A stretch of DNA of 64,000 nt, from contig NC_088797.1 of the NCBI RefSeq assembly GCF_011386835.1, positions 32,612,001 to 32,676,000 of the forward strand. Reading direction: 5' to 3'. The notes beneath the pieces were generated by a model. That model saw only the letters and a list, made by a program, of their open reading frames with translations, was not told the DNA's origin and did not search any database. A program made the position numbers and the translations under genes. This stretch comes from Chrysemys picta bellii (lineage: Eukaryota). Below, one piece after another: positions 1-64,000 of this stretch (within the stretch, counting starts at the first letter, position 1; each line of letters begins with the position of its first letter).

Positions 1-754
1 AGGAGGTGGAGTCTATTACAGCCCTACCCCCTTGTGGGTTGAGTCTGCTCTCATAGCCACACCCACCAGGAGGCAGAGTCTAGTATAGCCCTTCGCCCCT
101 TGGGGGCAGAGCCTGCTCTCCAGTTCACTCGCTTGGTGGTTGAGTCTGTTATAGCCCCACCCCTCTTGGAGGCATCAAGTCTATTCTCACAACACTACCT
201 CCTTGGAGACAGGACCCTTCCCCACATGCACAACTAACCTGTGGGACTCCCCACTGTAGGTACAAAGAGCTCTGATTGGTGGAGCTGGGTTACCAGTAGC
301 ACCTCCTGCCATTGCACAGCTCTGAGTCCCTCCCTCGCTTCTCCCTGAGGTTCAAGTTTCTTGTCACCCTAGGCCCTTCTGGGCACTGTCCAACCCACGT
401 GGCATGGCTCCCCTTGGCCTCCGCTACACTGCCAGCAACACAGGAGCCTGTAAGAGACCAGCCCCCATTAACAATAATTATGTCTATACTGAGAGAAGGT
501 AGAGATTGGGAATGTATCCCACTGCCTCCATCAATCACACACTAAGTCACATGGGTTCTTAGTTTGTATGCTTGTCTGTCGGGCACTCGGCAAAACAGGG
601 TCCCGAGATCGATCTTGCAAGCTAAGCAGAATTATGTCTCACTAATACTTGGACGGGAAACCTCCAAAGAAAATTCACAGTCCTGCAAAGGATGCGGTGG
701 AGACTCAGTATAGGGTGCTTTCCCCTCACAATCAGCACTGACCCCATACCCCAG

Positions 755-905
755 CACAGTGCCACCCAATGCTGGGCAAGAGATCATTATATAAACAGCT
801 CCCATGCCCTCCCCCCCAGAGGCGGCTGCATCTTAGCACCGGACGAGGGATCCCTGTATGAACAGCCCCCACACGCCATCTCAGCACCAGGTGAAAGATC
901 CCTGC
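755..905 (+). repeat. About 3 tandem copies of a ~60-bp dispersed repeat (cccagaggYggctgcatctcagcac...atccctgtataaacagctccca)
   Basis: The same unit recurs at ~1555-1590, ~9785-9835 and as a 5-6 copy array at ~20625-20905; inverted copies lie near 49420-49510. Confidence 0.6.
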
Positions 906-959
906 ATCTGTAGGGAGGTTTTCAAGACAGTCTCAATCTCTTGTCTGTTTCCCCCCCAG

Positions 960-3529
960 GCTGCAGGAGGACTATTCCAACACCCAACGCACCAACCAGC
1001 TGCTGGAGGAGAAACTTCACCTCATTGTAAGGGCAGCTTCATTGCTGGCAGGGAGCAGTCCCAGATTTGGGCTTACAGACCCCCACATTGAAAGGGAGCA
1101 ACCCCATGGTCAGATCCATGAGCCCTGGAGACTCAGCTGCCCAGACAGGGAACAACCCATTACCTCATTCAATGTAGGCTCTTACACTGGGCCCATCACC
1201 GTGGTATTTGAGCCTCTAACAGCTGCTCTATCCATATATTAAGTGCACCATGTAGCTACACTCCCGAGGGACGTGGGGGTCTGATTTTTCCATCCCACAA
1301 TCTCTCCCATAGTTCTGATGAGACATGAAGCCAAATCTCTCTCCCCCGCCCCCCACCAGGGTATTCAGCTGCCCTGACAATTTGCACAGAGATTTGGATA
1401 TTAACCAGGGTATCCCAGCCAAATCCCAAACCACTTCATGGGCCTAAATTGCTCCCTGCCTGGCAGTTTCAATCAGACACAGGATCATCCCACATGTCAT
1501 ATCTTCAAATGCTGTCCAACATTGTTGTGCAGATGTTAAACAGCCCCCATATCCCACCCCAGAGGTGGCTGCATCTCAGCGCTGGGGGACCAGGAGTCCT
1601 GATTCCCAGCCTCCAAGCACTAGGCCATTCTTCCCCTGACCATCTAGTCTTGCTGTCCTGAGCCCTTTGCTGTCTCCCTCCCCCCGCAGGCTCAGAGCAT
1701 GGCAGCTGAGAAACAAACCCTGAACCAGCACATTACTGAGCTGCTCGAGAGGCTTATTAGTGCCCAGAACACCATCTGCACGCTGGAGAGACTCAACGTG
1801 AGCTCAGGGGTGGGGGAGGCGGGCGGCCTGGGGAGCACAGACTGGGGGAGCACGGGGAGGGTTCCTGGCAGTGGGGGTGGCGTGTGGGCTATGGGGGGAG
1901 GGGGCAGGCAGAAGTGGTGCTGGGAAGGAGTGGGAAATGCTTCCATCTGTGGAGTCAAAAATCCAGTACCAAGGAAATGTTGCTAGATTCCGGAGCCAGT
2001 GGCAGCCTCACATTTTTAGAGCCAAACAGGTGAGGAATTAGTGCCGTGTATCCCTGGAAAGCTGGGCCCCAGCTTTCTAACAGCGCAGAGAGACCAGGTC
2101 TAACCCCCACGATGTCAGAGATACGGAGCCTCAATCTGCCCCAGCACTTTGCGACCCTTTCAAACGGCTCTGGCCTCAGGGAAATAAGCTCAAAGGTAAT
2201 CAGAATCATATGACTGGGGGGTCCAATAGCTTGACAACCCTCAGGGCTACACATAAAGGCCCTATGCTGCTGGAAAGCTGAAAATCCCAGCTTTCCATCA
2301 GGGCAAGTCTTGCATTATTAGCTTGAAGACTTGAGGAGATACTGCACCTTAAACAGCGATGGCTGCAAGCGTTAGCAGTTTTTGAGGCTGCTAAACTAAC
2401 ACCAGAGTTCCAGAGGGTAATCAGACTGACGGGATTGATAAATCCAATTCGTAGAGCTCGAAACAAATGCCTGACACCACTGAAAAGCTGAGGGTACAAA
2501 CCGTTCAGATATAGCACTCGCGGTTAAGGAGATATTGGGCTTTAAACCACCGCTGGTCCCGGCCACACTGGGCTGGTGTGAGTGACATCCCCTCCCCCGT
2601 CCCTGCAGATCTCGATGCTGCTGTCAGAATCAGCGGGGAAGCACCGTCACATGGAGAAGGCCAGTTCCGCCGACAGCCTCTACTCCCTGCACATCTCTGA
2701 CGTGGCGCCCCCTCCCGCCTTCATGGACAGTGCCTCCGATGCCCACACCACCACCCCCAGCCAGTCTGACTCGGCCACAGAGGCCAACAAGCCGGACTGC
2801 AGCTCTGAGTCAGACACAGCCATGCCCAACGGAGACAGGACTCCGGTGCCCAACTACCACAGCCTCCCATCCCCGGGGCAGCTGGAAAGCCACGGGAGAA
2901 CCACGGCCTTCACGCCGTGGAAGCAGCAGTGCCCTGGAGAGCTGCTGGAGCACGTCAACTCGACAGAAAGTGAGTGCAGTGCGGAGGAAGGGGCCCAGGT
3001 CCATGCCCTCCCCATGCCACACTTCCTCTACCTGAGGCAGGAGGCGCTGGTGGCTCCCTCAGTGCCCACCGTGCCGCCCACTGATGCCCTGCGCCCTCCG
3101 TCCCCGCAGGGCCTGCTGCTCGGTGGGCGGCTGGAGCTAGTGCCAGTGCCGGAGCTCAGCAGCACCGACAGCTCCGATGGGGATGAGGCCTGGAGCCAGG
3201 GCCTAGGGGAGAAGGAACCAGGGGTGTCTCTGGATTACCAGTCAGCTCAGAAGATCCTGGACAGCCTGCTGAGGCAGCACCAACACCTGGAGAAGGAGCC
3301 GGCGAAGGCGAGTGGAGGGGGCTATCAGGACAGGAGCGAGATGGGCCAGGCCAAGGGGCACCAGCGCCGGATTCGCTACTACTGGGACTTCCAGAGTCCG
3401 GGCAAGGAGCAGCCCCTGCTGCACCAGCCCCAGCATGGAGGGGGGTCCCTTCCCCGGGCCAAGGGCGAGAAGGTGTTGCAAAGGGAGCAGGAGTGTGGGG
3501 ATGGGGTGATGGACTCCACACTGCTGTAA
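960..3529 (+). CDS. BEGAIN/TJAP1(Pilt)-family coiled-coil protein, 3' part (5' exons lie upstream of the window)
   Basis: Exons 960-1026 (LQEDYSNTQRTNQLLEEKLHLI), 1690-1797 (AQSMAAEKQTLNQHITELLERLISAQNTICTLERLN) and 2609-3529 (ISMLLSESAGKHRHMEK...MDSTLL*) have AG/GT ends, polypyrimidine tracts and compatible phase-0 joins. They align by eye to recalled human BEGAIN segments IQSNYMALQRINQELEDKLYRM / GQHYEEEKRALSHEIVALNSHLLEAKVTIDKLSEDN / VSELPSDFQERVSLHMEK. Confidence 0.75.
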
Positions 3530-4156
3530 GGGGACCCATAGGCAGATGAGACCCCTGCCCCACAGCCACTTCACTGTCTACCTCCTGCTGCCCCCTACCA
3601 CTTCACTGTCTACCCCCTCACCACGGCAAGGAGCCCAGGGGATCAGGGGTGCCCCACTGAGCATAGGGAACTGTAGTCTGGGTTTGCTACAGACTGCCTG
3701 GGGGACAGACAGAACCAGAGAGGGGGTGGGGGGGACACGTTGACCCAGAGAGATCTGTGGGGAGAGGACAGACAGACAGGCCAGAGAAATGAGAGGAAAC
3801 AGCTAGAGATAGATACCCAGAGGGATGGGTTGGGGGATGGACAGACAGAACCAGAAATGGTGGGGGAAGGGGATGGGGATAGACCCAAATAGAAAGGAGG
3901 GGGACACAGACAGAGGAAAGTAGGGGGGATCCCACAGTAGGGGGGCCAGAAGCATCAATCCTGGGCTGACCCCTCTAGCTCCACCCCACCCTGCTGCTCT
4001 CCCCACCAGCCCCACCTGTATACATTTGCATTTACCTTGCTAACTGTGATCTGATCCGCCCCCACCTCCCCAAACCCCTGTACACAGGCGCCTGGACTGA
4101 GTCGCCAGCATGACCTGACCCCTTTTAATTAAAATTTCAGACATCGACGTTAAAGG

Positions 4157-4162
4157 AATAAA
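4157..4162 (+). terminator. Polyadenylation signal of the BEGAIN-like gene
   Basis: AATAAA ~630 nt after the stop codon, with a second signal ATTAAA at 4128-4133. Confidence 0.5.
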
Positions 4163-4927
4163 CTCCTCAGGCCAACGGGTGTTTGATTTCAGCCTGCGGA
4201 GCTGGGCCAGCACATGCGGAAGAGTCACCCGGCGCTGAGATGAAGCCGTCTTCGGGGTGGGACACGGGGCTGTTTATAGAAAGATTCCCTCAACTACTGC
4301 TGAGATGCAGGTTCTATCCCCAGCTCTGGGAAGGGTGTGGAGTCTAGTGGGTTAGGGTGGGAGGCTGGGAGCCAGGATGCCTGGGTTCCATTTGTCCATC
4401 TGAAAGAGGAGATCTATCTATCTGCCAGTCTCCCTGCTCTAACCATCAAATGTCTCTCTTCCCAGAGCCAGGGACAGAACTCAGGAGTCCTGCTCCAACT
4501 CCCTGCTCTAGCCAATATAATCCACTTCTTCCCCAGGGCCACATATAGGACCCAGAGTCCTGACTCCCAGCACACACCCCCAACCTGAACCCACAAGACC
4601 CCACACCCTTCTCAGAGCTGAGTCTAGAACCCAGGAGTCCTGTCTTCTCTTGGGAAGCTCTCACCCCACCAATGCCCTTCCTAATGGGGGTGGGGAATGG
4701 AACCACCAACCACCCTTCCATCTGTTTCCTGATTCCCCTTTATGGGACATCGGTTTTATGGCCCTGTTCCTGGTGTCCAAAGGGCATCCCTTAGTGCCAT
4801 GAATTGGGGGTATTGCATGGGGAGGGAGATAAGGCGGCTAGGTGGATCTGGGAGCTAATGAGTAACCCCATGAACCCTGGTGACAGGATCAGAGGCGTTA
4901 GCTGATCCAGAGTGCCCCATCTGCTGC

Positions 4928-4933
4928 TATAAA
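4928..4933 (+). promoter_or_regulatory. TATA box of NAALADL1
   Basis: TATAAA (ctataaagg) 45 nt upstream of the ATG at 4978. Confidence 0.6.
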
Positions 4934-4977
4934 GGGCCCACTACACCCACCTCACCCCCAGGAAGAGGCTGGAGCCC

Positions 4978-7900
4978 ATGGCAGGCTGTGGGATGAGCTG
5001 GCTGAAGATCCTAGGGGCCGTGATTGTGGGGGCCCTGCTGCTGACGGTCGGAATTCTGTTGGGCCACTTTGCCATCCCCAAAGGGGGGAATGGCTCGGGA
5101 GCGCCCAGCTGGGTGCAGACCGTGGGCCGGGATCTGAATGAATCCCTGCTGCAGAGCTTCATGGATCAGGTGGAGAGCGAGAAGATCCGGGAGAATCTGA
5201 AGTAAGGAGGGGAGGAGAGATGGAAAAGCCCCATTGAATTCACCCACATTCAGGAGATCCAGGACTCCTGGGCTGTGCAAGGCAGGATCATCCCTTAGAG
5301 CCTATTCCCCCCCAGGGATACAGGATCATCCCCTACAATCCATCCCCCCTGCCCCCGGGGACAGGATAGCCTCCTCTCAACCTGTGGCCAGATTGGAACC
5401 AGTGCCCCTATCAAGGGAGAGGACCTGTATCCCTAGCTTGTAGCCCCAGTTCTGGGAGAGGAGTGGTGTTTAGTGGTTACAACGGGAGTGGGAGGAGGAG
5501 TTGGAAGCCAGGACTCCTGGGTTCTATCCCCCACCAGAACCTGCAGTCCTCAGGGAGCTGTGATCTCAGGCACTCCCCTGTACCCCTCACCAGAGCCCTG
5601 GCCTCCCAGCCCCACATGGCTACAACTAAGGGGGATGAGGAGCTCGTAAAGCTGCTGCTGAGGCGCTGGCAGGACCCACAGATCGGTCTGGACAGCACCA
5701 GCGAGGATGTGTACGGCGCGTTCCTGTCCTTCCCTGACCCACAGAGACCCAACAGCGTGGCCGTGGGTGTGTGTGGGCAAGTGAGGGCTGGGTCTGCGTG
5801 TGCAGGGCACAGGGCTGTAGTGGGGGATCAGGGTACTGGAGGGGGGGCTGGAAGGGGTGGTGGAAGGAGGGCAGGGGGAACTGGGAGATAGGGCAAATGG
5901 GTGCAGGGGCGAGGGGGACACTGGGGCAGCTGGGCACAGAGGCTTGTGGGGTGCTAGATAGGCCCTGAGACAGCTGGGGCTAGAGAACGGACAGGCAGCA
6001 GGAACTGGGGCAGGTCTAAGGGGGAGAATGGGGCAGGGGACAGGCCAGGGGGTGGAATTAAGGCAGCTGAGGACAGGGAGCTGGAGGGACGGGATTGGGA
6101 ACAGACAAGGGCAGAGGGGAGCAGGGAGAGATGAGGCAGATGGGGGCAAAGGTCAGAATGGGATGTCCCACAGCAGGCACCCCACAGCTGACGAGATCTG
6201 CCTCCACCCCCAGTGGAGAACAGCAGCCAGATCTTCACAACCCGGCGCAGCGAGAAGAACGTGACAGCAGACCAGGCCCATGCAGATGTGGTTCAGCCGT
6301 ACGCTGCCTACGCACCCCCTGGGAACCCCAGGGTATGGAGCAGGGCTGGGTATAATCCCTCGTGACCGCCTTGTGGCCTCAATTCAGACCCTCCCCCTGC
6401 ACCCAGGGGCTGTCAACGAGTTATCTTATCTCCTCTCCCAGTCAGGACCATGTCCCTTCTTTTATGAGCCCATCAAGGCTGCTCAGGGATCTCTGTCCCC
6501 AGGGTGACATGCCAACCACTGTGTATCTATGGAGACAGACAATCCCCCGCCCTGCCCAGGTCCTCATGTATCCACAAACAGCTGTCACCGAGCCAACAGC
6601 CACTTATCCAAAGCCAGCCACACAGGTTGTCACTCCACATCTCTCCAGACAAACAGCCACCCAGACATGTCGCCTTGCCAATAGCCACATGTCCATGGAG
6701 ATAGTCACCCCAAATGTCACCACAAGACAGCCACGTATTCCGAGACAAACAGCAAGCATCACACAGGTTGTCACTCCAACAGGTGGGGTATCCTGAATGG
6801 CTGCCCTCAGGCTGTGGTGGCAACAGCCGTGTATCCCAAGACAGACAGCTACCCCCCACATCCCCATGCTGATGACCACATGGCCACGGAGCCAGGAAGA
6901 CATATTGCCATGCCAACAGCCACGCAATCCCAGAGATAAACAGCAAGCACCACATGTCATTCTGGCAACAGACACATATCTACAGACAAACAGCCACCCA
7001 GACAGGTCCCCTTGCCAACAGCCATGTGTCCAAAGAGACAGTCACCCCAAATGTCACCACAAGACAGCCACGTATTCCCAGAGACAAACAGCAAGCACCA
7101 CACATCATCTTGCCAACAGCCATGTACCCCCAGAGATAAATAGCCACCCCCACATCTCGTCATGCCAACAACCACATATCCTGAGGGATAAACACCCCTA
7201 ACACATTGCTGTGCCAACAGATACATATTCCTGGAGACAAACAGCCTCCCCTTGGCCCCCATCACCAAGCTGACAGCCATGTACCCATGGAGACAAATGG
7301 CTGCTCTCACATCAAGGATCCAAGTGGGCCCTGTCCCCATGGCAACTTTATCTCCCCATCCCGTCCCAGCAGCCCCTCTGATCCTCTCTCCCCCAGCGCC
7401 CTGGGGTTGACCCCTTTCTTCTCCCCTCAGGGGAGGCTGATATATGCCAACCAGGGCAAGCGCAGTGATTACCAGGAGCTGTTCAACATGGGCATCAACC
7501 TGAATGGCACCATCGCCATCACCCGCTACGGGGGGACCGGCCGTGCCGACAAGGTGAGGGGTACTCAGGGCCTACTGGCCCCAGACACCAGGCTTCCCCC
7601 TCATGTGGCACTGGAGAGGGGGCCTCTGGGCTCCTTTCCCCATCCCTTCCCCCTCATCCAGTTGCTCCCTCTCTGCCCCCCCATCCTAATCACCCCCCAT
7701 CCTTTGTCCCTTGTTTCTCATCCATCACCTCTCTCCCTGCCCCCCATCCCATCATCCCCTCCCCATTCCTCCAATCCCTTTCCCCCCAACATCTGACCGA
7801 AGGCCCCTTCCCCCCAAGTCCAATCACCCGTTCCCACTCCCCCAGTTCCATCAGCCCATGCATTTCCTGCCCAAGGCCTGTCCCCCCAAAGCCTGGTCAG

Positions 7901-10900
7901 CCGCAGACGGGGCACTGCACAGATCCAGGGGTGGGGGATGGCAGAAGAGTGGCCCACCTCAAGGTGGGGGGCTGGATGGAACAGTCATGGAATGCCATTG
8001 CTGCACCCCAGGAGGGTGGGGGCAGGGGAAGGCCAGCTAGAAGAGGGGGAACAGAGGCAGGAATAAGAGAACTGCTCACCACACATATTCCACTGGGACA
8101 CAGTGTATGTGGGGGACATTTTGGCTGCCCTTCCCGCTCTCCCTTGCAATGGTGGTGACGGTGGAGTGGATAATCTGACTGACCCTAACTCTCTAGGCAG
8201 TGAACGGGGCAGAGTTTGGTGTGGCTGGTGTGGTGGTGTATACAGACCCTGCGGATATCAATGATAGGCGGGCATCCGAGGAGGAGACCTACCCCAACTC
8301 CTGGTACATGCCCCCCTCCGGTGTGGAGCGGGGCTCTTACAACGGGTACTTCGGGGACCTACTCACGCCCTACTATCCTGCCAAAGGTAACATGCCTGGG
8401 CAGGGCAGGGCAGGGCGGGACTGGCTTTGACCCACAATGCCTCTTGCTGTTCCCTTCCACGAAGAAGAGGGGCATCTGTCCCAACCCCCTGCTGATGAGG
8501 CCAAGAGCCTCCTTGAATTCATCCCCCCACCCCTGCTCTCATTCATCCAGATGACACCCCATCCTCTGCCCCCCGCTATATCCTGTAGCGGGGAGTTCTG
8601 CAGATTAACCAAATCCATGTGGGGAATTGCTGCCCTGGAGTGCCCCCTATTCCCTGGACTATAGGAGCCCACCTGGCCTCTAGGAGCCCACCTGGCCTCC
8701 TCCACACCATTCACCTGAAATCCTCTCCTTTCCCCACCATCTGCACAGAACCCGAAAGTCTTGTCTCCTAGTTCTGTGGCTCTAACCACGAGACACCACT
8801 CCCCTTCCAGCGCCAGGAATAGAACCCTGGAGTACTGACTCCCAGCCCCCTCTGCTCTAACCACTAGACTCCATTCCTCTCTCAGAGCTGGGATAGAACC
8901 CAGGAGTCCTGACTCCCCAAGCCCTCTGGTTCTCCTTGTGTGGAATCATCATCTGGGGTATGTTCCCCAGATCCAAGTCTGGATTGCCCACCATCTTTGC
9001 AGCAAATGACCCCCCCATCCCAAACAGGGCACTGGGGGGAGGGGGAAAATGAGCCCCCTTCTGATTCACCTGCCTCTCCCCCATAGAATTCACCTACAGA
9101 ATCAAGGAGTCAGAGATCCAGGGGATCCCGCCGATCCCAACCCAGCCAATTGGTTTTGAAGACGCCCAGACGCTAATCTGGTGGGTGACTAATTCAATGG
9201 AGCTAGGGCAAAGGAGCTGTGAAATCTGGGGGCTGAACCCACCCCACAATGCATTTCAGTGCCCTACTACCCATTAGACTCACAATCATATCCCTTGGCC
9301 CTGGCATTGTCCTGTAGCAGGACATAGCTGGTGAGAATGGCTGCTGGCTGGTGCACTGGACTGGGACTCAAGACCCTTGGGTTCTATTCCCGGCTCAGCC
9401 ACCAGCTTTCTGGGTGACCTTGGACAAGACACTTCCCCCTCTTTGTGCCTCAGTTTCCCCATCTCTAGAATAGAGATAATGGCATTGACTGAAAAGCACT
9501 AGATAAGAGCTAGGGAATATTACTAACTAATCATGGAATAGTTTGAAAGGGGGATACACATGTGCACCATCACCTTTAGCCACTAGGTGGCGACAACAGC
9601 TCAGGCCCCAAGTCAAATTGTTAAAAACCCAATCATTATTAAATGGAGGGAAAGAGCTCAAAAAAATTAAATGCAGCCAGACCACCGCCTCTCCCCGTCC
9701 GATTCTGGCATTGATACACCACTGAGGTCAGGAAATTCACCGGAACTGAATTACTTCGATCATCAGCAATTTGGGGCAAGGACCCCAACCCAGAGGCGGC
9801 TGCATCTCAGTAGTGGGACAGAATCCCTGTATACCTGGGGCGTCTGGGCACTACCACAGTAAGATCATACCTAACCCCCAAAGCAACGGGAAATGCCTCG
9901 TTCTCTCACAGTCCGACTACACCATTGTACACCCACTGTATTGTACATGCCATGGCCGCTCCATAGAGGGCCATGTAGATTTTATGAGAAGTGGATTGAC
10001 CAGCCTAATAGCACATATTTCATACAACACAGTTAGGTTTAGAATGGAATGTATATATGAAGAGGGTGAGGTTCAATGGGGAGAGCAGGAGGATCTGGAA
10101 GTCAGCACTCTGGGTTCTCTTTCCAGCTCTGGGGGAGAGTGGGGGTCTAGTAGGGGTCAGAACAGCAGACCTGAGAGCCACGGTTAGACTGTGGTGGAGG
10201 ATAGGCTGGGAGTAAGGATTCCTGGGTCTGTCCCCAGATCTGGGAGGGGCATAGGGCCCAGTGCGTTGGGGGAGAGGGGGCTGGGAGTCAGGATTCCTGG
10301 GTTCTTTTCCCAGGTCTGACTCCCTGCATGCCCCGTGGACCACTAATTTCTCCACCTTGTGCCTCGATTTCTCCATCTATAAAATAAAGGCACCCACCAT
10401 GCACCTCCTGGGGAGTGTGGGGGTCCCCAGTGTTTGAGCTGTTCATGGGTGTAAAGCACTTGGAGTGTCCCAGGGGAAAGATGCAGCAGAGTAAACACAG
10501 GAATGTTATTAACAGGAGTGGGAATGCAGCCTTCGTGGCCAGGGCAGAGCTGCTGAGGAGACTGACAGAGGAGGCTTGGTGGTTTTGTGGGGACAGCAAA
10601 AGAGGTTTGGGGAGGGGCAGAGACTCTAATAACCCCATATATCTCTGGCTCTATGTTTTCAGTAACCTGTCTGGCCCTAAGGCACCCGCATCCTGGCAGG
10701 GCTCTCTGGGCTGCTCCTACCATGTGGGGCCAGGATTCCGCACGGGGGGGCAGTTTCCCAACACCAGGTATGGATAGATACATCTGGTCCAGGATTGCAT
10801 CCCACCCCCACAGCTCCCACCAAAAGTCACCTGGGAATTTTGACTTCCCCCTCCTTCTCCAACACTCCCTGTGCTGATCCAGCCCCCTGGACCCTGCACT

Positions 10901-13900
10901 CCCTAGTGGTGTCTTCCCAGCAGACACAGAGAAGTTAGATCAAACCATACGGTCCTCTTGCTGGGAGGCAACACTATTTTAGGTCTCAGGAGTCAGAACA
11001 AGAACCCAAACTCAGAGAGAGACAAAGCAGGCTGCTCCTAAAGCCCAGAGGCACAGTTCACCCACCTTACTTCATGCTGGCTTTCTGCAGACTGACTGCT
11101 GCTAGGCCCAGATCCACGCTTCACTACTGAGCCCCTGCCTGCAAGCAGGACGAGAAAAATCCCTATGAATTTAAAGTGATCACAATCTGAACAGGTTTCA
11201 AGACACCACATCAAGACCCTAGCTGACCTCAAATCCCCTCTTCTCCACGCCCCTTACACTGACCCCAACTTCCTCCTGCACCAGCTCCCTTCTTCAGACC
11301 CCCTCCAACTGCACCAACTCGCCCCAGACCCCACTGCATTAATACGTTTCCCCTCCCTGACCCCCACTGCAATGACCCTGACCCCCCAACCTTCCCTAGG
11401 CTCCTCCCATGCTGGCCCCAATTCCCCCATCCCCTGTTCTCCTCTCCAGCCCCCATCATGTCAACCCCCAACTGCAATGACCCTGACACACACATCCCAA
11501 CCCCCACTAGGCTGACCCCAGCTCCTCCTGCTCTCCCCACAGCGACGTCCAGGTAAACGTCCACAACCAGCGAGTCATCAAGAACTCCTCCAATGTGATG
11601 GGGTTCATCCGGGGCAGCGAGGAACCTGGTGAGTGTCCCCCCCAGAACAACCACCAAGCACCCCCACACCTACCACTACTCCCATTCCCCCAGCCCCCTC
11701 TCCCCCACCCCACAAGCCAGGAGTGTCCCCCACCCTGCCCCATTCACCATACTGGGATCCACCTCTCTCCACGCCCATTCCCCCAACCTCTCATTCTCTC
11801 CCCCTCTCCATGCCCTGGAGCACCCCTCAGTGGGCTCCTCTTCCCCCCATGCCCAAGAGTGCTCCCCAGTGACCCTCAGCCCCACCTTATTGAGCTCCCC
11901 ACCCCATTCCAACACTGCTCCTTTACCATCTGGGCTCACGGGCAGCAAGCTCCCCCCACCACACTCCATCCCAAGCAGACCTCCCCACCCCCGTGCACTC
12001 CCTCCCACACCCCGATCAGCAGCAGAGCTCCGTCTCTCTCCTCGCCCCCCCCAGACAGGTACGTCCTCTATGGCAATCACCGGGACAGCTGGGTGCATGG
12101 AGCCATCGACCCGAGCAGTGGGACAGCTGTCATGCTGGAGATCACCCGCGTGCTGGGCAAGATGCTGAAAGAAGGTATGAGGGTTTGGGGGATGCACCGG
12201 GGTGCAACTATCCCCAGTGCACAGCTAGAGAAACTGAGGCACATAGTGGACTTGCCCTTGAGGTCAGCCAGCACATCAGTGGCAGAACCCAGGAGTCCTG
12301 ACTCTCAGAACCGCCCTGCTCTAACCACTACGTCTGAATCTCCAGGGTGTGTGTTTCTCCACAGGGAAGTGGCGCCCCAGAAGGTCCATTATCTTTGGCA
12401 GCTGGGGGGCTGAGGAGTTCGGTCTGATCGGCTCCACCGAGTACACGGAGGTAAAAACCCAAGAGAGAGGGGGATTGACGGCGGCTCCCCTTTGGAGGGA
12501 ATAAGATGGGAGGGTGGGTGGACATGGCTGCTGCCCCCTGCTCCATCCAAACACCCAGGTATGTGCTGAATGTACTGTAGCTGATCGGGATAGTTACAAT
12601 GGGACTGTCACTCTTGGGAACCCTCCTCTCTGCACCAGACCCATGGGCCCAGCCAGCCCGGATCAGACCCATGCAGCTCACCCGATCCCATTGCACTAAC
12701 CACTGGGCCTCTCCCTTGCCCAGGAATTCTACAGCAAACTGCAGGAGCGGAGTGTGGCCTATATCAACGTGGACATCTCCGTCTTTGGTGAGCGTCCGTT
12801 TGTCCTGCCTGCCCTCCTCCGCTCTTGCTGCACCATCCCCATCTCTGCTTTGTGTAGAAGGGCCGCGACACTAGGCTCAGGCGGGCTTGGGTGTTTGTGG
12901 GGAGGAAGGAATGAAAGGGAGCGTGCGTGCGAGAGTGCATGTGCAATCAGACGGGCACAAGTGCAAGAGCCTGCATGCAACTGAATACGTGTCCGAGAGG
13001 GTGTGCAAGAGTACACTTGCTAGAGGGTGCAACTGAACAGCCATCAAAGGGAGAGCATGTGCGCAAGAGCATGCAATCAGTCGGTGCCAGCATAAACAAA
13101 CGAGAGCTAGGAGCACGCACTAGTGCAAGTGTGCAAAGGTGCTCACAAGAGGGCACTCTCCCCCCAAACGTCAGCGGGTGGCCGAGAGTGCAGGGGATGC
13201 CCGTCTGGCTGTGCTGCAGGTCAGCTGGTGCCCCAGAGCCCTGGGGAGCGGTGGGTCGCCCTGTATGATCCGGCATAGTCCCTAACATTGCCTCCCCCGT
13301 GCTTTCCACAGCCAACGCCACCCTGAGAGCCCAGGGGACGCCGCCTGCCCAGAGCGTCATCTTTGCAGCTGCCAAGCAGGTACCGGGGTGGATGTGTGGT
13401 GGGGGAGGTGCGTGTGTCCATCCCCTCTCCCACTGCAGGGGAGTCTGACTCATGTGCGCCTCTTCTAGGTCCAAACCCCAGCCAGTTCCTCCGTGTCCGT
13501 CTATGACAACTGGAGAAACCACTTCAACCGCATCAGCCCCAGCTACGGCGTCATCCCCAAGTGAGTCCCCAAGTCAGTGGGAGCCGCCCCCCCACTCCAA
13601 GGGTGGATTATAGGGAGTGGGAGGGACAGGAAAGGGGCCAAGATCTTCTCCTCCCCACCTCCTTCTGTGGCTCAGATTGAAGAGAAAGCTTCATTGTTGG
13701 GGGAGTAGCAGATGTGGAGGGGACACTGGGCTGGATGGGCCCCCTGTTCTGATCCACAGCGGGGATACGGGGCTAAACAGGCCCATTGGTCTGATCTGGG
13801 GTGGCAGAGAGGGAGAATACCAGGAGCCTGGGCAACTCTGAACCATGACCCCAGCCACAGAACAAACCAAAGAACATGGGCTTGGGGATCTGCCCCCGTA

Positions 13901-16900
13901 GGCAGGGGCCACATCAGCACAGCAGGAGATGGCAAACTCTGCTCTCCACCCAGGGATGTTTCCCATTCCCGCCCCTCCCCCCTGCCTGGCCCTGAGTCAC
14001 TCACCCCTCTCCATCCCCCGTACAGCTTAGGGTCCCTGGGTGCCGGGAGCGACTATGCCTCCTTCATCCATTACCTGGGTATCACCTCCATGGACATCGC
14101 CTACACCTATGACAGGGTAAGGACACCTGCCGCTCTGGGATGAGCCTGCCTGAGCCACCCCCTCCCGACAGACACGGCCTCAGTCCCAGATCCCTGCCCA
14201 CACGGGGCATTTATTGGGCGCTGGAAAAGAGGCAGGGGGAATGCAGCACTGGGCTATCTTGCTGCTACCCTATGCTCAGTAGGGGGCGCTCTCCCCTCAG
14301 TCAGTGCTGACCCCTGTGCTGTGTCTGGGGGGCACTGTATTGCAGGGAGTAGAGTGGGGGGGCTCAGTAGGGGGCGCTGTCCCTCACAGTGCTGACCCCA
14401 ATGTGAGGCTAGGGAGCAGGGCAGGTGAGTCAAGGGGAGGGTTTGCTGGGGGATCTCAGCTCACTAGGGGAAAGAGGGGGCCTTGGGATCTGCTTTCAGC
14501 TGCTTTGCCCCTTCCCTGCCTTAGAACAAGACATCTGCTCGGATCTACCCTGCCTACCACACGGCCTTCGATACCTTCGACTATGCTGACAGGTTCATCG
14601 ACCCAGGTAAAGGGGCGTGGCATTCACCCTGGGCAGGCATGGGGGCCGAGGTATTGCGAGGGGAGGTTTAGGATGCATCTAATCCCTTTATCCCCATTTG
14701 GCCACAGGGTTCACCAGCCATCAGGCTGTGGCCCGGACGGCTGGCAATGTGCTGCTGCGGCTGGCCGACAGCCTCGTCCTCCCCCTTAATGTGAGCGACT
14801 ACGGAGAGAAGCTGGATGAGCTATACAGCGCAGCCACCCAGGGGGACTTCCTGGACAAACTCAATGCCAACAATCTCTCTCTCGGTACGGGCGGGTGGGA
14901 CTCCTTGGTGCTATCCCCAACAATCTCTCTCTCGGTGCAGGCGGGCGGGACTCCTTGGTGCTATCCCCAACAATCTCTCTCTCGGTGCGGGCGGGCGGGA
15001 CTCCTTGGTGCTATCCCCAACAATCTCTCTCTCGGTGCGGGCGGGTGGGACTCCTTGGTGCTATCCCCAACAATCTCTCTCGGTGCGGGCGGGACTCCTG
15101 GGTGCTATCCCCAACAATCTCTCTCTCGGTGCGGGCGGGTGGGACTCCTGGGTGCTATCCCCAACAATCTCTCTCTCAGTGTGGGCGGGCGGGACTCCTG
15201 GGTGCTATCCCCAACAATCTCTCTCTCGGTGTGGGCGGGCGGGACTCCTGGGTGCTATCCCCAACAATCTCTCTCTCGGTGCAGGCGGGCAGGATTCCTG
15301 GGAGCTATCCCCAACAATCTCTCTCTCAAAGCGGGCGGGTGGGACTCCTGCGTGCTATCCCCAACAATCTCTCTCTCAATGCGGGCAGGCGGGATTCCTG
15401 GGTGCTATCCCCAACAATCTCTCTTGGTGCGGGTGGGCGGGACTCCTGGGTGCTAGCCCCAACAATCTCCCTTTCGGTGCAGGCACGCGGGACTCCTGGG
15501 TGCTATCCCCAACAATCTCTCTCTCGGTGCAGGTGGGCGGGACTCCTGGGTGCTATCCCCAACAATCTCTCTCGGTGCGGGTGGGCGGGACTCCTGGGTG
15601 CTATCCCCAACAATCTCTCTCCCGGTGCGGGTGGGCGGGACTCCTGGGTGCTATCCCCAACAATCTCTCTGTCACTGTGCTGCGTGGTGGGGGCTCAGTA
15701 GGGGGCACTCTCCCCTCTCGGTCAGTGCCAGCTCCAGTGGCCAAGTGCAGTGCTGCTCAGTAGCAGCTGTACTCCTCGCCGGCACTGCTTACCCCACCAT
15801 GGTGCTAGCGGGCGCTGTGCTGCAAGAAGGTGGGCTCAACAATGCTAACCCCTGCCCTAGGGGGCCCATAGCCTGGCTTCTCTGGAGAGCCCAGATTAGT
15901 GTGGGGAAGGTGCTGATGGGGACCATAGGAAGGAGGGGCTGCAGACCTGCTCCCTTACACTTGGTCCTGCCTGCCTTTCAGACCCTTTGAAGGCTGCGAT
16001 TGATCGGTTCAAATCGGTGGCTGCTGACTTCAACCAGCGGATAACGAAGCTGAAGAAGGAGGAGTCTCCGAGGTGAGACCTGTCCCTGACTGCATGTGCA
16101 ATTGCACTGGTGGGTGTCCATGCTGCCTGCCTGCCTCCATACAACTGCACGGGTGCACAGCCTGGAGGCACGGTCCTGCAGGGAGTGGTCACACGTATTA
16201 GCATGTTCACATACACATGCATGGCCAAGCTTGTGCAAACATGCCACCTGTGGGGGTTGGGGAGTCTCCCCTATCTACAAAGGGCACGTGATCCTTGGAC
16301 CCAGGGAAGAAGGGGGCTGTTGTCCTTAGTGGAGACCCCTCTGGGAATGGAACTTGGATGGGGGGTCTCTTCCAGTCCTCTAGAGAGGGAAAGGTAGGGA
16401 CAAAGTCACAGGCCTGGAGAGCAGTAGGCAAGGCTTGATGAGATGATAGCGCCCCCCACAGGGCATCTGATGTAAGGGGGTCCCTAATCCTACTCTGGTC
16501 TCTCCTTCCCACCCACCCCAGTCCTCTGCAGATCCGGATGGTGAATGACCAAATAATGCTGCTGGAAAGGGCCTTCCTCAACCCCCAGGCCTTCCCCAAC
16601 AAGTACTATTACAGGTAATGCCATCTGGGGGGCTGGGGAGGACACCTGGGTTCCATTCCCAAGCGCCCATCCTCACCAATCCCTGGTGGATCCTGATTGA
16701 AATGTGCTGGGTGAAAGGGCATCAGCAAGAAAATGAAGTGTAGGAGGGGCGCGGGGTGTAGTAGTTAGAGAAGAGGGGTCTGGAGTGGGGATTAGGGCTT
16801 ACAGCCAAGGGGCTAGGAGTTGGGACTCCTGGGTTTTATCCCCAACTCTGGAAGGGGAGTGGTGTCGAGTGATTCAAGCATGGGGGGGCTGATATTCGGG

Positions 16901-17215
16901 ACACCTGGGATCTATTCCCAGCTCTGCCGTTGATTCCCTGCATAACCCTGGGGGAGCCACTCCACCTCTCCATGCCTCAGTTTCCCCATGTGTATCACAG
17001 TGCTAACATGATACTGACCTCTCCCATTCTCTTTCCAACCCCTTAGCCATGTGATCTGGGCGTCCAAATCCTCTGACCAGGCTACCTTCCCAGGACTGGC
17101 TGATGCCTACACCAATGCCCTGGAGACAGGGGACTGGGACCAAGTCCGGAAGCATCTCACCATCGTTGTGCAGGCTGTGGAGAGCGCTGCCTCCACCCTG
17201 GAAGCCGTGGCCTAA
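4978..17215 (+). CDS. NAALADL1: N-acetylated alpha-linked acidic dipeptidase-like 1 (ileal aminopeptidase, M28 family), 19 coding exons, 748 aa
   Basis: Exons 4978-5201, 5594-5766, 6214-6332, 7431-7553, 8197-8386, 9087-9180, 10663-10767, 11543-11628, 12055-12174, 12365-12450, 12724-12787, 13312-13379, 13469-13560, 14026-14116, 14525-14606, 14708-14884, 15982-16072, 16522-16614, 17047-17215. All introns are GT-AG and the total is 2247 nt in frame. N-terminal TM anchor ending LGHFAIPK; [15 protein letters not shown]; metal/catalytic motifs [31 protein letters not shown] all intact. Confidence 0.97.
6500..7290. repeat. Degenerate tandem array in NAALADL1 intron 3
   Basis: Recurring ccaacagccatgtatcccagagacaaacagcc modules; ~6640-6770 is duplicated at ~6980-7110. 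Confidence 0.7.
9335..9500 (+). mobile_element. MIR/CORE-type SINE
   Basis: tRNA-like head (gggttctattcccggctc) followed by the CORE gtgaccttggacaagacacttcccctctttgtgcctcagtttccccatct. Confidence 0.75.
9579..9593 (+). promoter_or_regulatory. CTCF consensus site in NAALADL1 intron 6
   Basis: gCCACTAGGTGGCGa matches the CTCF core CCASYAGRKGGCR exactly; binding is not shown. Confidence 0.5.
14867..15670 (+). repeat. 50-bp VNTR (16 units plus a partial unit) beginning inside NAALADL1 exon 16
   Basis: Unit ccaacaatctctctctcggtgcgggcgggcgggactcctKggtgctatcc; 17 copies of the caacaatct core counted. The first copy is the exon end plus the real donor at 14885. Confidence 0.95.
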
Positions 17216-18554
17216 AATCTTGGGGTCCACCCCAGTCCCACCCTGTCACTCAAAACCCAGCAGCCTACAGAGCTCAACTATTCTACCCAGGGGGTAGTCC
17301 TGGCACCCCATCAATGCCAAACGCCCCCTCCGTGCCCTGTGCTGAGCTGATGGCATCCCCTAGTGTGGGCATTGGGGGGAAAAGCATGACATCCCCAAAT
17401 CCCAGTGAACTGGGGTAACCTGCTCTCCCTGGGACCCCTGACTCATTAGCCTGCACCCCATTCCCTAACCCAGCCTGGACTATTAAAGCAACAGATGACG
17501 GCAGTAGGTGCTTCTGTTTGTTCATGTGGTTGGTGGGAAGAGTGGAAGGTGAAGCTCATAATGGTGCAGGGAGGCCATCTTGGCCCGCAGAAGCTCTGTT
17601 TCCACAGTGCAGTGGCCATCTTGGACCCACAGGCACTGCTGCCACCATGGGTAGGGCAGCCATGGTGGAGCCCCTGGGCCTCGCACCCAGAGTATTGCCC
17701 ACCCCACGAGATCAAAACTCACGACTCTGACCCCAACCATCATGGGGCTGGCCCACACACCAAGGGGGTTTTGTTGTTTTAAAAGACTAGATTGTAGTTT
17801 TCAGCCTGTCTCGATATTGAAACTCCTCCGGTCCATCCCCAGTGGGGTTGGGGGGACAAGTGGTGTCACCCACTCTACCAAATTTAATGGGTCTGGTGAT
17901 TTTGGCCCCTGCTGCCTGAGCTCTCACCCCAACATCTACCTATCCCTTGCCCCCCAGCCCCTCCCTCAGTTCAGCCTGAACTCTGCTCCTCCTGGGGTTC
18001 TTCAGCCCCGTCTCCCAGGCGTAGGGGCTGTAGTGTGGTGCCCCTCCCTCTTCCAGGCGGGGAGAGGCAACTCCAGGGGCTCTTCACCCCTCCCTTCTGG
18101 GCTCCAGAAATTCATCCTGTCACTCACAACAATATTGTGAGTTGGGAACACTGTTCATGGCACAGGGTGATCATCCCGGGCCCAGTGGGCCCTGCTACCA
18201 CAGCATTGGGGCCATTAAAGGCCCCACAACCACATCATGGAGGGGGAGGGGAGTGGGTCAGGATTTCTGGGTTCTATCTCCATCTCTGGGAGGGGCATGG
18301 GGTCTTGTAATTAGCCCAGTGTGGGGTGCTTGGAGTCAGGGCTCCTGGGCTCTGTCTCCATCTCAGCCACTGCCTCAAATCCAGGTCCCATTCCCTCTCC
18401 GCATCTCATTTTCCTTGCCTCCAAAACAGCAATAACAATGTACCCCCACCTCTCAGCACAGGCCCTGCTACTGTGGCATGGCAGCCATGCTGGACCATGT
18501 GGGCCCCACTACTAGAGCTGCTACCTCTGAGATACAAAAATCAGGACGTCCAGA

Positions 18555-19462
18555 TGTCACAGTCCAGGGCAACTGCGCCTATATTTCCCCTCAGTGGCCC
18601 AGCAAGTGTCCCTACCCACAAGTTTTCCACTCCCCAGCTCTTTACTCTCCTGTTGGAGACCCACATCTCTCTCCCTTCTGACCGGGAGATTTGTAAGCTG
18701 CACAGGTCCCTGCCTGCATCATGTTCTCTGCAGCAGAGGCACCTTGCCCAAGCCAAACCTGCTTGCTTTCCTTTAGAGATGGTTAACACCTATCATTGCT
18801 TGCTGCAGTTATAAGGTACCCCCCAGCACTTCCTAGGTAGGCCTGCATTAGTCTTAAGGTAAAAAGCACTACAGATAAAACATATTCAAAACAATACAAG
18901 AATCCACTCACATGCTAATATGCTTACCAGGAACCCCAAACCTAACACGATTCTGGCAGGAACCATCTTCCACCTCTGCCCCACCCAAGGAGTCTCCTTG
19001 TGGTTACAAGTTCATCACAGCTTTAGCTCAGAACAAGCCCTCAGTAGGCCCCGTCCTTCCAACCCTACTCTAAGGATTGGGGCCCTCCGTGCACTAGGGT
19101 CCTGTCTGTTTTCTGGATCAGGAAGAAGGCCTTGAATCAGGTTAAAACCAGGCTATTTATCCAAGAACCCTTTCTTTGTCTGTTGGGTCCTAGAGAATCC
19201 AGTTTGATCTTGTATACGCGCAGCTCTCCAAAGGGTGTCTCCTCTCGAGATGTTACAAACTGCCTGGGTGAATTTCCTTAACCACCTCCTGTTGTTCTCC
19301 TATTGACCCATCCCATGGAAATACATGCAATTCTGCAGTAACACAGATACCATCGCATTTTCAATACATGGAGTGCAAAGCTGTTAAAACAAATTAAATA
19401 TGTTTGAGCTTAATTCAATAACATTCAGTCAGGACACTGCAGGAAATTGTCAGCCTGTCACA
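18555..19462. mobile_element. Putative solo LTR
   Basis: Begins TGTCACA and ends TGTCACA (TG...CA), flanked by ccaga / ccagg (4/5 match); the interior is more AT-rich than the flanks and non-coding. Confidence 0.55.
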
Positions 19463-19574
19463 CCAGGATGATCCTGAGCCCATAAAATCAGACAGCTTGC
19501 AGTGTGTACTGAGCACCTGGATAGACATCCCAGGGCAGGGACAATCTGGGGAAAACCTGGACAGGTGGCCATCA

Positions 19575-19745
19575 CTGGCTACTATGGCACGGCAGCCATC
19601 TTGGACCACATGGACTGGGTCCTGCTACCATGGCACGGCGGCCATCTTGGGCCACACGGGTCAGGCCCTGTACCATGGCGCAGCAGCCATCTTAGGACAT
19701 ACTTGTCGGGCCCAGCTACCATGGCACAGTGGCCATCTTGGCCTG
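19575..19745. repeat. ~46-bp tandem repeat, 4 copies, each with GCCATCTT
   Basis: Unit (c)taccatggcacRgYRgccatcttgg...; related copies at 17573-17650 and ~18465-18500. Confidence 0.7.
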
Positions 19746-20624
19746 CATGGCTTTCACAAGGCTCAATTTGCAAGGAAGCCTCTGGCCCTTGGCTTTAAGG
19801 TGCCAGACACAGCTACAGGCAGGAGTGCCAATGGGGAGGGGGAGACCCTCCAGCCCAGCAAACCCCACATGCTGGCTGAAAGAGCAGTCGCACATAATGA
19901 GGGCTCTGTACCAAACCAACAGCTCTCACTTACCCTGTGGTCTCTGTCCCGAGACTACGGGGGCAGCTCCTAGCCCTGATGGAGTAGCAGCAGCCTCGCA
20001 GCGATGGCAGCTCCCAGCTTGTGGGTCCTAGGTGTCTCCCACTCTTTCCTGCAGGGATCGGGGCTGGGATAGCCAAAGGAAGACAAGTTAGTTCCAGCCA
20101 CTTTGAAATGGGACCCATCTATAGACAACCCCTGGATTTGGGCAGGCAGCCTCTTCTCTGCTCCGCTCCACCCCAGATTGCTGGCCCCAGCTCCTCCTGC
20201 TCACTGCAGCACAGCAGCTGTGGGTTGCCATCCTCCCTCTCACCCCTGTGGCCAGTGGCTAAGGGTGGGGGGTAGAATTAATTCTCTAGCTAAGCGCTGC
20301 TAAGCAGGGGCAGGCTGAGTCAATGCTGTGCAGGGAGCGGGACAGGGGCTCAGTAGGGGGCACTCTCCCATCACAATCAGTGCTGACCCCAGTGCCTCAG
20401 CTAAGGGGTGCTGTGCTGCTGACCTTAACATGAGATTTCAAAATGAGGCTCACTGACACCTCCTGGTCACTAAACCTGCCTTGCACTTTTCCCAAGAGCC
20501 CCCACTATCTGGCCAAATTCCAACATGGCCAATTCAATGTTACCTCCTACTGTACTAGCTGGTTACAGGAGTGTACTTCTTCTGCTGTCCCATCTGTTGG
20601 GTAGCATTTCTGTGCTTTCCCTGC

Positions 20625-20905
20625 CCCAGAAACAACTGCATCTCAGCACCGGGCAAGAAATCCCTGTGTAAATGGCTCCCACACCCCTCCCCAGAGGTGG
20701 CTGCCTCTCAGCATTGAGCAAGAGAGCTCTGTATAAACAGTTCCCACGCCCCGCCCCAGAGGCGGCTGCATCTCAGCACTGATGAGGGAGGGAGGCATGT
20801 ATAAACGCTGCTGTGCCCATCCCAGCAGCAGCTACATCTCAGTGCCAGGCGAAGGATCCCTGTATAAATAGTGGCCGCATCTTGGTGCTACCCGAGGGAT
20901 CCCTG
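20625..20905 (+). repeat. Tandem array of the ~62-bp ggctgcatctcagcac unit
   Basis: 5-6 diverged units with gctgcatctcagc and atccctgtataaa at a regular spacing. Confidence 0.65.
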
Positions 20906-22240
20906 TATAAGGAGCAGCCATCGCCCATTCCCCCAACCCCCTCTGACCTGAGGCTGGATAGAGATTGGTACCCAGAGCTGATAGACCCAATATCTCATTC
21001 CACCCTCCCTGCGCGGTGGCCACCAGTTACTGCATTTTAAGAGTCCTTCTCAAATTCCCCCCTCAGAATCAAAGCAGGAGACTCCTGGACCCTGAGCCCC
21101 TCTGGGGCACAGACCCCATCCCTCAGGTCACTCCTCCACCCCATCTAATTCAAACTAGCCCCTCCCCGAAAGCTCTTTATGTCCCCTAGTTCCACCCGGT
21201 ATCTTTAAGCAGAAAGCTTTGGAAAAATCCTGCAATGATTGTGCAGGTCGAGGTCACCTTTAACTTCTGCTGAGAAATCCTCCCCCACAGGGGCTAGGGG
21301 ACAGGATTCCACAGCATGGAGGCGGCTCCGGGCTTGTGGGGCTGCCAGCACAGAGAGAGGTTTGCAGCACCTTGGGCTTTGAGGCCATCATGCTAACAAC
21401 ATCCCTCCCTCCCCCTACGGTTAATCGGGGATATTAATCTGGCCATTTGCAGCTGGGCCAGGCGGGGAGATTTGTGATTTTAAAATGCACCACCAGCTGT
21501 TCAGCCACCTGAGCAGGGCAGCCATTTAATTAATGGGGATCCAGACGGGGGCGGGGAATTGTCCTCCGCACGCACTCTGGCTCTCTCTCTTTCTCCACAC
21601 TTCCTAACCCCCACAAGTTGGCAGTGTCTCATCCTCAGGGGCATCAGCAAATCATCGTCCCACTGGCCCCCCTCAAAGGCAGTACCAGATCACCTGAGGC
21701 CTGACTCCAGTCTCAGGCCTGGTACTGTTTGGGTACAATAGTGTTCAGAGACCCGCCAGAGATCAGGGCTCCAGCGTGCCAGGCACTGCACAGACCCATA
21801 ACTCAGACTGGGGCCCCTGTCATGCCAGGCGCTGCACAGACCCCAACTGAGATCAGGGGGCAATTTTACCCAGCATTGCACAAACACACAGCAAGAGACA
21901 GTCCCTGCCCCAAAGAATCTAAGCAGACAAGGGGTAGGATAATTTCCCCCATTTGATGGGGAAGCCAAGGCATGGAAAGGTTCCGTGATATGCCCGAGGT
22001 CACACGAAGTCTGGCAGAGCCAGGTGTCCTGACTCCCAAGGTAGTGCCCTAACCACTGGACAACACTGCCTCCAAATTCCTCCAGAGCTAGAACCCCACA
22101 CCAGGGGAGTATGAATCGCTGATGTTCTGGGCTCACACACAGGCCTCCGGGGAGGTTGATCCGGCACATGCACTCACTGGAATTTAACCCCAGTCCCAGC
22201 CCAGCCCCAGGAGACAGACACAGCAGCTTTTCAATGTGTC

Positions 22241-22246
22241 TTTATT
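22241..22246 (-). terminator. Polyadenylation signal of the PROX-family gene
   Basis: AATAAA on the minus strand ~825 nt after the stop codon, followed by a CA-containing segment typical of cleavage sites. Confidence 0.55.
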
Positions 22247-22479
22247 GGCAGGGTCCAGAGGGAGCGTGAAGTCTCAGCAATACATACACTGGGAAGCACA
22301 AGCCCCTCTCCCCACGCATCCCACCCCTCTCCCTCCTCCCAGAGGCCTCAGACCCATGGATATGGGCAAGGGCAGCCACTAACACAAACTGCTTAGGCTG
22401 TGGATGGGCCCATGTGGGTACTGTTCCTAGCTGTAGATCCCACCCCAAGAAGAAACTTTCACCCGCACCTGGTCTGTGC

Positions 22480-22890
22480 TCCCGATGCCACCTGCCACCC
22501 TCACTGCTGGGATCCCTCCCCTGGCTCCACTCCCCACCTCACCTGCCCCCACCCCACACTGCTGAGATCTCTCTGCCAGCCCCACCCGTAGCCTGTGCTC
22601 CCCACACCACCTCCCCCCCCCTAAATTGCTGGGATCCCTCCTCCATCCCCATCCCCCGCCTGTGCTCCCACAACCCTGCCTCCACCATCCTGTACCTCCC
22701 ATGCTGCCGCCTCCCTCCCCTACTGCTGGGATCCCTCCCCCATCCCCATCATTTCCTGTGCTCCCCACACTGCCTGCCTCCCCCACTGCTGGGATCCCTA
22801 CCGCATCCCCAACCCTGGCCTGCACTCTCCGTGTCATCTGCCTCCCCCACTGCTGGGATCCCTCCCTGGCCTGCACTCCCCACACTCTCC
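22480..22890. repeat. C-rich ~45-bp degenerate tandem repeat in the PROX 3' UTR
   Basis: Repeated cctcccccactgctgggatccctcccc modules; similar modules occur at ~23420-23540 and ~27970-28260. Confidence 0.65.
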
Positions 22891-23070
22891 CAATGAAACC
22901 TCCTCTGATATGTGTGGGGAGGATAATTTTGAAAAGTGGGTGGTGTCAAGGCCACCCCTACCTCAGCCAGCAACTTAGCGACATAGTGGATCACATCAGC
23001 AATAAATTACCAGAGCCCTCCTCCCTTGTCCCCCGCCAAGGACCCCAACTCTGCAGCACCCCTCCCCCAG

Positions 23071-26000
23071 TCACTCATGCACAGTGTCCGGCAGGCTGTG
23101 GGGGGATTTGAAGGCATCGGGGATGTCGCACTCCAGTTTGCAGATAACCTTGTAGATGGATTTCTTCCAGGAGGGGTCAGCATCACAGCCCCGGGAGATG
23201 GCACTAAAGAACTCACGCAGGGTGATCTGGGAGACCTCCAGGAACTTGCTGGGGATCTGGGTGGGGGGAAAAAACACAAGGGCATCACCCCATTAGGACT
23301 GGTGAAGCCTGGCTCAGGAGGGGTTTTAGCGGGGCTCTTTTATTCCTCCCCCAAGGTCAGTTTCCTCTTGTCAATTGCTCCCATGCTGCCAAGATCACCC
23401 CAGGCCTGCACTCCTCACCTCAGCCGGGATCCCTCCCCTGTGCTCCCCTTCCCATCCACTTGCCCCACTGACGGGGCCCCTCCCAAATCTCCACCCGGTC
23501 TGTGCATCCCACGTTGCCTGCCTCCCTGCTGCCGGGTCCCCTGCCCACCTCGTAGTCATTGGCTTTGTTGTAGTGCTGGTTGAGGACACGTGCCAGCTCT
23601 GAGTCCCGGGTGACAGTCAGCGTCTCGGCGCTGAGCACCCCATCGCTCAATGCCTGGCGTGAGAACTTCTCCATCTGGATGTAGAAGAACTCCCGGAAGT
23701 TGCTGAACCACTTGATGAGCTGGGACGTGATGCAGCGATTGAACTAGGGGGACGGCAAGAGGAGAGAGACATTGCCATCAACACAGCCCTGGGCCTCAGT
23801 CCCCCAGTACACTGAAAACAGAGGAGTGACCCACCTTCTCTGCCCCAACTCCCTGGGAAAAGGGGGGTCCGATCGCCCCTCCCTGCCCCCCAATTCCCTG
23901 CAAACAGGGGTCCAATCCCCCTTCCTGCCCTCCAACTCTCTGGGAAAAGGGAAGTCTAATCCCCCCGTGCTGTCCCCTATGACTCTGGGAAAAGAGGAGG
24001 CTGATTCCTGTTCTGCCCATTCCCTGGCAAGGACGGGTTGTGATCCCCCCGCATCTCTCGTCACATGATCTACCTAAGTGTCTGTTTCTGGCAACAGGGT
24101 CAGTGGCGGGGAAGGGGCAAGGGACCCTCCCTCCACGGATGGATGCTGCTAGAGGACCTGCATGGGCCATATAGAAGGGGGCCTGGATCCATGGGGAGGG
24201 TCCATGGTCAAACTGTCCCAGAGTTGGGGAGGTTCTGAGGGACCCACCTTGACGTCGGAGAAATAGGTCTTGAGCGTCCCGGAGCTGGGATAGCGAGTGT
24301 AGAAGAACATCAGCTTGGCCTTCTTCAAGTGCCCAGGGGTGAGGCCCTCCTGGGAATGACGGGGTTAAGGAGCAACCAGGGGAAGGGCTATAATGGGGGC
24401 ACCTCAGTTGAAGGCCCTCCAGAGAGCAGACCCCCCCCCCGCCCCAAGAAAGCAGTGACCGCTGCCCACGAGCTGAGAATAGAACCCAGGAGAGTCCTGA
24501 CTCCCAGCCCCTCCTCCCCATTGTACCCCACAAATCTCACCTCTCAATCTCTTATCCCTGCCCCCGCAGCTCGGCTCAGGCAGTCAAGGGAGAGGGGGCG
24601 TCAGTGGAGGACAGGTTGTGTGTGTGGGGTGAATATGTGTGGAGCAGTGTGTATGGGGGCTTTCAGGGGAGGGGGCAGCATGGGGGAGGCAGTCGGGGGG
24701 GCAGTGTGTAGGGCGGGGGCTAGTTGAGGGAGGGGGCAGCATGTAGGGCGGGAGCAGGGCCGGCTCCAGGCACCAGCTTAACAAGCAGGTGCTTGGGGTG
24801 GCCAAGGGAGAGGGACGGCACCAGCGGCAATTCGGGGCGGCAGGTCCCTCACTCCCTCTAGGAGCGAAGGACCTGCCGCTGAACTGCTGCCGCCGATTTT
24901 TTTTTTTTTTTTTGCTTGGGGCGGCAGAAATACTGGAGCCGGCCCTGGGCGGGAGGCAGTCAGGAGAGGGGGCTGCGTGTAGGGCGGGGGGCAGTGTGTA
25001 TGCTGGAGGGCAGTCAGGGGAGGGGGCAGTGTGTAGGGAGGGAGGAAGTTGAGGAAGGGGGCAGTGTGTAGGGAGGGACGAAGTTGAGGGAGGGGGCAGT
25101 GTGTAGGGCAGGAGGCAGTTGGGGGAGGCGGCAGTGTGTAGGATGGGGTACAGCGGTGGGAGGGGACAGTGTGTAGGATGGGGTACTGCGGAGGGAGGGG
25201 ACAGCGTGTAGAATGGGAGGCAGTCGGGGGAGGGGGCACTGTGTAGACCACGGGGCAGCAGGGGGAGGGGGCAGCGTGTAGAGCAGGGGACAGCAGGGGG
25301 AGGGGGCAGAGTGTAGGGTGGGAGGCAGCCGGGGGAGGGGGCAGCGGGAGTGTCTTTGACAGTCCACCCCCACTAATCCTGAGGATTATTCCCAGCAGGT
25401 GCCTAGCGCGTTTCAGGAGGAAGCTGTTTCTGAGCTGATGCAATCAGCTTAGGGTCCGCCTCAGCCTGGTTAACCATTAAACCTACCCCAGGCCTCAGGG
25501 GACTAGCGGTGGGTGGGTGGTGTGGGGGGAACAGGTGATGCTAACACCTGCCCTGCCAACGCCTCACAGGTGGCAGCAAGATGTGAGCAGGTGTGGAGTG
25601 GAGCGGAGCGGAGCGGGGCAGGGCCGGAGGGGGTGGGGGGGCTGGCTGAGCTGATGGCAGGGCTGTCAGTGTATGGGGTGTGCGGGAGGTGGGGGGACAG
25701 GAGTGTGTGTATGGGGTGTGTGTGTATGCAGCATATGGGCCAGGGGAGGGAGAAGGAAGAGGCTGTGCGGGGATGTCCGGGTCAGTACGTGTATATGAGG
25801 CAGGGGCCAGTGTGTGGGTCTATGGGAAACAGTGTGTGTATGGACGGTGAATGTGTGTAGGTTGGTTTGGGGAAGGGTGTGTGGGGGGGGTGGGTCAGTG
25901 GAGGATAGGTTGTGTGTGGGGTGAAAATGTGTGGGTTAGTTGGGAGCAGGGTTTGGGGAGGCAGTGTGTATGTGTGGGTTGGGGGGCATGGTGTGTGTGT

Positions 26001-26215
26001 GTGTGCATGAGGAGTGAATGTGTGTGGGTTAGTTCAGAGCACAGTGTGGGGGTCAGAGGGGGTCAGACTGTGTGAGTGGGTCAGGATGTGCATGGGGGTG
26101 AATGTGTGTGGGTTAGTTTGGGGCAGAGTGTGGGGGGCTGGGCACGTATGAGGGGGGTGAACGTGTGTGGGTTAGTTGTGGGCAGGGTGTGTGCATGGGT
26201 CAGTGGGGGACAGGA

Positions 26216-26246
<31 letters not shown>

Positions 26247-27338
26247 TGTGGGTTAGTTGGGGGCAGGATGTGTATGGGGGGAAGGGATCAGACCCTCTCC
26301 CCACTCTACCCCAAGTCCTGGCTGGCTACTAAAGGATATTGAGGGCTTGTAGAGGGCTGGCTCCAGGCCATGGTGCGTCTCTGTGGCCTGGCTCTTGGGG
26401 AGCTGGCGCTCAGTTGGCCCTGCCAGCTGGAAGAGGGCACAGTGTGGCCGCAGCAGGTGGCGTGAGGACAGCTTGGTGCGCAGGCTCACACCCTCCCAGT
26501 AGGCCTCTCCCGCTGCTCTGTCCTTGAAGGCTGCCACGTATGGTGGAACAGCCATGGGCTGGGGGAAGGTGCCGGCCACCAGCTCAGGGGTGGCACGGGG
26601 CAGGCTCTTCCTCACCACTAGAGGAAGTGCCTCTGTCTGGTCACTTGGGTAACTGCAGGGGGGCTCCTCCGGTGGGGGTTGCTGGCGGGCAAACACCTGC
26701 ACGACCGTGTCCACCACCTGGGTCATGGCTGCTCCAAGCTCCTCCTTCAAGGCCTCGGCCAGGGTGCCAGGGTGCCTACTCCCTCCCCCAGGACGCTGGG
26801 TGCTGGCTCCAACTCTTCCTGGCTCCTGGGACCAGGCTGCCCCCACGTTGCTTCCTTCCTCTTGGGCCACCCCGCTGTAGATCTGGCACAGTTTCTCCTG
26901 CAGCTGGAACACTTGCTCACGCATCTTCTCCAGCTGCTGCTTGAGCTGGCTCCGTTCCTGGGCCCGGCGGGAGCGGCCGTACCTGGTGCCCCCTTCTTCC
27001 AGGCCCCCATCACGGTACGAGCTGCTGATGCTGCACACAATGTTCTCTACCCGGGCCCGCTTGGCCCAGGCAAAGTCCTTGGCACCTTCTGGATCCAGAC
27101 CCCTCTTCGCCGGGACCTCCCTGTCCCCCTGGGAAGACTCGCCCGAGTCACAGGCCTCTGCCAGCTTGGCCTTCACACTCCTGCGCAGCCATTGGGAAAT
27201 GAGATCACTGTCAGGGTAAGGGCCTGCCATGTCACCACAGCCCCTAGGTTGGTTCTGGAGGCTTAGCTGGTAGGCGGGGCCCTCCAGCTGCTGCTCCTCT
27301 AGCCGCTCCAGCTTGAGATTGGTTCCGGAGAAGGACAT
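23071..27338 (-). CDS. Prospero-family homeobox transcription factor, divergent PROX1-like paralogue (PROX3-like), ~493-495 aa
   Basis: Exons 27338-26340, 24355 (or 24349)-24248, 23743-23549 and 23256-23071. Family motifs: PYPDSDLISQWLRR, AKRARVENIV, LKQQLEKMREQVFQLQEKLCQIY, LKEELGAAMTQVVDTVVQVF, DQTEALPLVVRK. Homeo-prospero domain HLKKAKLMFFYTRYPSS...FNRCITSQLIKWFSNFREFFYIQMEK...DPSWKKSIYKVICKL...HE*. Confidence 0.93.
24600..25345. repeat. G-rich ~30-bp minisatellite in the PROX U12 intron
   Basis: Unit approx. ggggagggggcagtgtgtagggcgggaggcagt, repeated either side of the MITE. Confidence 0.85.
24755..24947. mobile_element. Non-autonomous hAT DNA transposon (MITE), 193 bp
   Basis: Perfect 15-bp TIRs CAGGGCCGGCTCCAG / CTGGAGCCGGCCCTG and an identical 8-bp TSD GGCGGGAG at 24747-24754 and 24948-24955. 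Confidence 0.93.
25640..26285. repeat. GT-rich degenerate repeat with a (GT)n microsatellite
   Basis: Recurring tgtgtgggttagttgggg modules; pure (TG)n at ~26216-26241. Confidence 0.75.
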
Positions 27339-30300
27339 CGTTGTTGGGAGTCTGCAAAAAAGATTGGACGCATGGGAGTTGGGGAGCCTGCCGTGCACCG
27401 TGCTCCCTCCTGCAGCACAGCGCCCCCAGTACTGCTCTGGGGCATTAGGGTCAACATTGAATACAAGGGGAGAGCCCCCCTACTGAGAACCTGCCCCACT
27501 CCCTGCAGCACAGCGCCCCCTAGCACCACACTAGGGCATTGGGATCACCACTGATGGTGAGGGGAGAGCGCCCCCTACTGACTCCCCAACCTGCTCCTTC
27601 TTTGGCTTTTCTCAGTGGATCCCACTCTGCGTGGGGGGAGGAGGGGGAGGTCTGTCTCAACCCCAACCTAAGCATGGGGCAGAAGCAGGGAAGGGGTTAA
27701 TACAGCTGGCTTGTGCAGAGATCCCAGCTGGTGGACCTTGGGCTGGCAGGTTGGGGGAGGGTACAGGGCCATTTAAGGGCTGTAGGCAGAGGTGCCAGTG
27801 GGGCAAAGGTTCCCTTCCCCCCCCACAGCAAACTCGCCCCCTCCTCCCCCCATGGTCCCTGGCCAAAACAAACAGATCCCTGGCTGCTCCCTGAGAAGGC
27901 AGCTGGGAGACGCGTGTAGGCCTGATGCAAACCTAACAGCTCCCTGTTCTGCACCACACACAGTGCCCCCAACCCTCCACAACTCCCACATCCCCTGCTG
28001 AGATCCCTGTCCCCACATCCACCCAGGCCTGAGCCATGGCAGACCTCCCAGTTCCCACTCTGAGAGGGCCCTGTCCCCCTTCCAGCAGCCCCCCTCCAGC
28101 CTTACCTCTGCTGAGATCCCCTCACTGCCCTAGGCTGTGGCAGGCCTCCCTGCTGAGATCCCTGCCCCCCATGCCTGGGCTATGACAGCCCCACCTTGAC
28201 CCCCTCCAACCCCTCCGGTTGAGATCCCTGTTCCCCAGTGATCCCCCAGGCCTGGGCTAGGCAGCTCTCGCCTCAGGCCCCCCTCCCCGACTCCTACATG
28301 GCCAGGATGCTGCTCCCCATTTTGTTAACCTGACACAAGAGTGCAACCACCCCTCCTTGCTGCCCGCTCCCAAAACCCTTGGAACAACTACTAGGAATAG
28401 GCTGTGTCATGGGTAGAAAGCAGGAGGCTGGGGCAACGGGCACCTAACAACCCCCACAGTGTTGGCTGGAGGGGGGCAGCACCAGGATTCTGGGATCTGT
28501 GGCTCTCACTCTGGCTAAACTTTATGGTAAACAGACAAACCCTCTGCCTCCCTTCTGCCACCTGTGCCTCCCCCAAACCAGGCCCTGCCTCCCCCAGCAT
28601 CCTCCAGCTGTCTCCCCCAAGCCAGCCCCTGCATCCTCCCACCCAGACCCTGCTTCCTTTCAGCCCTCCTACATCCTCCACCCAGACCTTCCCTGCTCCC
28701 TTGTATTTCCCACCCCAGATTTCCCCTAACCCCCTGCCTCCAAGCCTCTTCCTGCACCCCCCATCCAGCCCCCTACAGACCTCCACCCAGAGCTTCCTAC
28801 CCCCCAGTCCTCCATCCCCTCTGACTCCCCTAATCACCCCAATCCCCCAGCCCCTCTGCAACCCTGCTTCATCCCCTGCACCCCACCCCCAGACCTTCCC
28901 TGGCCCCAAACCCTGAGCATCACCTGACCCAGACTCTGCACCCAACTCCCAGCCTTCCCCTGCTCCCTGCATGCCAACCTTTATATTCCAATTCCAGCTT
29001 CTCCTCACCCATACCCTGCCTCCCCTCAACTCCCCCACCCTGCTCCTGAACCCCCATGCCCTCTGTTCCTCCCCTCCCCAGCATCTCTGGGGTGCCCTGA
29101 AAGTCCCCAGTTGACTCTGCCCCTTTTGCCCATGCTGGCACCTGAAGGCAGGTGCCAGGGGCAGATGATATTCTGACTCACCGCTTGGCAGGTGCCCACC
29201 CTGAGGAGAGCCCCTGAGCCCCGATCCCTGATGCCAGCTAGTCTCTGCCACACTGATTGACAGAGCCTGGAAGGACCTGGGTCATTCCTCTGGTGACATC
29301 ACACCACGGGGACACAGCCCCACGTGGGGGGAGGGGAATGCCAGTAGCAGGGGAGGAGCTGAACCATGATTGGGCAGAGGGTTATCCCCTTGTCAATCCT
29401 GGGCCAGAGTGGGAGGAGGGACAAGCTGGACCCAGATGCCAAAAGGAAGAGCCAAGTCCTGGAGACCAGAAAGGGAGAAGGAAATGCTAGGAAATAAGTG
29501 AACACAGGAACCCACTCCCCTCCCAGAACTGAGGAGAGAACTCAGGAGTCCTGACTCCCAGCCCCCCTGTTCTAACCCATTACACCCCACTCCCTTCCTA
29601 GAGCTGGAGGGAGAACCCAGAGTCCTAACTCCAAGCTCCCACCCCTGACCCTGTCCCACCAGAACCCACTGCACTTCCAGAGCTCGGATAGAACCCAAGA
29701 ATCCTGAGTCCCAGCTGCCCCCGTCCCCAAACCCTTGGCTAAGTCAGGTGGCTACAACCCTCGCCTCCCAGCTGCCACTCTGGGGTGCTGTAAATCACAC
29801 CATAAATACAACGGTACTTCCCCTGGGGCAGCTGGCAGCTGGGGCAGCCTCGGAGCAGGAAGGGACCTGCCAGAATCCAAGGGGACACAGAGTGAGAGTG
29901 TGTGTGTGTGTGTGTGGGGGGGGGGGTAAGGGGTCAGGATCAATGAGACCCAGGTGGGGTGGGGGAGAGGGAATCAACAGGGTCTGGGGGGTCCTAGATG
30001 GTTGGGATCTGTGGAGTCCCAGGAGGAGGGAAGGGGACAGGGAGAATTGCAACCTAAAACTGACATTTATGGGACAGCTGTTCAAACAGACAACCCCCTC
30101 CCCTAAACACATGTATCCACTCACATTCAGACACCCTCCTCGTGCACAACCACACCCAGTGCTCACAGCCAGGTGTACCCACACCCCCTCACATAGGGCC
30201 CGCTATCCAGCTGCCCCCGCTCCCCACCTTGAATGGGGACAGAACCCAGGCTTCCTGCCTCCCAAGCCCTGCTGTTCCAACTATAAGACATCACTCCCAT

Positions 30301-31292
30301 CCCTGTGGTGGGGACAGAACCCAGGAGTCGTGACTCCCATATTCCCAACCCTCAATGCTCCACCCTGCTCCCCTGCCCCCAGGGTCTTTAAGGGTCTCTC
30401 CCCCCCTCACCCCAGGGCTGGTGTAATGAGCTAACCCTGGGAGAAGCCTTTAGCCAACCCATCAGGAATGCGGGTGGGATTAGTCTGGGCCTGTGGCCGC
30501 CACAATAGCCACCCAGCCCCATACGGTGGGTGGCAGGCCAGGGCTTAGGCACAAGTGCTGTGTCTGCTCCTATATTCACGTCTCGATGCGTCCAAAGGAT
30601 TTGTGCCCCCCCGCGCCGCCTGGCCCATTCACTGCCTCCATTCAGCCTTTAATCTCCAGCCCCCACCCCGCGCCTCTTGTTTTCTGCTTGCTGGCATTAT
30701 CAGGGCCTGTTTTCATGCCCCTTTGACACAGCCAGAGTTCCAGGGACCCACAGGGTCTTTGCACAGAGTTGCATGCCCCAGTGGAGGGAGTTGTTCCCCT
30801 GGGAGCAAGAGAGGAAAGTCTTGGCTCTTCCCAGTCCCTCTCCTCCCCTGGATCTGGGAATAGAAGTCCTGACTCCCAGCAGCCCCGCCGTAATCACTAA
30901 ACTCCACTTTCCTGCCCATAAGGTCTTTAAGCATCTATTCTCCCCACCCACACACCCACCCTATATCTGCTCCCTGCCTGGGGCAATTCTGGAACGGGCA
31001 CAGGGTGGCAAACTCCCTTGCACACTGGTATACAGATCCTCCTGGTTCTGTGACCAGTGCCATAGATGGCCCATGGGACCAGAGACCTGCCAGCTCCTTT
31101 CATGTGTGAACACACAGTACCCATTGAGCCAGGCACTGTACAGACCCACAATGGGGATCAGAACTCTTGTCATGCTGAGTGCTGCAGACCCATGACTGAG
31201 ACTGGGGCCCCTGTCGTTCTGAGTGCTGCACAATCCCCAGCTGGGACAGGGGTCTCCTTTGGGCCAGGCACTGCACAGACACAGAGTGAGAG

Positions 31293-31441
31293 AAGAACAG
31301 GAGTACTTGTGGCAACTTAGAACGAATTTATTTGAGCATAAGCTTTCGTGGGCTACAACCCACTTCATCGGATGCATAGAATGGAACATATATTGAGGAG
31401 CTATATATACACATACAGAGAGCATGAAAAGGTGGGAGTTG
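31293..31441. mobile_element. Penelope-like retroelement terminal fragment
   Basis: gagtacttgtggca...atttatttgagcataagctttcgtgggctacaacccacttcatcggatgcat resembles the abundant turtle Penelope-type terminus as I recall it. It interrupts an older repeat (acagagtgaga|...|gacatctcctgccctgaagagtttgcagtc). Confidence 0.7.
31336..31375 (-). ncRNA. Minimal type I hammerhead ribozyme-like motif
   Basis: GCAU-CCGAUGA-A-GUGGG-uuguag-CCCAC-GAAA-GCU-U-AUGC: 4-bp stem I, core (U4C variant), 5-bp stem II, GAAA and a palindromic AGCU stem III. Confidence 0.6.
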
Positions 31442-32049
31442 TGACATCTCCTGCCCTGAAGAGTTTGCAGTCATGGACAAAGGCAGGATTATTCTTCCCA
31501 TTTGTCAGACAGGCAACCTGAGTCACCGAGTGGATGACCCACCCATGGAATTTGCAGCAGAGCCAGGAATTGAACCCCGCTGTCCTGAGTCCCAGGCCAG
31601 CAGCCTAGCCCCTGGAGCACCACCTTAAAGGGCAGACGTGACCCATCTGGATCATTGCGGAACACAGTCACCTGCTCTGATGATGGCAAAATTCCCCAGA
31701 CTAATAAAAGCTCCAGATAAGCAGATGCATAAATCTCCTGGGAGAGACAGGCCCCTCATCCATTACCTGAGGATCTGTCACTTACCCCATCACACACATC
31801 ACGGGCAGGAGTTTCCCAGGGGCTGGAAGGTCCCAGCTTATCAGTCCCAGCTGGGCCCCGTGAGAACGTGGGCCTCCAGTTCCTCTTGAGAGGCTGCTGC
31901 GTGTTTGCCTGAGTTGTTTTAAGATTTAATTGGACACCATAAAGGGGAGGGAGGGAGAGGCGCCTTGGAGGGAAATAAACACAGCCCAGATTCTCAGGCT
32001 GTCGGATTCTGAGTTATAGACACCCCCCACCCATCCTGGGGATACACAA

Positions 32050-32680
32050 GGGTGCCTGGGAATGGGACATGAGGTTTTTCCTATCTAGATGGTGCTAGCT
32101 AGCTCCAGTCTGGCCCCAGAGTGGGAAACTGGCTGGCTCAGGAGGCCTGGGAATAGGATAAAGCACCTTTCACCTCTAGGGGGCGCTGGCTCCCATCCAG
32201 CCCCAGGTGAGGGGGACTGGCTAGCTCAGAGGGGTAGGGAATGGGATATGGGTCCTTTTCTCTTAAGGGGATGTCAGCTAGGATCCAGCCACAGGGCAGG
32301 AAATAGAACATGGGGCCTTTCCCCTCTAAGGGGCACCAGCTCCAATCCAGTCCCAGGACAGGAGGCCTGGCTAGCTCAGGGGGGCTTGGGGATAGGATAT
32401 GGGGCCTTTCCCCTATAGGAGGCCCTAGCTCAGATCTGCCTTACAGCAGATAGACTGGCTGGTTCAGGGGGGTGAGGAATGGGACACAAGCCTTTCCCCA
32501 TCCTCATTATGGGGCGGTGGCTCTGATCCAGCCCCAGGGCAGGGGAACTCGCTGGCTCATGGGGGCGGGGAATGGGACAAAGGGCCTTTCCTCTCCAAAG
32601 GGAACCGGCTCTGATCTGGCCCCAGGCCAGGGAGCCCAGCGGGCTCCAGGGGGCAGGGAGTGGGAAACAGGAAACAGTGG
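32050..32680. repeat. ~88-bp tandem repeat, about 8 diverged copies
   Basis: Recurring ctggctRgctcagggggg..gggaatgggacatggggcctttcccctctagggggcgctggctcc.atccagccccagg at 60-95 bp spacing. Confidence 0.8.
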
Positions 32681-33426
32681 GAAACCCCTTTTCTGTCTAA
32701 GCACACCCTCCTCATGTCTCTGGCCTTCAGCCTTTGCCTCTCTCGGGGAGGAATCTTGTGATTCTCCTACTCTTGGCCTGGGTGCTGGGTTACAGCTGGG
32801 CCTGCTGGGTTCAGGCACCGGCAGATCTTCCCTCTGGGAGCCTGTGACTAGTGGGTTACAGCCACCCCTGAGAGCCTTTGTCAAACCCAGGTATCGATTA
32901 CTGAACCACAGGAACAAAGGAAAACATTCTATCCCAACCAACAGCCTAGGCGCGTGGCTCTCTTTCCTGGCATCTAAACATGCTTCTGGTGGGCATCCTG
33001 GCAGGGCGCACTGCCCCCACACAAGCAGGTTTCGGGCTTCAGTCTCAAAAATCTGGGTCTCTTTAAACCCTCCCAAGACTTGGGATTCCCACCCTCCTCC
33101 CAGAGCTGGGGATAGAACCCAGGAGTCCTGGCTCCCCCCGCCTCTAAACCATTAGTCCCTACTCTACTCTACTCTACCCCCAGCCCTGAGGCCCCAGCAG
33201 GGAGCAAGAGCTCCTCCAGTCCTGGGGCTGCAGCCGGGGTCAGGAAGCTGGGTCTTCCCCTGCCCTGCCCAGCGCTGCTGCCGGAAAGCGGGATTGGGAC
33301 ACAGAGACTCCCTCACCACGCCCTGGTGTTTGTCTGCTGGGGGTGGGACTCCCCAATTGGCCGGGGCACATGGGCCCATTGGCTAATCCACCACTGCACA
33401 GACCCACAACCTCTTACAAGTCAACA

Positions 33427-33432
33427 TTTATT
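33427..33432 (-). terminator. Polyadenylation signal of SAC3D1
   Basis: AATAAA on the minus strand ~680 nt after the stop codon. Confidence 0.55.
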
Positions 33433-34109
33433 GTAAAACTGACTTCTACTCCCTCCAGACACCCCAAAATTCCAGGGGCACTTTGGCCTGTATCCTACAT
33501 CTCCCCCTATCTCCCGCCTGGGGCAGGGGACACTGGCTGCCATTCCATACAGCTCCCTGCCATGTGGATCGGGGACCCCAAACCATCACACCAAAGCTCA
33601 GACCCAAACCAACTCCCACAAACCCCAAGATCTGAGCCAGCTTCCTGAATCACAAACCCACGAGATGGGGGGGGTGGGGGGGAGGCAAATTATCCAGCAC
33701 AAGGGGTCAAATGCAGGAAGCCGAGCCAATCAACACAGAAGGATCGCCCAGAGCCATCCAGTTGCACTAAGCACAGGTAAGTTACTCCCTTTAGCCCCCT
33801 TTTATGCAGGGGGAAAATGAGGCAAAGGGAGTGGCTTGGCGGAGGTGACACACAGAGAATCAGTGACCGAGCCACTAAGAGAACCCAGGAGTCCTGGCTC
33901 TCAGTCTCTTACTCTAAACCTGATTCCTCTTTCACTGCAAGGAGCAGAAGCCAGGAGCCCTCCCTCTCAGCCTTTCCTAGAGCCAGCAATAAAACCCATA
34001 AATCCTGACTCCCAGTCCAGCCAACTAGACCTCACTCCCCTCCCAGAGGCAGGGACAGGAACTCAGGAGTCCTGGCTCCCATCCTCACCCCCCAAGTCTC
34101 TCCAGACCA

Positions 34110-35878
34110 TTAGCTACAGGTATCTTCGATGACCTCCAGCAGGGGGGCCTCCCCTCGTTTACTGTCCACTAGCAGCTGCGAGGGGCCGTGGACCAGCATG
34201 CCTGGGTCCCTGAAAGCTGCTTTCTGGAAGACCACAGCTCCATCCAGCACCGTGAGCCCATGATGGCGGCACAGCTCTGCCATCTCCTCAGGGCTGTCCA
34301 CTGCCAGCAGCCGGGCGAGCCAGGTCAGAGGGCAGCGACAGTTCCTGGCACTAAAGCCGTGGCTAAAGGTGAGCAGTGCCAAGCGCCGGGCGGGGCCCAG
34401 GTGCCGATGGAGGGCGCAAATTGGCAGGTAGGGCAAGGCCTGCACCAGGCGGAAAAACCGTGCCCAGTTGCGCTCCAGGTAAGCCCAGTTGACAGCCAGC
34501 GCTGTGCGGAGTTCAGGGGAGGCCCGGACAGGGTCTGGGAGCTGCAGGACCTGGCGCAGAGCTTCCGGGAAGCCTAGGGTGGAAAAGGGGCAAATCAGAG
34601 CAGCGCCCCTTGCTGAGCCCCCCACGGCTGCTCCTTGCAGCACAGCACCCCCTGCTGAGCTCCCCCCCCACTCCCTGCAGCACAGGGCCCCTACTGAGAT
34701 CCCCCATCCTGCTCCCTGCAGCACAGTGCCCCTCCCTGACTACATGCCTCTCTCCCTGTCATCTGGCTCCCTCTGAGCCCCTTGCACCATTCTCTGCAGT
34801 CCAGCACCCCCTACTGAGCCCTCTGTGCCATCCCATGCAGCACAATGCCCTCTTCTGAGCCCGCACTTCTCCCTGCAGCACAGCACCCCCTACTGAGCCC
34901 CTGCTCCCTCTCTGCAGCCCAGCGTCACCCACTGATCTACCCACATTGCTCCCTCCTAGCACCGCACTGGGGTCAGCACTGACTGCCAGGGGAGAGTGCC
35001 CCCTATTGAGCCCCTGACCCTGGTCTCTGTGGCACAGTGCCCTCTACTGAGCCACCACGCTATTCCCTGCATCACAGTACCCCCTGCTGAGCAACACGGC
35101 CCACTCTCTGCAGCACAGTCCCTCCTACTGAGCAATGCATGCAGCACAGTGTGCCCTACTGAGCAACTCACCCTGCCCTATGCAGCACAACGCCCCCTAC
35201 TGACCCCCTCCTACTCCCTGCAGCACACCACACACCTCCCCCCAATTCTGCCTGCAGCACAGCGACCTCTACTGACTCCCCCTCCTGCTTCCTGCAGCAC
35301 AGCACCCCCTAGTGCTGCTCACCCAGGTTGTAGAGGAGGAAAAGGGCCTGGAAGGCCGGCTCCCCGTGATGACAGCTGTCCTGGTAGCAGCGCCGCAGCC
35401 AGCTGAAGCACTCCTGGAGCTGGGTGCGATGGAGGTGGGGGTCGAAGCGGGCAGGAGTTTCCTGGCACAGCTGGTAGCCGGCATGGAGCAGGTAGCCCAG
35501 TGATCGCTCCAGCAGGGCCACGCATGGAGCCCCTTGCAGCCGCTGCAGCGTGGCATCCTGGCGCACAGCACGCAACCGGTCGGAGATGAAAGCATGGACC
35601 TCAGCTGGGGGCAGGTCGGCTTGAGGCGCCACCTGGCCCAGCAGGTAGCGCACAGTGGCCAGCAGCACTGGGGCAGGGCGCAGCTCCTGGGGCCGGGGCA
35701 GCTCCTTGCCAGCAGCTGGACGGGAATACTCCTTCACCACGCGGGCAGGGTCACCCTGCCGCGTCCCCTCCCGCAGCTCCAGCCGGTGCAGGCGGCCCTG
35801 GCGCTCCCGCTGTGCCAGCTCACCCAGCGGGCACATCCCAGGGCATGTGCCCACTGGGAACTCATCTGCACCCCCCAT
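34110..35878 (-). CDS. SAC3D1: SAC3 domain-containing protein 1, 2 coding exons, 339 aa
   Basis: Exons 35878-35323 and 34573-34110, joined in phase 1 by a GT-AG intron; the acceptor at 35890 implies a further upstream exon. Motifs PVGTCPGMCP, LHRLE, VKEYSRPAAGK, ELRPAPVLLATVRYL, FISDRLRAVRQD, FQALFLLYNLG, RFFRL. Adjacent to SNX15. Confidence 0.95.
34598..35315. repeat. ~40-bp tandem repeat filling the SAC3D1 intron
   Basis: About 15 copies of ctgcagcacagcRccccctactgagcccc...ctcc; the same unit is dispersed at ~14250-14390, 15670-15830, 20320-20410 and 27400-27585. Confidence 0.85.
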
Positions 35879-36329
35879 TGGCCAGGCACCTGCAGCAGAG
35901 ACAGAGAGTGAGAGGATCTGGGCGTGGGGGGAGGGGAGGTCGGGGGTTCCAGTAGTGTGTGGGGTGAGATGAGGAGAATCAGGTCCTCCCTGTGGGGACT
36001 CTGAGGAGGGGCAGGTCTGAGGTAAGGGCCCCTCCTTGTGGGGCCTGGTAGATGGGTGATCTGAACTACGCCTCTGCTGGGTCCTAGGAGGAGACATGGG
36101 GTCAGGGCTGTCCCGGTGGGAGAACTTGACCAATCCCAGCAGCCCCCCCAAATTATATCCTCCTCCCCCCACAGACCTGCCCAATGCTAGGGATAAACTC
36201 CAGGACTCCTGACCCCTCAGCCCCCCCTGCTCTCACCACTAGACCCCACTCTCCTCCCCGCGCTGAGACTAGAGCCCAGTCGCCCCTCCCCCCAACCGGG
36301 GAGCCTTCCCTGGGTCCCACAATGCCCTA

Positions 36330-36520
36330 CGGTCTCGAACACCCCCCCTTGCAATTCCCCCACAGTGCACTGCGCCAGAGGCTGCTTCCTCCTTGCACAA
36401 GCAAACAGCCCGTCATCATCATGTGATCTCATCATCCAATCCCAGCTGTGTAGGGCTCGGGGCGGGGAATGCTGCTGTCTAGTCCGTTAGAAGGGGAGGC
36501 GGGCGCGCAGTCAGGACGCC
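36330..36520 (-). promoter_or_regulatory. Probable SAC3D1 promoter
   Basis: CpG-richer patch with CCAAT (36436-36440) and a GC box GGGGCGGGG (36459-36467), upstream of the coding exons. Confidence 0.4.
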
Positions 36521-36899
36521 TGGGTTCTATCCCTGGCTCTCGGAGGGGTCTAGTGGCTTAGACCAGGGTGGCTGTGAGCCAGGACTCCTGGGTTCTAGTC
36601 CCAGCTCTCCCCTTGGCACTGGGAGGGAGTTCTTTTGCCCTCTTTGTGCCTCAGTTGTTCCCACCCAAGTTGGCAGCTGTGTGCTTTGTTTCCTTGCTGC
36701 TTGCAAAGTGCTTTGCAATTGTGAGCAGGGAAGGGAACTCCTGGATCTCCTGCCCCAGCCATCAGGGCAAGGGGACCACATCCCCTCTAGAAGAGGAACC
36801 TAGGAAGTACTATGCCAGGGAGACCATTTAGCCTGGTATCCTATCTTCCAGAGCAGCCCAGGGCCCAGCTGCTTGAAAGGCAGGTGAAGGAGCCCTTCA

Positions 36900-37140
36900 C
36901 TAATGACATAAGTGGATCACAAGGGCAGATTCCTCCTGACCCCCATTAGTCAGGAATGAGCTCTTGCCCTGAAGCATGAGGGTTTCTGCTCTTTCCCAAA
37001 GCTTAGATGACATTTTAATCTTTGCTCTGGATGTTCTCGTTATTCAGATGAACATCCAATTCTAGTCTGAATCCCTCTAACTTGGCTTCAATGAGACCTT
37101 GTGGCAATGAGTCCCACAGGTTAACAGTGTGGAGACATTA
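36900..37140 (-). mobile_element. Old CR1/L2-type LINE 3' fragment
   Basis: Resembles LINE 3' regions (gtggcaatgagtcccacaggttaa; cagattcctcctgacccc); no ORF remains. Confidence 0.45.
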
Positions 37141-39384
37141 TACGATCAGACTCACACTCCCTCACTCTCTGACCAGAATTCACCCACAATTTCAGCCCCC
37201 AAGAAAGCCATAAATCCAGGTTGCAGCCACACACCAGGACACTGAAGAACCAGGGAGGTTTCTCTCTATTGACCCACAGCCCAATTTTCTCAGACACATG
37301 AGGGATGGGAGATTTACAGGTAAAATACATTTAACACCAAGAATCAAGACTCCTCAGTTCTATTCCTGGCTGTGGGAGGGGACTGAACCCTGGGTTCTAG
37401 TTCCAGCTTTGGGAGCAGAGTGTGGTCTAAAGGGGGCTGGGAGTCAGGTTTGGGAATAGAGTGGGATCTAATGGATTGGGAAGAAGCCAGAGAATCAGGT
37501 CTCTTGGGTTTTATTCCAAGCTCTGGGAGCAGGGATGGGGTGGGGGGGGAGGGGAGACAGGACTCCTGAGCTTTTTATTCCATTTTAAGAGAATCCAACA
37601 GACAGCAGCTCTCCAGAACTGTCAGCTCTCCCTGGCTCTGAGGAGCCCATCAGAGTAGTTACAAGCTTCAGAACCATTAAAGGATGTACCCTGACAGTAC
37701 TCTGAAACTGAGGCACAGAGATGGGAAGTGACTTGCCCAAGGTCAGACCCCACGTCTGTGACAGCACCAGGAATCCAATCCAGGTCTCTGAAGTCCCAGT
37801 CCTGGGGCCTTAACCACAAGACCTCATGGAAAGGCTCCATCTAATGATTAATCCTTCTCTATGGTAGTCACAGTTGAGAGTCATCAGGAGGGGGACTGAA
37901 CTCAGGCCCTTCAATGAAAGCAGAACAGGCCGCTACCAGATAAGCCACAAGAGAAATGCCAAGCAGTAATAAGCTCTCACCCATTGTGTGGACCAGGTAA
38001 AACACAGAGAACCTGGGCGTTACCCAAGCAAGGCTGTGAGACAGAAAACCCTAAGGATTCCCCCAGCAGTTAAGATTACAAATTAAAAATGCCCCCTGGG
38101 GTAAATAATTCACCCTGTTGGCTGACACAAGCTACACAACGTGAGCCCCTCTCCACTAGTTCCTGTTACCCAAGCAGCCTCATGTCCACGCTGGTTTGTT
38201 ATCGGCGGAAGCCTGCTACAGAATGGCCTGCAAGCCTTGTGATTATAGATGCTGGATTGTTATTGTAGGGTCTCTTGCAAGCACTGCCCTGACTAATTGT
38301 GCCTCTAGGAGAAAGCTTGAGGGTTAAATCCTGACCCTGCTTTCATGGGGAAGATGAGAGGGTCTAAGCCCCACAGGATTGATGCAGGGCCCCCTACTAA
38401 GGATGGAGCCCTGGCCACATGCTAGTCTCTGCCAATAGTCCCCTGGGGGCTCCAGTGCTGCTGGGAGAATGAGTCAGCAGCTTTCACCTCATGCTGCTGA
38501 GTGAAGGGGGAGGACAGGTGGTTTCCATACGCAGCAGGAAAGCAGGGCCACGGGAGTTCTTCTGTATCCATTCCCCTCTCCTCCTTTCCTACTATAGGTT
38601 CCTCCACCCCTCTAGTGTGTTGGCCTTGTCACCCACTAGTGCCTGTAACACAGAGGGTAAAAAACCTGCTGCTGTCTGAAGGAAGAGCCTTACTCAGTTC
38701 ATAGGGGAGAAGCCCAGCCCTTTGACCATTACATTCTCATGTTCAAGTCCCAGGACTCCTGTGGTCTATGCTCAGCTCTGAGAGGGGAGGGGGAACTGGG
38801 AGTCAGGACACCTGGCTTCTACTCTATGCTCTGGGAGGGGAGTGAGGTCTAGAGAACTAGAACAAGAGGAAGCTAGGACTGCTGGATTCGATTTCCAGCT
38901 TTGCCACCAGTTTCCTATGACTTTGGGCAAGTCATAGCTCTCTGTGCCTCAGTTTCTGCAAAGTGGGGGTGTTGACCTCTCCCTCTTTGGGTGTGGGGGC
39001 TCCAGGGCTCATTCACCTTTGCAAAGAGCTGAAGCTTCCTGACTGATGACTATTCAAAGCACAAGCCAAAGGGCCAGAAGAAGAATCACCCACTGTCTGG
39101 AGAGGTGCTATAGACACAAATATCTTTAGTAGTGCGGAGAGATTGCCCCCCTTCACCATACAGCCCTGTGTTAAAGCAAACCATGGAGGCGCTGTGAGTG
39201 GTGTGTTTCTAGCCGGGGCCTGTAGTCCTGCTTCTGAGCCCAGTGAGGACATGAGGGAAAGGCTTTAGCTAAATCACTGGTATGTGAATGTGTTGGCCCT
39301 AGATCCCTTTGGAAAGGCAGTTTGGGGTTCAGAGCTCAACTCAGCCCCATGCCCTGGGGGCAGGGAGGGGACTTAGATCCTGGC

Positions 39385-42300
39385 TCATGGCTGGAGATGG
39401 GTCAGCTGGACCAGCTCTTCGGCCCGATGTAGATACTCGGCTGTCTTCTTCTTCACTGCTTCCCGGCGGGCAGGATCGGGGTCTCCTGGGTAGGGAGAGG
39501 AGAAATGAACAGATGTGCCCATGACTGTAAGCAATGAGCTGGCTCCCTGCACTGAGCTATGGTGCTAGCCGACTCCTCCCTGCAGTGAAACGTATGACAC
39601 TGAGGCCTTGTCTCTCCAGCTGCTAGCACAACAGGGCAGGGTGACTGCTAGTGCTGCTTGAGGGCAGCTAATCCTTCAGTGCCTTTCCCCAATTCTTCCT
39701 CGTCCAGGTGCCTGTAAAGGACAGACAGGTTCTCCCCCAATTCACTAGAAAAGGATCACAGCCACTCAGCTTGCTGTGGTAATAAGGACTATAGGATGCC
39801 TCCCTGAAATCTTAGCACCTCCCAAGAGCGAGGCAGACGCATCAACTGAGGTGAGGCTAACAATTCGCATGCAATCACAGAGTTAACTCCGCAGGGAAGA
39901 CCTGCTCTTGGAGAACGGTGGCCAGGAGACATTGTCTCAGCATGCTGCCAGCTGGTCCCAAAGGACTGGTGCATGTCTGGGCTGAGGACCAGGGATTTCA
40001 GGACCAAGACTCAGACCTCCAAACTCAGTGACATCTCGAGAAAGCAGCTGTGGGTTTGTTCTTTACGCCGAACTGTTTGGCCACAACAGCCCAGACTAAA
40101 TGTGGAAGGATCCACACTGCTGTTAGGTAGCCTGAGTTAATTTGCAACCACCTGGGGAAACAAAAGGCCCTCAAGGATCAGGGAAGGGAAAAGATGGCCA
40201 AAAAGCCACAGCAAAATCTGTGCTTAAGCCAAAGAGGAAGTGGCAGCCCTGGCAAAGGGACAGGATCAATCTCACACCCTGGGTAACCTTAATATTGGAT
40301 CTTCCTCCCGCCTGACAGCAGGCTGAGGGTGGCTGGCTCATTGGCAACACCCAGCTGCAGCTGGGGAGCTCTTTGGGGTAGGGACTGCCTGTTCCGTGGT
40401 TGTGCAATACCTAGCACACTGGGGTCCTGCTCCAGGACTGGGGCGACCAGATGCAGCCTCATTAGTGGTTACGGGTCAGGAGAAGGGAGGACCACGCTGA
40501 ACTTCGGGGCCTCTCTTTGTCTGGCTGGAATGTGGGAACTTATGAAAACTGACCACTTCCCAGAATCGCTGGGAATGGTCAAGGCACCAGCACCCTGCTG
40601 AACTGGGGACAAGCAAACCCTGATTTTCACTAGAAAGCAGTCCACTTGGTGCGGCAGGCAGAGGCTCTCTGGTGCCCTCTGCTGCCACCTACACACATCA
40701 CAGGCAGCAGCTCACCAGAGGGCCATACACTTCACTGCTCATGCAGGCCAAGCTCTGTGTTATCCAACTTCTTATGTGCTAATGGAGGATCGAGGTGAGG
40801 GGTCCAGCTGGGGGAGGAGGGGCTGGGTGGGTGTGAGGGGTGGTAATGGTCAAAGGCCCTGTCTGGGCAGGGGGCTGGACACAGTGGGGGCAAATGAGGG
40901 GCTAGCCAGCAATGGGGAGGGGCTACTGGCTATACAGTTTGGCCTACCTATGCCATGAAGGGTGCAATGCTCTGGTAATAACAGCGCTGGCCCAGGCCAA
41001 TCCCCTCTCACATCCCTGCAAGCGAGCGGGTTGGCTGTGACATGGGGAGGGTTGTTCCACTGCAGCTTGTGAGAGCTGCCCCAAGTCCCTGCTTAGGGTG
41101 ATTTAGGGGACACACACACCTTTAGAGAGGGGGCCAAGTGCAGCCTGATGGAATCAAGGCCTGTGACTCCGCTCTATGGGGGGGGGGGGGGGAAGGGAAA
41201 ATCAATGGAGGTAAGACACCGCTGATGGGAGGGAGGGTTCTGAATGCAGACACTAATGGGCAGGGGGCTAACAGCTGCCATGACACACAAACATCTCTGG
41301 GAGAGCAGGGGAGAGAGCTGGGAGTCAGGACTCCTGGGTTCGATGCCAAGCTCTGGGATGGGAGTGAAGTCCAGTGGTTAAAACAGGGGGCTGAGGGCCA
41401 GGACTCCTGCATTCTGCTCTGGCTGTGCTGCAGACTTCATGCCATGCCTTGTGGGGGACGTCACTAACCTTCTCTGTGCCTCACTTTCCCCTCTATGCTA
41501 TGGAGGGTACTGGTTTATCAATGAGGTCAGACCAAGAGGTTCCCCCACCCCTCCAAGTACCTTGCACCCCCTTCAGCAGGATGTCCACCCCATTGCGGTA
41601 GCCACAGAGGGCCCCTGCGTAGTCTTTGGCTGCTTCTCTCTTCAAGGCCAGTGTGATCTCCTCAGTGGCCACTGCCAGGTACCCTCCTGGGTCCAGTCCC
41701 TGTATTGCCTCCTGCTCCGCAGGCTGAGAGATCTGCAGGTCCCACAGGGCATCAGCCGCCAGCTCAATGTCCTGGCCGGGGAGCAGCTCTGATCCCACGG
41801 CCAACATGGCCCCCTGGGAAGGGCTGGCTGAGCATTGCTCTGAAAGCACAAAGTATGTGTGTGTGTGGGGGGGAGGCACGTTAGAAGGGAGCAGGGACCC
41901 CATGCCGGCTTCATGAGACTGAAACCCTCCATTCCCCTCTCCCACTATGGTGAGCACCAGGCAAGATTCCCACCCCTGCACCCTCCAAATGGCCTGAGCC
42001 TGCCCAGCTCCTAGAGGAGAAAGCCTCCATCTCCCACTCCCCTGAGCCAGCCAGTGCTCCCACCCTGGGACTGGATCAGAGCTGGCGTCCCCTAGAGATG
42101 ACCCAGACCCATCTAACCCCCTCCTACCTTCCTTGATGAAGGGGTCAAAGAGGGCCAGGTCCTGGTTAGACAGGGGGCCGTGGAGAGGTGACCCGCTCTC
42201 CTTCTCCTCCCCCACCGAGGCAAAGAGCAGATCCAGATCCTCCTCGGATTTAGCAGCCAGTGCAGGGTCCCCTGTGAGCCAGGCACAAAGCACAGGAGAA

Positions 42301-45300
42301 AGTGTGGGTGTCTGAACTGAACCCCACCCTGAGGAGCCAGCCTGCCTACCTGCCCAGGGAGCAGCCCCACTATCAGCTGAGGGTCTGGCGCTCAAGGCCT
42401 TAGTTTCCCCATCTATACAACCGGGAGAGTCACTGTTTGTCTGTGAGCTCTTTGGGGCAGAGATGGTCTCTCGCTGGGTTTGTAGGCGCTAATGTAATAC
42501 TACTACTAATGCACCCACCAAAATGGGTGCATTTGTGGCCTCTAGATGCTACTGTATGATTAATAATCAAGCACAAACCATAATGGGGCCTGTGGGCACT
42601 ACGATATTACTACTAATAATGTGCATGCTATAACGGGGTGCAAATCTCAGCTGGTTTCTAGGTGCTACTGTAATGCTACTAATAATACACACAATAATGA
42701 GGCCCTGATCTCAGCTGGGGCATCTGGCTGTGACCATACTACTACACACTACAATTAAGGCCCCCCCAATATTGGATGGGGCCTGTAGATGTTACCATAA
42801 TATTACTAATAATGCACACCCGTAATGGGGCGCAGATCACAGCTGAGGTCTCTAGATGCTATTTTACTACTACTGTGTACCTCATAGAGGGATCCCAATC
42901 TTGGTCAGGGCCTGTGCATACTGTACTCTATGGTGTAATACAGCACCTCTAGGAGCCTCTAGGTACCACCACCATATGATTAGTGCTGCTAAGTGCATCT
43001 AGGCTGGGCCAGCTGAAGAGCCTCTGCCGGAGGCAGGATAGAGCCTGGGATCTGACAATCTTCACTGGCGAACGCTGAAAGTGAGGCCTTTCATTATAGG
43101 CTCAGGCCCCTGAGCTGCCTCTTGTCCAGTCCCTCCCTGGTGCTGGGCTGTGACTACAGCTCTTTGTTTCCCGACTCCTGACTCGCCTGCTGTAGCAGCA
43201 GAATCCTCCCTCATTCCCCCACCTACAAACCACATGATGCATCATCCCCTGTCTCCCCCTGAATCAGCTGAATGTCATGTGCTCATGGTGCATTGTCCCC
43301 TAATCCTGCTCCCCAGCCTGCAGAGAAGAGGAGGCCTGGGATTCTGAAGCGCCTGCTGCCCCAATCAGAGCCACGGTCAGTCAGTGCCTTTGGAAACCAA
43401 ACCCTTGGCAAGGGCAACGTCCTTCATGGAGATCATGGCTGGGATTTGTAAAAGGTGTTAAATGTCAAAATCCTCTGGGAGTTGGGGACCTAATTCCCAA
43501 TCGCAGCCTCCAATCCTCCCTACTAGGGAGTGGCTCTTAGCGATGCCACTTTAGAGAGCTGATCACCGGGCTGGTCAGTTTCACATATACTGAGATGCAG
43601 CATGGTCCAATAGCTAGGATACAAGGCTGGGCCTCAGGACTTCTGGGTTCTATTCCCAGCTCTGCCACTGACCTGCTGGGTGACCTTTGACAAGTCCCTT
43701 CACCTCTTTGTGCCTCTGTTTCCCACCCTTTGTCTATTTAGAGTGTGAGCTTTTCTGGACGGAGACCATGTAACACAATGAGCCCTGAGCTCAGCTGAGG
43801 CCTGTAGGTGCCACCACAATACTGGTGATAATGTGGACACCATAGTGAGGCTCTAATACAGAGGGGTCCTCCAGGTACAACCTTAATACTCCAGCTAAGG
43901 TGCACCCCATAATGGGGTCCCTTCATGCTCCCACAATATAAATAAGAGTTGCTCAAATCTCTGCTCTGAAACTCAGCTGGCAAATTTCCCTTCCTGCTCC
44001 CCCTGCCGTAAGCACAAGGTTGGTCTGTTTGGGTAGCCAGGGTCAGGTTTAAATGATAAAAATGGGGAAAAGGTTCCTGAACGTCACAGATCAACACCAT
44101 AACATTTAACGGCGCAATAATATTTTTGCCTCTCTTTTGTGCCTTTCCTCTGAGGAAGTCAAAGGCTTTGCCCATAGCAATTTAATTAACGCTTCACAGC
44201 CCTGCTAAGAGGCTGGTCAGTACAATTATCCCCATTTTGTAGACTGAGGAAGAGCAGCACAGACAGGGGAAGCAATTTGTCCAAGGTAACACTGGGAGTC
44301 TGTGACAGGGCATGGAACTGAACCCAGAAAACCCAGCTCTTGTCACTCAGTCAGACTCCCCCCTCCCAGAGCTGGGGATAGAACCCAGGAGTCCTGACTC
44401 CCAGCCCCCCTGCTCTAAACCACCTGATCCCACTGCCCTCCCAGAGCTGGGGATAGAACCCAGGAATCTTGACTCCCGGTCGCCCTGCTGTAACCCACAA
44501 AATCAATAGCAGGAATCTTGTACCTGTCTCCTCTCCCCCGTTATGCTCCTCCCCCGCTACCCCCACAGCTCCCAGGGGCACTGGGCTCTGCGGTTCCGCC
44601 TGCTCCCTTCGGTGTGGGTGCGGCTCCAGCTCCCGCTCAGGCTCCAGGCTCTGCAGTCCCAGCTCTGCCACAGATCCCTGAGCATCGTCCCCGGCATCTG
44701 TGCCCTCCTGTGGTACTGGGATCAGAGGGGGCGGCAGGATGCGTAGGTCACAGGCCTCCAGGGGCCTCTTTACCTCCCCTCCCTGGAGGAAGGAAGCAGC
44801 ATGGTAAAGGAGGAGCTGGGGACTGGGGTGCTAGTGTGGCCATGGGGGCAGGGATGGGGTATTAGCTTCGCGCTTCTCCACTGGCAGCAGACATGTTTTG
44901 ACATGCACAGTGGGGAAGATGGGCACAAATGGGGGAAGTGACCTGCCCAGAACCACATAGCAGGTCAGTGGCAGAACTGGGAAGGGAACCCAGGCGTCCA
45001 GATACCAGCTCCCCCCATAACCCACATCCCTCCCAGAGCTGGGAATAGAACCTGGGAATCCTGACTCCCAGCTCCCACTGTTCTAACCCACTAGACCCAA
45101 TCAGTCCTGACTATCATCTTTCAGAGGAGTCTCTGCTGTACACTGGGAGGGGGAGACTCTCCTCAGCCCAAGCTTTTCAAGGGAGTGTAGAGCAACTGCG
45201 TGGGCCGTTGGTACTGCCATGTGTGTGAGCAGCCTGATGCATCAGCAATGGACTAACCACCCCGGGGTCCCTCAGCCCAGCCCAGCCCTACCCCACGTAC

Positions 45301-48026
45301 CCTGAAAAACTCCTTGAGCTGGGGGCTGTTGTTCAGCGCAGGAATATGCACCGTGAACTTCAGCATGGCCTCAGCCGCTTTCCTGCGCTCCTCGATCACC
45401 TCGGGCTCAAAGCGGCCTGCAAGACAGAGCTATTAGGATAGATCCTCCAGCACAACCCCCTCCCTAGACAGACCATCCACTTCACCTCTAAGCGCTGTGG
45501 TACATTCTAGCCCACCCACCCCTGCCACTGTCTGGTGGGCATCCCACCTCAATTCACTTCACATTGTTGTGGAGCACTGTGGGAAGGAAGAAGCTGTGTG
45601 GGAGGATTAGGGGGTTGTGCTGTGGGGATGGGGGGAGCTGGGCATGGGAGAGGGAGCTGTGCGGGGGGAAAGGTGGAGGGATGGGGGGAGCGGAGTGCGT
45701 CTGTATGTGTGGGGGGAGTTCTCTCTGCCACTGCTCTGGGGGCAACCCAGATGAATCAGGCTCCAGGGGCTGTTTCCCCTTCCCCCACCCAACCCCTTAC
45801 CAAAGACCTGGGCTTTGGGGAAGGTGGGGAACTCCTCCATGCGCCGGAAGAGGTTGCGGTGGATGTAGGACAGGTCCCCATGCAGCTTCTTGAAGTCACT
45901 GTACCGTTTCCAGACCGTGATCTGAAGGACACAAGCCCCCCAGGTGCCCCAGTTAACTAGCCACAGATGTGCACTAACTCCGCAGCTCCCACAGTCCCAG
46001 GGACCCTTCCCTTATTCCCAAAACTGCAACCCTTCAACTCAAACCCTCAAATACAAATCTATGGGCCCAACTCCTTCCAGGCTGAACTTTGATGTCAAAC
46101 TCCTGGATTTCTGTCCCCCTGCTTTTTACCCCCAGACCTTGGTCACTCTGCCCCTAACCCGCAACCTTTGCCATAGGACTCAAAGCCCCAAGACAAAACC
46201 GTCCCCAAAACTCAGCTCCACCAGACCTCAAATTTTGGGACTTTGCCCATCATTGCTGAGCAGCCGTGCATGTGGGCAAGCCTGGAGTGGAGACACTCCC
46301 CCCCGCCCCAAATTCTTTGCTCTCTCTCTGAGAATACGGACGGATGGATATGGATTCCTTCCCACCCTTTCTTCGCACCCCTCCCCTGCACGAGCAGATG
46401 GGTTTAAAAGAGTCACCTGCTTGACATCCTCTGGGTTCGTCTTCGAAACAAACTATGGAGGGAAGAGACAAGGAGTCAGTAACTTCCGAGCCGGGAGGTG
46501 GAGATGGGGAGGTTCAGGGCTAATGAAGGGACCAGCAGCCTAGGGGCGCATCAGCCTAGGATGTGGGAAATGTGACAGCCACGGGGTGTGGTGTGTCAGG
46601 GGTCACCCCCCTGGGACATCCCCAGGGCATGGGAGGTACCTTTAACCTGGGACATCCCTGGGGCATGGGCAATGTGGGACATGTCTTTGACCTACGATAT
46701 CTGCAGTGCCTAGGGCTTATGGCAGGGGACCAGGGGCGGCAAGTTATATGGGCCCGTGGTGCCCAGGCTCCAGCAATGTTTGGGGCTGGGTCTCTCTCCT
46801 GCAGCTCCCCGCTGCCTCTGCTCTGCTGGCTCCCGGCATCAACTGTGGCCGCAGAGTCCTAACGCCCCCCATCCAATAGTGCCAGGGCAGGCTGACCCTG
46901 CCCTTCTGCCTCAGACCCTTCCCTTTTCCAGCGGGACCCTCCACCAGCACAGGCCCTCCGCCCACAGTCACCGCTCCTGCCCCACACTGGGCAAGGGGCA
47001 GCTCCACCCCTAGCGAGGGGCAGCAGCAGGGGAGGAGGCACACATGTGATGGCAGCCCCCCCAGCACCCACTACAGGGGAGGCAAGGGGGCTTCCTGGAC
47101 CTGAGAGAGGCCCTAGGAGCACGTTCAGTGACAGTAGTGCGAGGTGAGTGTGCTGCTGGGGAAGCAGAGGGGGGCCCCCTCCCCCAGAGCTCACTGCTGC
47201 AGGTGGGGAGAGTGCTGGGGGGAGTCCTCCTCTCTGGCCCCAGCCCTGGGGCAGCCCACACCCCAAACTCATCCCCAACCCTGCCCCACACCAGAGCCTG
47301 CACCCCCAGCCAGAGTCCTCTCCCCCCTGCACCCCAACCTTCTGCCCCAGCCCTGAGCCCCCTCCTGCATCATGAACCCCTCATCCACAGCCCTCACCCC
47401 ACACCCCAACCCTCTGCCCTAGCCCTGAGCCCCCACCCCCAGAGCCCTCACATTTTTTACATTTTAAAAAAAATATTGGCTTACTAGGTGGGGCGGGAAG
47501 ACTTAGACCTGTTCTGGGCACCACCAAAAATTATACAAACCTGCCACCCCTGCCTGGGGCGTGGAGAGTTGTGGCAGGTGCTAGCCACGTCCCACGTGCG
47601 GGTCTCACGGGACCCACAAACACAAGGCTCTCCCTGCAGGAAGCTTCCATCTTAAAGGGGCCACACCCACGACACCCCAAAACGGAGACCCACCGGGGTC
47701 CACACGCAGCTCCCTACCTCTTAAAGCGGCTACGTACAGTGTCCTTCCCCCTGAAAAGTACCAGGGCCAAGTCTCGCCCCGTGGTGCTCCCTCCTTAAGG
47801 AGGCCAAGCGAGGTGCCCCCCCTCTCATGGGGGTATCAGCAGCCCCTGCTGTCCAGCAGGAAGGGCCCTTCGCCTTAAAGAAGCCACGCGCAGCACCCTG
47901 GGGAGGGTCCCAGGAGCTGTCCCTCACCTTGGCTGTCACTTTATACTCGGTGTGGCCCTTGGGGTGGCTCCTCGGCTCTGTGACCGTGTAATGCCGCTGG
48001 TACTCATCCTTCACCCTGCAGGCCAT
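39385..48026 (-). CDS. SNX15: Sorting nexin 15 (PX + MIT domains), 8 exons, 384 aa
   Basis: Exons 48026-47928, 46452-46417, 45921-45801, 45416-45301, 44782-44524, 42271-42128, 41839-41561 and 39485-39385; all GT-AG, 1155 nt in frame. PX domain RHYTVTEPRSHPKGHTEYKVTAK...WKRYSDFKKLHGDLSYIHRNLF...HIPALNNSPQLKEFFR; MIT domain [37 protein letters not shown]. Confidence 0.97.
42470..42990. repeat. AT-richer ~60-bp degenerate tandem repeat in a SNX15 intron
   Basis: Recurring tctagRtgctactgta...tactaataatgcacac...ataatggggcc...atctcagctg modules. Confidence 0.65.
46731..47552. mobile_element. Non-autonomous hAT-like element in SNX15 intron 1
   Basis: TIRs CAGGGGCGGCAAGTT / AACCTGCCACCCCTG (13/15 match); the flanking 8-mers caggggac / cctggggc match only 5/8. 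Confidence 0.6.
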
Positions 48027-48059
48027 CACCCTCCTCCCATTGGGGCTGCGGCCCCTTTA

Positions 48060-48230
48060 AATCCTGAGCCCGCCCTCCCCCACATCAGCAGCCCGCCCCC
48101 CAGCAGCAGCGACTGCCGCCTGGGAGCGTGGATTTGTCGAACAGCCACTACGCATGCGCAAGCAATGTAGCCGCCTCCCCACCCATACATTTACTACGCA
48201 CACGGGCCGGACCTCCTTTCCCCGCCCCAG
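48060..48230 (-). promoter_or_regulatory. SNX15 CpG promoter
   Basis: CpG-rich region directly upstream of the ATG, with an NRF1-like TGCGCATGCGTA at 48160-48149. Confidence 0.55.
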
Positions 48231-48424
48231 CCCAGGGAGCGTGTGTCAAGTGCAAGGCTGCAGGCGAGCTGAAGAGTCAAGGGCTCCTCTGGAATGTGCC
48301 CACATGTTTGAGGCAGGGTAAGCGGGGAGTTGAGCTTGGAATGGGGAAAGGAGTACAGAGGGGAAAACTGGCAGGGACAAAGGGGTAATTGGGACAGAGC
48401 TGGGGTAAAGGAAGCAGGTTACAG

Positions 48425-48821
48425 CAGTGGTTCTTAACCAGGGGTATGAATAGCCCTGGGAGTATGCCGAGGTCTTCCACCAGGTACATCAACTCATCTA
48501 GTTATTTGCCTAGTTTTACAACAGGCTACACAAAAAGCACTAGCAAAGTCAGCACAAACCAAAATTTCATACAATGACTTGTTTATACTGCTCTATATAG
48601 TATACACTGAAATGTAACGACAATATTTATATTCCAATTGATTTATTTTGGAATTATATGGTACAAATGAGAGTGATCAATTTCTCAGTAACTGTGCTGG
48701 GACACTTGTACTTTTGTCTGATTTTGTAGGCAAGTAGTTAAGTGAAGTGAAACTTGGGGTACACAAGACAAATCAGACTCCTAAAAGGGGCAAAGTTGTC
48801 TGGAAAGGTTGAGAGCCACTG
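48425..48821. mobile_element. hAT (Charlie-type) MITE, 397 bp
   Basis: TIRs CAGTGGTTCTTAACC / GGTTGAGAGCCACTG (13/15 match), identical 8-bp TSD GGTTACAG at 48417-48424 and 48822-48829, AT-rich interior. Confidence 0.92.
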
Positions 48822-49880
48822 GGTTACAGGGTAAGGTATAAAGGGTCCAATGTTATCCGATAGAAGGTGGAAGGTAAAGGGGCAGGGCCAGGGGAGGCTA
48901 TTTGATAAGGGAGGTAAATAGAGAATGGAGAGAAAAATGGTGTCACCCTTCTAATGCTGATGGGCTTTTACAAGCAGGGCAAAGAGCTAGGAATAAGGTT
49001 TGAAATTCTGATGCTCCTGGAACCTCAATCCCCATGTCCCATTCCAACCCCAGCCAGGCTGCTCCAGCCCTCGCAGTTCAACGTTGGGGGGCATCTTTGA
49101 GGTACATCCTTAAAGTCGAGGTCTTGCCATCACTGTATGGACACAGCTGACCAGAGGGCATGTCTGCAGCAGCCCAGGGGTTCCCACTGCCTCAGGGATC
49201 TTGGCCAAAACAGCACCTCTCATGGCTCTGCTATCCCTTCTCCATCCCAGAGGTTGCTGCAGCACAATGAGGGTGAATGGAGAGTTTGCAGAGCAAATTG
49301 AGATTAAATGCACTGGAGAGGTGAATTATTAAACTGTATTTGACAGAGATTAACTTTCTCAATCACTAAAATGCATCTGCCTCTGGGGTGGGGCACAAGA
49401 GCTGTTTCTACAGGGATCCCTCACCCAGTGTTGAGATGTAGCCCCCTCTGAGGTGGGGAGCAGGGACTTTTTACTCAATGATCCCTTGCTTGGCTCGGAG
49501 ATGCAGCCACCACTGACTGGGACAGAGGGGGCTGTTTAATAGCTCATAGTAACAGTTAAGAACAGGAAGTGAATCTCTCTCTGCTTAAAACCACAGCAGG
49601 TTCAGGATAGAGTGGGAGGGTGAGGGAGATCCTTGCAGAACACCACCCTTCCCAGCCTCTTGAGTGTCCCTGCCCCCATCTGCAACTCAGCTGAGACAGG
49701 AAAAAAAATATACGGGCATCACTAAGCCCATGTGAGAAACAGATACTGTAACTGGGCATCTAGAGCCACCCTAGGGGTAGTCCATCTCTCAGGGGAAGCT
49801 GGCACGATAAGCCAAAACCACAAGGCAAATCCACGCAGGGTCAAGGAATCCAGGCACAGCCAGGGACATAGGCCACTGAT

Positions 49881-49886
49881 TTTATT
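49881..49886 (-). terminator. Polyadenylation signal of ARL2
   Basis: AATAAA on the minus strand ~500 nt after the stop codon. Confidence 0.55.
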
Positions 49887-50381
49887 AGCACAGGAGATGA
49901 AAAATGTGAGTGAATGTTTGATACAGAGGTGGGGTTGTTTGATTGGCGGTTTTTTTTTGGGGGGGGGGGCGCATTCCTCTCTACCAGTTCCACTCATACA
50001 CACAGTTCAACAGGCCTTATGCTCCAGTGATGGGGCCTCAGCCCCCACCCCCGTGACTATAAATGACCTGGTCCCTCTGCTTCCCCAGCTTCCCCCATCA
50101 TTTGGGTCCAATTGATTGCCAGCATTAGAGGCTCAAATCTTGAAACGCATGCACGAGACCTGGGCCAGGGGCACTAAGCCATGCGTCATTCCAGGGGGCA
50201 GCTGGGATCTAGGCTGCATCCAAGGGGAGTTGCTGTCCCGGTAACTGACTGTTGGAGGAAAGCATGATGGGAGAGTCCATGGAAACAACAGCCACATGGT
50301 CCTGGGAACTCTGTTCAAAGCTTGGATGCAGCCCCACTCCTGCAGCCCCCCACAAAGGAGGGGGCCACATCTGGGGCATGG

Positions 50382-53265
50382 TCAGTCCGCGGTGAAGATC
50401 CGGCTGGAAATATCATCCAGGAGCCAGTCGATCCCTGTCAGCAGGTTCTCCCCAGTGAAGGCACTACAGGCCTGGATGCACCAATGGTGGCTTTTGATGC
50501 TGTCTAGTTCCAAGGCCTGAAGGGAAGGGAAGACGATGCTGAGTTACCTGAGTGTGCTAAGACCAAACCTGTCCTCAGCCCACATCTCCCAGCACTAGCA
50601 CACCCTCCTGTCCCTGCCCTGGGGAGGGAAGGATTAGCCCCTTACTCTCAACCTGGTAAAACTGAGGTACAGAGAGGGGAAAGATCATACAGTGAGTCAG
50701 TGATAAACTGGAGACAAGTCAGGAGTCCTGGCTGCCATTCATCTGGTGTAAATCTTCTACTCCCATCCCCTTCCAGAGCTGGGAACAGAAGAGCTGACTC
50801 CCAGTCCCTGCCCCCCGTCCTCCAACCAACAGACCCCACTCCCCTCAGTCAATATCCCTGGTTTGCTTCAGGCCAGTGGCTCTCACCTCCCGGATGGCAT
50901 TGGAGGACAGCGCTCCCGGCAGGTCCTGTTTGTTGGCGAAGATGAGCAGGGTAGCTCCGGCCAGGCGCTGTGGGGAATGAAGCACAAGGTGAGTTGCATG
51001 ACCCTGTTGTCTTGGTCCCCCATGCCCATTAGCCCTTCAAGCACCCTCCCACCCAGCCAGGCCTACCTCCTCCTCCTCCTCTGTCCCAGACAGGGGTCTG
51101 TTTCTCAGTCCTGGGGGACCTGGCAGCAAGGGGGTTTGGGTCCTCTCTGCAGCAGAGGCAGGTGCTGCCTCCAGCAGGTCAACACCAAACTAGGCCCCTC
51201 AGGGATCCCAACCCAAATTCCAGCTACCTCCAGCCTAGTTCAGCCAGAAGTTGTCCCACCTACTCACAGTATACAGCCCACTCCCCCATGCCCAAAAGAT
51301 ACACTGCCTCTCCCAAGACATTTGATACAACCCATCCCATACATATCACTTTTCCTGGCAGAATACAGGATACACAGCCCCCCCACCCTCCAAAAGAATT
51401 GGTACAGCTCCCCCCCCACCCCCGATATAGACCCTCCCTGCCCCCCAGATAGATGAAGTTCACACCTCTTCCACCAGGAGGCTCTGCAACTCCTGTTTGC
51501 AGACCTGCAGGCGCTGCTGGTCAGCGCTGTCCACCACCCAGATGAGACCATCCGTGCTCTCAAAGTAGTTGCGCCAGTAGGAGCGCAGGGATGTCTGTCC
51601 GCCCACGTCCCAAATGTTCAGCTTGAACCTGAGCAGTAGAAAAAGACACAGTGTGGAGGTAAAGGGGCAGTCAGGCAAGATCCCAGCATGCACTGGGAAA
51701 CAGGCATCCTGGAGCAAGGAGGGGATGATCCCACTGCATCTGGCTCTGGGGAGACCAAACCTTCTTGGCTCCAAATCCCTTAAGAGTGACATAAAGTGAG
51801 CAAGGCGCTGAGCTGAGGGTGGGGGGCAGGGGATCTGTCAATAAAGCCTCATCTTGCTTTGGCTAAGTGACACCTGGGAGGGCGGAAGAACCACCCCCAT
51901 GATCTGAAGGGGGTTAAGCTCAAGGGGGAGCAGGAACTGTTAGGGGAATGAGGTGAGGGATCTGTACAGAACTTGGAGTAAAGAATCAGGGTTACTGAGA
52001 TCTATTAGGCAGGGGAATCAGCTCTCCAAGGGCACACTATAGAATCACAGAAATATAGGGCTGGAAAAGACCTTGAGAAGTCATCAAGTCCATTCCACTG
52101 AACTGTGGCAGGACCAAGCAAACCTAGACCATGATATTCAATTTGTGAGCCACTGAAACCCCAAGATCCTTTCCCACAGAGCTACCACCTATGGCTAAGG
52201 GGGTTTGAAACCAGGGCTGAGCAGAGGCTGAGGATTTGCAGTGTGGGGAGGGGTGGATAATCCTGCCCTGGGGCGCGGTGTGGGGGGGGAAATCAGACTT
52301 TGGAGGGACAATCCTCTCCAGGGGATGTATGGGCTGGGCAGGTTTTGGGGCCTGTGGATAGATCAGACACTCCGCTGGGCGCTCACCCCCGGTGCTCCAG
52401 GGTTTTGATGTTGAAGCCCAGTGTGGGCGAGATGGTGTCGATATCCTCCCCGTTGAACTTCTTCAGGATGGTGGTTTTGCCAGCATTGTCTAGGCCACTG
52501 TGGGAGGCAGGTCAAGGAGATGGCAGCTCAGAACATGGAAAGCCACATGAGAGAGAGTGTGTGTGTGTGGGGGGGGAGATGTTGGTGTCACAGCTGGATG
52601 GTGGATCAGCCCATAAAAAGGAAACTCCCAGTTGGGACCAGCGCAGCCCCTTCCTCTTCCATCAGCCACTCACAGCGCTTGGTGCAACCCTATTTACCCC
52701 TCTATTCACTGGATACAGCCCCCCAGGACAGTTGGTCCCCCTCACCCCCATAATATAGCACTCCTCCAGGACACTTGGTAGAGCCCAGATCTCATACCCA
52801 CAAGATACATCCCTTCCCCCAAACCCCCTGGTACAGCCCAAACCCACAGGATACACCCCCTCCCCCCAGAACTGTTGGTACAGCTGAGACCCACAGGATA
52901 CACCCCCTCCCCCCAGCACCCCGGTACAGCCCAGACCCACAGGATACACCCCCTCCCCCCAGCACCCCGGTACAGCCCAGACCCACAGGATACACCTCCC
53001 CCCAGCACCCCGGTACAGCCCAGACCCACAGGATACCCCCCAGAACTGTTGGTACAGCCCAAACCCCAGACACACAGGATACATCCCCCCCCCCCCCCAA
53101 AATCCTTGGTACTGCCGTCAGCTCCCGCATATAAAAGATAGAAGCCCCTTTATCACGCGATACTTGGTACCGCCCATCCTCTCCCCCTGCAAAAGGATAC
53201 AGCATAAGAAGCCGCAGCTCCCGCTCCTTCTGTCGCATCTTCTTCAGAATAGTCAACAGCCCCAT
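50382..53265 (-). CDS. ARL2: ADP-ribosylation factor-like GTPase 2, 5 exons, 184 aa
   Basis: Exons 53265-53201, 52497-52387, 51628-51466, 50967-50887 and 50516-50382 (555 nt). [31 protein letters not shown]...WDVGGQ...NKQD...[11 protein letters not shown]. Confidence 0.98.
52038..52135 (-). mobile_element. CR1 LINE 3' end fragment
   Basis: atagaatcacagaaatatagggctggaaaagaccttgagaagtcatcaagtcca is the reverse complement of a typical CR1 tail. Confidence 0.7.
52498..53200 (-). other. U12-type GT-AG intron 1 of ARL2
   Basis: 5' site GTATCCTTTT at 53200-53191; branch point TCCTTGAC at 52518-52511, 13 nt before the end of the CAG acceptor. Confidence 0.9.
52770..53100. repeat. ~47-bp minisatellite in ARL2 intron 1, about 7 copies
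   Basis: Unit cccacaggatacaccccctccccccagcaccccggtacagcccaga, with a second variant cagaactgttggtacagc. Confidence 0.9.
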
Positions 53266-53269
53266 CACC

Positions 53270-53400
53270 AGCAGTCCAGCCGCCTCTTCAGCCCCGCCCG
53301 GTACCAGCTTCCCACGGACCAGCGCCCATTGGGTCCCGTCGCCGCCAATCATCAGAGCGTTGATCTCCATTGGGTGCACTCACTACAAGGTCCACCCCCT
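53270..53400 (-). promoter_or_regulatory. ARL2 CpG promoter/5' UTR
   Basis: CpG-rich, with CCAAT boxes in both orientations (53345-53349, 53369-53373). Confidence 0.5.
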
Positions 53401-56400
53401 TACCGAAAACCAAAGAGGACGGATCCTACCGCCAGGAGAAATCCCTCACAGCGCTAGATTTTCCCACATCGCCACCTAGGCGACAGGGGTGAAATTACAG
53501 ATCCCACACCCAGGAATCACAGAGGGGGAACGCCGTCGGCTAGAAGAATCCTTAAAAGGAACCCACAGCGTCACCTGGGGATGGAGACTGGTATTACAGC
53601 CCCTCAAAGAGATTAATTTACAAGTTAGATGGAGAAGACTAGCCAAACCCGAAATGGGACAGCTGGGTGGGACCCCATCTAAGCCAGGTGACCAGCCAAG
53701 CCCAAGGGAAAGCAAGCTGCCCCCACAAGCCAGGGGAAAATTAGCCACCGTGGGGGCAAAGAGTCACTGGCCCCACCCTAGATGGGGTAGGGGGATTCGC
53801 CCAGCAGCAGTGCATTCCAACAGCCAAGCTGGCTACTACTGGCCCTGACCCCACCAGCTAGACTCCTGCCATCCCTGCTGGTGGCACGAATCCCAGTGCA
53901 GAAGGGAAGTTGCACTGGTGTCCATGTCTGAGCCTAGTTTGTGTCATCACAGGTCTCTGAATCTTCTTCTGCTGCTAGGGATAGCGCTAAGAGCAAATAG
54001 GCCATCCTTATCAAGGCCAGAGCACCAGATCCCTTGAGAGGGTAATGGCACCTCTGCTTTCACTGCTATTAACTCCTCCCAAGACACTGGGGATCACCCT
54101 TCCTCAACAGCTCAGAGCTTCTATGTGCATTAGATTGGGGGCAAGGACCCTTGTGGGGGTGCTTATTCTGCAAAGCACCCCTTTCTTGCATAGCTAGTGG
54201 ATGATGTACTATGTTTACACATCTCACTGTCTACCTGTACTGAAAGGAGAGGGTGCTGCAACAGCCGCAGAGCACCTAGCTGGTGCTATGCAATGAGTAC
54301 AAATGCCTCTGCATCCCAGGGCTGGAAGGAGGTGCTGCAGCACAACCAGGCAGCTATTCAAGGTGGTGAGCATAGAGAAACACAGCAGCATCACAAATGA
54401 CGTGTAGCAGGGAAATTTGCAGCCGTTCTTCACTTCAGTGGTTATGGCTGCCACCTCCGAGCCTCCCTCATCCACAGGAGCCAGGCTGGAGAAACTAATT
54501 GAGCTATTTGATCAGTGTGAAAATTGGTGCCCTCTCCATTCTGTGACGGAATTTCATACTGGCACGTGATAGTGGAGTACGAGCTCTGAAGAGTGAAGTC
54601 CCCTCTACCTCAGCAAAAGAGCAAACGTCCTCCCCTGTACCTACATGGGGTCCAACTCTCAGGAGTTAGAGACGAACCAGCCCTTCAACCCTCCACAGGA
54701 GCGAGTAGCCAGAGAGGGGAAGTGACCTGTTTTTCACAAGTGCAGAGCAGCCCCCCACTTGTATGAAGTACAGGAGCTGGAGGTTCTCAGCACCACTGGC
54801 ACGGATATAGGATTGAGAGACGGAATGCCAGTCAATGGAAAGTTTAAAAAAAAAAAAAGACACTTTAAGTAGATTAAACAATGTTCTAGGAAATAGTACC
54901 TAGGAGGGCACTGACTTTATTAATCACTATTAATCATTTGGGAGAAGCTTTTTCTCTTTAGTCAGCTCGGCAGTGCCTTTTCTTTGTTGGCTTCAGAGTT
55001 GGTTCCAGTACAACTGTCAGCTGGGGGAGGTTAATGGACAGATATACGACAAGCCCTACTGTGGGCAGTTATAGTGGTAGAAAGGTGACTTAGACTGCAA
55101 TAGCTTATTCCCCTTCCTGTAGGGGAATAGCTCAGCACCTTCATATCCTGATCACGATGTCCAGCCGGAGGGGTGGGGTGTTGTACTGCTTTAACTAGAC
55201 CAAGCCCAGTCCTCTTTTCTCCAGTTTATTGGAAGCCGACCCAATCCTGGGTCCCACAAGCTTCTAACCTCCCTGGGTTCTAGTCCCTGTATCTGGGTCT
55301 GTAGGGTGGTCGCCCAGGTGCAGACCTCTTGTCTGAGCCCTTTGGTAGGTTGTGGGGCACTGCACCCCGGCCACCCTAGGCCCCCAAAACAGTGCCGCAG
55401 CTATCCCAAACCACCCAGCTGCTTACACCCCCCCCACACTCCACCTGGCTGCAGGGGCCTCTGGCTTCTAGTTTAAAGGGCAACATGAAAGGAACACCGA
55501 TTTAGCAAAGGGAGTTCTTAGCCACAGACACACGCAAACAAGCACTGAAGAGTTACAACTCTTTGCAAAGCAACAGGTCACAGATATGCCACCCCTAAGT
55601 CAGATCTCCCCACTCTGAGAGTCTGAGGTGTACTCAGAGTTTCAGGCTAGACCCTGTCCAAGGCCCAATCCTCCCAGGTATTTAGCTTCCTTCCCTTACT
55701 TTCAATGCAAGTTAGGAGCTGAAATACCTTTGAGGATCTGGGCCTAAGGCCCCTTTTTACCCTGCTTTAGCGGTGTAATTTACACCCACTACATGGTTCC
55801 ATTACTAGATGGGGGCAAAGGAGCCATGGTGTGAGAATCTGGCTGTAGCAGTTTGATGTGAGAACACCTCTTCCCCGGACTGGTTTTATTCCACCAGGGC
55901 TATCCTGTCTTCTCCCCTAAACAGTACATACGTCTCAGCTCAGTGCTGGGAAGGTGTCCTGCTGCCGGGCTCTATTAAGGAGCTGGAGGTCCACTGAAGA
56001 CAAAATGAGGAGTAGGGAAGGTAATTAGAGGAAGATCCCCATCCTACGACCATGCCCATAGCCTGGGATGTGCTCCATGTTTCCAGGGGAAGGAAGCAAA
56101 GGCTACTGGAAGAAGTGGAAGGCAGAGGCAGTCTAGCTATAGAAGTAGCCTTTCCCATTACATAGGATTCCCCTTCTCCTTGCTCCGGGGTAGGTGGCCC
56201 TGTAACACCAGCTGTTCTGTACTTCTGACCATCTAAGGTACTTATCTGGTCCTCATTAAGAGAGCCTGTGTGGCCTAGGGGATCATGCACTGGACTAAGA
56301 CTCAGGAGAGTGAGGCTCTGCCACTGACCTGCTGGGTGACCTTGGGCAAGTCACATTTCCCCTCTGTGTTTCAGAGTCCCCCTGAATGGGGGTCACGATT

Positions 56401-59049
56401 CTGACCTGATTTGTAAAGTGCTCTGAGATCTGCTGGTAAGAGACAAGGATTGCCATCATCTGGGCGCCTTGAAGCCTCAACTCTTTTTCTCCCTCCCCAT
56501 CATGAGGCAGTGCCGAGCTATTATCCCCATTGTACAGAAGGTGAAAACCGAGACTGAGTGGCCTGCCCAAGGTCACGCCAGAAGTCTGTGGTAGAGCTGG
56601 GAATTAAACCCAGGTCTCCCAAGCACCCTCACCACTGGGCCATTGTCACACCACAGAAGCAGCTCTGTGGACAGAGAAGAGAGGGAGGTGAGGGATGGCA
56701 CCTCCTGCAGCATGAAATCAGCTGGGAGGAAGATTTCAGGGTCTGTGACTGCTCAAAGAGGAGCCCATTAGCAAAGCCAGTAGGCCCTCTTCAGTGACAG
56801 GAAGGGAACCACAGACCGAGGCAGACACAAAATAATCAGCCGCCAGCCCAAATGCTGCTTAAACAAGGATGTTTATTAGTCCCAAACCTTGCCTCTACAG
56901 CCCCTACCCTTGTGATGCTGTACTAGGTGCCACCCATCAATCCCAGAGCCCTATGCCAGGGCAGCACATTTCACTCAAGCGCAGTTTGGACCTCGGATAA
57001 GGGCTGGAGCCAGGTAACCAATGGTCACTGATACAGCAGAAGCCAACTGCTCTCAGAGATGCTAGGGTTCTGCAGAGGGGGCTGCCCCTAGTGCTGACAA
57101 GAGTTCCAATGCAAAATGTCACGGCAACTTAGCACCAGCTGCACAGAATTAGCAGGCAATCCAGTTCTGGGTCCACACACAGCTCTGCTGATTCCCCTCA
57201 ATCCTGGCCCGCAGCCCTCATACTATCCCAGGCTGGGCTCTGCTTCACACCCTCCACCCCCACCCCCCAGCTCTGCCAATGTTCCTTAATCCCAACCCAC
57301 AGCTGTCCAGCTATCCCAACCCAACTCCCCCACTACACAGTTCTGTCAAGGTCCCTCTCAATCCTGACCCACAGTCCCCTGGCTTCCTCTTCCAACTCTG
57401 CTGATCCTCCTCAATACCCACCCCTGCTACGCCACCCCCAGACTCCTCTCACACACAGCAGCCAATGGCCCCCAATTATGTCCTCTAGCAACACCCTCCA
57501 CCTCCACTAGTTCATTCCTGGGCTTCTCCTGAGCTGACACTGCCAATCTAGCCCGCTTGTGGGGTGGTTTAGTCCACTGGGGAGCCGCAAAACAAACACA
57601 ACCCATCTCATGTAGCTCCTGTGGTCAAGTTTAACCCAGATCTCTGAATGAGAGCGGCTTATAGTTACTGCTGCTCAGAGCCCCCTAGGAAAGTAATGTA
57701 TTCCACTGTTCCAACCCACAAAGCACCGAGCCCTAGGCTTCTACCCCTGCCCTTGGCCTCACACACACACCTACCAACCTCAGGAGCAGCTTCACCATGC
57801 TCATCCAATGCAGAGGAGCCTGCAGTCCCCGCACTCCATCCTTCTCTGCTGGAGCCAATTGCAATTAACAGGGAGTCGAGACTATTGCTGGAGGTACCCG
57901 GTGGTACAGATGCCTCCGTTCTCATCCCACATACGAGCTCTGCTGGCCCCATCTCTGTTGCGGGACCCCCCACGTCAGGGGGCAGGGATCAAGGAGGGAA
58001 GCTGTGGAAGGTGTGGTGTCGGTCAAGGCCCCGGGTTAGACAAGGAAGCAAGGTGACTCCCACCCAGAAGCAGCGGTTCAGAGATCTTTCTGAGGCAGAG
58101 AAGAGGCCCAGCCAAATCTGCATTGCCTTGGTACAGAGCGAAGATGCAAAGCTGCCCTCACCAGTCACACCCAAACCAAAGGCTGCAGGACGAATCATAT
58201 CACCCAGGAGGAAATGGGGACAACCTGGGTCTTTACACCAGAGAATTCCCTCCTGTCCCAACACCCCTAGATGGAGAAAGCTGCCCATGATGCAAACCAA
58301 GCCAGCCCTACAAGCCGGCATCCCGCCCACCAGGGGATGAGTTCTCAACACCTTGAAAGATCAATCCCACCCCAAGCACCAATCATGATCGCAGGGAAAG
58401 ACCTCTCCCAGCTCCTAGCTCCATGCAGCTCTCCCCAGCCAGAGGGCAGAGCGGGGCCAAGGCCGTTTGCTTCCCTGTCGCCCGTTACCCAGCAGCCAGG
58501 AGGTGTGGAGAATCTCACCGAGCAGGGAGCCTTCCGACAGCATCCAGAGCACTGTGGCGGGGACGGAGCTCGCTGCTTTCGCAGAACAAGGGATGGTGGA
58601 GTTGGGCTGGGAGGGAGAGAGAGAGAGACAGAGAGAAGGCCCAATCCGCTCTGCTCTAGGAGAGAGTAAGAAGAGAAGAGAATTTCAGCTGGAGGCTCCC
58701 CAGCTCCAGGCTTCCTTTCAGTCCTCGTCGCAACCAGGCCACTCCACACACGGCTCACTTTGTGGGTGGGCTGTTGTGCCAAAGGGCTGGGTTTACCTCA
58801 GTCTGCCCCTTCCTGTTCGGGTTGATGAGGAAGAGGAGAGCGCACACATTTTGATGCAGTAGCGCCAAGGAATTGAAGCTGGGAACTGTCGGCTGCCCTA
58901 GATCTGTATGTTCACCTTAGAGCACATTCACCCTGTATTCAGCCTGGGCTCCTGGCACTAGTAGGGCCACCTAACCAGAGCCAAGGGCCTGTATTTCTTC
59001 AGGCAGGCAACCCTAATGTTACATAACTTAGAAGATGAAGAATGATCTT

Positions 59050-59230
59050 AAGGCTCAAGTGCTGGACCAGGAGTCAGGAGACCTGGGTTTGAGTCCCTGC
59101 TCTGCCAGTCTGCCTGTGTGAACTTGGCCAAGTCACTTAGTTGCTTTGTGCCTCAGTTTCCCCATCTGTAAAATGGGGAGAACAGTGCTGCCCTGCCTCA
59201 CAGAGGTATTGGGAAGTTAAATCTATTCAA
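59050..59230 (+). mobile_element. MIR/CORE-type SINE
   Basis: ggagtcaggagacctgggtttgagtccc...gccaagtcactt...gtgcctcagtttccccatctgtaaaatgggga; similar copies at ~43605-43790 and ~56285-56630. Confidence 0.8.
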
Positions 59231-59269
59231 AACCGAGGCACTCACATACTGCGGAAATGATTCACTGCT

Positions 59270-59580
59270 TTTAAGACCAAAAGGGCCCATTCTGATCATC
59301 TATGCTCACCTCCTGCATACTACAGGTCAGAGAATCCCTTTTCCTGCATCACGCCTGTAATTTGTGTGAGCTACAGCGCAGGTTTAGGAAAGACAGCCAG
59401 TCTTGACTTAAAGACTCCAAGCGATGGAGAATCCACAATGTCCCTAGGTCCACTGGCTAATTCCTCTTGGGGTTAAAAATTTGCCTTATTTCCAGTCTGA
59501 ATTTGGCTTGCTTCAACGTCCACCGATTGGCTCTTGTTCTGCCTTTGTCTGTGAGATTAAAGACTGCTCTACTCTCAAAT
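59270..59580 (-). mobile_element. CR1 LINE 3' fragment
   Basis: gacttaaagactccaagcgatggagaatccac...aaaatttgccttatttccagtctgaatttg resembles CR1 3' sequence in reverse orientation. Confidence 0.6.
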
Positions 59581-62500
59581 CTCCACCCCAGCTGCAGACA
59601 GTGATCAAATCACTATGGGAACCATATAAAGACCTAAACTAGATTACCCCAGTAAGGCAGGAGGCATGTGCTTTCAGAACACAACCTCTCTGTGGCAGGG
59701 ATTTCTAATACTACTTGACTCAGCACCAGCCAGTGGAGATCTTAACCAAACATGAATCAACCTTTGCCCCTTTTATAGATGAGATCCACAGACTTGCCCT
59801 GAGGTCAGTGCCAGAACCAGGGAACAGAACCTAGATCTTGTGCTGTCTGTGACAGAAGCACACCACTGTTCCTTCCTCTTGGAGTGCGAGTGAAAGGGAA
59901 GGGGGGACAAAAGCGCTTACCTCCTGCTTCATCTCAGGTTGGATTCCCCCTGGGTGTTTAAGGCTCACAGTTAGAGAGAAGAGACTGGGAGATCTTCGGG
60001 GAATCCCTCAAGTCATCTTTCACCTCTGCTAGCAGGATGCTTGGTGGGTCCTCCAGAAATCCTGCTCTTCCCCTGACATGTCAGCTGAGGCCAACAGAGT
60101 TCCTGGTCTGGGGGTTACCTTAATGTAAGGTCTCTTTGGGATAGGGTCAATCTAGAATAGATGGGCGAGTTAGATTCACTAGCCCCTCCTGCCTGAGTTT
60201 CTAAAAGGATCTAGGGTCTTTGCATCCTGCTCTTTGGTTTCCCCTTGGCCTGGAGGAGCTTGGGTAACAGGTGGCCTTCAGCGTAAAATGAACAGATTTA
60301 AACTCAGAGGTGCCAGCTCCAAGGACTCTGTTGAGTCAGCAGACTTGATAGTCCCAACAGGATGGCTCAGAAGTCAGGCTGACAAATGTCTGTCCATGAA
60401 CTGTGCTGAAAGCAGATACCGCGCCCCCTCTTTGGATGCTTATGGAACTAAGACTTGCTCCCTAATGCTCTCCCATGGCCAGATCCAGACCGTTCTGATT
60501 GGACGCTCAGAGCGGCTTCCCCTGAGCTGCTGGGCTCTTCCAAATTCTGTTCTTGGGGCACATGACGCCGCACTCCCATGGTTAGGGGATGGAAGGAGTC
60601 TGACCTTTGAGCCCGGGCTGAATGGCAATGGTGCTTCTACAGCCCTTTCCATTAGAGGCTCTCCAGGCACTGAAATGCTCCCTCAGTCACACATGGGGAA
60701 ACTGAAGCAGGCAGGGGAAGTGATCTGTCTACAAACTCATAGGGGTAGACTCTCCCTGCTCTAACCACTACACCATTCCCCCCAGTACCCCACTCCCCTG
60801 CTCGCAGCATCGTCTCCAACAAACACAGGCTCAAACACTCATCGGGGAGGTCTTTCTGCCTTACCTCAATCTGCCATGGACAGATGCCAGAGGGAGACGG
60901 TTACCCTGTCGGCTGTTTTTTTCTGATGCTCCCCCTTCACCTCCCAGACGTGCTGCTGGGGGAATGAAAGGGTCTCTCTATCACTTCTCTCACACACCAG
61001 TGGTCCACCTAGTTCTGTATCCCACATCGAGGGAAGGCATTACCCAATGCTGTACCAATGGGGGTGCAATTCCTGGCCCCAGCGGGTGACCACGTTCTGC
61101 CCCGAGTCTGCTCCTAGGAGAGAAAGCAGCTCAAGCTGACTATTCAGCAGTGCAATGGATTCCTATGCCATCGTCTCTGGCAACTGAAGACAGCTACTAA
61201 AAAGCAAATGGAGGCAGGGTGTGCTAGCCCTAAGCGGATGCATGCAGGGGGATCTGGAACGACCAAAGCGATCCCCAGGCTGAGACATGCATGTGCTAAG
61301 GAGTGGGTCTGTCCCTAGATCTTCAAACCCAGTAAGGGCAGGAACATGAGCTAGCCAGAGGACATCATAAAGGGGAGGGGAGGGGGGGGAGATGGAGCGC
61401 TTTAGATGGGTGGAGGCAGCATCCCCAGCAAGAAACCAAGATCTCTTTGCACATACAGTGCTTACCCAAAGATTTCAAAGCAATCTCTGCTGTGGGGAAA
61501 CCGAGGCACAGGGAGGGGAAGGGAGTTGCTGGGAATAGAACCCATGAGTCCTGCTAGCCTTGCGCTCTCACCAGAGGGTGCCCTCTGGACTGCCAAATAG
61601 CTAACCCGAGAGCACCAGAAGAGGAAGAAGCGCAGGTCGGGGACAAGGGGAGTGGTATATTCACTCAAGCTTGTAGTGGAGGCTTCACGCTTCCTTCAGC
61701 AGGGTGGTGGTTAAAGGCACTGCGCTGTCTTGAATCAGCTCTGCCTGCACCTTTGCAGCCGAGATCCCTTTCCCCCTTACGCCTCCGAGCACCGGGCTGT
61801 GTATGGAGAAAAAAAATCAATGGGGGGGGAGAAAGGGTTAAAATGTTAGATACCTGACAAGTGAGGTCTAAACAAATGTGTATGGGGGTGGGGGAGGGAG
61901 GGGGGAAGTTGGCCTCAACAACAGGAATAGCAGATAAGGGGCTTGCAACAGGTCAGAGTTACAGATGCCCTGGCTGAGTTAGAGCAGAGGAATGCTGTGG
62001 CCAGAAGGCAGGAGGGAAACCCAGGCAGCCTGTGGGGTTGCTAACAAGGTGCTCGCCGTGGGGAGGGCACAGGGAGATGGGAAGGGAAGAGGGTCGCTCC
62101 GTTAACTGAGGCAACCGCGGCGGAACAGGCAGCGCGATACGGTCAAGCGAAATCGGGGTGTCAGTTTTGCCGTTCGCTAGGCACAGAGGAGAGAGGCAGA
62201 GAAAGAAGAGCCGCACGGAGGTTTGGGCACAGTTAAAGCGACGCAGCAGCTGATTTGACGACGAGACGCCGGGAAGTTCTGTACAAGATGTTTAATCATC
62301 AATGTAAAAAACAAAAAGGGAAAAAGAAGCCGTGACACGGATGGACTTTGGATGCACCAAAAAATCCACTTCCTTTTATAATACTGAGGTACAGAAACAG
62401 AACAAGGCACCCCTCCCCCCCCATCTGGTCCTAGCTACGGCTCTAGAGACACACATTTCAAAACGCCGCTCCGCATGCACAGCACGGGAAGACCGCACCA

Positions 62501-62809
62501 AGGAATTAGCCAGCAAAAAAGAAAAAAAGAGCACTGCAAGTTACAACGGTTAAAACTGATGAGAGGGGAGGGGAATCAAGAAAGGATCAGCTCTGAATTA
62601 CGAGCAGAATCGCCTTGGCTGTCAGTGCAGGCTTGCAGGGGGCCAGTTCGTCGGGCGACTGATCTTCCAAACTGGGATTATTTTCTTAGCGACTGAACCA
62701 AACCAAAACAGAACGTAAGGAAAGGAAACCAGGAGGGAAACGGGATGAAGGGGGAAGGTAGAGAAAAGATGCAACCTAACAAACCTTGGAAAGTGGGAGC
62801 ATGAGACGA

Positions 62810-63168
62810 CTGAAGGAAAAAGAAAGCAGGTTAAATTTCTTAACGGGGAGGGAGGGAGGCAAACTCACTTCTCGCCAGCGCTACTTGACCTTCAAAGGAA
62901 ATCTAGGCTATCTTTATATATATTTTTATGTATATATATATACAAACACACACACATAAAAGGTTGTCTAGTTCATAGGAGCCTATTTACTGCCTTTCAG
63001 GAGGCATGGTAACCTCCATCCACTGTGGATGGCATCAGAGAGCTACTTTAGGGAGGAGTGGCACTCCCTTACCCCATAAAAAACTGTGCCAATAAGGAGT
63101 TCTAGGGCTAGTTACTCTCCACCCCATGCCTCCGCCTCCCACCGAAGCTAAGATCTCTGGTCACTTAC
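62810..63168 (-). other. 3'-UTR intron of the RBM4/14-like gene
   Basis: Perfect GTAAGT donor 19 nt after the stop codon; acceptor tttaac-ctgctttctttttccttcag ending at 62810; a second strong acceptor ends at 62693. Confidence 0.6.
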
Positions 63169-63187
63169 TACTATGAGCACAGTAAGA

Positions 63188-64000
63188 TTAGTACGTCTGG
63201 GCATACTGAGTGGCATAGCCGTTGCTGTATTTCTCATAGTACTCCCCTGCACTGTAGGTGGCACCCATGCTGTACTGGGAGTAGGTAGCTGCTGCTGCGG
63301 CTGCAGCCGCCACTGCTGCATAACCCGTTTGGTTGTACACTTGACTGTATGTCTGGGCAGCAGCCGCGGCAGCATAGGGATCAGTATACTGGGCCACCGC
63401 AGCAGTCGTCCGCCTGCCCACAGGGCTCCTCTCTCTGTAGGCGGTGGGGGTAGAGGGCGGAGGTGGCAGGGCCCTCTCGTATGCTGTCCTCGCAGTCATC
63501 GCCCGGTCGTAGAGCTCATAAGCATAGCGGTCATAATATTCCCGGTCATACCAAGATCGGGGTGCATACGGGGTGTATGGAGGCGGTGGCGGGGGGATGC
63601 GCCCCCTGGGGAAGTAGTAACTGGGCAGTGCAGGTGGTGGAGGTGGCACAGAGGTCCCCTTGGTTGTCTTGAGCGAGTTGTTGCTCTTGGACAGTGTTAC
63701 AAAGATCTTCTGGTCCTCCAGAGGCATGTCATTGAGGTTCAAGATGGCGTCCATGGCTTCCCTCTCCTTGGCCATGTGGACAAAGGCGTAGTTCTTGACA
63801 ATGTCACACTCCACCACCTTGCCAAACTTCTCAAAGAGCTCCTTGATCTGGGCTGTGGTGGCCTTGCTGGAGACATTGCCCACATAGATCTTGGTGGCGT
63901 TACGGATCTTGGAGGTGGCGTACTCTACCGTCAGGTGGGCCCCGTAGAACTCCTGCTTGTGCAGCTCGCTGATGGCCTTGTGGGCCTCGTCCTCCTTCTC
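63188..64000 (-). CDS. RBM4/RBM14 (lark)-family RNA-binding protein with two RRMs, 5' end beyond the window
   Basis: The frame is open from 64000: EKEDEAHKAISELHKQEFYGAHLTVEYATSKIRNA (end of RRM1), TKIYVGNV...VVECDIVKNYAFVHM (RRM2). It continues into a Pro/Tyr-rich region, a YRERSP motif and Ala-rich tracts. There is no CCHC knuckle. Confidence 0.85.
   Translation of the reverse strand, partial: EKEDEAHKAISELHKQEFYGAHLTVEYATSKIRNATKIYVGNVSSKATTAQIKELFEKFGKVVECDIVKNYAFVHMAKEREAMDAILNLNDMPLEDQKIFVTLSKSNNSLKTTKGTSVPPPPPALPSYYFPRGRIPPPPPPYTPYAPRSWYDREYYDRYAYELYDRAMTARTAYERALPPPPSTPTAYRERSPVGRRTTAAVAQYTDPYAAAAAAQTYSQVYNQTGYAAVAAAAAAAATYSQYSMGATYSAGEYYEKYSNGYATQYAQTY

Follow-up and report, generated by a model that had tools for sequence, protein, structure and literature searches.

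Gene structure and expression at the locus

The window is the whole stretch of 64,000 nucleotides of Chrysemys picta bellii DNA that was analysed. Close to its beginning it carries three coding exons and a 3′ untranslated region, followed from position 4978 by a NAALADL1-like gene (PA/Peptidase_M28/TFR_dimer). The features of the first gene, in window coordinates, are as follows.

960..1026, + strand: coding exon of 67 nt, made of a phase-split R codon and then LQEDYSNTQRTNQLLEEKLHLI; middle part of the BEGAIN_coil helix
1690..1797, + strand: coding exon of 108 nt (AQSMAAEKQ...TLERLN); final part of the coiled coil
2609..3529, + strand: last coding exon, 306 codons plus TAA; a mostly disordered tail with conserved short motifs
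2609..2659, + strand: short helix ISMLLSESAGKHRHMEK opening the last exon, in a position equivalent to TJAP1 LPYELQDMVNKH, with weak homology
2708..2728, + strand: PPPAFMD motif, conserved across the third clade described below
2903..2920, + strand: TAFTPW motif, kept from shark to turtle
3230..3277, + strand: short helix LDYQSAQKILDSLLRQ, conserved in turtles, lizards and paddlefish
3512..3526, + strand: C-terminal DSTLL, a candidate that fits the class I PDZ-binding motif (x-S/T-x-hydrophobic-COOH)
3530..4180, + strand: 3′ untranslated region, with AATAAA at 4157-4162

The first of these exons is preceded by a pyrimidine tract and an acceptor AG (958-959), and its donor GT (1027-1028) is read as GTAAGG. 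Exon 1690-1797 has AG on its 5′ side and GTGAGC on its 3′ side, while the last exon, also bordered by an acceptor AG, codes from 2609 to 3526 and stops with TAA at 3527-3529. The region studied is free of N stretches.

Splicing was examined with contigs from four small runs, taken from three studies and bearing three organism labels, which were placed on window positions 1-4400. The joints 1026/1690 and 1797/2609, which a first-pass annotation made from the letters only had put forward, are both present with GT..AG ends in one contig of each of the four runs. The same contigs traverse the stop codon, cover 3530-4166 and end at about 4166-4233, just past the AATAAA at 4157, and they leave the introns almost without coverage. 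The records of the runs carry no RNA label; the GT..AG joints and the nearly bare introns mark the contigs as spliced transcripts.

Joined and translated, the three exons give 364 aa that agree without any difference with residues 105-468 of P0001, an NCBI protein that bears the name [quoted passage not shown]; the last exon is 100% identical, and the RefSeq model has the same exon borders. The gene is thus already annotated (by NCBI as TJAP1-like or “uncharacterized LOC”, and a Pfam coil model covers it) but undescribed: literature searches brought up no paper in which a third TJAP1/BEGAIN member is named or described, and the search for paralogs found none on the evolution of the family.

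The upstream exon and the short model

How far does the gene reach beyond the window? Full-length turtle and lizard orthologues measure about 870 aa. In the assembly sequence of the Chrysemys locus (L001, whose positions minus 10370 give window positions), an open first exon of 1.2 kb lies about 9 kb upstream; it has no stop codons, and in the 867-aa Mauremys protein it corresponds to residues 58-448, with 90% identity. Part of the upstream coding sequence that the first-pass annotation had expected outside the window was in this way recovered; the start of the exon, where RRKSYKKAQ would be expected, lies beyond the sequence read. Going by the orthologues, this start may be MSASAIRRKSYKKAQ. 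Intron 1 is 3.2 kb long in Mauremys; in Chrysemys it carries an insert of about 6 kb, an LTR element with identical 500-nt terminal repeats. The NCBI Chrysemys model, a short form of 468 aa, begins just 3′ of this insert, with a first exon that annotation may have created in error.

Membership of the TJAP1/BEGAIN family

In BLASTP, the turtle coil matches alligator TJAP1 (46% identity over 78 aa, ungapped, E 5e-18) and also a BEGAIN representative, here with 39% identity over 76 aa (ungapped, E 1e-12). Both alignments reproduce the residue spacings Q..Y...QR.NQ.LE.KL and EK..L...I..L...L..A..TI..L...N, which the first-pass annotation had pointed out and which prove to be real. The Pfam model BEGAIN_coil (PF27583) matches P0001, P0012, a shark orthologue and alligator TJAP1 in precomputed results; no family was assigned to P0001, P0012, the last exon or the 58-aa coil when these were scanned with a model set without PF27583. 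The likeness extends to the gene itself. Three exons encode the coil of alligator TJAP1, of which the first closes with a split Arg codon, the second has 67 nt (22 codons) and the third 108 nt (36 codons, ending in ...LN), and the turtle 67-nt and 108-nt coil exons have identical sizes and phases.

A word-based protein search with the coil returned close relatives only, namely orthologues in other turtles and lizards plus one paddlefish protein, all named “uncharacterized” or “TJAP1-like” and all with PF27583. TJAP1 and BEGAIN were missed by it and were reached by an exhaustive profile search, which collected 126 relatives. Their terminal motifs sort them into TJAP1, BEGAIN, a small invertebrate group and a large third group. 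The TJAP1 group is recognised by MTSAAPxKKPYRKAPP ... AQEQGNLLN together with the Pilt domain, and the BEGAIN group by a start MKKIYIGKTALK and an end AQLYGTLLN. The turtle gene and its orthologues share two elements outside the coil with long TJAP1 forms (one shark, teleosts): an FSxFLDEIT helix and an N-terminal K-x-Y-[RK]-K-A at residue 8. Since these occur in the long TJAP1 forms, the long N-terminal region is probably ancestral to the TJAP1/BEGAIN family, not something that this gene gained by extension.

The beginning of the last exon had also been offered as a family trait, ISMLLSE..HMEK being likened to VSELPSD..HMEK. What stands of this is the exon-start phase, which is the same as for TJAP1 LPYELQDMVNKH and BEGAIN LPADFQERVSLHMEK. 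The residue likeness is weak: HMEK varies within the third clade (CAEK in Pogona, QGVR in Anolis, LELE in paddlefish), and a competing alignment of the exon opening, to SQLLQSSKTYHR, scores about equally (E 8).

Spurious matches are frequent for coiled coils and the tail has no Pfam family, yet there is next to no chance that this is an unrelated coiled-coil gene resembling BEGAIN and TJAP1 by heptad composition alone: the E value against alligator TJAP1 contrasts with 0.013 or worse for every PDB coiled coil, FSxFLDEIT and KxY[RK]KA are shared outside the coil, and the exon-structure match with TJAP1 refutes an unrelated family. Sequence searches of the PDB brought up nothing beyond chance hits or generic coiled coils for the tail, the FSEFLNEIT region or the coil, and the last exon has no relative of solved structure there. 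At the level of sequence and exon layout, membership of the TJAP1/BEGAIN coiled-coil family is supported.

A third clade, distinct from TJAP1 and BEGAIN

A maximum-likelihood tree built on the coil with BEGAIN and TJAP1 included (79 rows, 98 columns) splits the third group from all others with 100/100 support. Within the group the branching order resembles that of the species in broad terms, and teleosts form two subclades. By the names of its representatives, it contains shark, rays, bichir, sturgeon, paddlefish and many teleosts among the fishes, and salamander, frogs, geckos, anoles, turtles and one marsupial among the tetrapods, with fragments from alligator and crane. Some of the teleost orthologues are misnamed “filaggrin” or “knob-associated histidine-rich protein”. 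Forcing the sauropsid genes together with TJAP1 costs 53 log-likelihood units (AU p 3.7e-6), and forcing them with BEGAIN costs 56 (AU p 5.8e-12). Rooted with invertebrates, the coil tree places the third clade beside TJAP1 rather than BEGAIN, weakly.

Several parts of the two known proteins are missing here. The Pilt domain (PF15453), found with strong matches in TJAP1 representatives (E 7e-76 and 3e-96), has no match in a Pfam scan of the window exon, P0001 and P0012. A segment RYRxDCNLAxQLLxC follows the coil in TJAP1, BEGAIN and lamprey but is in no third-clade protein; it is also missing from the invertebrate relatives seen. The turtle gene thus lacks both the RYRxDCNLAVQLLKC exon of TJAP1 and the RYRKDCN exon of BEGAIN, and no remnant of an RYRxDCN exon was found in the turtle intron 1798-2608. 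In TJAP1, an 84-nt exon, ERYRQDCNLAVQLLKCNKSHFRNHKFAD, follows the coil exons; the turtle gene is without it, and intron 1798-2608 shows no trace of it. Unlike BEGAIN, the third gene does not have the MKKIYIGKTALK start. The C-terminal ...DSLTxAQxxGxLL[ND] of TJAP1 and BEGAIN (...AQEQGNLLN and ...AQLYGTLLN, respectively) is missing as well, the protein ending instead in ...GVMDSTLL. The chromosomal neighbourhood also differs from that of TJAP1.

Could the locus nonetheless be the turtle's own TJAP1 or BEGAIN, with a fast-evolving tail? The NCBI name and a coil 46% identical to TJAP1 would agree with this, but such an orthology is extremely improbable in view of the clade split, with its own shark-to-turtle series, of the AU tests, which reject union with either gene, and of the absence of the Pilt domain, the RYRxDCN exon and the ...GxLLN end. 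In alligator, moreover, TJAP1 is present together with a fragment of the third gene, and the turtle gene has a NAALADL1-like neighbour while its marsupial orthologue stands between CDCA5 and a NAALADL1-like gene. The proposal of the first-pass annotation, a third family member that is neither BEGAIN nor TJAP1 itself, is borne out by the BEGAIN_coil match, the common coil exons and the separate clade. The compared sequences support a gene distinct from both, in a third clade that runs from sharks to turtles.

Protein architecture and conserved motifs

In an AlphaFold2 model of the Mauremys orthologue, made with a 28-sequence alignment, 662 of the 867 residues are predicted to be disordered (pLDDT under 50), and four helices are predicted:

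271-301: invariant K..FS.FL.EIT.Q motif, pLDDT about 90
483-560: the coil, 78 residues, pLDDT about 97
563-578: helix opening the last exon, pLDDT 64-72
772-787: LDYQSAQKILDSLL, pLDDT about 86

The conserved islands of the third clade are SSWSSEAS, RKAKSME, the FSxFLNEIT helix, the coil, PPPAFMD and TAFxPW. Upstream of the window, exon 1 contributes KLQVMEKFF, RKAKSME and the FSxFLNEIT helix and, going by the orthologues, RRKSYKKAQ.

Both ends of the protein carry short motifs. At the C-terminus, turtles, squamates, salamander and frogs have DSTLL, DSTSL, DSTFL or DSTML, while one teleost paralogue has E-R/S-T-x-L. The last residues of TJAP1 and BEGAIN are LLN or LLD, and the PDZ-motif ending is absent from the shark, ray and bichir gene models. 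At the N-terminus, RRKSYKKAQ is conserved in Mauremys (turtle), gecko and anole, at the same position as the Mint-PTB-binding peptide KPYRKAPPEHRE of TJAP1. It was seen in sauropsids only and not in the fish gene models, and the salamander counterpart is degenerate (HRNLNQNG). Among the 105,449 residues of the family proteins, RxxSYxxA is matched by RRKSYKKAQ alone; shuffled sets yield about one match per set, at random positions.

Neighbourhood and reduction in marsupials

The Dromiciops orthologue is flanked by ZFPL1-CDCA5 (sororin domains) on one side and by a PA/Peptidase_M28/TFR_dimer gene on the other, the downstream neighbour being common to the Dromiciops and turtle genes. Adjacency to CDCA5 is verified for the marsupial orthologue; in Mauremys, the 10 kb upstream of the gene showed no CDCA5. 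Retained in the Dromiciops protein are KLQVLEKFF, the FSAFLDEIT helix and the coil's first half, and the 7.7 kb between its gene and the next one show no similarity to the remaining coil or tail. Short marsupial proteins of this kind are present in eight species, with 184-283 aa and 55-66% identity. A word search of limited sensitivity found no placental or monotreme relative. The gene is thus cut down in marsupials, and a placental copy was not found.

Selection on the turtle gene

Between Chrysemys and Mauremys, dN/dS is 0.22 for the last exon (14 synonymous and 10 non-synonymous changes) and 0.46 for the large first exon. Compared with the window, the last exon in transcripts of the two other organism labels shows 7 synonymous and 2 non-synonymous differences in one case, and 5 of each in the other.

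A gene that is still transcribed but decaying, heading for the loss seen in mammals and disrupted by the LTR element of its first intron, would fit the truncated marsupial copies, the 6-kb insert with its identical LTRs and the relaxed value of the first exon. This is nevertheless very unlikely: all exons are open, the 1.2-kb first exon included, the last exon is constrained, spliced transcripts occur in three turtle-like organisms, and the motifs are conserved as far as teleosts and sharks. Positions 960-3529 very probably represent the last three coding exons of an expressed and constrained gene, an ancient one in vertebrates that is the third paralogue beside TJAP1 (PILT) and BEGAIN.

What the protein may do

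The two relatives offer a starting point. BEGAIN forms dimers by its N-terminal region and binds PSD-95's guanylate kinase (GK) domain through its C-terminal region (PMC10716515). The TJAP1 coil is a predicted homodimer, the N-terminal KPYRKAPPEHRELR of TJAP1 binds the Mint PTB domain, and the protein localises to the Golgi and tight junctions (PMC10820826). The third gene resembles TJAP1 in its coil, its coil exons and a large share of disorder; with BEGAIN it has in common the coil, a disordered tail and a probable role as a dimeric scaffold. By analogy with both, its coil would most likely form a parallel homodimer. The GK-binding region of BEGAIN is not conserved in the third gene, so GK binding is not simply transferable to it.

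The ends of the protein nevertheless point to MAGUK/PDZ scaffolds through RRKSYKKAQ and DSTLL. RRKSYKKAQ, the counterpart of KPYRKAPP in TJAP1 with Ser in place of Pro, fits the phospho-dependent GK-binding consensus R-Phi-x-S-Y-X-X-A-Psi (PMC10171801), as in the GK-binding repeats of the SAPAP/GKAP type, and is a candidate for binding: it might serve as a kinase-switched GK ligand at the N-terminus. DSTLL could act as a class I PDZ ligand at the C-terminus. RKAKSME was also considered as a GK ligand and set aside, Lys at position -3 being disfavoured by the published consensus (PMC10171801). A GK motif combined with a class I PDZ end is the two-handed layout by which Ephexin4 and SGEF bind DLG/MAGI (PMC10171801). 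The third gene has no sequence homology to SAPAP/GKAP, Ephexin4 or SGEF, and its candidate GK motif is known from sauropsid orthologues only.

Put together, these elements suggest as the most likely working model a dimeric disordered linker that would tie PDZ/MAGUK scaffolds together by its two ends; its PDZ and GK binding are read from motifs, its dimerisation is taken from the analogy with its relatives, and its cellular site is likewise putative. The full proposal, a two-handed dimeric MAGUK ligand (RRKpSYKKAQ and DSTLL) that has kept the ancestral long architecture, was cut down in marsupials and was lost in placentals, is tentative and rather unlikely to hold in every part.

A functional member that acts like TJAP1 at the Golgi or in trafficking, with Mint PTB and ARF partners, instead of linking MAGUK/PDZ scaffolds at junctions or synapses, is a serious rival, if the less likely reading. 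It would agree with the weak placement of the clade beside TJAP1, and with an N-terminal motif at the position of the Mint-PTB-binding peptide of a protein known from the Golgi and tight junctions (PMC10820826). On the other hand, the Pro of KPYRKAPP and the PEHR turn of the Mint complex model are replaced (RRKSYKKAQGQ), and the C-terminal PDZ motif is specific to the third clade. Should the two-handed MAGUK ligand be the right description, one dimer could cross-link four sites on DLG/MAGI scaffolds.

Significance for the family

TJAP1 and BEGAIN have been treated as a two-gene family whose molecular roles are poorly understood, and a third, older-looking paralogue enlarges it. Its range extends from sharks to reptiles and birds, with a reduced form in marsupials and none found in placentals, and it lengthens by one gene the list of losses on the mammalian line, next to Prox3 of the same neighbourhood. 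Its recognition also corrects the automatic names “filaggrin” and “knob-associated histidine-rich protein” given to teleost orthologues. The third paralogue reveals ancestral parts of the family, that is, the coil, the N-terminal KxY[RK]KA and the FSxFLDEIT helix, and provides a natural comparison for the function of the coil and its flanking motifs.

Genomic Setting of the Third Paralogue

Intron 1 of the Chrysemys third-paralogue gene harbors two terminal repeats of about 500 nt, 100% identical to each other and spaced 5.54 kb apart, a pair that is the mark of a recent LTR-element insertion.

L001 (the Chrysemys locus fetched from the assembly) 3748-4252 and 9288-9790: terminal repeats in intron 1, between about 6.6 kb and 0.6 kb upstream of where the window begins

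It is because of this insertion that the intron has been enlarged, measuring 9 kb in Chrysemys vs. 3.2 kb in the turtle Mauremys. The short 468-aa NCBI model starts approximately 210 nt 3′ of the element. Very many RNA contigs match three short segments that lie within introns of the gene or downstream of it (window 809-858, 1537-1586, and 4264-4400), with summed depths of hundreds to thousands and numerous loose ends; evidently, each segment is one copy of a high-copy repeat that many transcripts contain.

The next gene is called NAALADL1-like on account of the domains in its product; the N-terminus of that product is a type II membrane anchor ([22 protein letters not shown]...).

Window 4978 onward, + strand: NAALADL1-like gene, 748-aa product with PA, Peptidase_M28, and TFR_dimer domains

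Orthologues and Long TJAP1 Isoforms

A truncated orthologue, flanked by CDCA5 and a NAALADL1-like gene, is found in the marsupial Dromiciops gliroides.

L002 (Dromiciops gliroides locus, CM033370.1) 10001-12388: truncated orthologue, 216 aa

Still present in this protein are KLQVLEKFF and FSAFLDEIT, together with half of the coil; the tail is missing. Similar proteins are present in eight marsupials; a word-based protein search, of limited sensitivity, found no placental counterpart.

Some teleost orthologues of the gene (proteins P0018, P0036, and P0147) appear in RefSeq as either “filaggrin” or “knob-associated histidine-rich protein,” probably because their first exon is low-complexity and His/Ser-rich.

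Long TJAP1 isoforms of 921-1011 aa occur in a shark (Chiloscyllium, proteins P0077/P0174) and a teleost (Muraenolepis, P0100), alongside short ones of 634 aa. In the long isoforms, the conserved FSxFLDEIT helix is placed after the N-terminal motif and before the coil. In TJAP1 too, the long middle region seems to be an ancestral exon in alternative use.

What the first reader, a model, noticed from the sequence alone, without database searches (positions are those of the whole stretch)
23071..27338. Intact third-type prospero gene (PROX3-like) between NAALADL1 and SAC3D1
The gene is complete and in frame with all family motifs. The homeo-prospero domain has PROX1-type residues (FFYTRY, KTYFSDVK, SQLIKW, QITLREFF, IYKVICKL, terminal HE), but the protein is only ~495 aa and far too divergent outside the motifs to be the highly conserved PROX1. 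The neighbourhood is that of neither PROX1 nor PROX2 as I recall them. Mammals have only PROX1 and PROX2, while teleosts have an extra gene (prox3/prox1b). An intact amniote copy would mean this paralogue persisted in reptiles with an unstudied role.
Basis: partly seen in the sequence, partly recalled or inferred. Interest (0 to 1): 0.85.

Follow-up and report, generated by a model that had tools for sequence, protein, structure and literature searches.

The report
Turtle Prox3 gene, thought lost in tetrapods
This turtle DNA carries an intact, expressed and selectively conserved third prospero-type transcription factor gene (Prox3), a paralogue that the newest study of the family says was lost in all four-limbed vertebrates.

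Summary
On the minus strand, 23071-27338 holds a complete 495-aa prospero-family coding sequence in four coding exons. A non-coding first exon lies near 29.2 kb.

Evidence that it is Prox3:
- The last three exons cover the whole Pfam homeo-prospero domain.
- Spliced transcript contigs from four runs (three turtle organisms, four studies) join the coding exons exactly where expected.
- In two IQ-TREE analyses it groups with salamander genes, then lungfish, then ray-finned-fish prox3 (gar "prospero homeobox 3").
- AU tests reject a clade with PROX1 (p 6e-10) or with PROX2 (p 1e-13).
- Turtles also have ordinary PROX1 and PROX2.
- Its neighbours are the published Prox3 neighbourhood: SNX15-like and SAC3D1 upstream, NAALADL1-like convergent downstream.
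- dN/dS among three turtle lineages is 0.22-0.26, and 0.09-0.13 in the DNA-binding domain.

A very divergent 321-aa alligator gene lies at the same place. A September 2026 preprint states that Prox3 was lost in tetrapods; these data contradict that. RefSeq already models the gene, but names it "PROX1-like".

The intron before the domain is a U12-type intron spliced AT-AT. Tissue of expression and molecular function were not tested. This scan had noted the same stretch before (s1-322497, s1-322508), not other DNA.

The parts
29182..29268 (-). Non-coding first exon (5' UTR). The 3' end is exact; the 5' end (TSS) is not mapped, and at least about 87 nt are present.
   Evidence: Contig X1 record 6 continues 87 nt past the exon-2 acceptor. 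Those letters match the window only at 29183-29212. A GTGAGT donor follows at 29181.
27352..29181 (-). Intron 1, GT-AG
   Evidence: Donor gtgagt at 29181; acceptor ttttttgcag ending at 27352. The joined form is in an X1 contig.
26340..27351 (-). Exon 2: 13 nt of 5' UTR plus codons 1-333 (ATG at 27338). It encodes the N-terminal region with the family's conserved blocks.
   Evidence: Contigs of four runs cover 26340-27338/27352. Alignment with PROX1 and Prox3 proteins.
24356..26339 (-). U12-type intron, 1984 nt, spliced AT-AT. Donor ATATCCTTT; branch-site motif TCCTTAAC 8 nt before the 3' end.
   Evidence: Joint 24355|26340 with ends AT..AT and no positional ambiguity, in all four runs.
24248..24355 (-). 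Exon 3, 36 codons (SQEGLTPGHLKKAKLMFFYTRY...DVK): start of the homeo-prospero domain
   Evidence: Pfam HPD profile 1-33, E 1.2e-15; joints.
23744..24247 (-). Intron, GT-AG
   Evidence: Joint 23743|24248 in four runs.
23549..23743 (-). Exon 4, 65 codons: homeodomain recognition helix (SQLIKWFSNFREFFYIQMEK)
   Evidence: Pfam HPD profile 34-98, E 2.3e-33.
23257..23548 (-). Intron, GT-AG
   Evidence: Joint 23256|23549 in four runs.
22700..23256 (-). Last exon: 61 codons plus stop (23071-23256), then 3' UTR that runs at least to 22700. That is the end of the stretch I laid reads on; the poly(A) site is not mapped.
   Evidence: Pfam HPD profile 99-152, E 2.2e-20. X6 and X9 contigs reach 22700.
9821..17050 (+). 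Downstream convergent neighbour, NAALADL1-like (only part of the gene, approximate bounds)
   Evidence: Peptidase_M28 hit at 11595-12413. The stretch is collinear at 82-92% identity with the Chelonia gene that carries PA, Peptidase_M28 and TFR_dimer.
34110..36184 (-). Upstream neighbour SAC3D1 (two SAC3_GANP exons)
   Evidence: Pfam PF03399, E 3e-56 and 1e-28, covering profile 1-180 and 176-287.
41493..42395 (-). Exon with an MIT domain, probably SNX15
   Evidence: Pfam MIT, 22.3 bits, which is below the 30-bit cut-off. In alligator the gene model just upstream of the orthologue carries PX plus SAC3_GANP.
51460..51792 (-). Arf-family exon, ARL2-like
   Evidence: Pfam Arf, E 3e-23.

Best explanation
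This is the turtle orthologue of Prox3. Prox3 is the third vertebrate prospero-related homeobox paralogue, known from ray-finned fishes (zebrafish "prox1b") and lungfish.

Shown here:
- The gene is a five-exon transcription unit on the minus strand, with four coding exons.
- It is transcribed and fully spliced, including a U12-type AT-AT intron just before the homeo-prospero domain.
- It encodes a 495-aa protein.

Inferred:
- The protein acts as a sequence-specific nuclear transcription factor of the Prospero/PROX1 type. Its C-terminal homeo-prospero domain is about 74% identical to PROX1 in the alignment, and its recognition helix differs from PROX1's by one Tyr-to-Phe change.
- Its N-terminal region keeps the family's conserved blocks: ISQxL, AKRARVENI, the coiled-coil QLKQQLE..QLQEK..QIY, LAEALKEEL..QVVD.VV, DQTEALPLVVRK and SLRTK. 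It lacks the roughly 45-residue N-terminal extension of PROX1.
- The gene was inherited vertically from the bony-vertebrate ancestor. It was kept in turtles, crocodilians (very divergent) and salamanders, and lost separately in other tetrapod lines.
For: Domain: Pfam HPD spans three exons contiguously. PDB 2LMD (human PROX1 HPD) matches at E 1.9e-82, and Prospero structures 1XPX and 1MIJ at about 1e-57.

Expression: spliced contigs in X1, X9, X6 and X5 cover three organisms and four studies. One 1916-nt contig spans all coding exons. Exon depth is about 108-146 against 2.5-15 in introns in X1. The large exon is held at 80% of sampled words or more by 14 transcriptome-sized runs, one of them on record as RNA-Seq. 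Other runs listed under the same studies or species label hold almost none of it.

Phylogeny: turtle plus salamander 100/99; plus lungfish 99/95; plus actinopterygian prox3 97/90; whole Prox3 clade 97/88. This was repeated with the RNA-supported protein and with turtle PROX1, turtle PROX2 and lungfish PROX1 added; the Prox3 clade then had 96/88. AU tests reject a clade with PROX1 (delta lnL 85.7, p 6e-10) and with PROX2 (delta lnL 85.5, p 1e-13).

Synteny: SAC3_GANP gene, then the HPD gene, then a convergent PA/M28/TFR_dimer gene in Chelonia and Carettochelys. Gar prox3 has the same convergent downstream gene. The window shows the same order plus MIT and Arf exons upstream. The preprint 10.64898/2026.09.25.754218 gives Snx15 upstream and Naalad/Naaladl downstream as the Prox3 synteny.

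Selection: NG86 dN/dS is 0.26, 0.22 and 0.23 for the three turtle pairs. For the HPD it is 0.09-0.13.

Gene structure: the U12 intron is at the same position in gar prox3 (AT-AC) and in alligator (AT-AC).
Against: - No experiment shows DNA binding, nuclear localisation or any phenotype.
- Run ids and sample descriptions are coded, so the tissue and stage of expression are unknown.
- The contigs are assemblies, not raw reads. I inferred that they are RNA from the missing introns and the run sizes. Only one holder is on record as RNA.
- The stem branch to turtles is long (about 0.6 changes per site, against about 0.01 for PROX1), so function may have shifted.
- The ISQLL nuclear-receptor-box-like motif reads ISQWL in all turtles examined.
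- The order of the three subfamilies is unresolved in my trees.
Confidence: 0.9

Rival explanations
1. A lineage-specific duplicate of PROX1, as its RefSeq name "PROX1-like" suggests, that diverged fast after landing between NAALADL1 and SAC3D1.
For: RefSeq names it PROX1 or PROX1-like. Its HPD is 74% identical to PROX1, no lower than to gar prox3.
Against: The AU test rejects a clade with PROX1 (p 6e-10). It groups with salamander, lungfish and fish Prox3 in species-tree order. The same neighbours occur in gar. It shares the REFFY signature of Prox3 proteins. The introns are retained, so it is not a retrocopy.
Confidence: 0.03
2. A Prox3-derived gene that is transcribed but decaying: a unitary pseudogene in the making with no maintained function.
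For: It evolves much faster than PROX1. The alligator orthologue has shrunk to 321 aa and has a terminal branch of 2.5. Most tetrapod lineages appear to have lost the gene.
Against: The reading frame is intact and 493-495 aa long in Chrysemys-like, Chelonia, Pelodiscus and Carettochelys turtles; a partial 378-aa Emydura (side-necked turtle) model is also annotated. dN/dS is 0.22-0.26 overall and about 0.1 in the HPD. Splice sites are conserved and used.
Confidence: 0.05
3. A divergent PROX2 orthologue. The alligator copy is in fact annotated as "PROX2".
For: The RefSeq name of the alligator protein P0158.
Against: Chelonia and Alligator each have a separate PROX2 inside a 100/100 PROX2 clade. 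The AU test rejects a clade with PROX2 (p 1e-13).
Confidence: 0.01

Closest known systems
Prox3 of ray-finned fishes and lungfish (gar "prospero homeobox 3" P0142; Denticeps, Salmo and Cyprinodon prox3; zebrafish prox1b, renamed prox3 in preprint 10.64898/2026.09.25.754218; Protopterus P0032)
   Same: Same clade in the trees. Same convergent NAALADL-like gene downstream, and SNX15 upstream as reported for Prox3. Same four-coding-exon layout, with a U12 intron before the HPD. Shared REFFY in the recognition helix.
   Different: Shorter (495 aa against 610-756). Only 30-34% identical outside the HPD. The intron's 3' end is AT rather than AC. It is in an amniote, where the family was reported absent.
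PROX1 (mammals, birds, turtles; human HPD structure 2LMD)
   Same: The homeo-prospero domain is 74% identical. All N-terminal conserved blocks are shared. It presumably has the same mode of DNA binding.
   Different: It is a different paralogue, at a different locus. It is 240 residues shorter, lacks the PROX1 N-terminal extension, and evolves far faster.
Drosophila Prospero (structures 1MIJ, 1XPX)
   Same: The HPD is recognisably the same domain (E about 1e-57). From my own knowledge, not tested here: the prospero gene also has a U12-type intron at the start of the homeodomain region.
   Different: A very distant orthologue of the whole vertebrate family. The N-terminal regions are unrelated in length.

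Membership tests
Prospero/PROX family | Complete homeo-prospero domain (Pfam PF05044) | tested here: met
   Profile positions 1-152 of 154 are covered by three consecutive exons, each above the 25-bit cut-off. PDB 2LMD matches at E 1.9e-82.
Prox3 subfamily | Phylogenetic placement with named fish prox3 and lungfish Prox3, outside PROX1 and PROX2 | tested here: met
   Clade support is 97/88 and 96/88. AU tests reject the PROX1 and PROX2 alternatives.
Prox3 subfamily | Conserved synteny: Snx15 upstream, Naalad/Naaladl downstream (as defined in preprint 10.64898/2026.09.25.754218) | tested here: met
   NAALADL1-like gene downstream and convergent. SAC3D1, an MIT exon (SNX15-like, below the Pfam cut-off) and an Arf exon lie upstream. 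A PX+SAC3 gene model lies upstream of the alligator copy. Gar prox3 has the same downstream gene.
Prox3 subfamily | Coexistence with separate PROX1 and PROX2 genes in the same lineage | tested here: met
   PROX1 is present in Trachemys/Terrapene and Mauremys and PROX2 in Chelonia and Caretta. I did not check this in the window's own assembly.
Prox3 subfamily | Functional gene: transcribed, spliced and under purifying selection | tested here: met
   Spliced contigs in four runs. dN/dS 0.22-0.26.
Prospero/PROX family | Sequence-specific DNA binding and transcriptional regulation | not testable with these tools
   Inferred only from conservation of the HPD and its recognition helix.
PROX1 orthologue group | Falls within the PROX1 clade and is about 737 aa, highly conserved | tested here: not met
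   AU p 6e-10 against. The protein is 495 aa and 36% identical to PROX1 outside the HPD.
U12-type (minor spliceosome) introns | Donor /ATATCCTT and branch-site TCCTTAAC close to the 3' splice site | tested here: met
   Donor ATATCCTTT at 26339. TCCTTAAC lies 8 nt before the 3' end at 24356. The AT..AT joint is seen in four runs. Use of the minor spliceosome itself was not tested.

The most novel reading that the evidence does not exclude
Prox3 was not lost at the base of tetrapods. It survived in at least three lineages: salamanders, turtles and crocodilians. It was lost independently in mammals, squamates, birds and frogs. In turtles it has a maintained function that PROX1 does not cover. A horn-shark gene (Heterodontus P0147) at the base of the clade would also undo the reported cartilaginous-fish loss. 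Together these would rewrite the loss history in the only dedicated study of the family.
Probability: 0.8. Interest if true: 0.65.

Novelty: new member of a known kind. Interest (0 to 1): 0.6.

Why it matters
PROX1 is a master regulator of lymphatic, lens, liver and neural development. How its paralogues share or back up its roles is an open question.

The only comprehensive study of the family is a September 2026 preprint. It concludes that Prox3 was lost in tetrapods, and it uses the overlap between PROX1 and Prox3 to explain repeated loss.

An expressed, constrained Prox3 in turtles and salamanders changes that picture, as does a rapidly diverging copy in alligator:
- The number and timing of losses change.
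- It gives natural contrasts: a retained copy, a degenerating copy and lost copies among close relatives.
- Prox3 function becomes testable in a genetically tractable tetrapod (axolotl or Pleurodeles).

It also shows that the RefSeq names (PROX1-like, PROX1, PROX2) hide the gene's identity.

Tried and rejected
Splice models:
- Gene model with a GT donor at 26490 (the 443-aa form, as in the old Chelonia model P0002): not seen in any of the four runs.
- RefSeq isoform P0001, with an AT-AG splice (KPS|EGL) and an alternative N-terminus: that acceptor is not seen in the runs. The contigs use the acceptor 6 nt upstream.

Look-ups that gave nothing:
- Locus look-ups for Pelodiscus P0006, Dermochelys P0005 and shark P0147 found no record.
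- The shark isoform P0288 was found, but no DNA was served and no neighbour lies within 10 kb. Shark synteny is therefore untested.
- The search for SNX15 PX-domain exons among ten long minus-strand ORFs at 43.7-53.4 kb found none. It found an Arf exon instead.
- The search of earlier findings by the words PROX1, PROX2 and prospero found nothing.
- Literature searches for prox3 or prox1b together with turtle, alligator, reptile or salamander found no paper that describes a tetrapod Prox3.

Not attempted or not possible:
- Structure prediction and complex prediction were not run. The domain matches solved structures by sequence.
- I could not search bird, squamate, frog or mammal genomes for relics. 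No vertebrate genome collection is offered.
- I did not determine the window's species. It differs by one residue (Pro for Ser in GLD-P-EG) from the Chrysemys picta bellii model in exon 2.
Full report
**1. What is in the sequence**

Minus-strand ORFs in 23071-27398 carry prospero motifs. Reading the strand and translating it gives four coding exons:
- 27338-26340 (333 codons)
- 24355-24248 (36 codons)
- 23743-23549 (65 codons)
- 23256-23071 (61 codons plus TGA)

The product is 495 aa. The three short exons hit Pfam PF05044 (homeo-prospero domain, HPD) at profile positions 1-33, 34-98 and 99-152, so together they make one complete domain. By sequence the domain matches the solved human PROX1 HPD (2LMD, E 1.9e-82) and Drosophila Prospero (1XPX and 1MIJ, about 1e-57).

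**2. It is a real, spliced transcript**

I laid the contigs of four small, transcriptome-sized public runs on 22700-27800. The runs come from three coded turtle organisms and four studies.
- All four runs show the same three joints: 23256|23549, 23743|24248 and 24355|26340.
- One 1916-nt contig spans all coding exons.
- In X1, exon contigs have depth about 108-146, against 2.5-15 for intron contigs.
- A further 87 nt at the 5' end of one contig match the window only at 29183-29212. They sit next to a GTGAGT donor, so there is a non-coding first exon about 1.8 kb upstream.
- The large exon alone is held at 80% of sampled words or more by 14 such runs, one of them on record as RNA-Seq. Other runs listed under the same studies or species label hold almost none of it. 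That suggests expression specific to tissue or condition.

Run descriptions are coded, so I cannot say which tissue. Apart from that one run, the runs are RNA by inference, from the missing introns and the run sizes.

**3. The intron before the domain is U12-type and spliced AT-AT**
- Its donor is ATATCCTTT (26339).
- TCCTTAAC lies 8 nt before the 3' end.
- The contigs place the 3' end at 24356, with ends AT..AT and no positional ambiguity.
- This gives ...YKPS|SQEGL..., as in the Chelonia and Pelodiscus models.
- The AT-AG splice of RefSeq isoform P0001 and the 443-aa form that uses the GT donor at 26490 were not seen.
- The orthologous intron is AT-AC in gar prox3 and in alligator. It is AT-AT in Chelonia. 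In the Carettochelys gene model it is GT-AG (GTATCCTTT...CAG).

**4. What it is related to**

The N-terminal exon finds 84-100% identical "prospero homeobox protein 1(-like)" models in Chrysemys, Chelonia, Dermochelys, Pelodiscus, Carettochelys, Emydura and Chelydra. The next hits are salamander proteins (Ambystoma, Pleurodeles; 34-35% identity, E about 1e-30), well ahead of anything else.

The reverse search with the newt N-terminus returns salamanders, then turtles. Frogs, caecilians, squamates, birds and mammals give only PROX1.

An exhaustive HMMER search of 50%-identity representatives ranks lungfish "PROX1-like" (P0032) directly after turtles.

**5. Phylogeny**

An HPD-only FastTree put the turtle genes with newt, lungfish, gar "prospero homeobox 3" and teleost prox3.

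A careful IQ-TREE run (56 proteins, 668 columns, LG+C20+F+G4 PMSF) gave these supports:
- turtle plus salamander: 100/99
- plus lungfish: 99/95
- plus actinopterygian prox3: 97/90
- plus a horn-shark protein: 97/88
- PROX1: 100/97
- PROX2: 100/100

A second run used the RNA-supported 495-aa protein and added turtle PROX1, lungfish PROX1, turtle PROX2 and alligator PROX2. It gave the same picture, with the Prox3 clade at 96/88.

AU tests reject forcing the turtle and salamander genes together with PROX1 (delta lnL 85.7, p 6e-10) or with PROX2 (delta lnL 85.5, p 1e-13).

The branching order among the three subfamilies is not resolved here.

**6. Separate PROX1 and PROX2 in turtles**

The 90% cluster of PROX1 contains Trachemys/Terrapene and Mauremys proteins of 736-737 aa. 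PROX2 is present in Chelonia and Caretta. I did not check the window's own assembly.

**7. Synteny**

In the window:
- A Peptidase_M28 exon (+) lies at 11.6-12.4 kb.
- SAC3_GANP exons (-) lie at 34.1-36.2 kb.
- An MIT exon (-) lies at 41.5-42.4 kb. It is below the Pfam cut-off.
- An Arf-family exon (-) lies at 51.5-51.8 kb.

In other species:
- The Chelonia locus is collinear with window 9.8-37.0 kb. It is annotated as a SAC3_GANP gene, then the HPD gene, then a convergent PA/Peptidase_M28/TFR_dimer gene.
- Carettochelys shows the same order.
- Gar prox3 has the same convergent downstream gene.

This is the Prox3 neighbourhood described in preprint 10.64898/2026.09.25.754218: Snx15 upstream and Naalad/Naaladl downstream. 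From my own knowledge, not tested here, human 11q13.1 has NAALADL1, SAC3D1, SNX15 and ARL2 in this order with nothing prospero-like between the first two.

**8. Selection**

Nei-Gojobori dN/dS on CDS taken from the window, Chelonia and Carettochelys:

| Pair | dN/dS | Nd | Sd |
|---|---|---|---|
| window vs Chelonia | 0.26 | 35 | 38 |
| window vs Carettochelys | 0.22 | 75 | 89 |
| Chelonia vs Carettochelys | 0.23 | 88 | 96 |

The HPD alone gives 0.09-0.13 and the N-terminal region 0.27-0.33. The gene is constrained, though much less than PROX1.

**9. A crocodilian copy**

P0158 is a 321-aa Alligator mississippiensis protein annotated "PROX2".
- It groups with the turtle genes (97/100) on a very long branch of 2.5.
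- It lies directly after a PX+SAC3_GANP gene model. An older model fuses it to SNX15/SAC3D1.
- It keeps the AT-AC U12 intron.
- It has lost most N-terminal blocks.

Prox3 therefore persisted to the turtle-archosaur ancestor and beyond.

**10. How it probably works (inferred)**

The alignment shows the following.
- The recognition helix (SQLIKWFSNFREFFY) is identical to PROX1's except for one Tyr-to-Phe change. Newt, lungfish and gar Prox3 share that change.
- The N-terminal blocks shared with PROX1 are retained: AKRARVENI, the coiled-coil segment, LAEALKEEL..QVVD, DQTEALPLVVRK and SLRTK.
- The PROX1 N-terminal extension is absent.
- The ISQLL motif reads ISQWL in turtles.

The most likely function is a PROX1-like nuclear transcription factor with possibly altered cofactor binding. 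None of this was tested.

**11. Comparison with the literature**

The September 2026 preprint by Panara et al. finds Prox3 only in actinopterygians, one lungfish and cyclostomes. It states that Prox3 was lost in tetrapods, coelacanth and chondrichthyans. No held paper links prox3 or prox1b with turtles, crocodilians or salamanders.

The gene models exist in RefSeq under misleading names. What is new is the identity and the evolutionary implication, not the existence of an ORF.

**12. Verdict**

This is a new tetrapod and amniote member of a known subfamily. It is of moderate to high interest to people who work on PROX genes and vertebrate gene-family evolution.

Noticed in passing
window 24356-26339 (-); L001, L002, L003, L004: The terminal dinucleotides of this U12 intron differ between lineages. 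They are AT-AC in gar prox3 and alligator, and AT-AT in the window's turtle (seen in RNA contigs). Chelonia has the same AT-AT splice-site sequences. The Carettochelys gene model has GT-AG. This is a subtype switch within one orthologous intron.
   Followed up: partly
L004:10001-12364 (Alligator mississippiensis), proteins P0158 and P0373: The alligator has a 321-aa, very fast-evolving Prox3 orthologue, annotated as PROX2 and in an older model fused to SNX15/SAC3D1. The gene downstream of it is EHD-like, not NAALADL1-like.
   Followed up: partly
protein P0147/P0288 (Heterodontus francisci, 508-509 aa): A horn-shark "PROX1-like" protein sits at the base of the Prox3 clade (97/88 and 96/88) on a long branch. 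The same shark has a PROX2-clade protein (P0145). If this is real, Prox3 was not lost in all cartilaginous fishes. Its synteny could not be checked.
   Followed up: partly
window 24752-24922: This stretch inside the U12 intron has summed contig depth 500-25,000 in all four runs, with many contigs that run on into unrelated sequence. It is probably a widely transcribed interspersed repeat. The rest of the intron (24.8-26.25 kb) is a G/T-rich low-complexity region on the + strand (GC skew +0.37).
   Followed up: no
window 14867-15679 (+): This stretch matches a 520-nt segment of the Chelonia NAALADL1-like gene many times at offsets of about 50 nt.
   Followed up: no
window 63188-63883 (-): An ORF with an RRM_1 domain (E 1e-12) lies at the window's end.
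   Followed up: no
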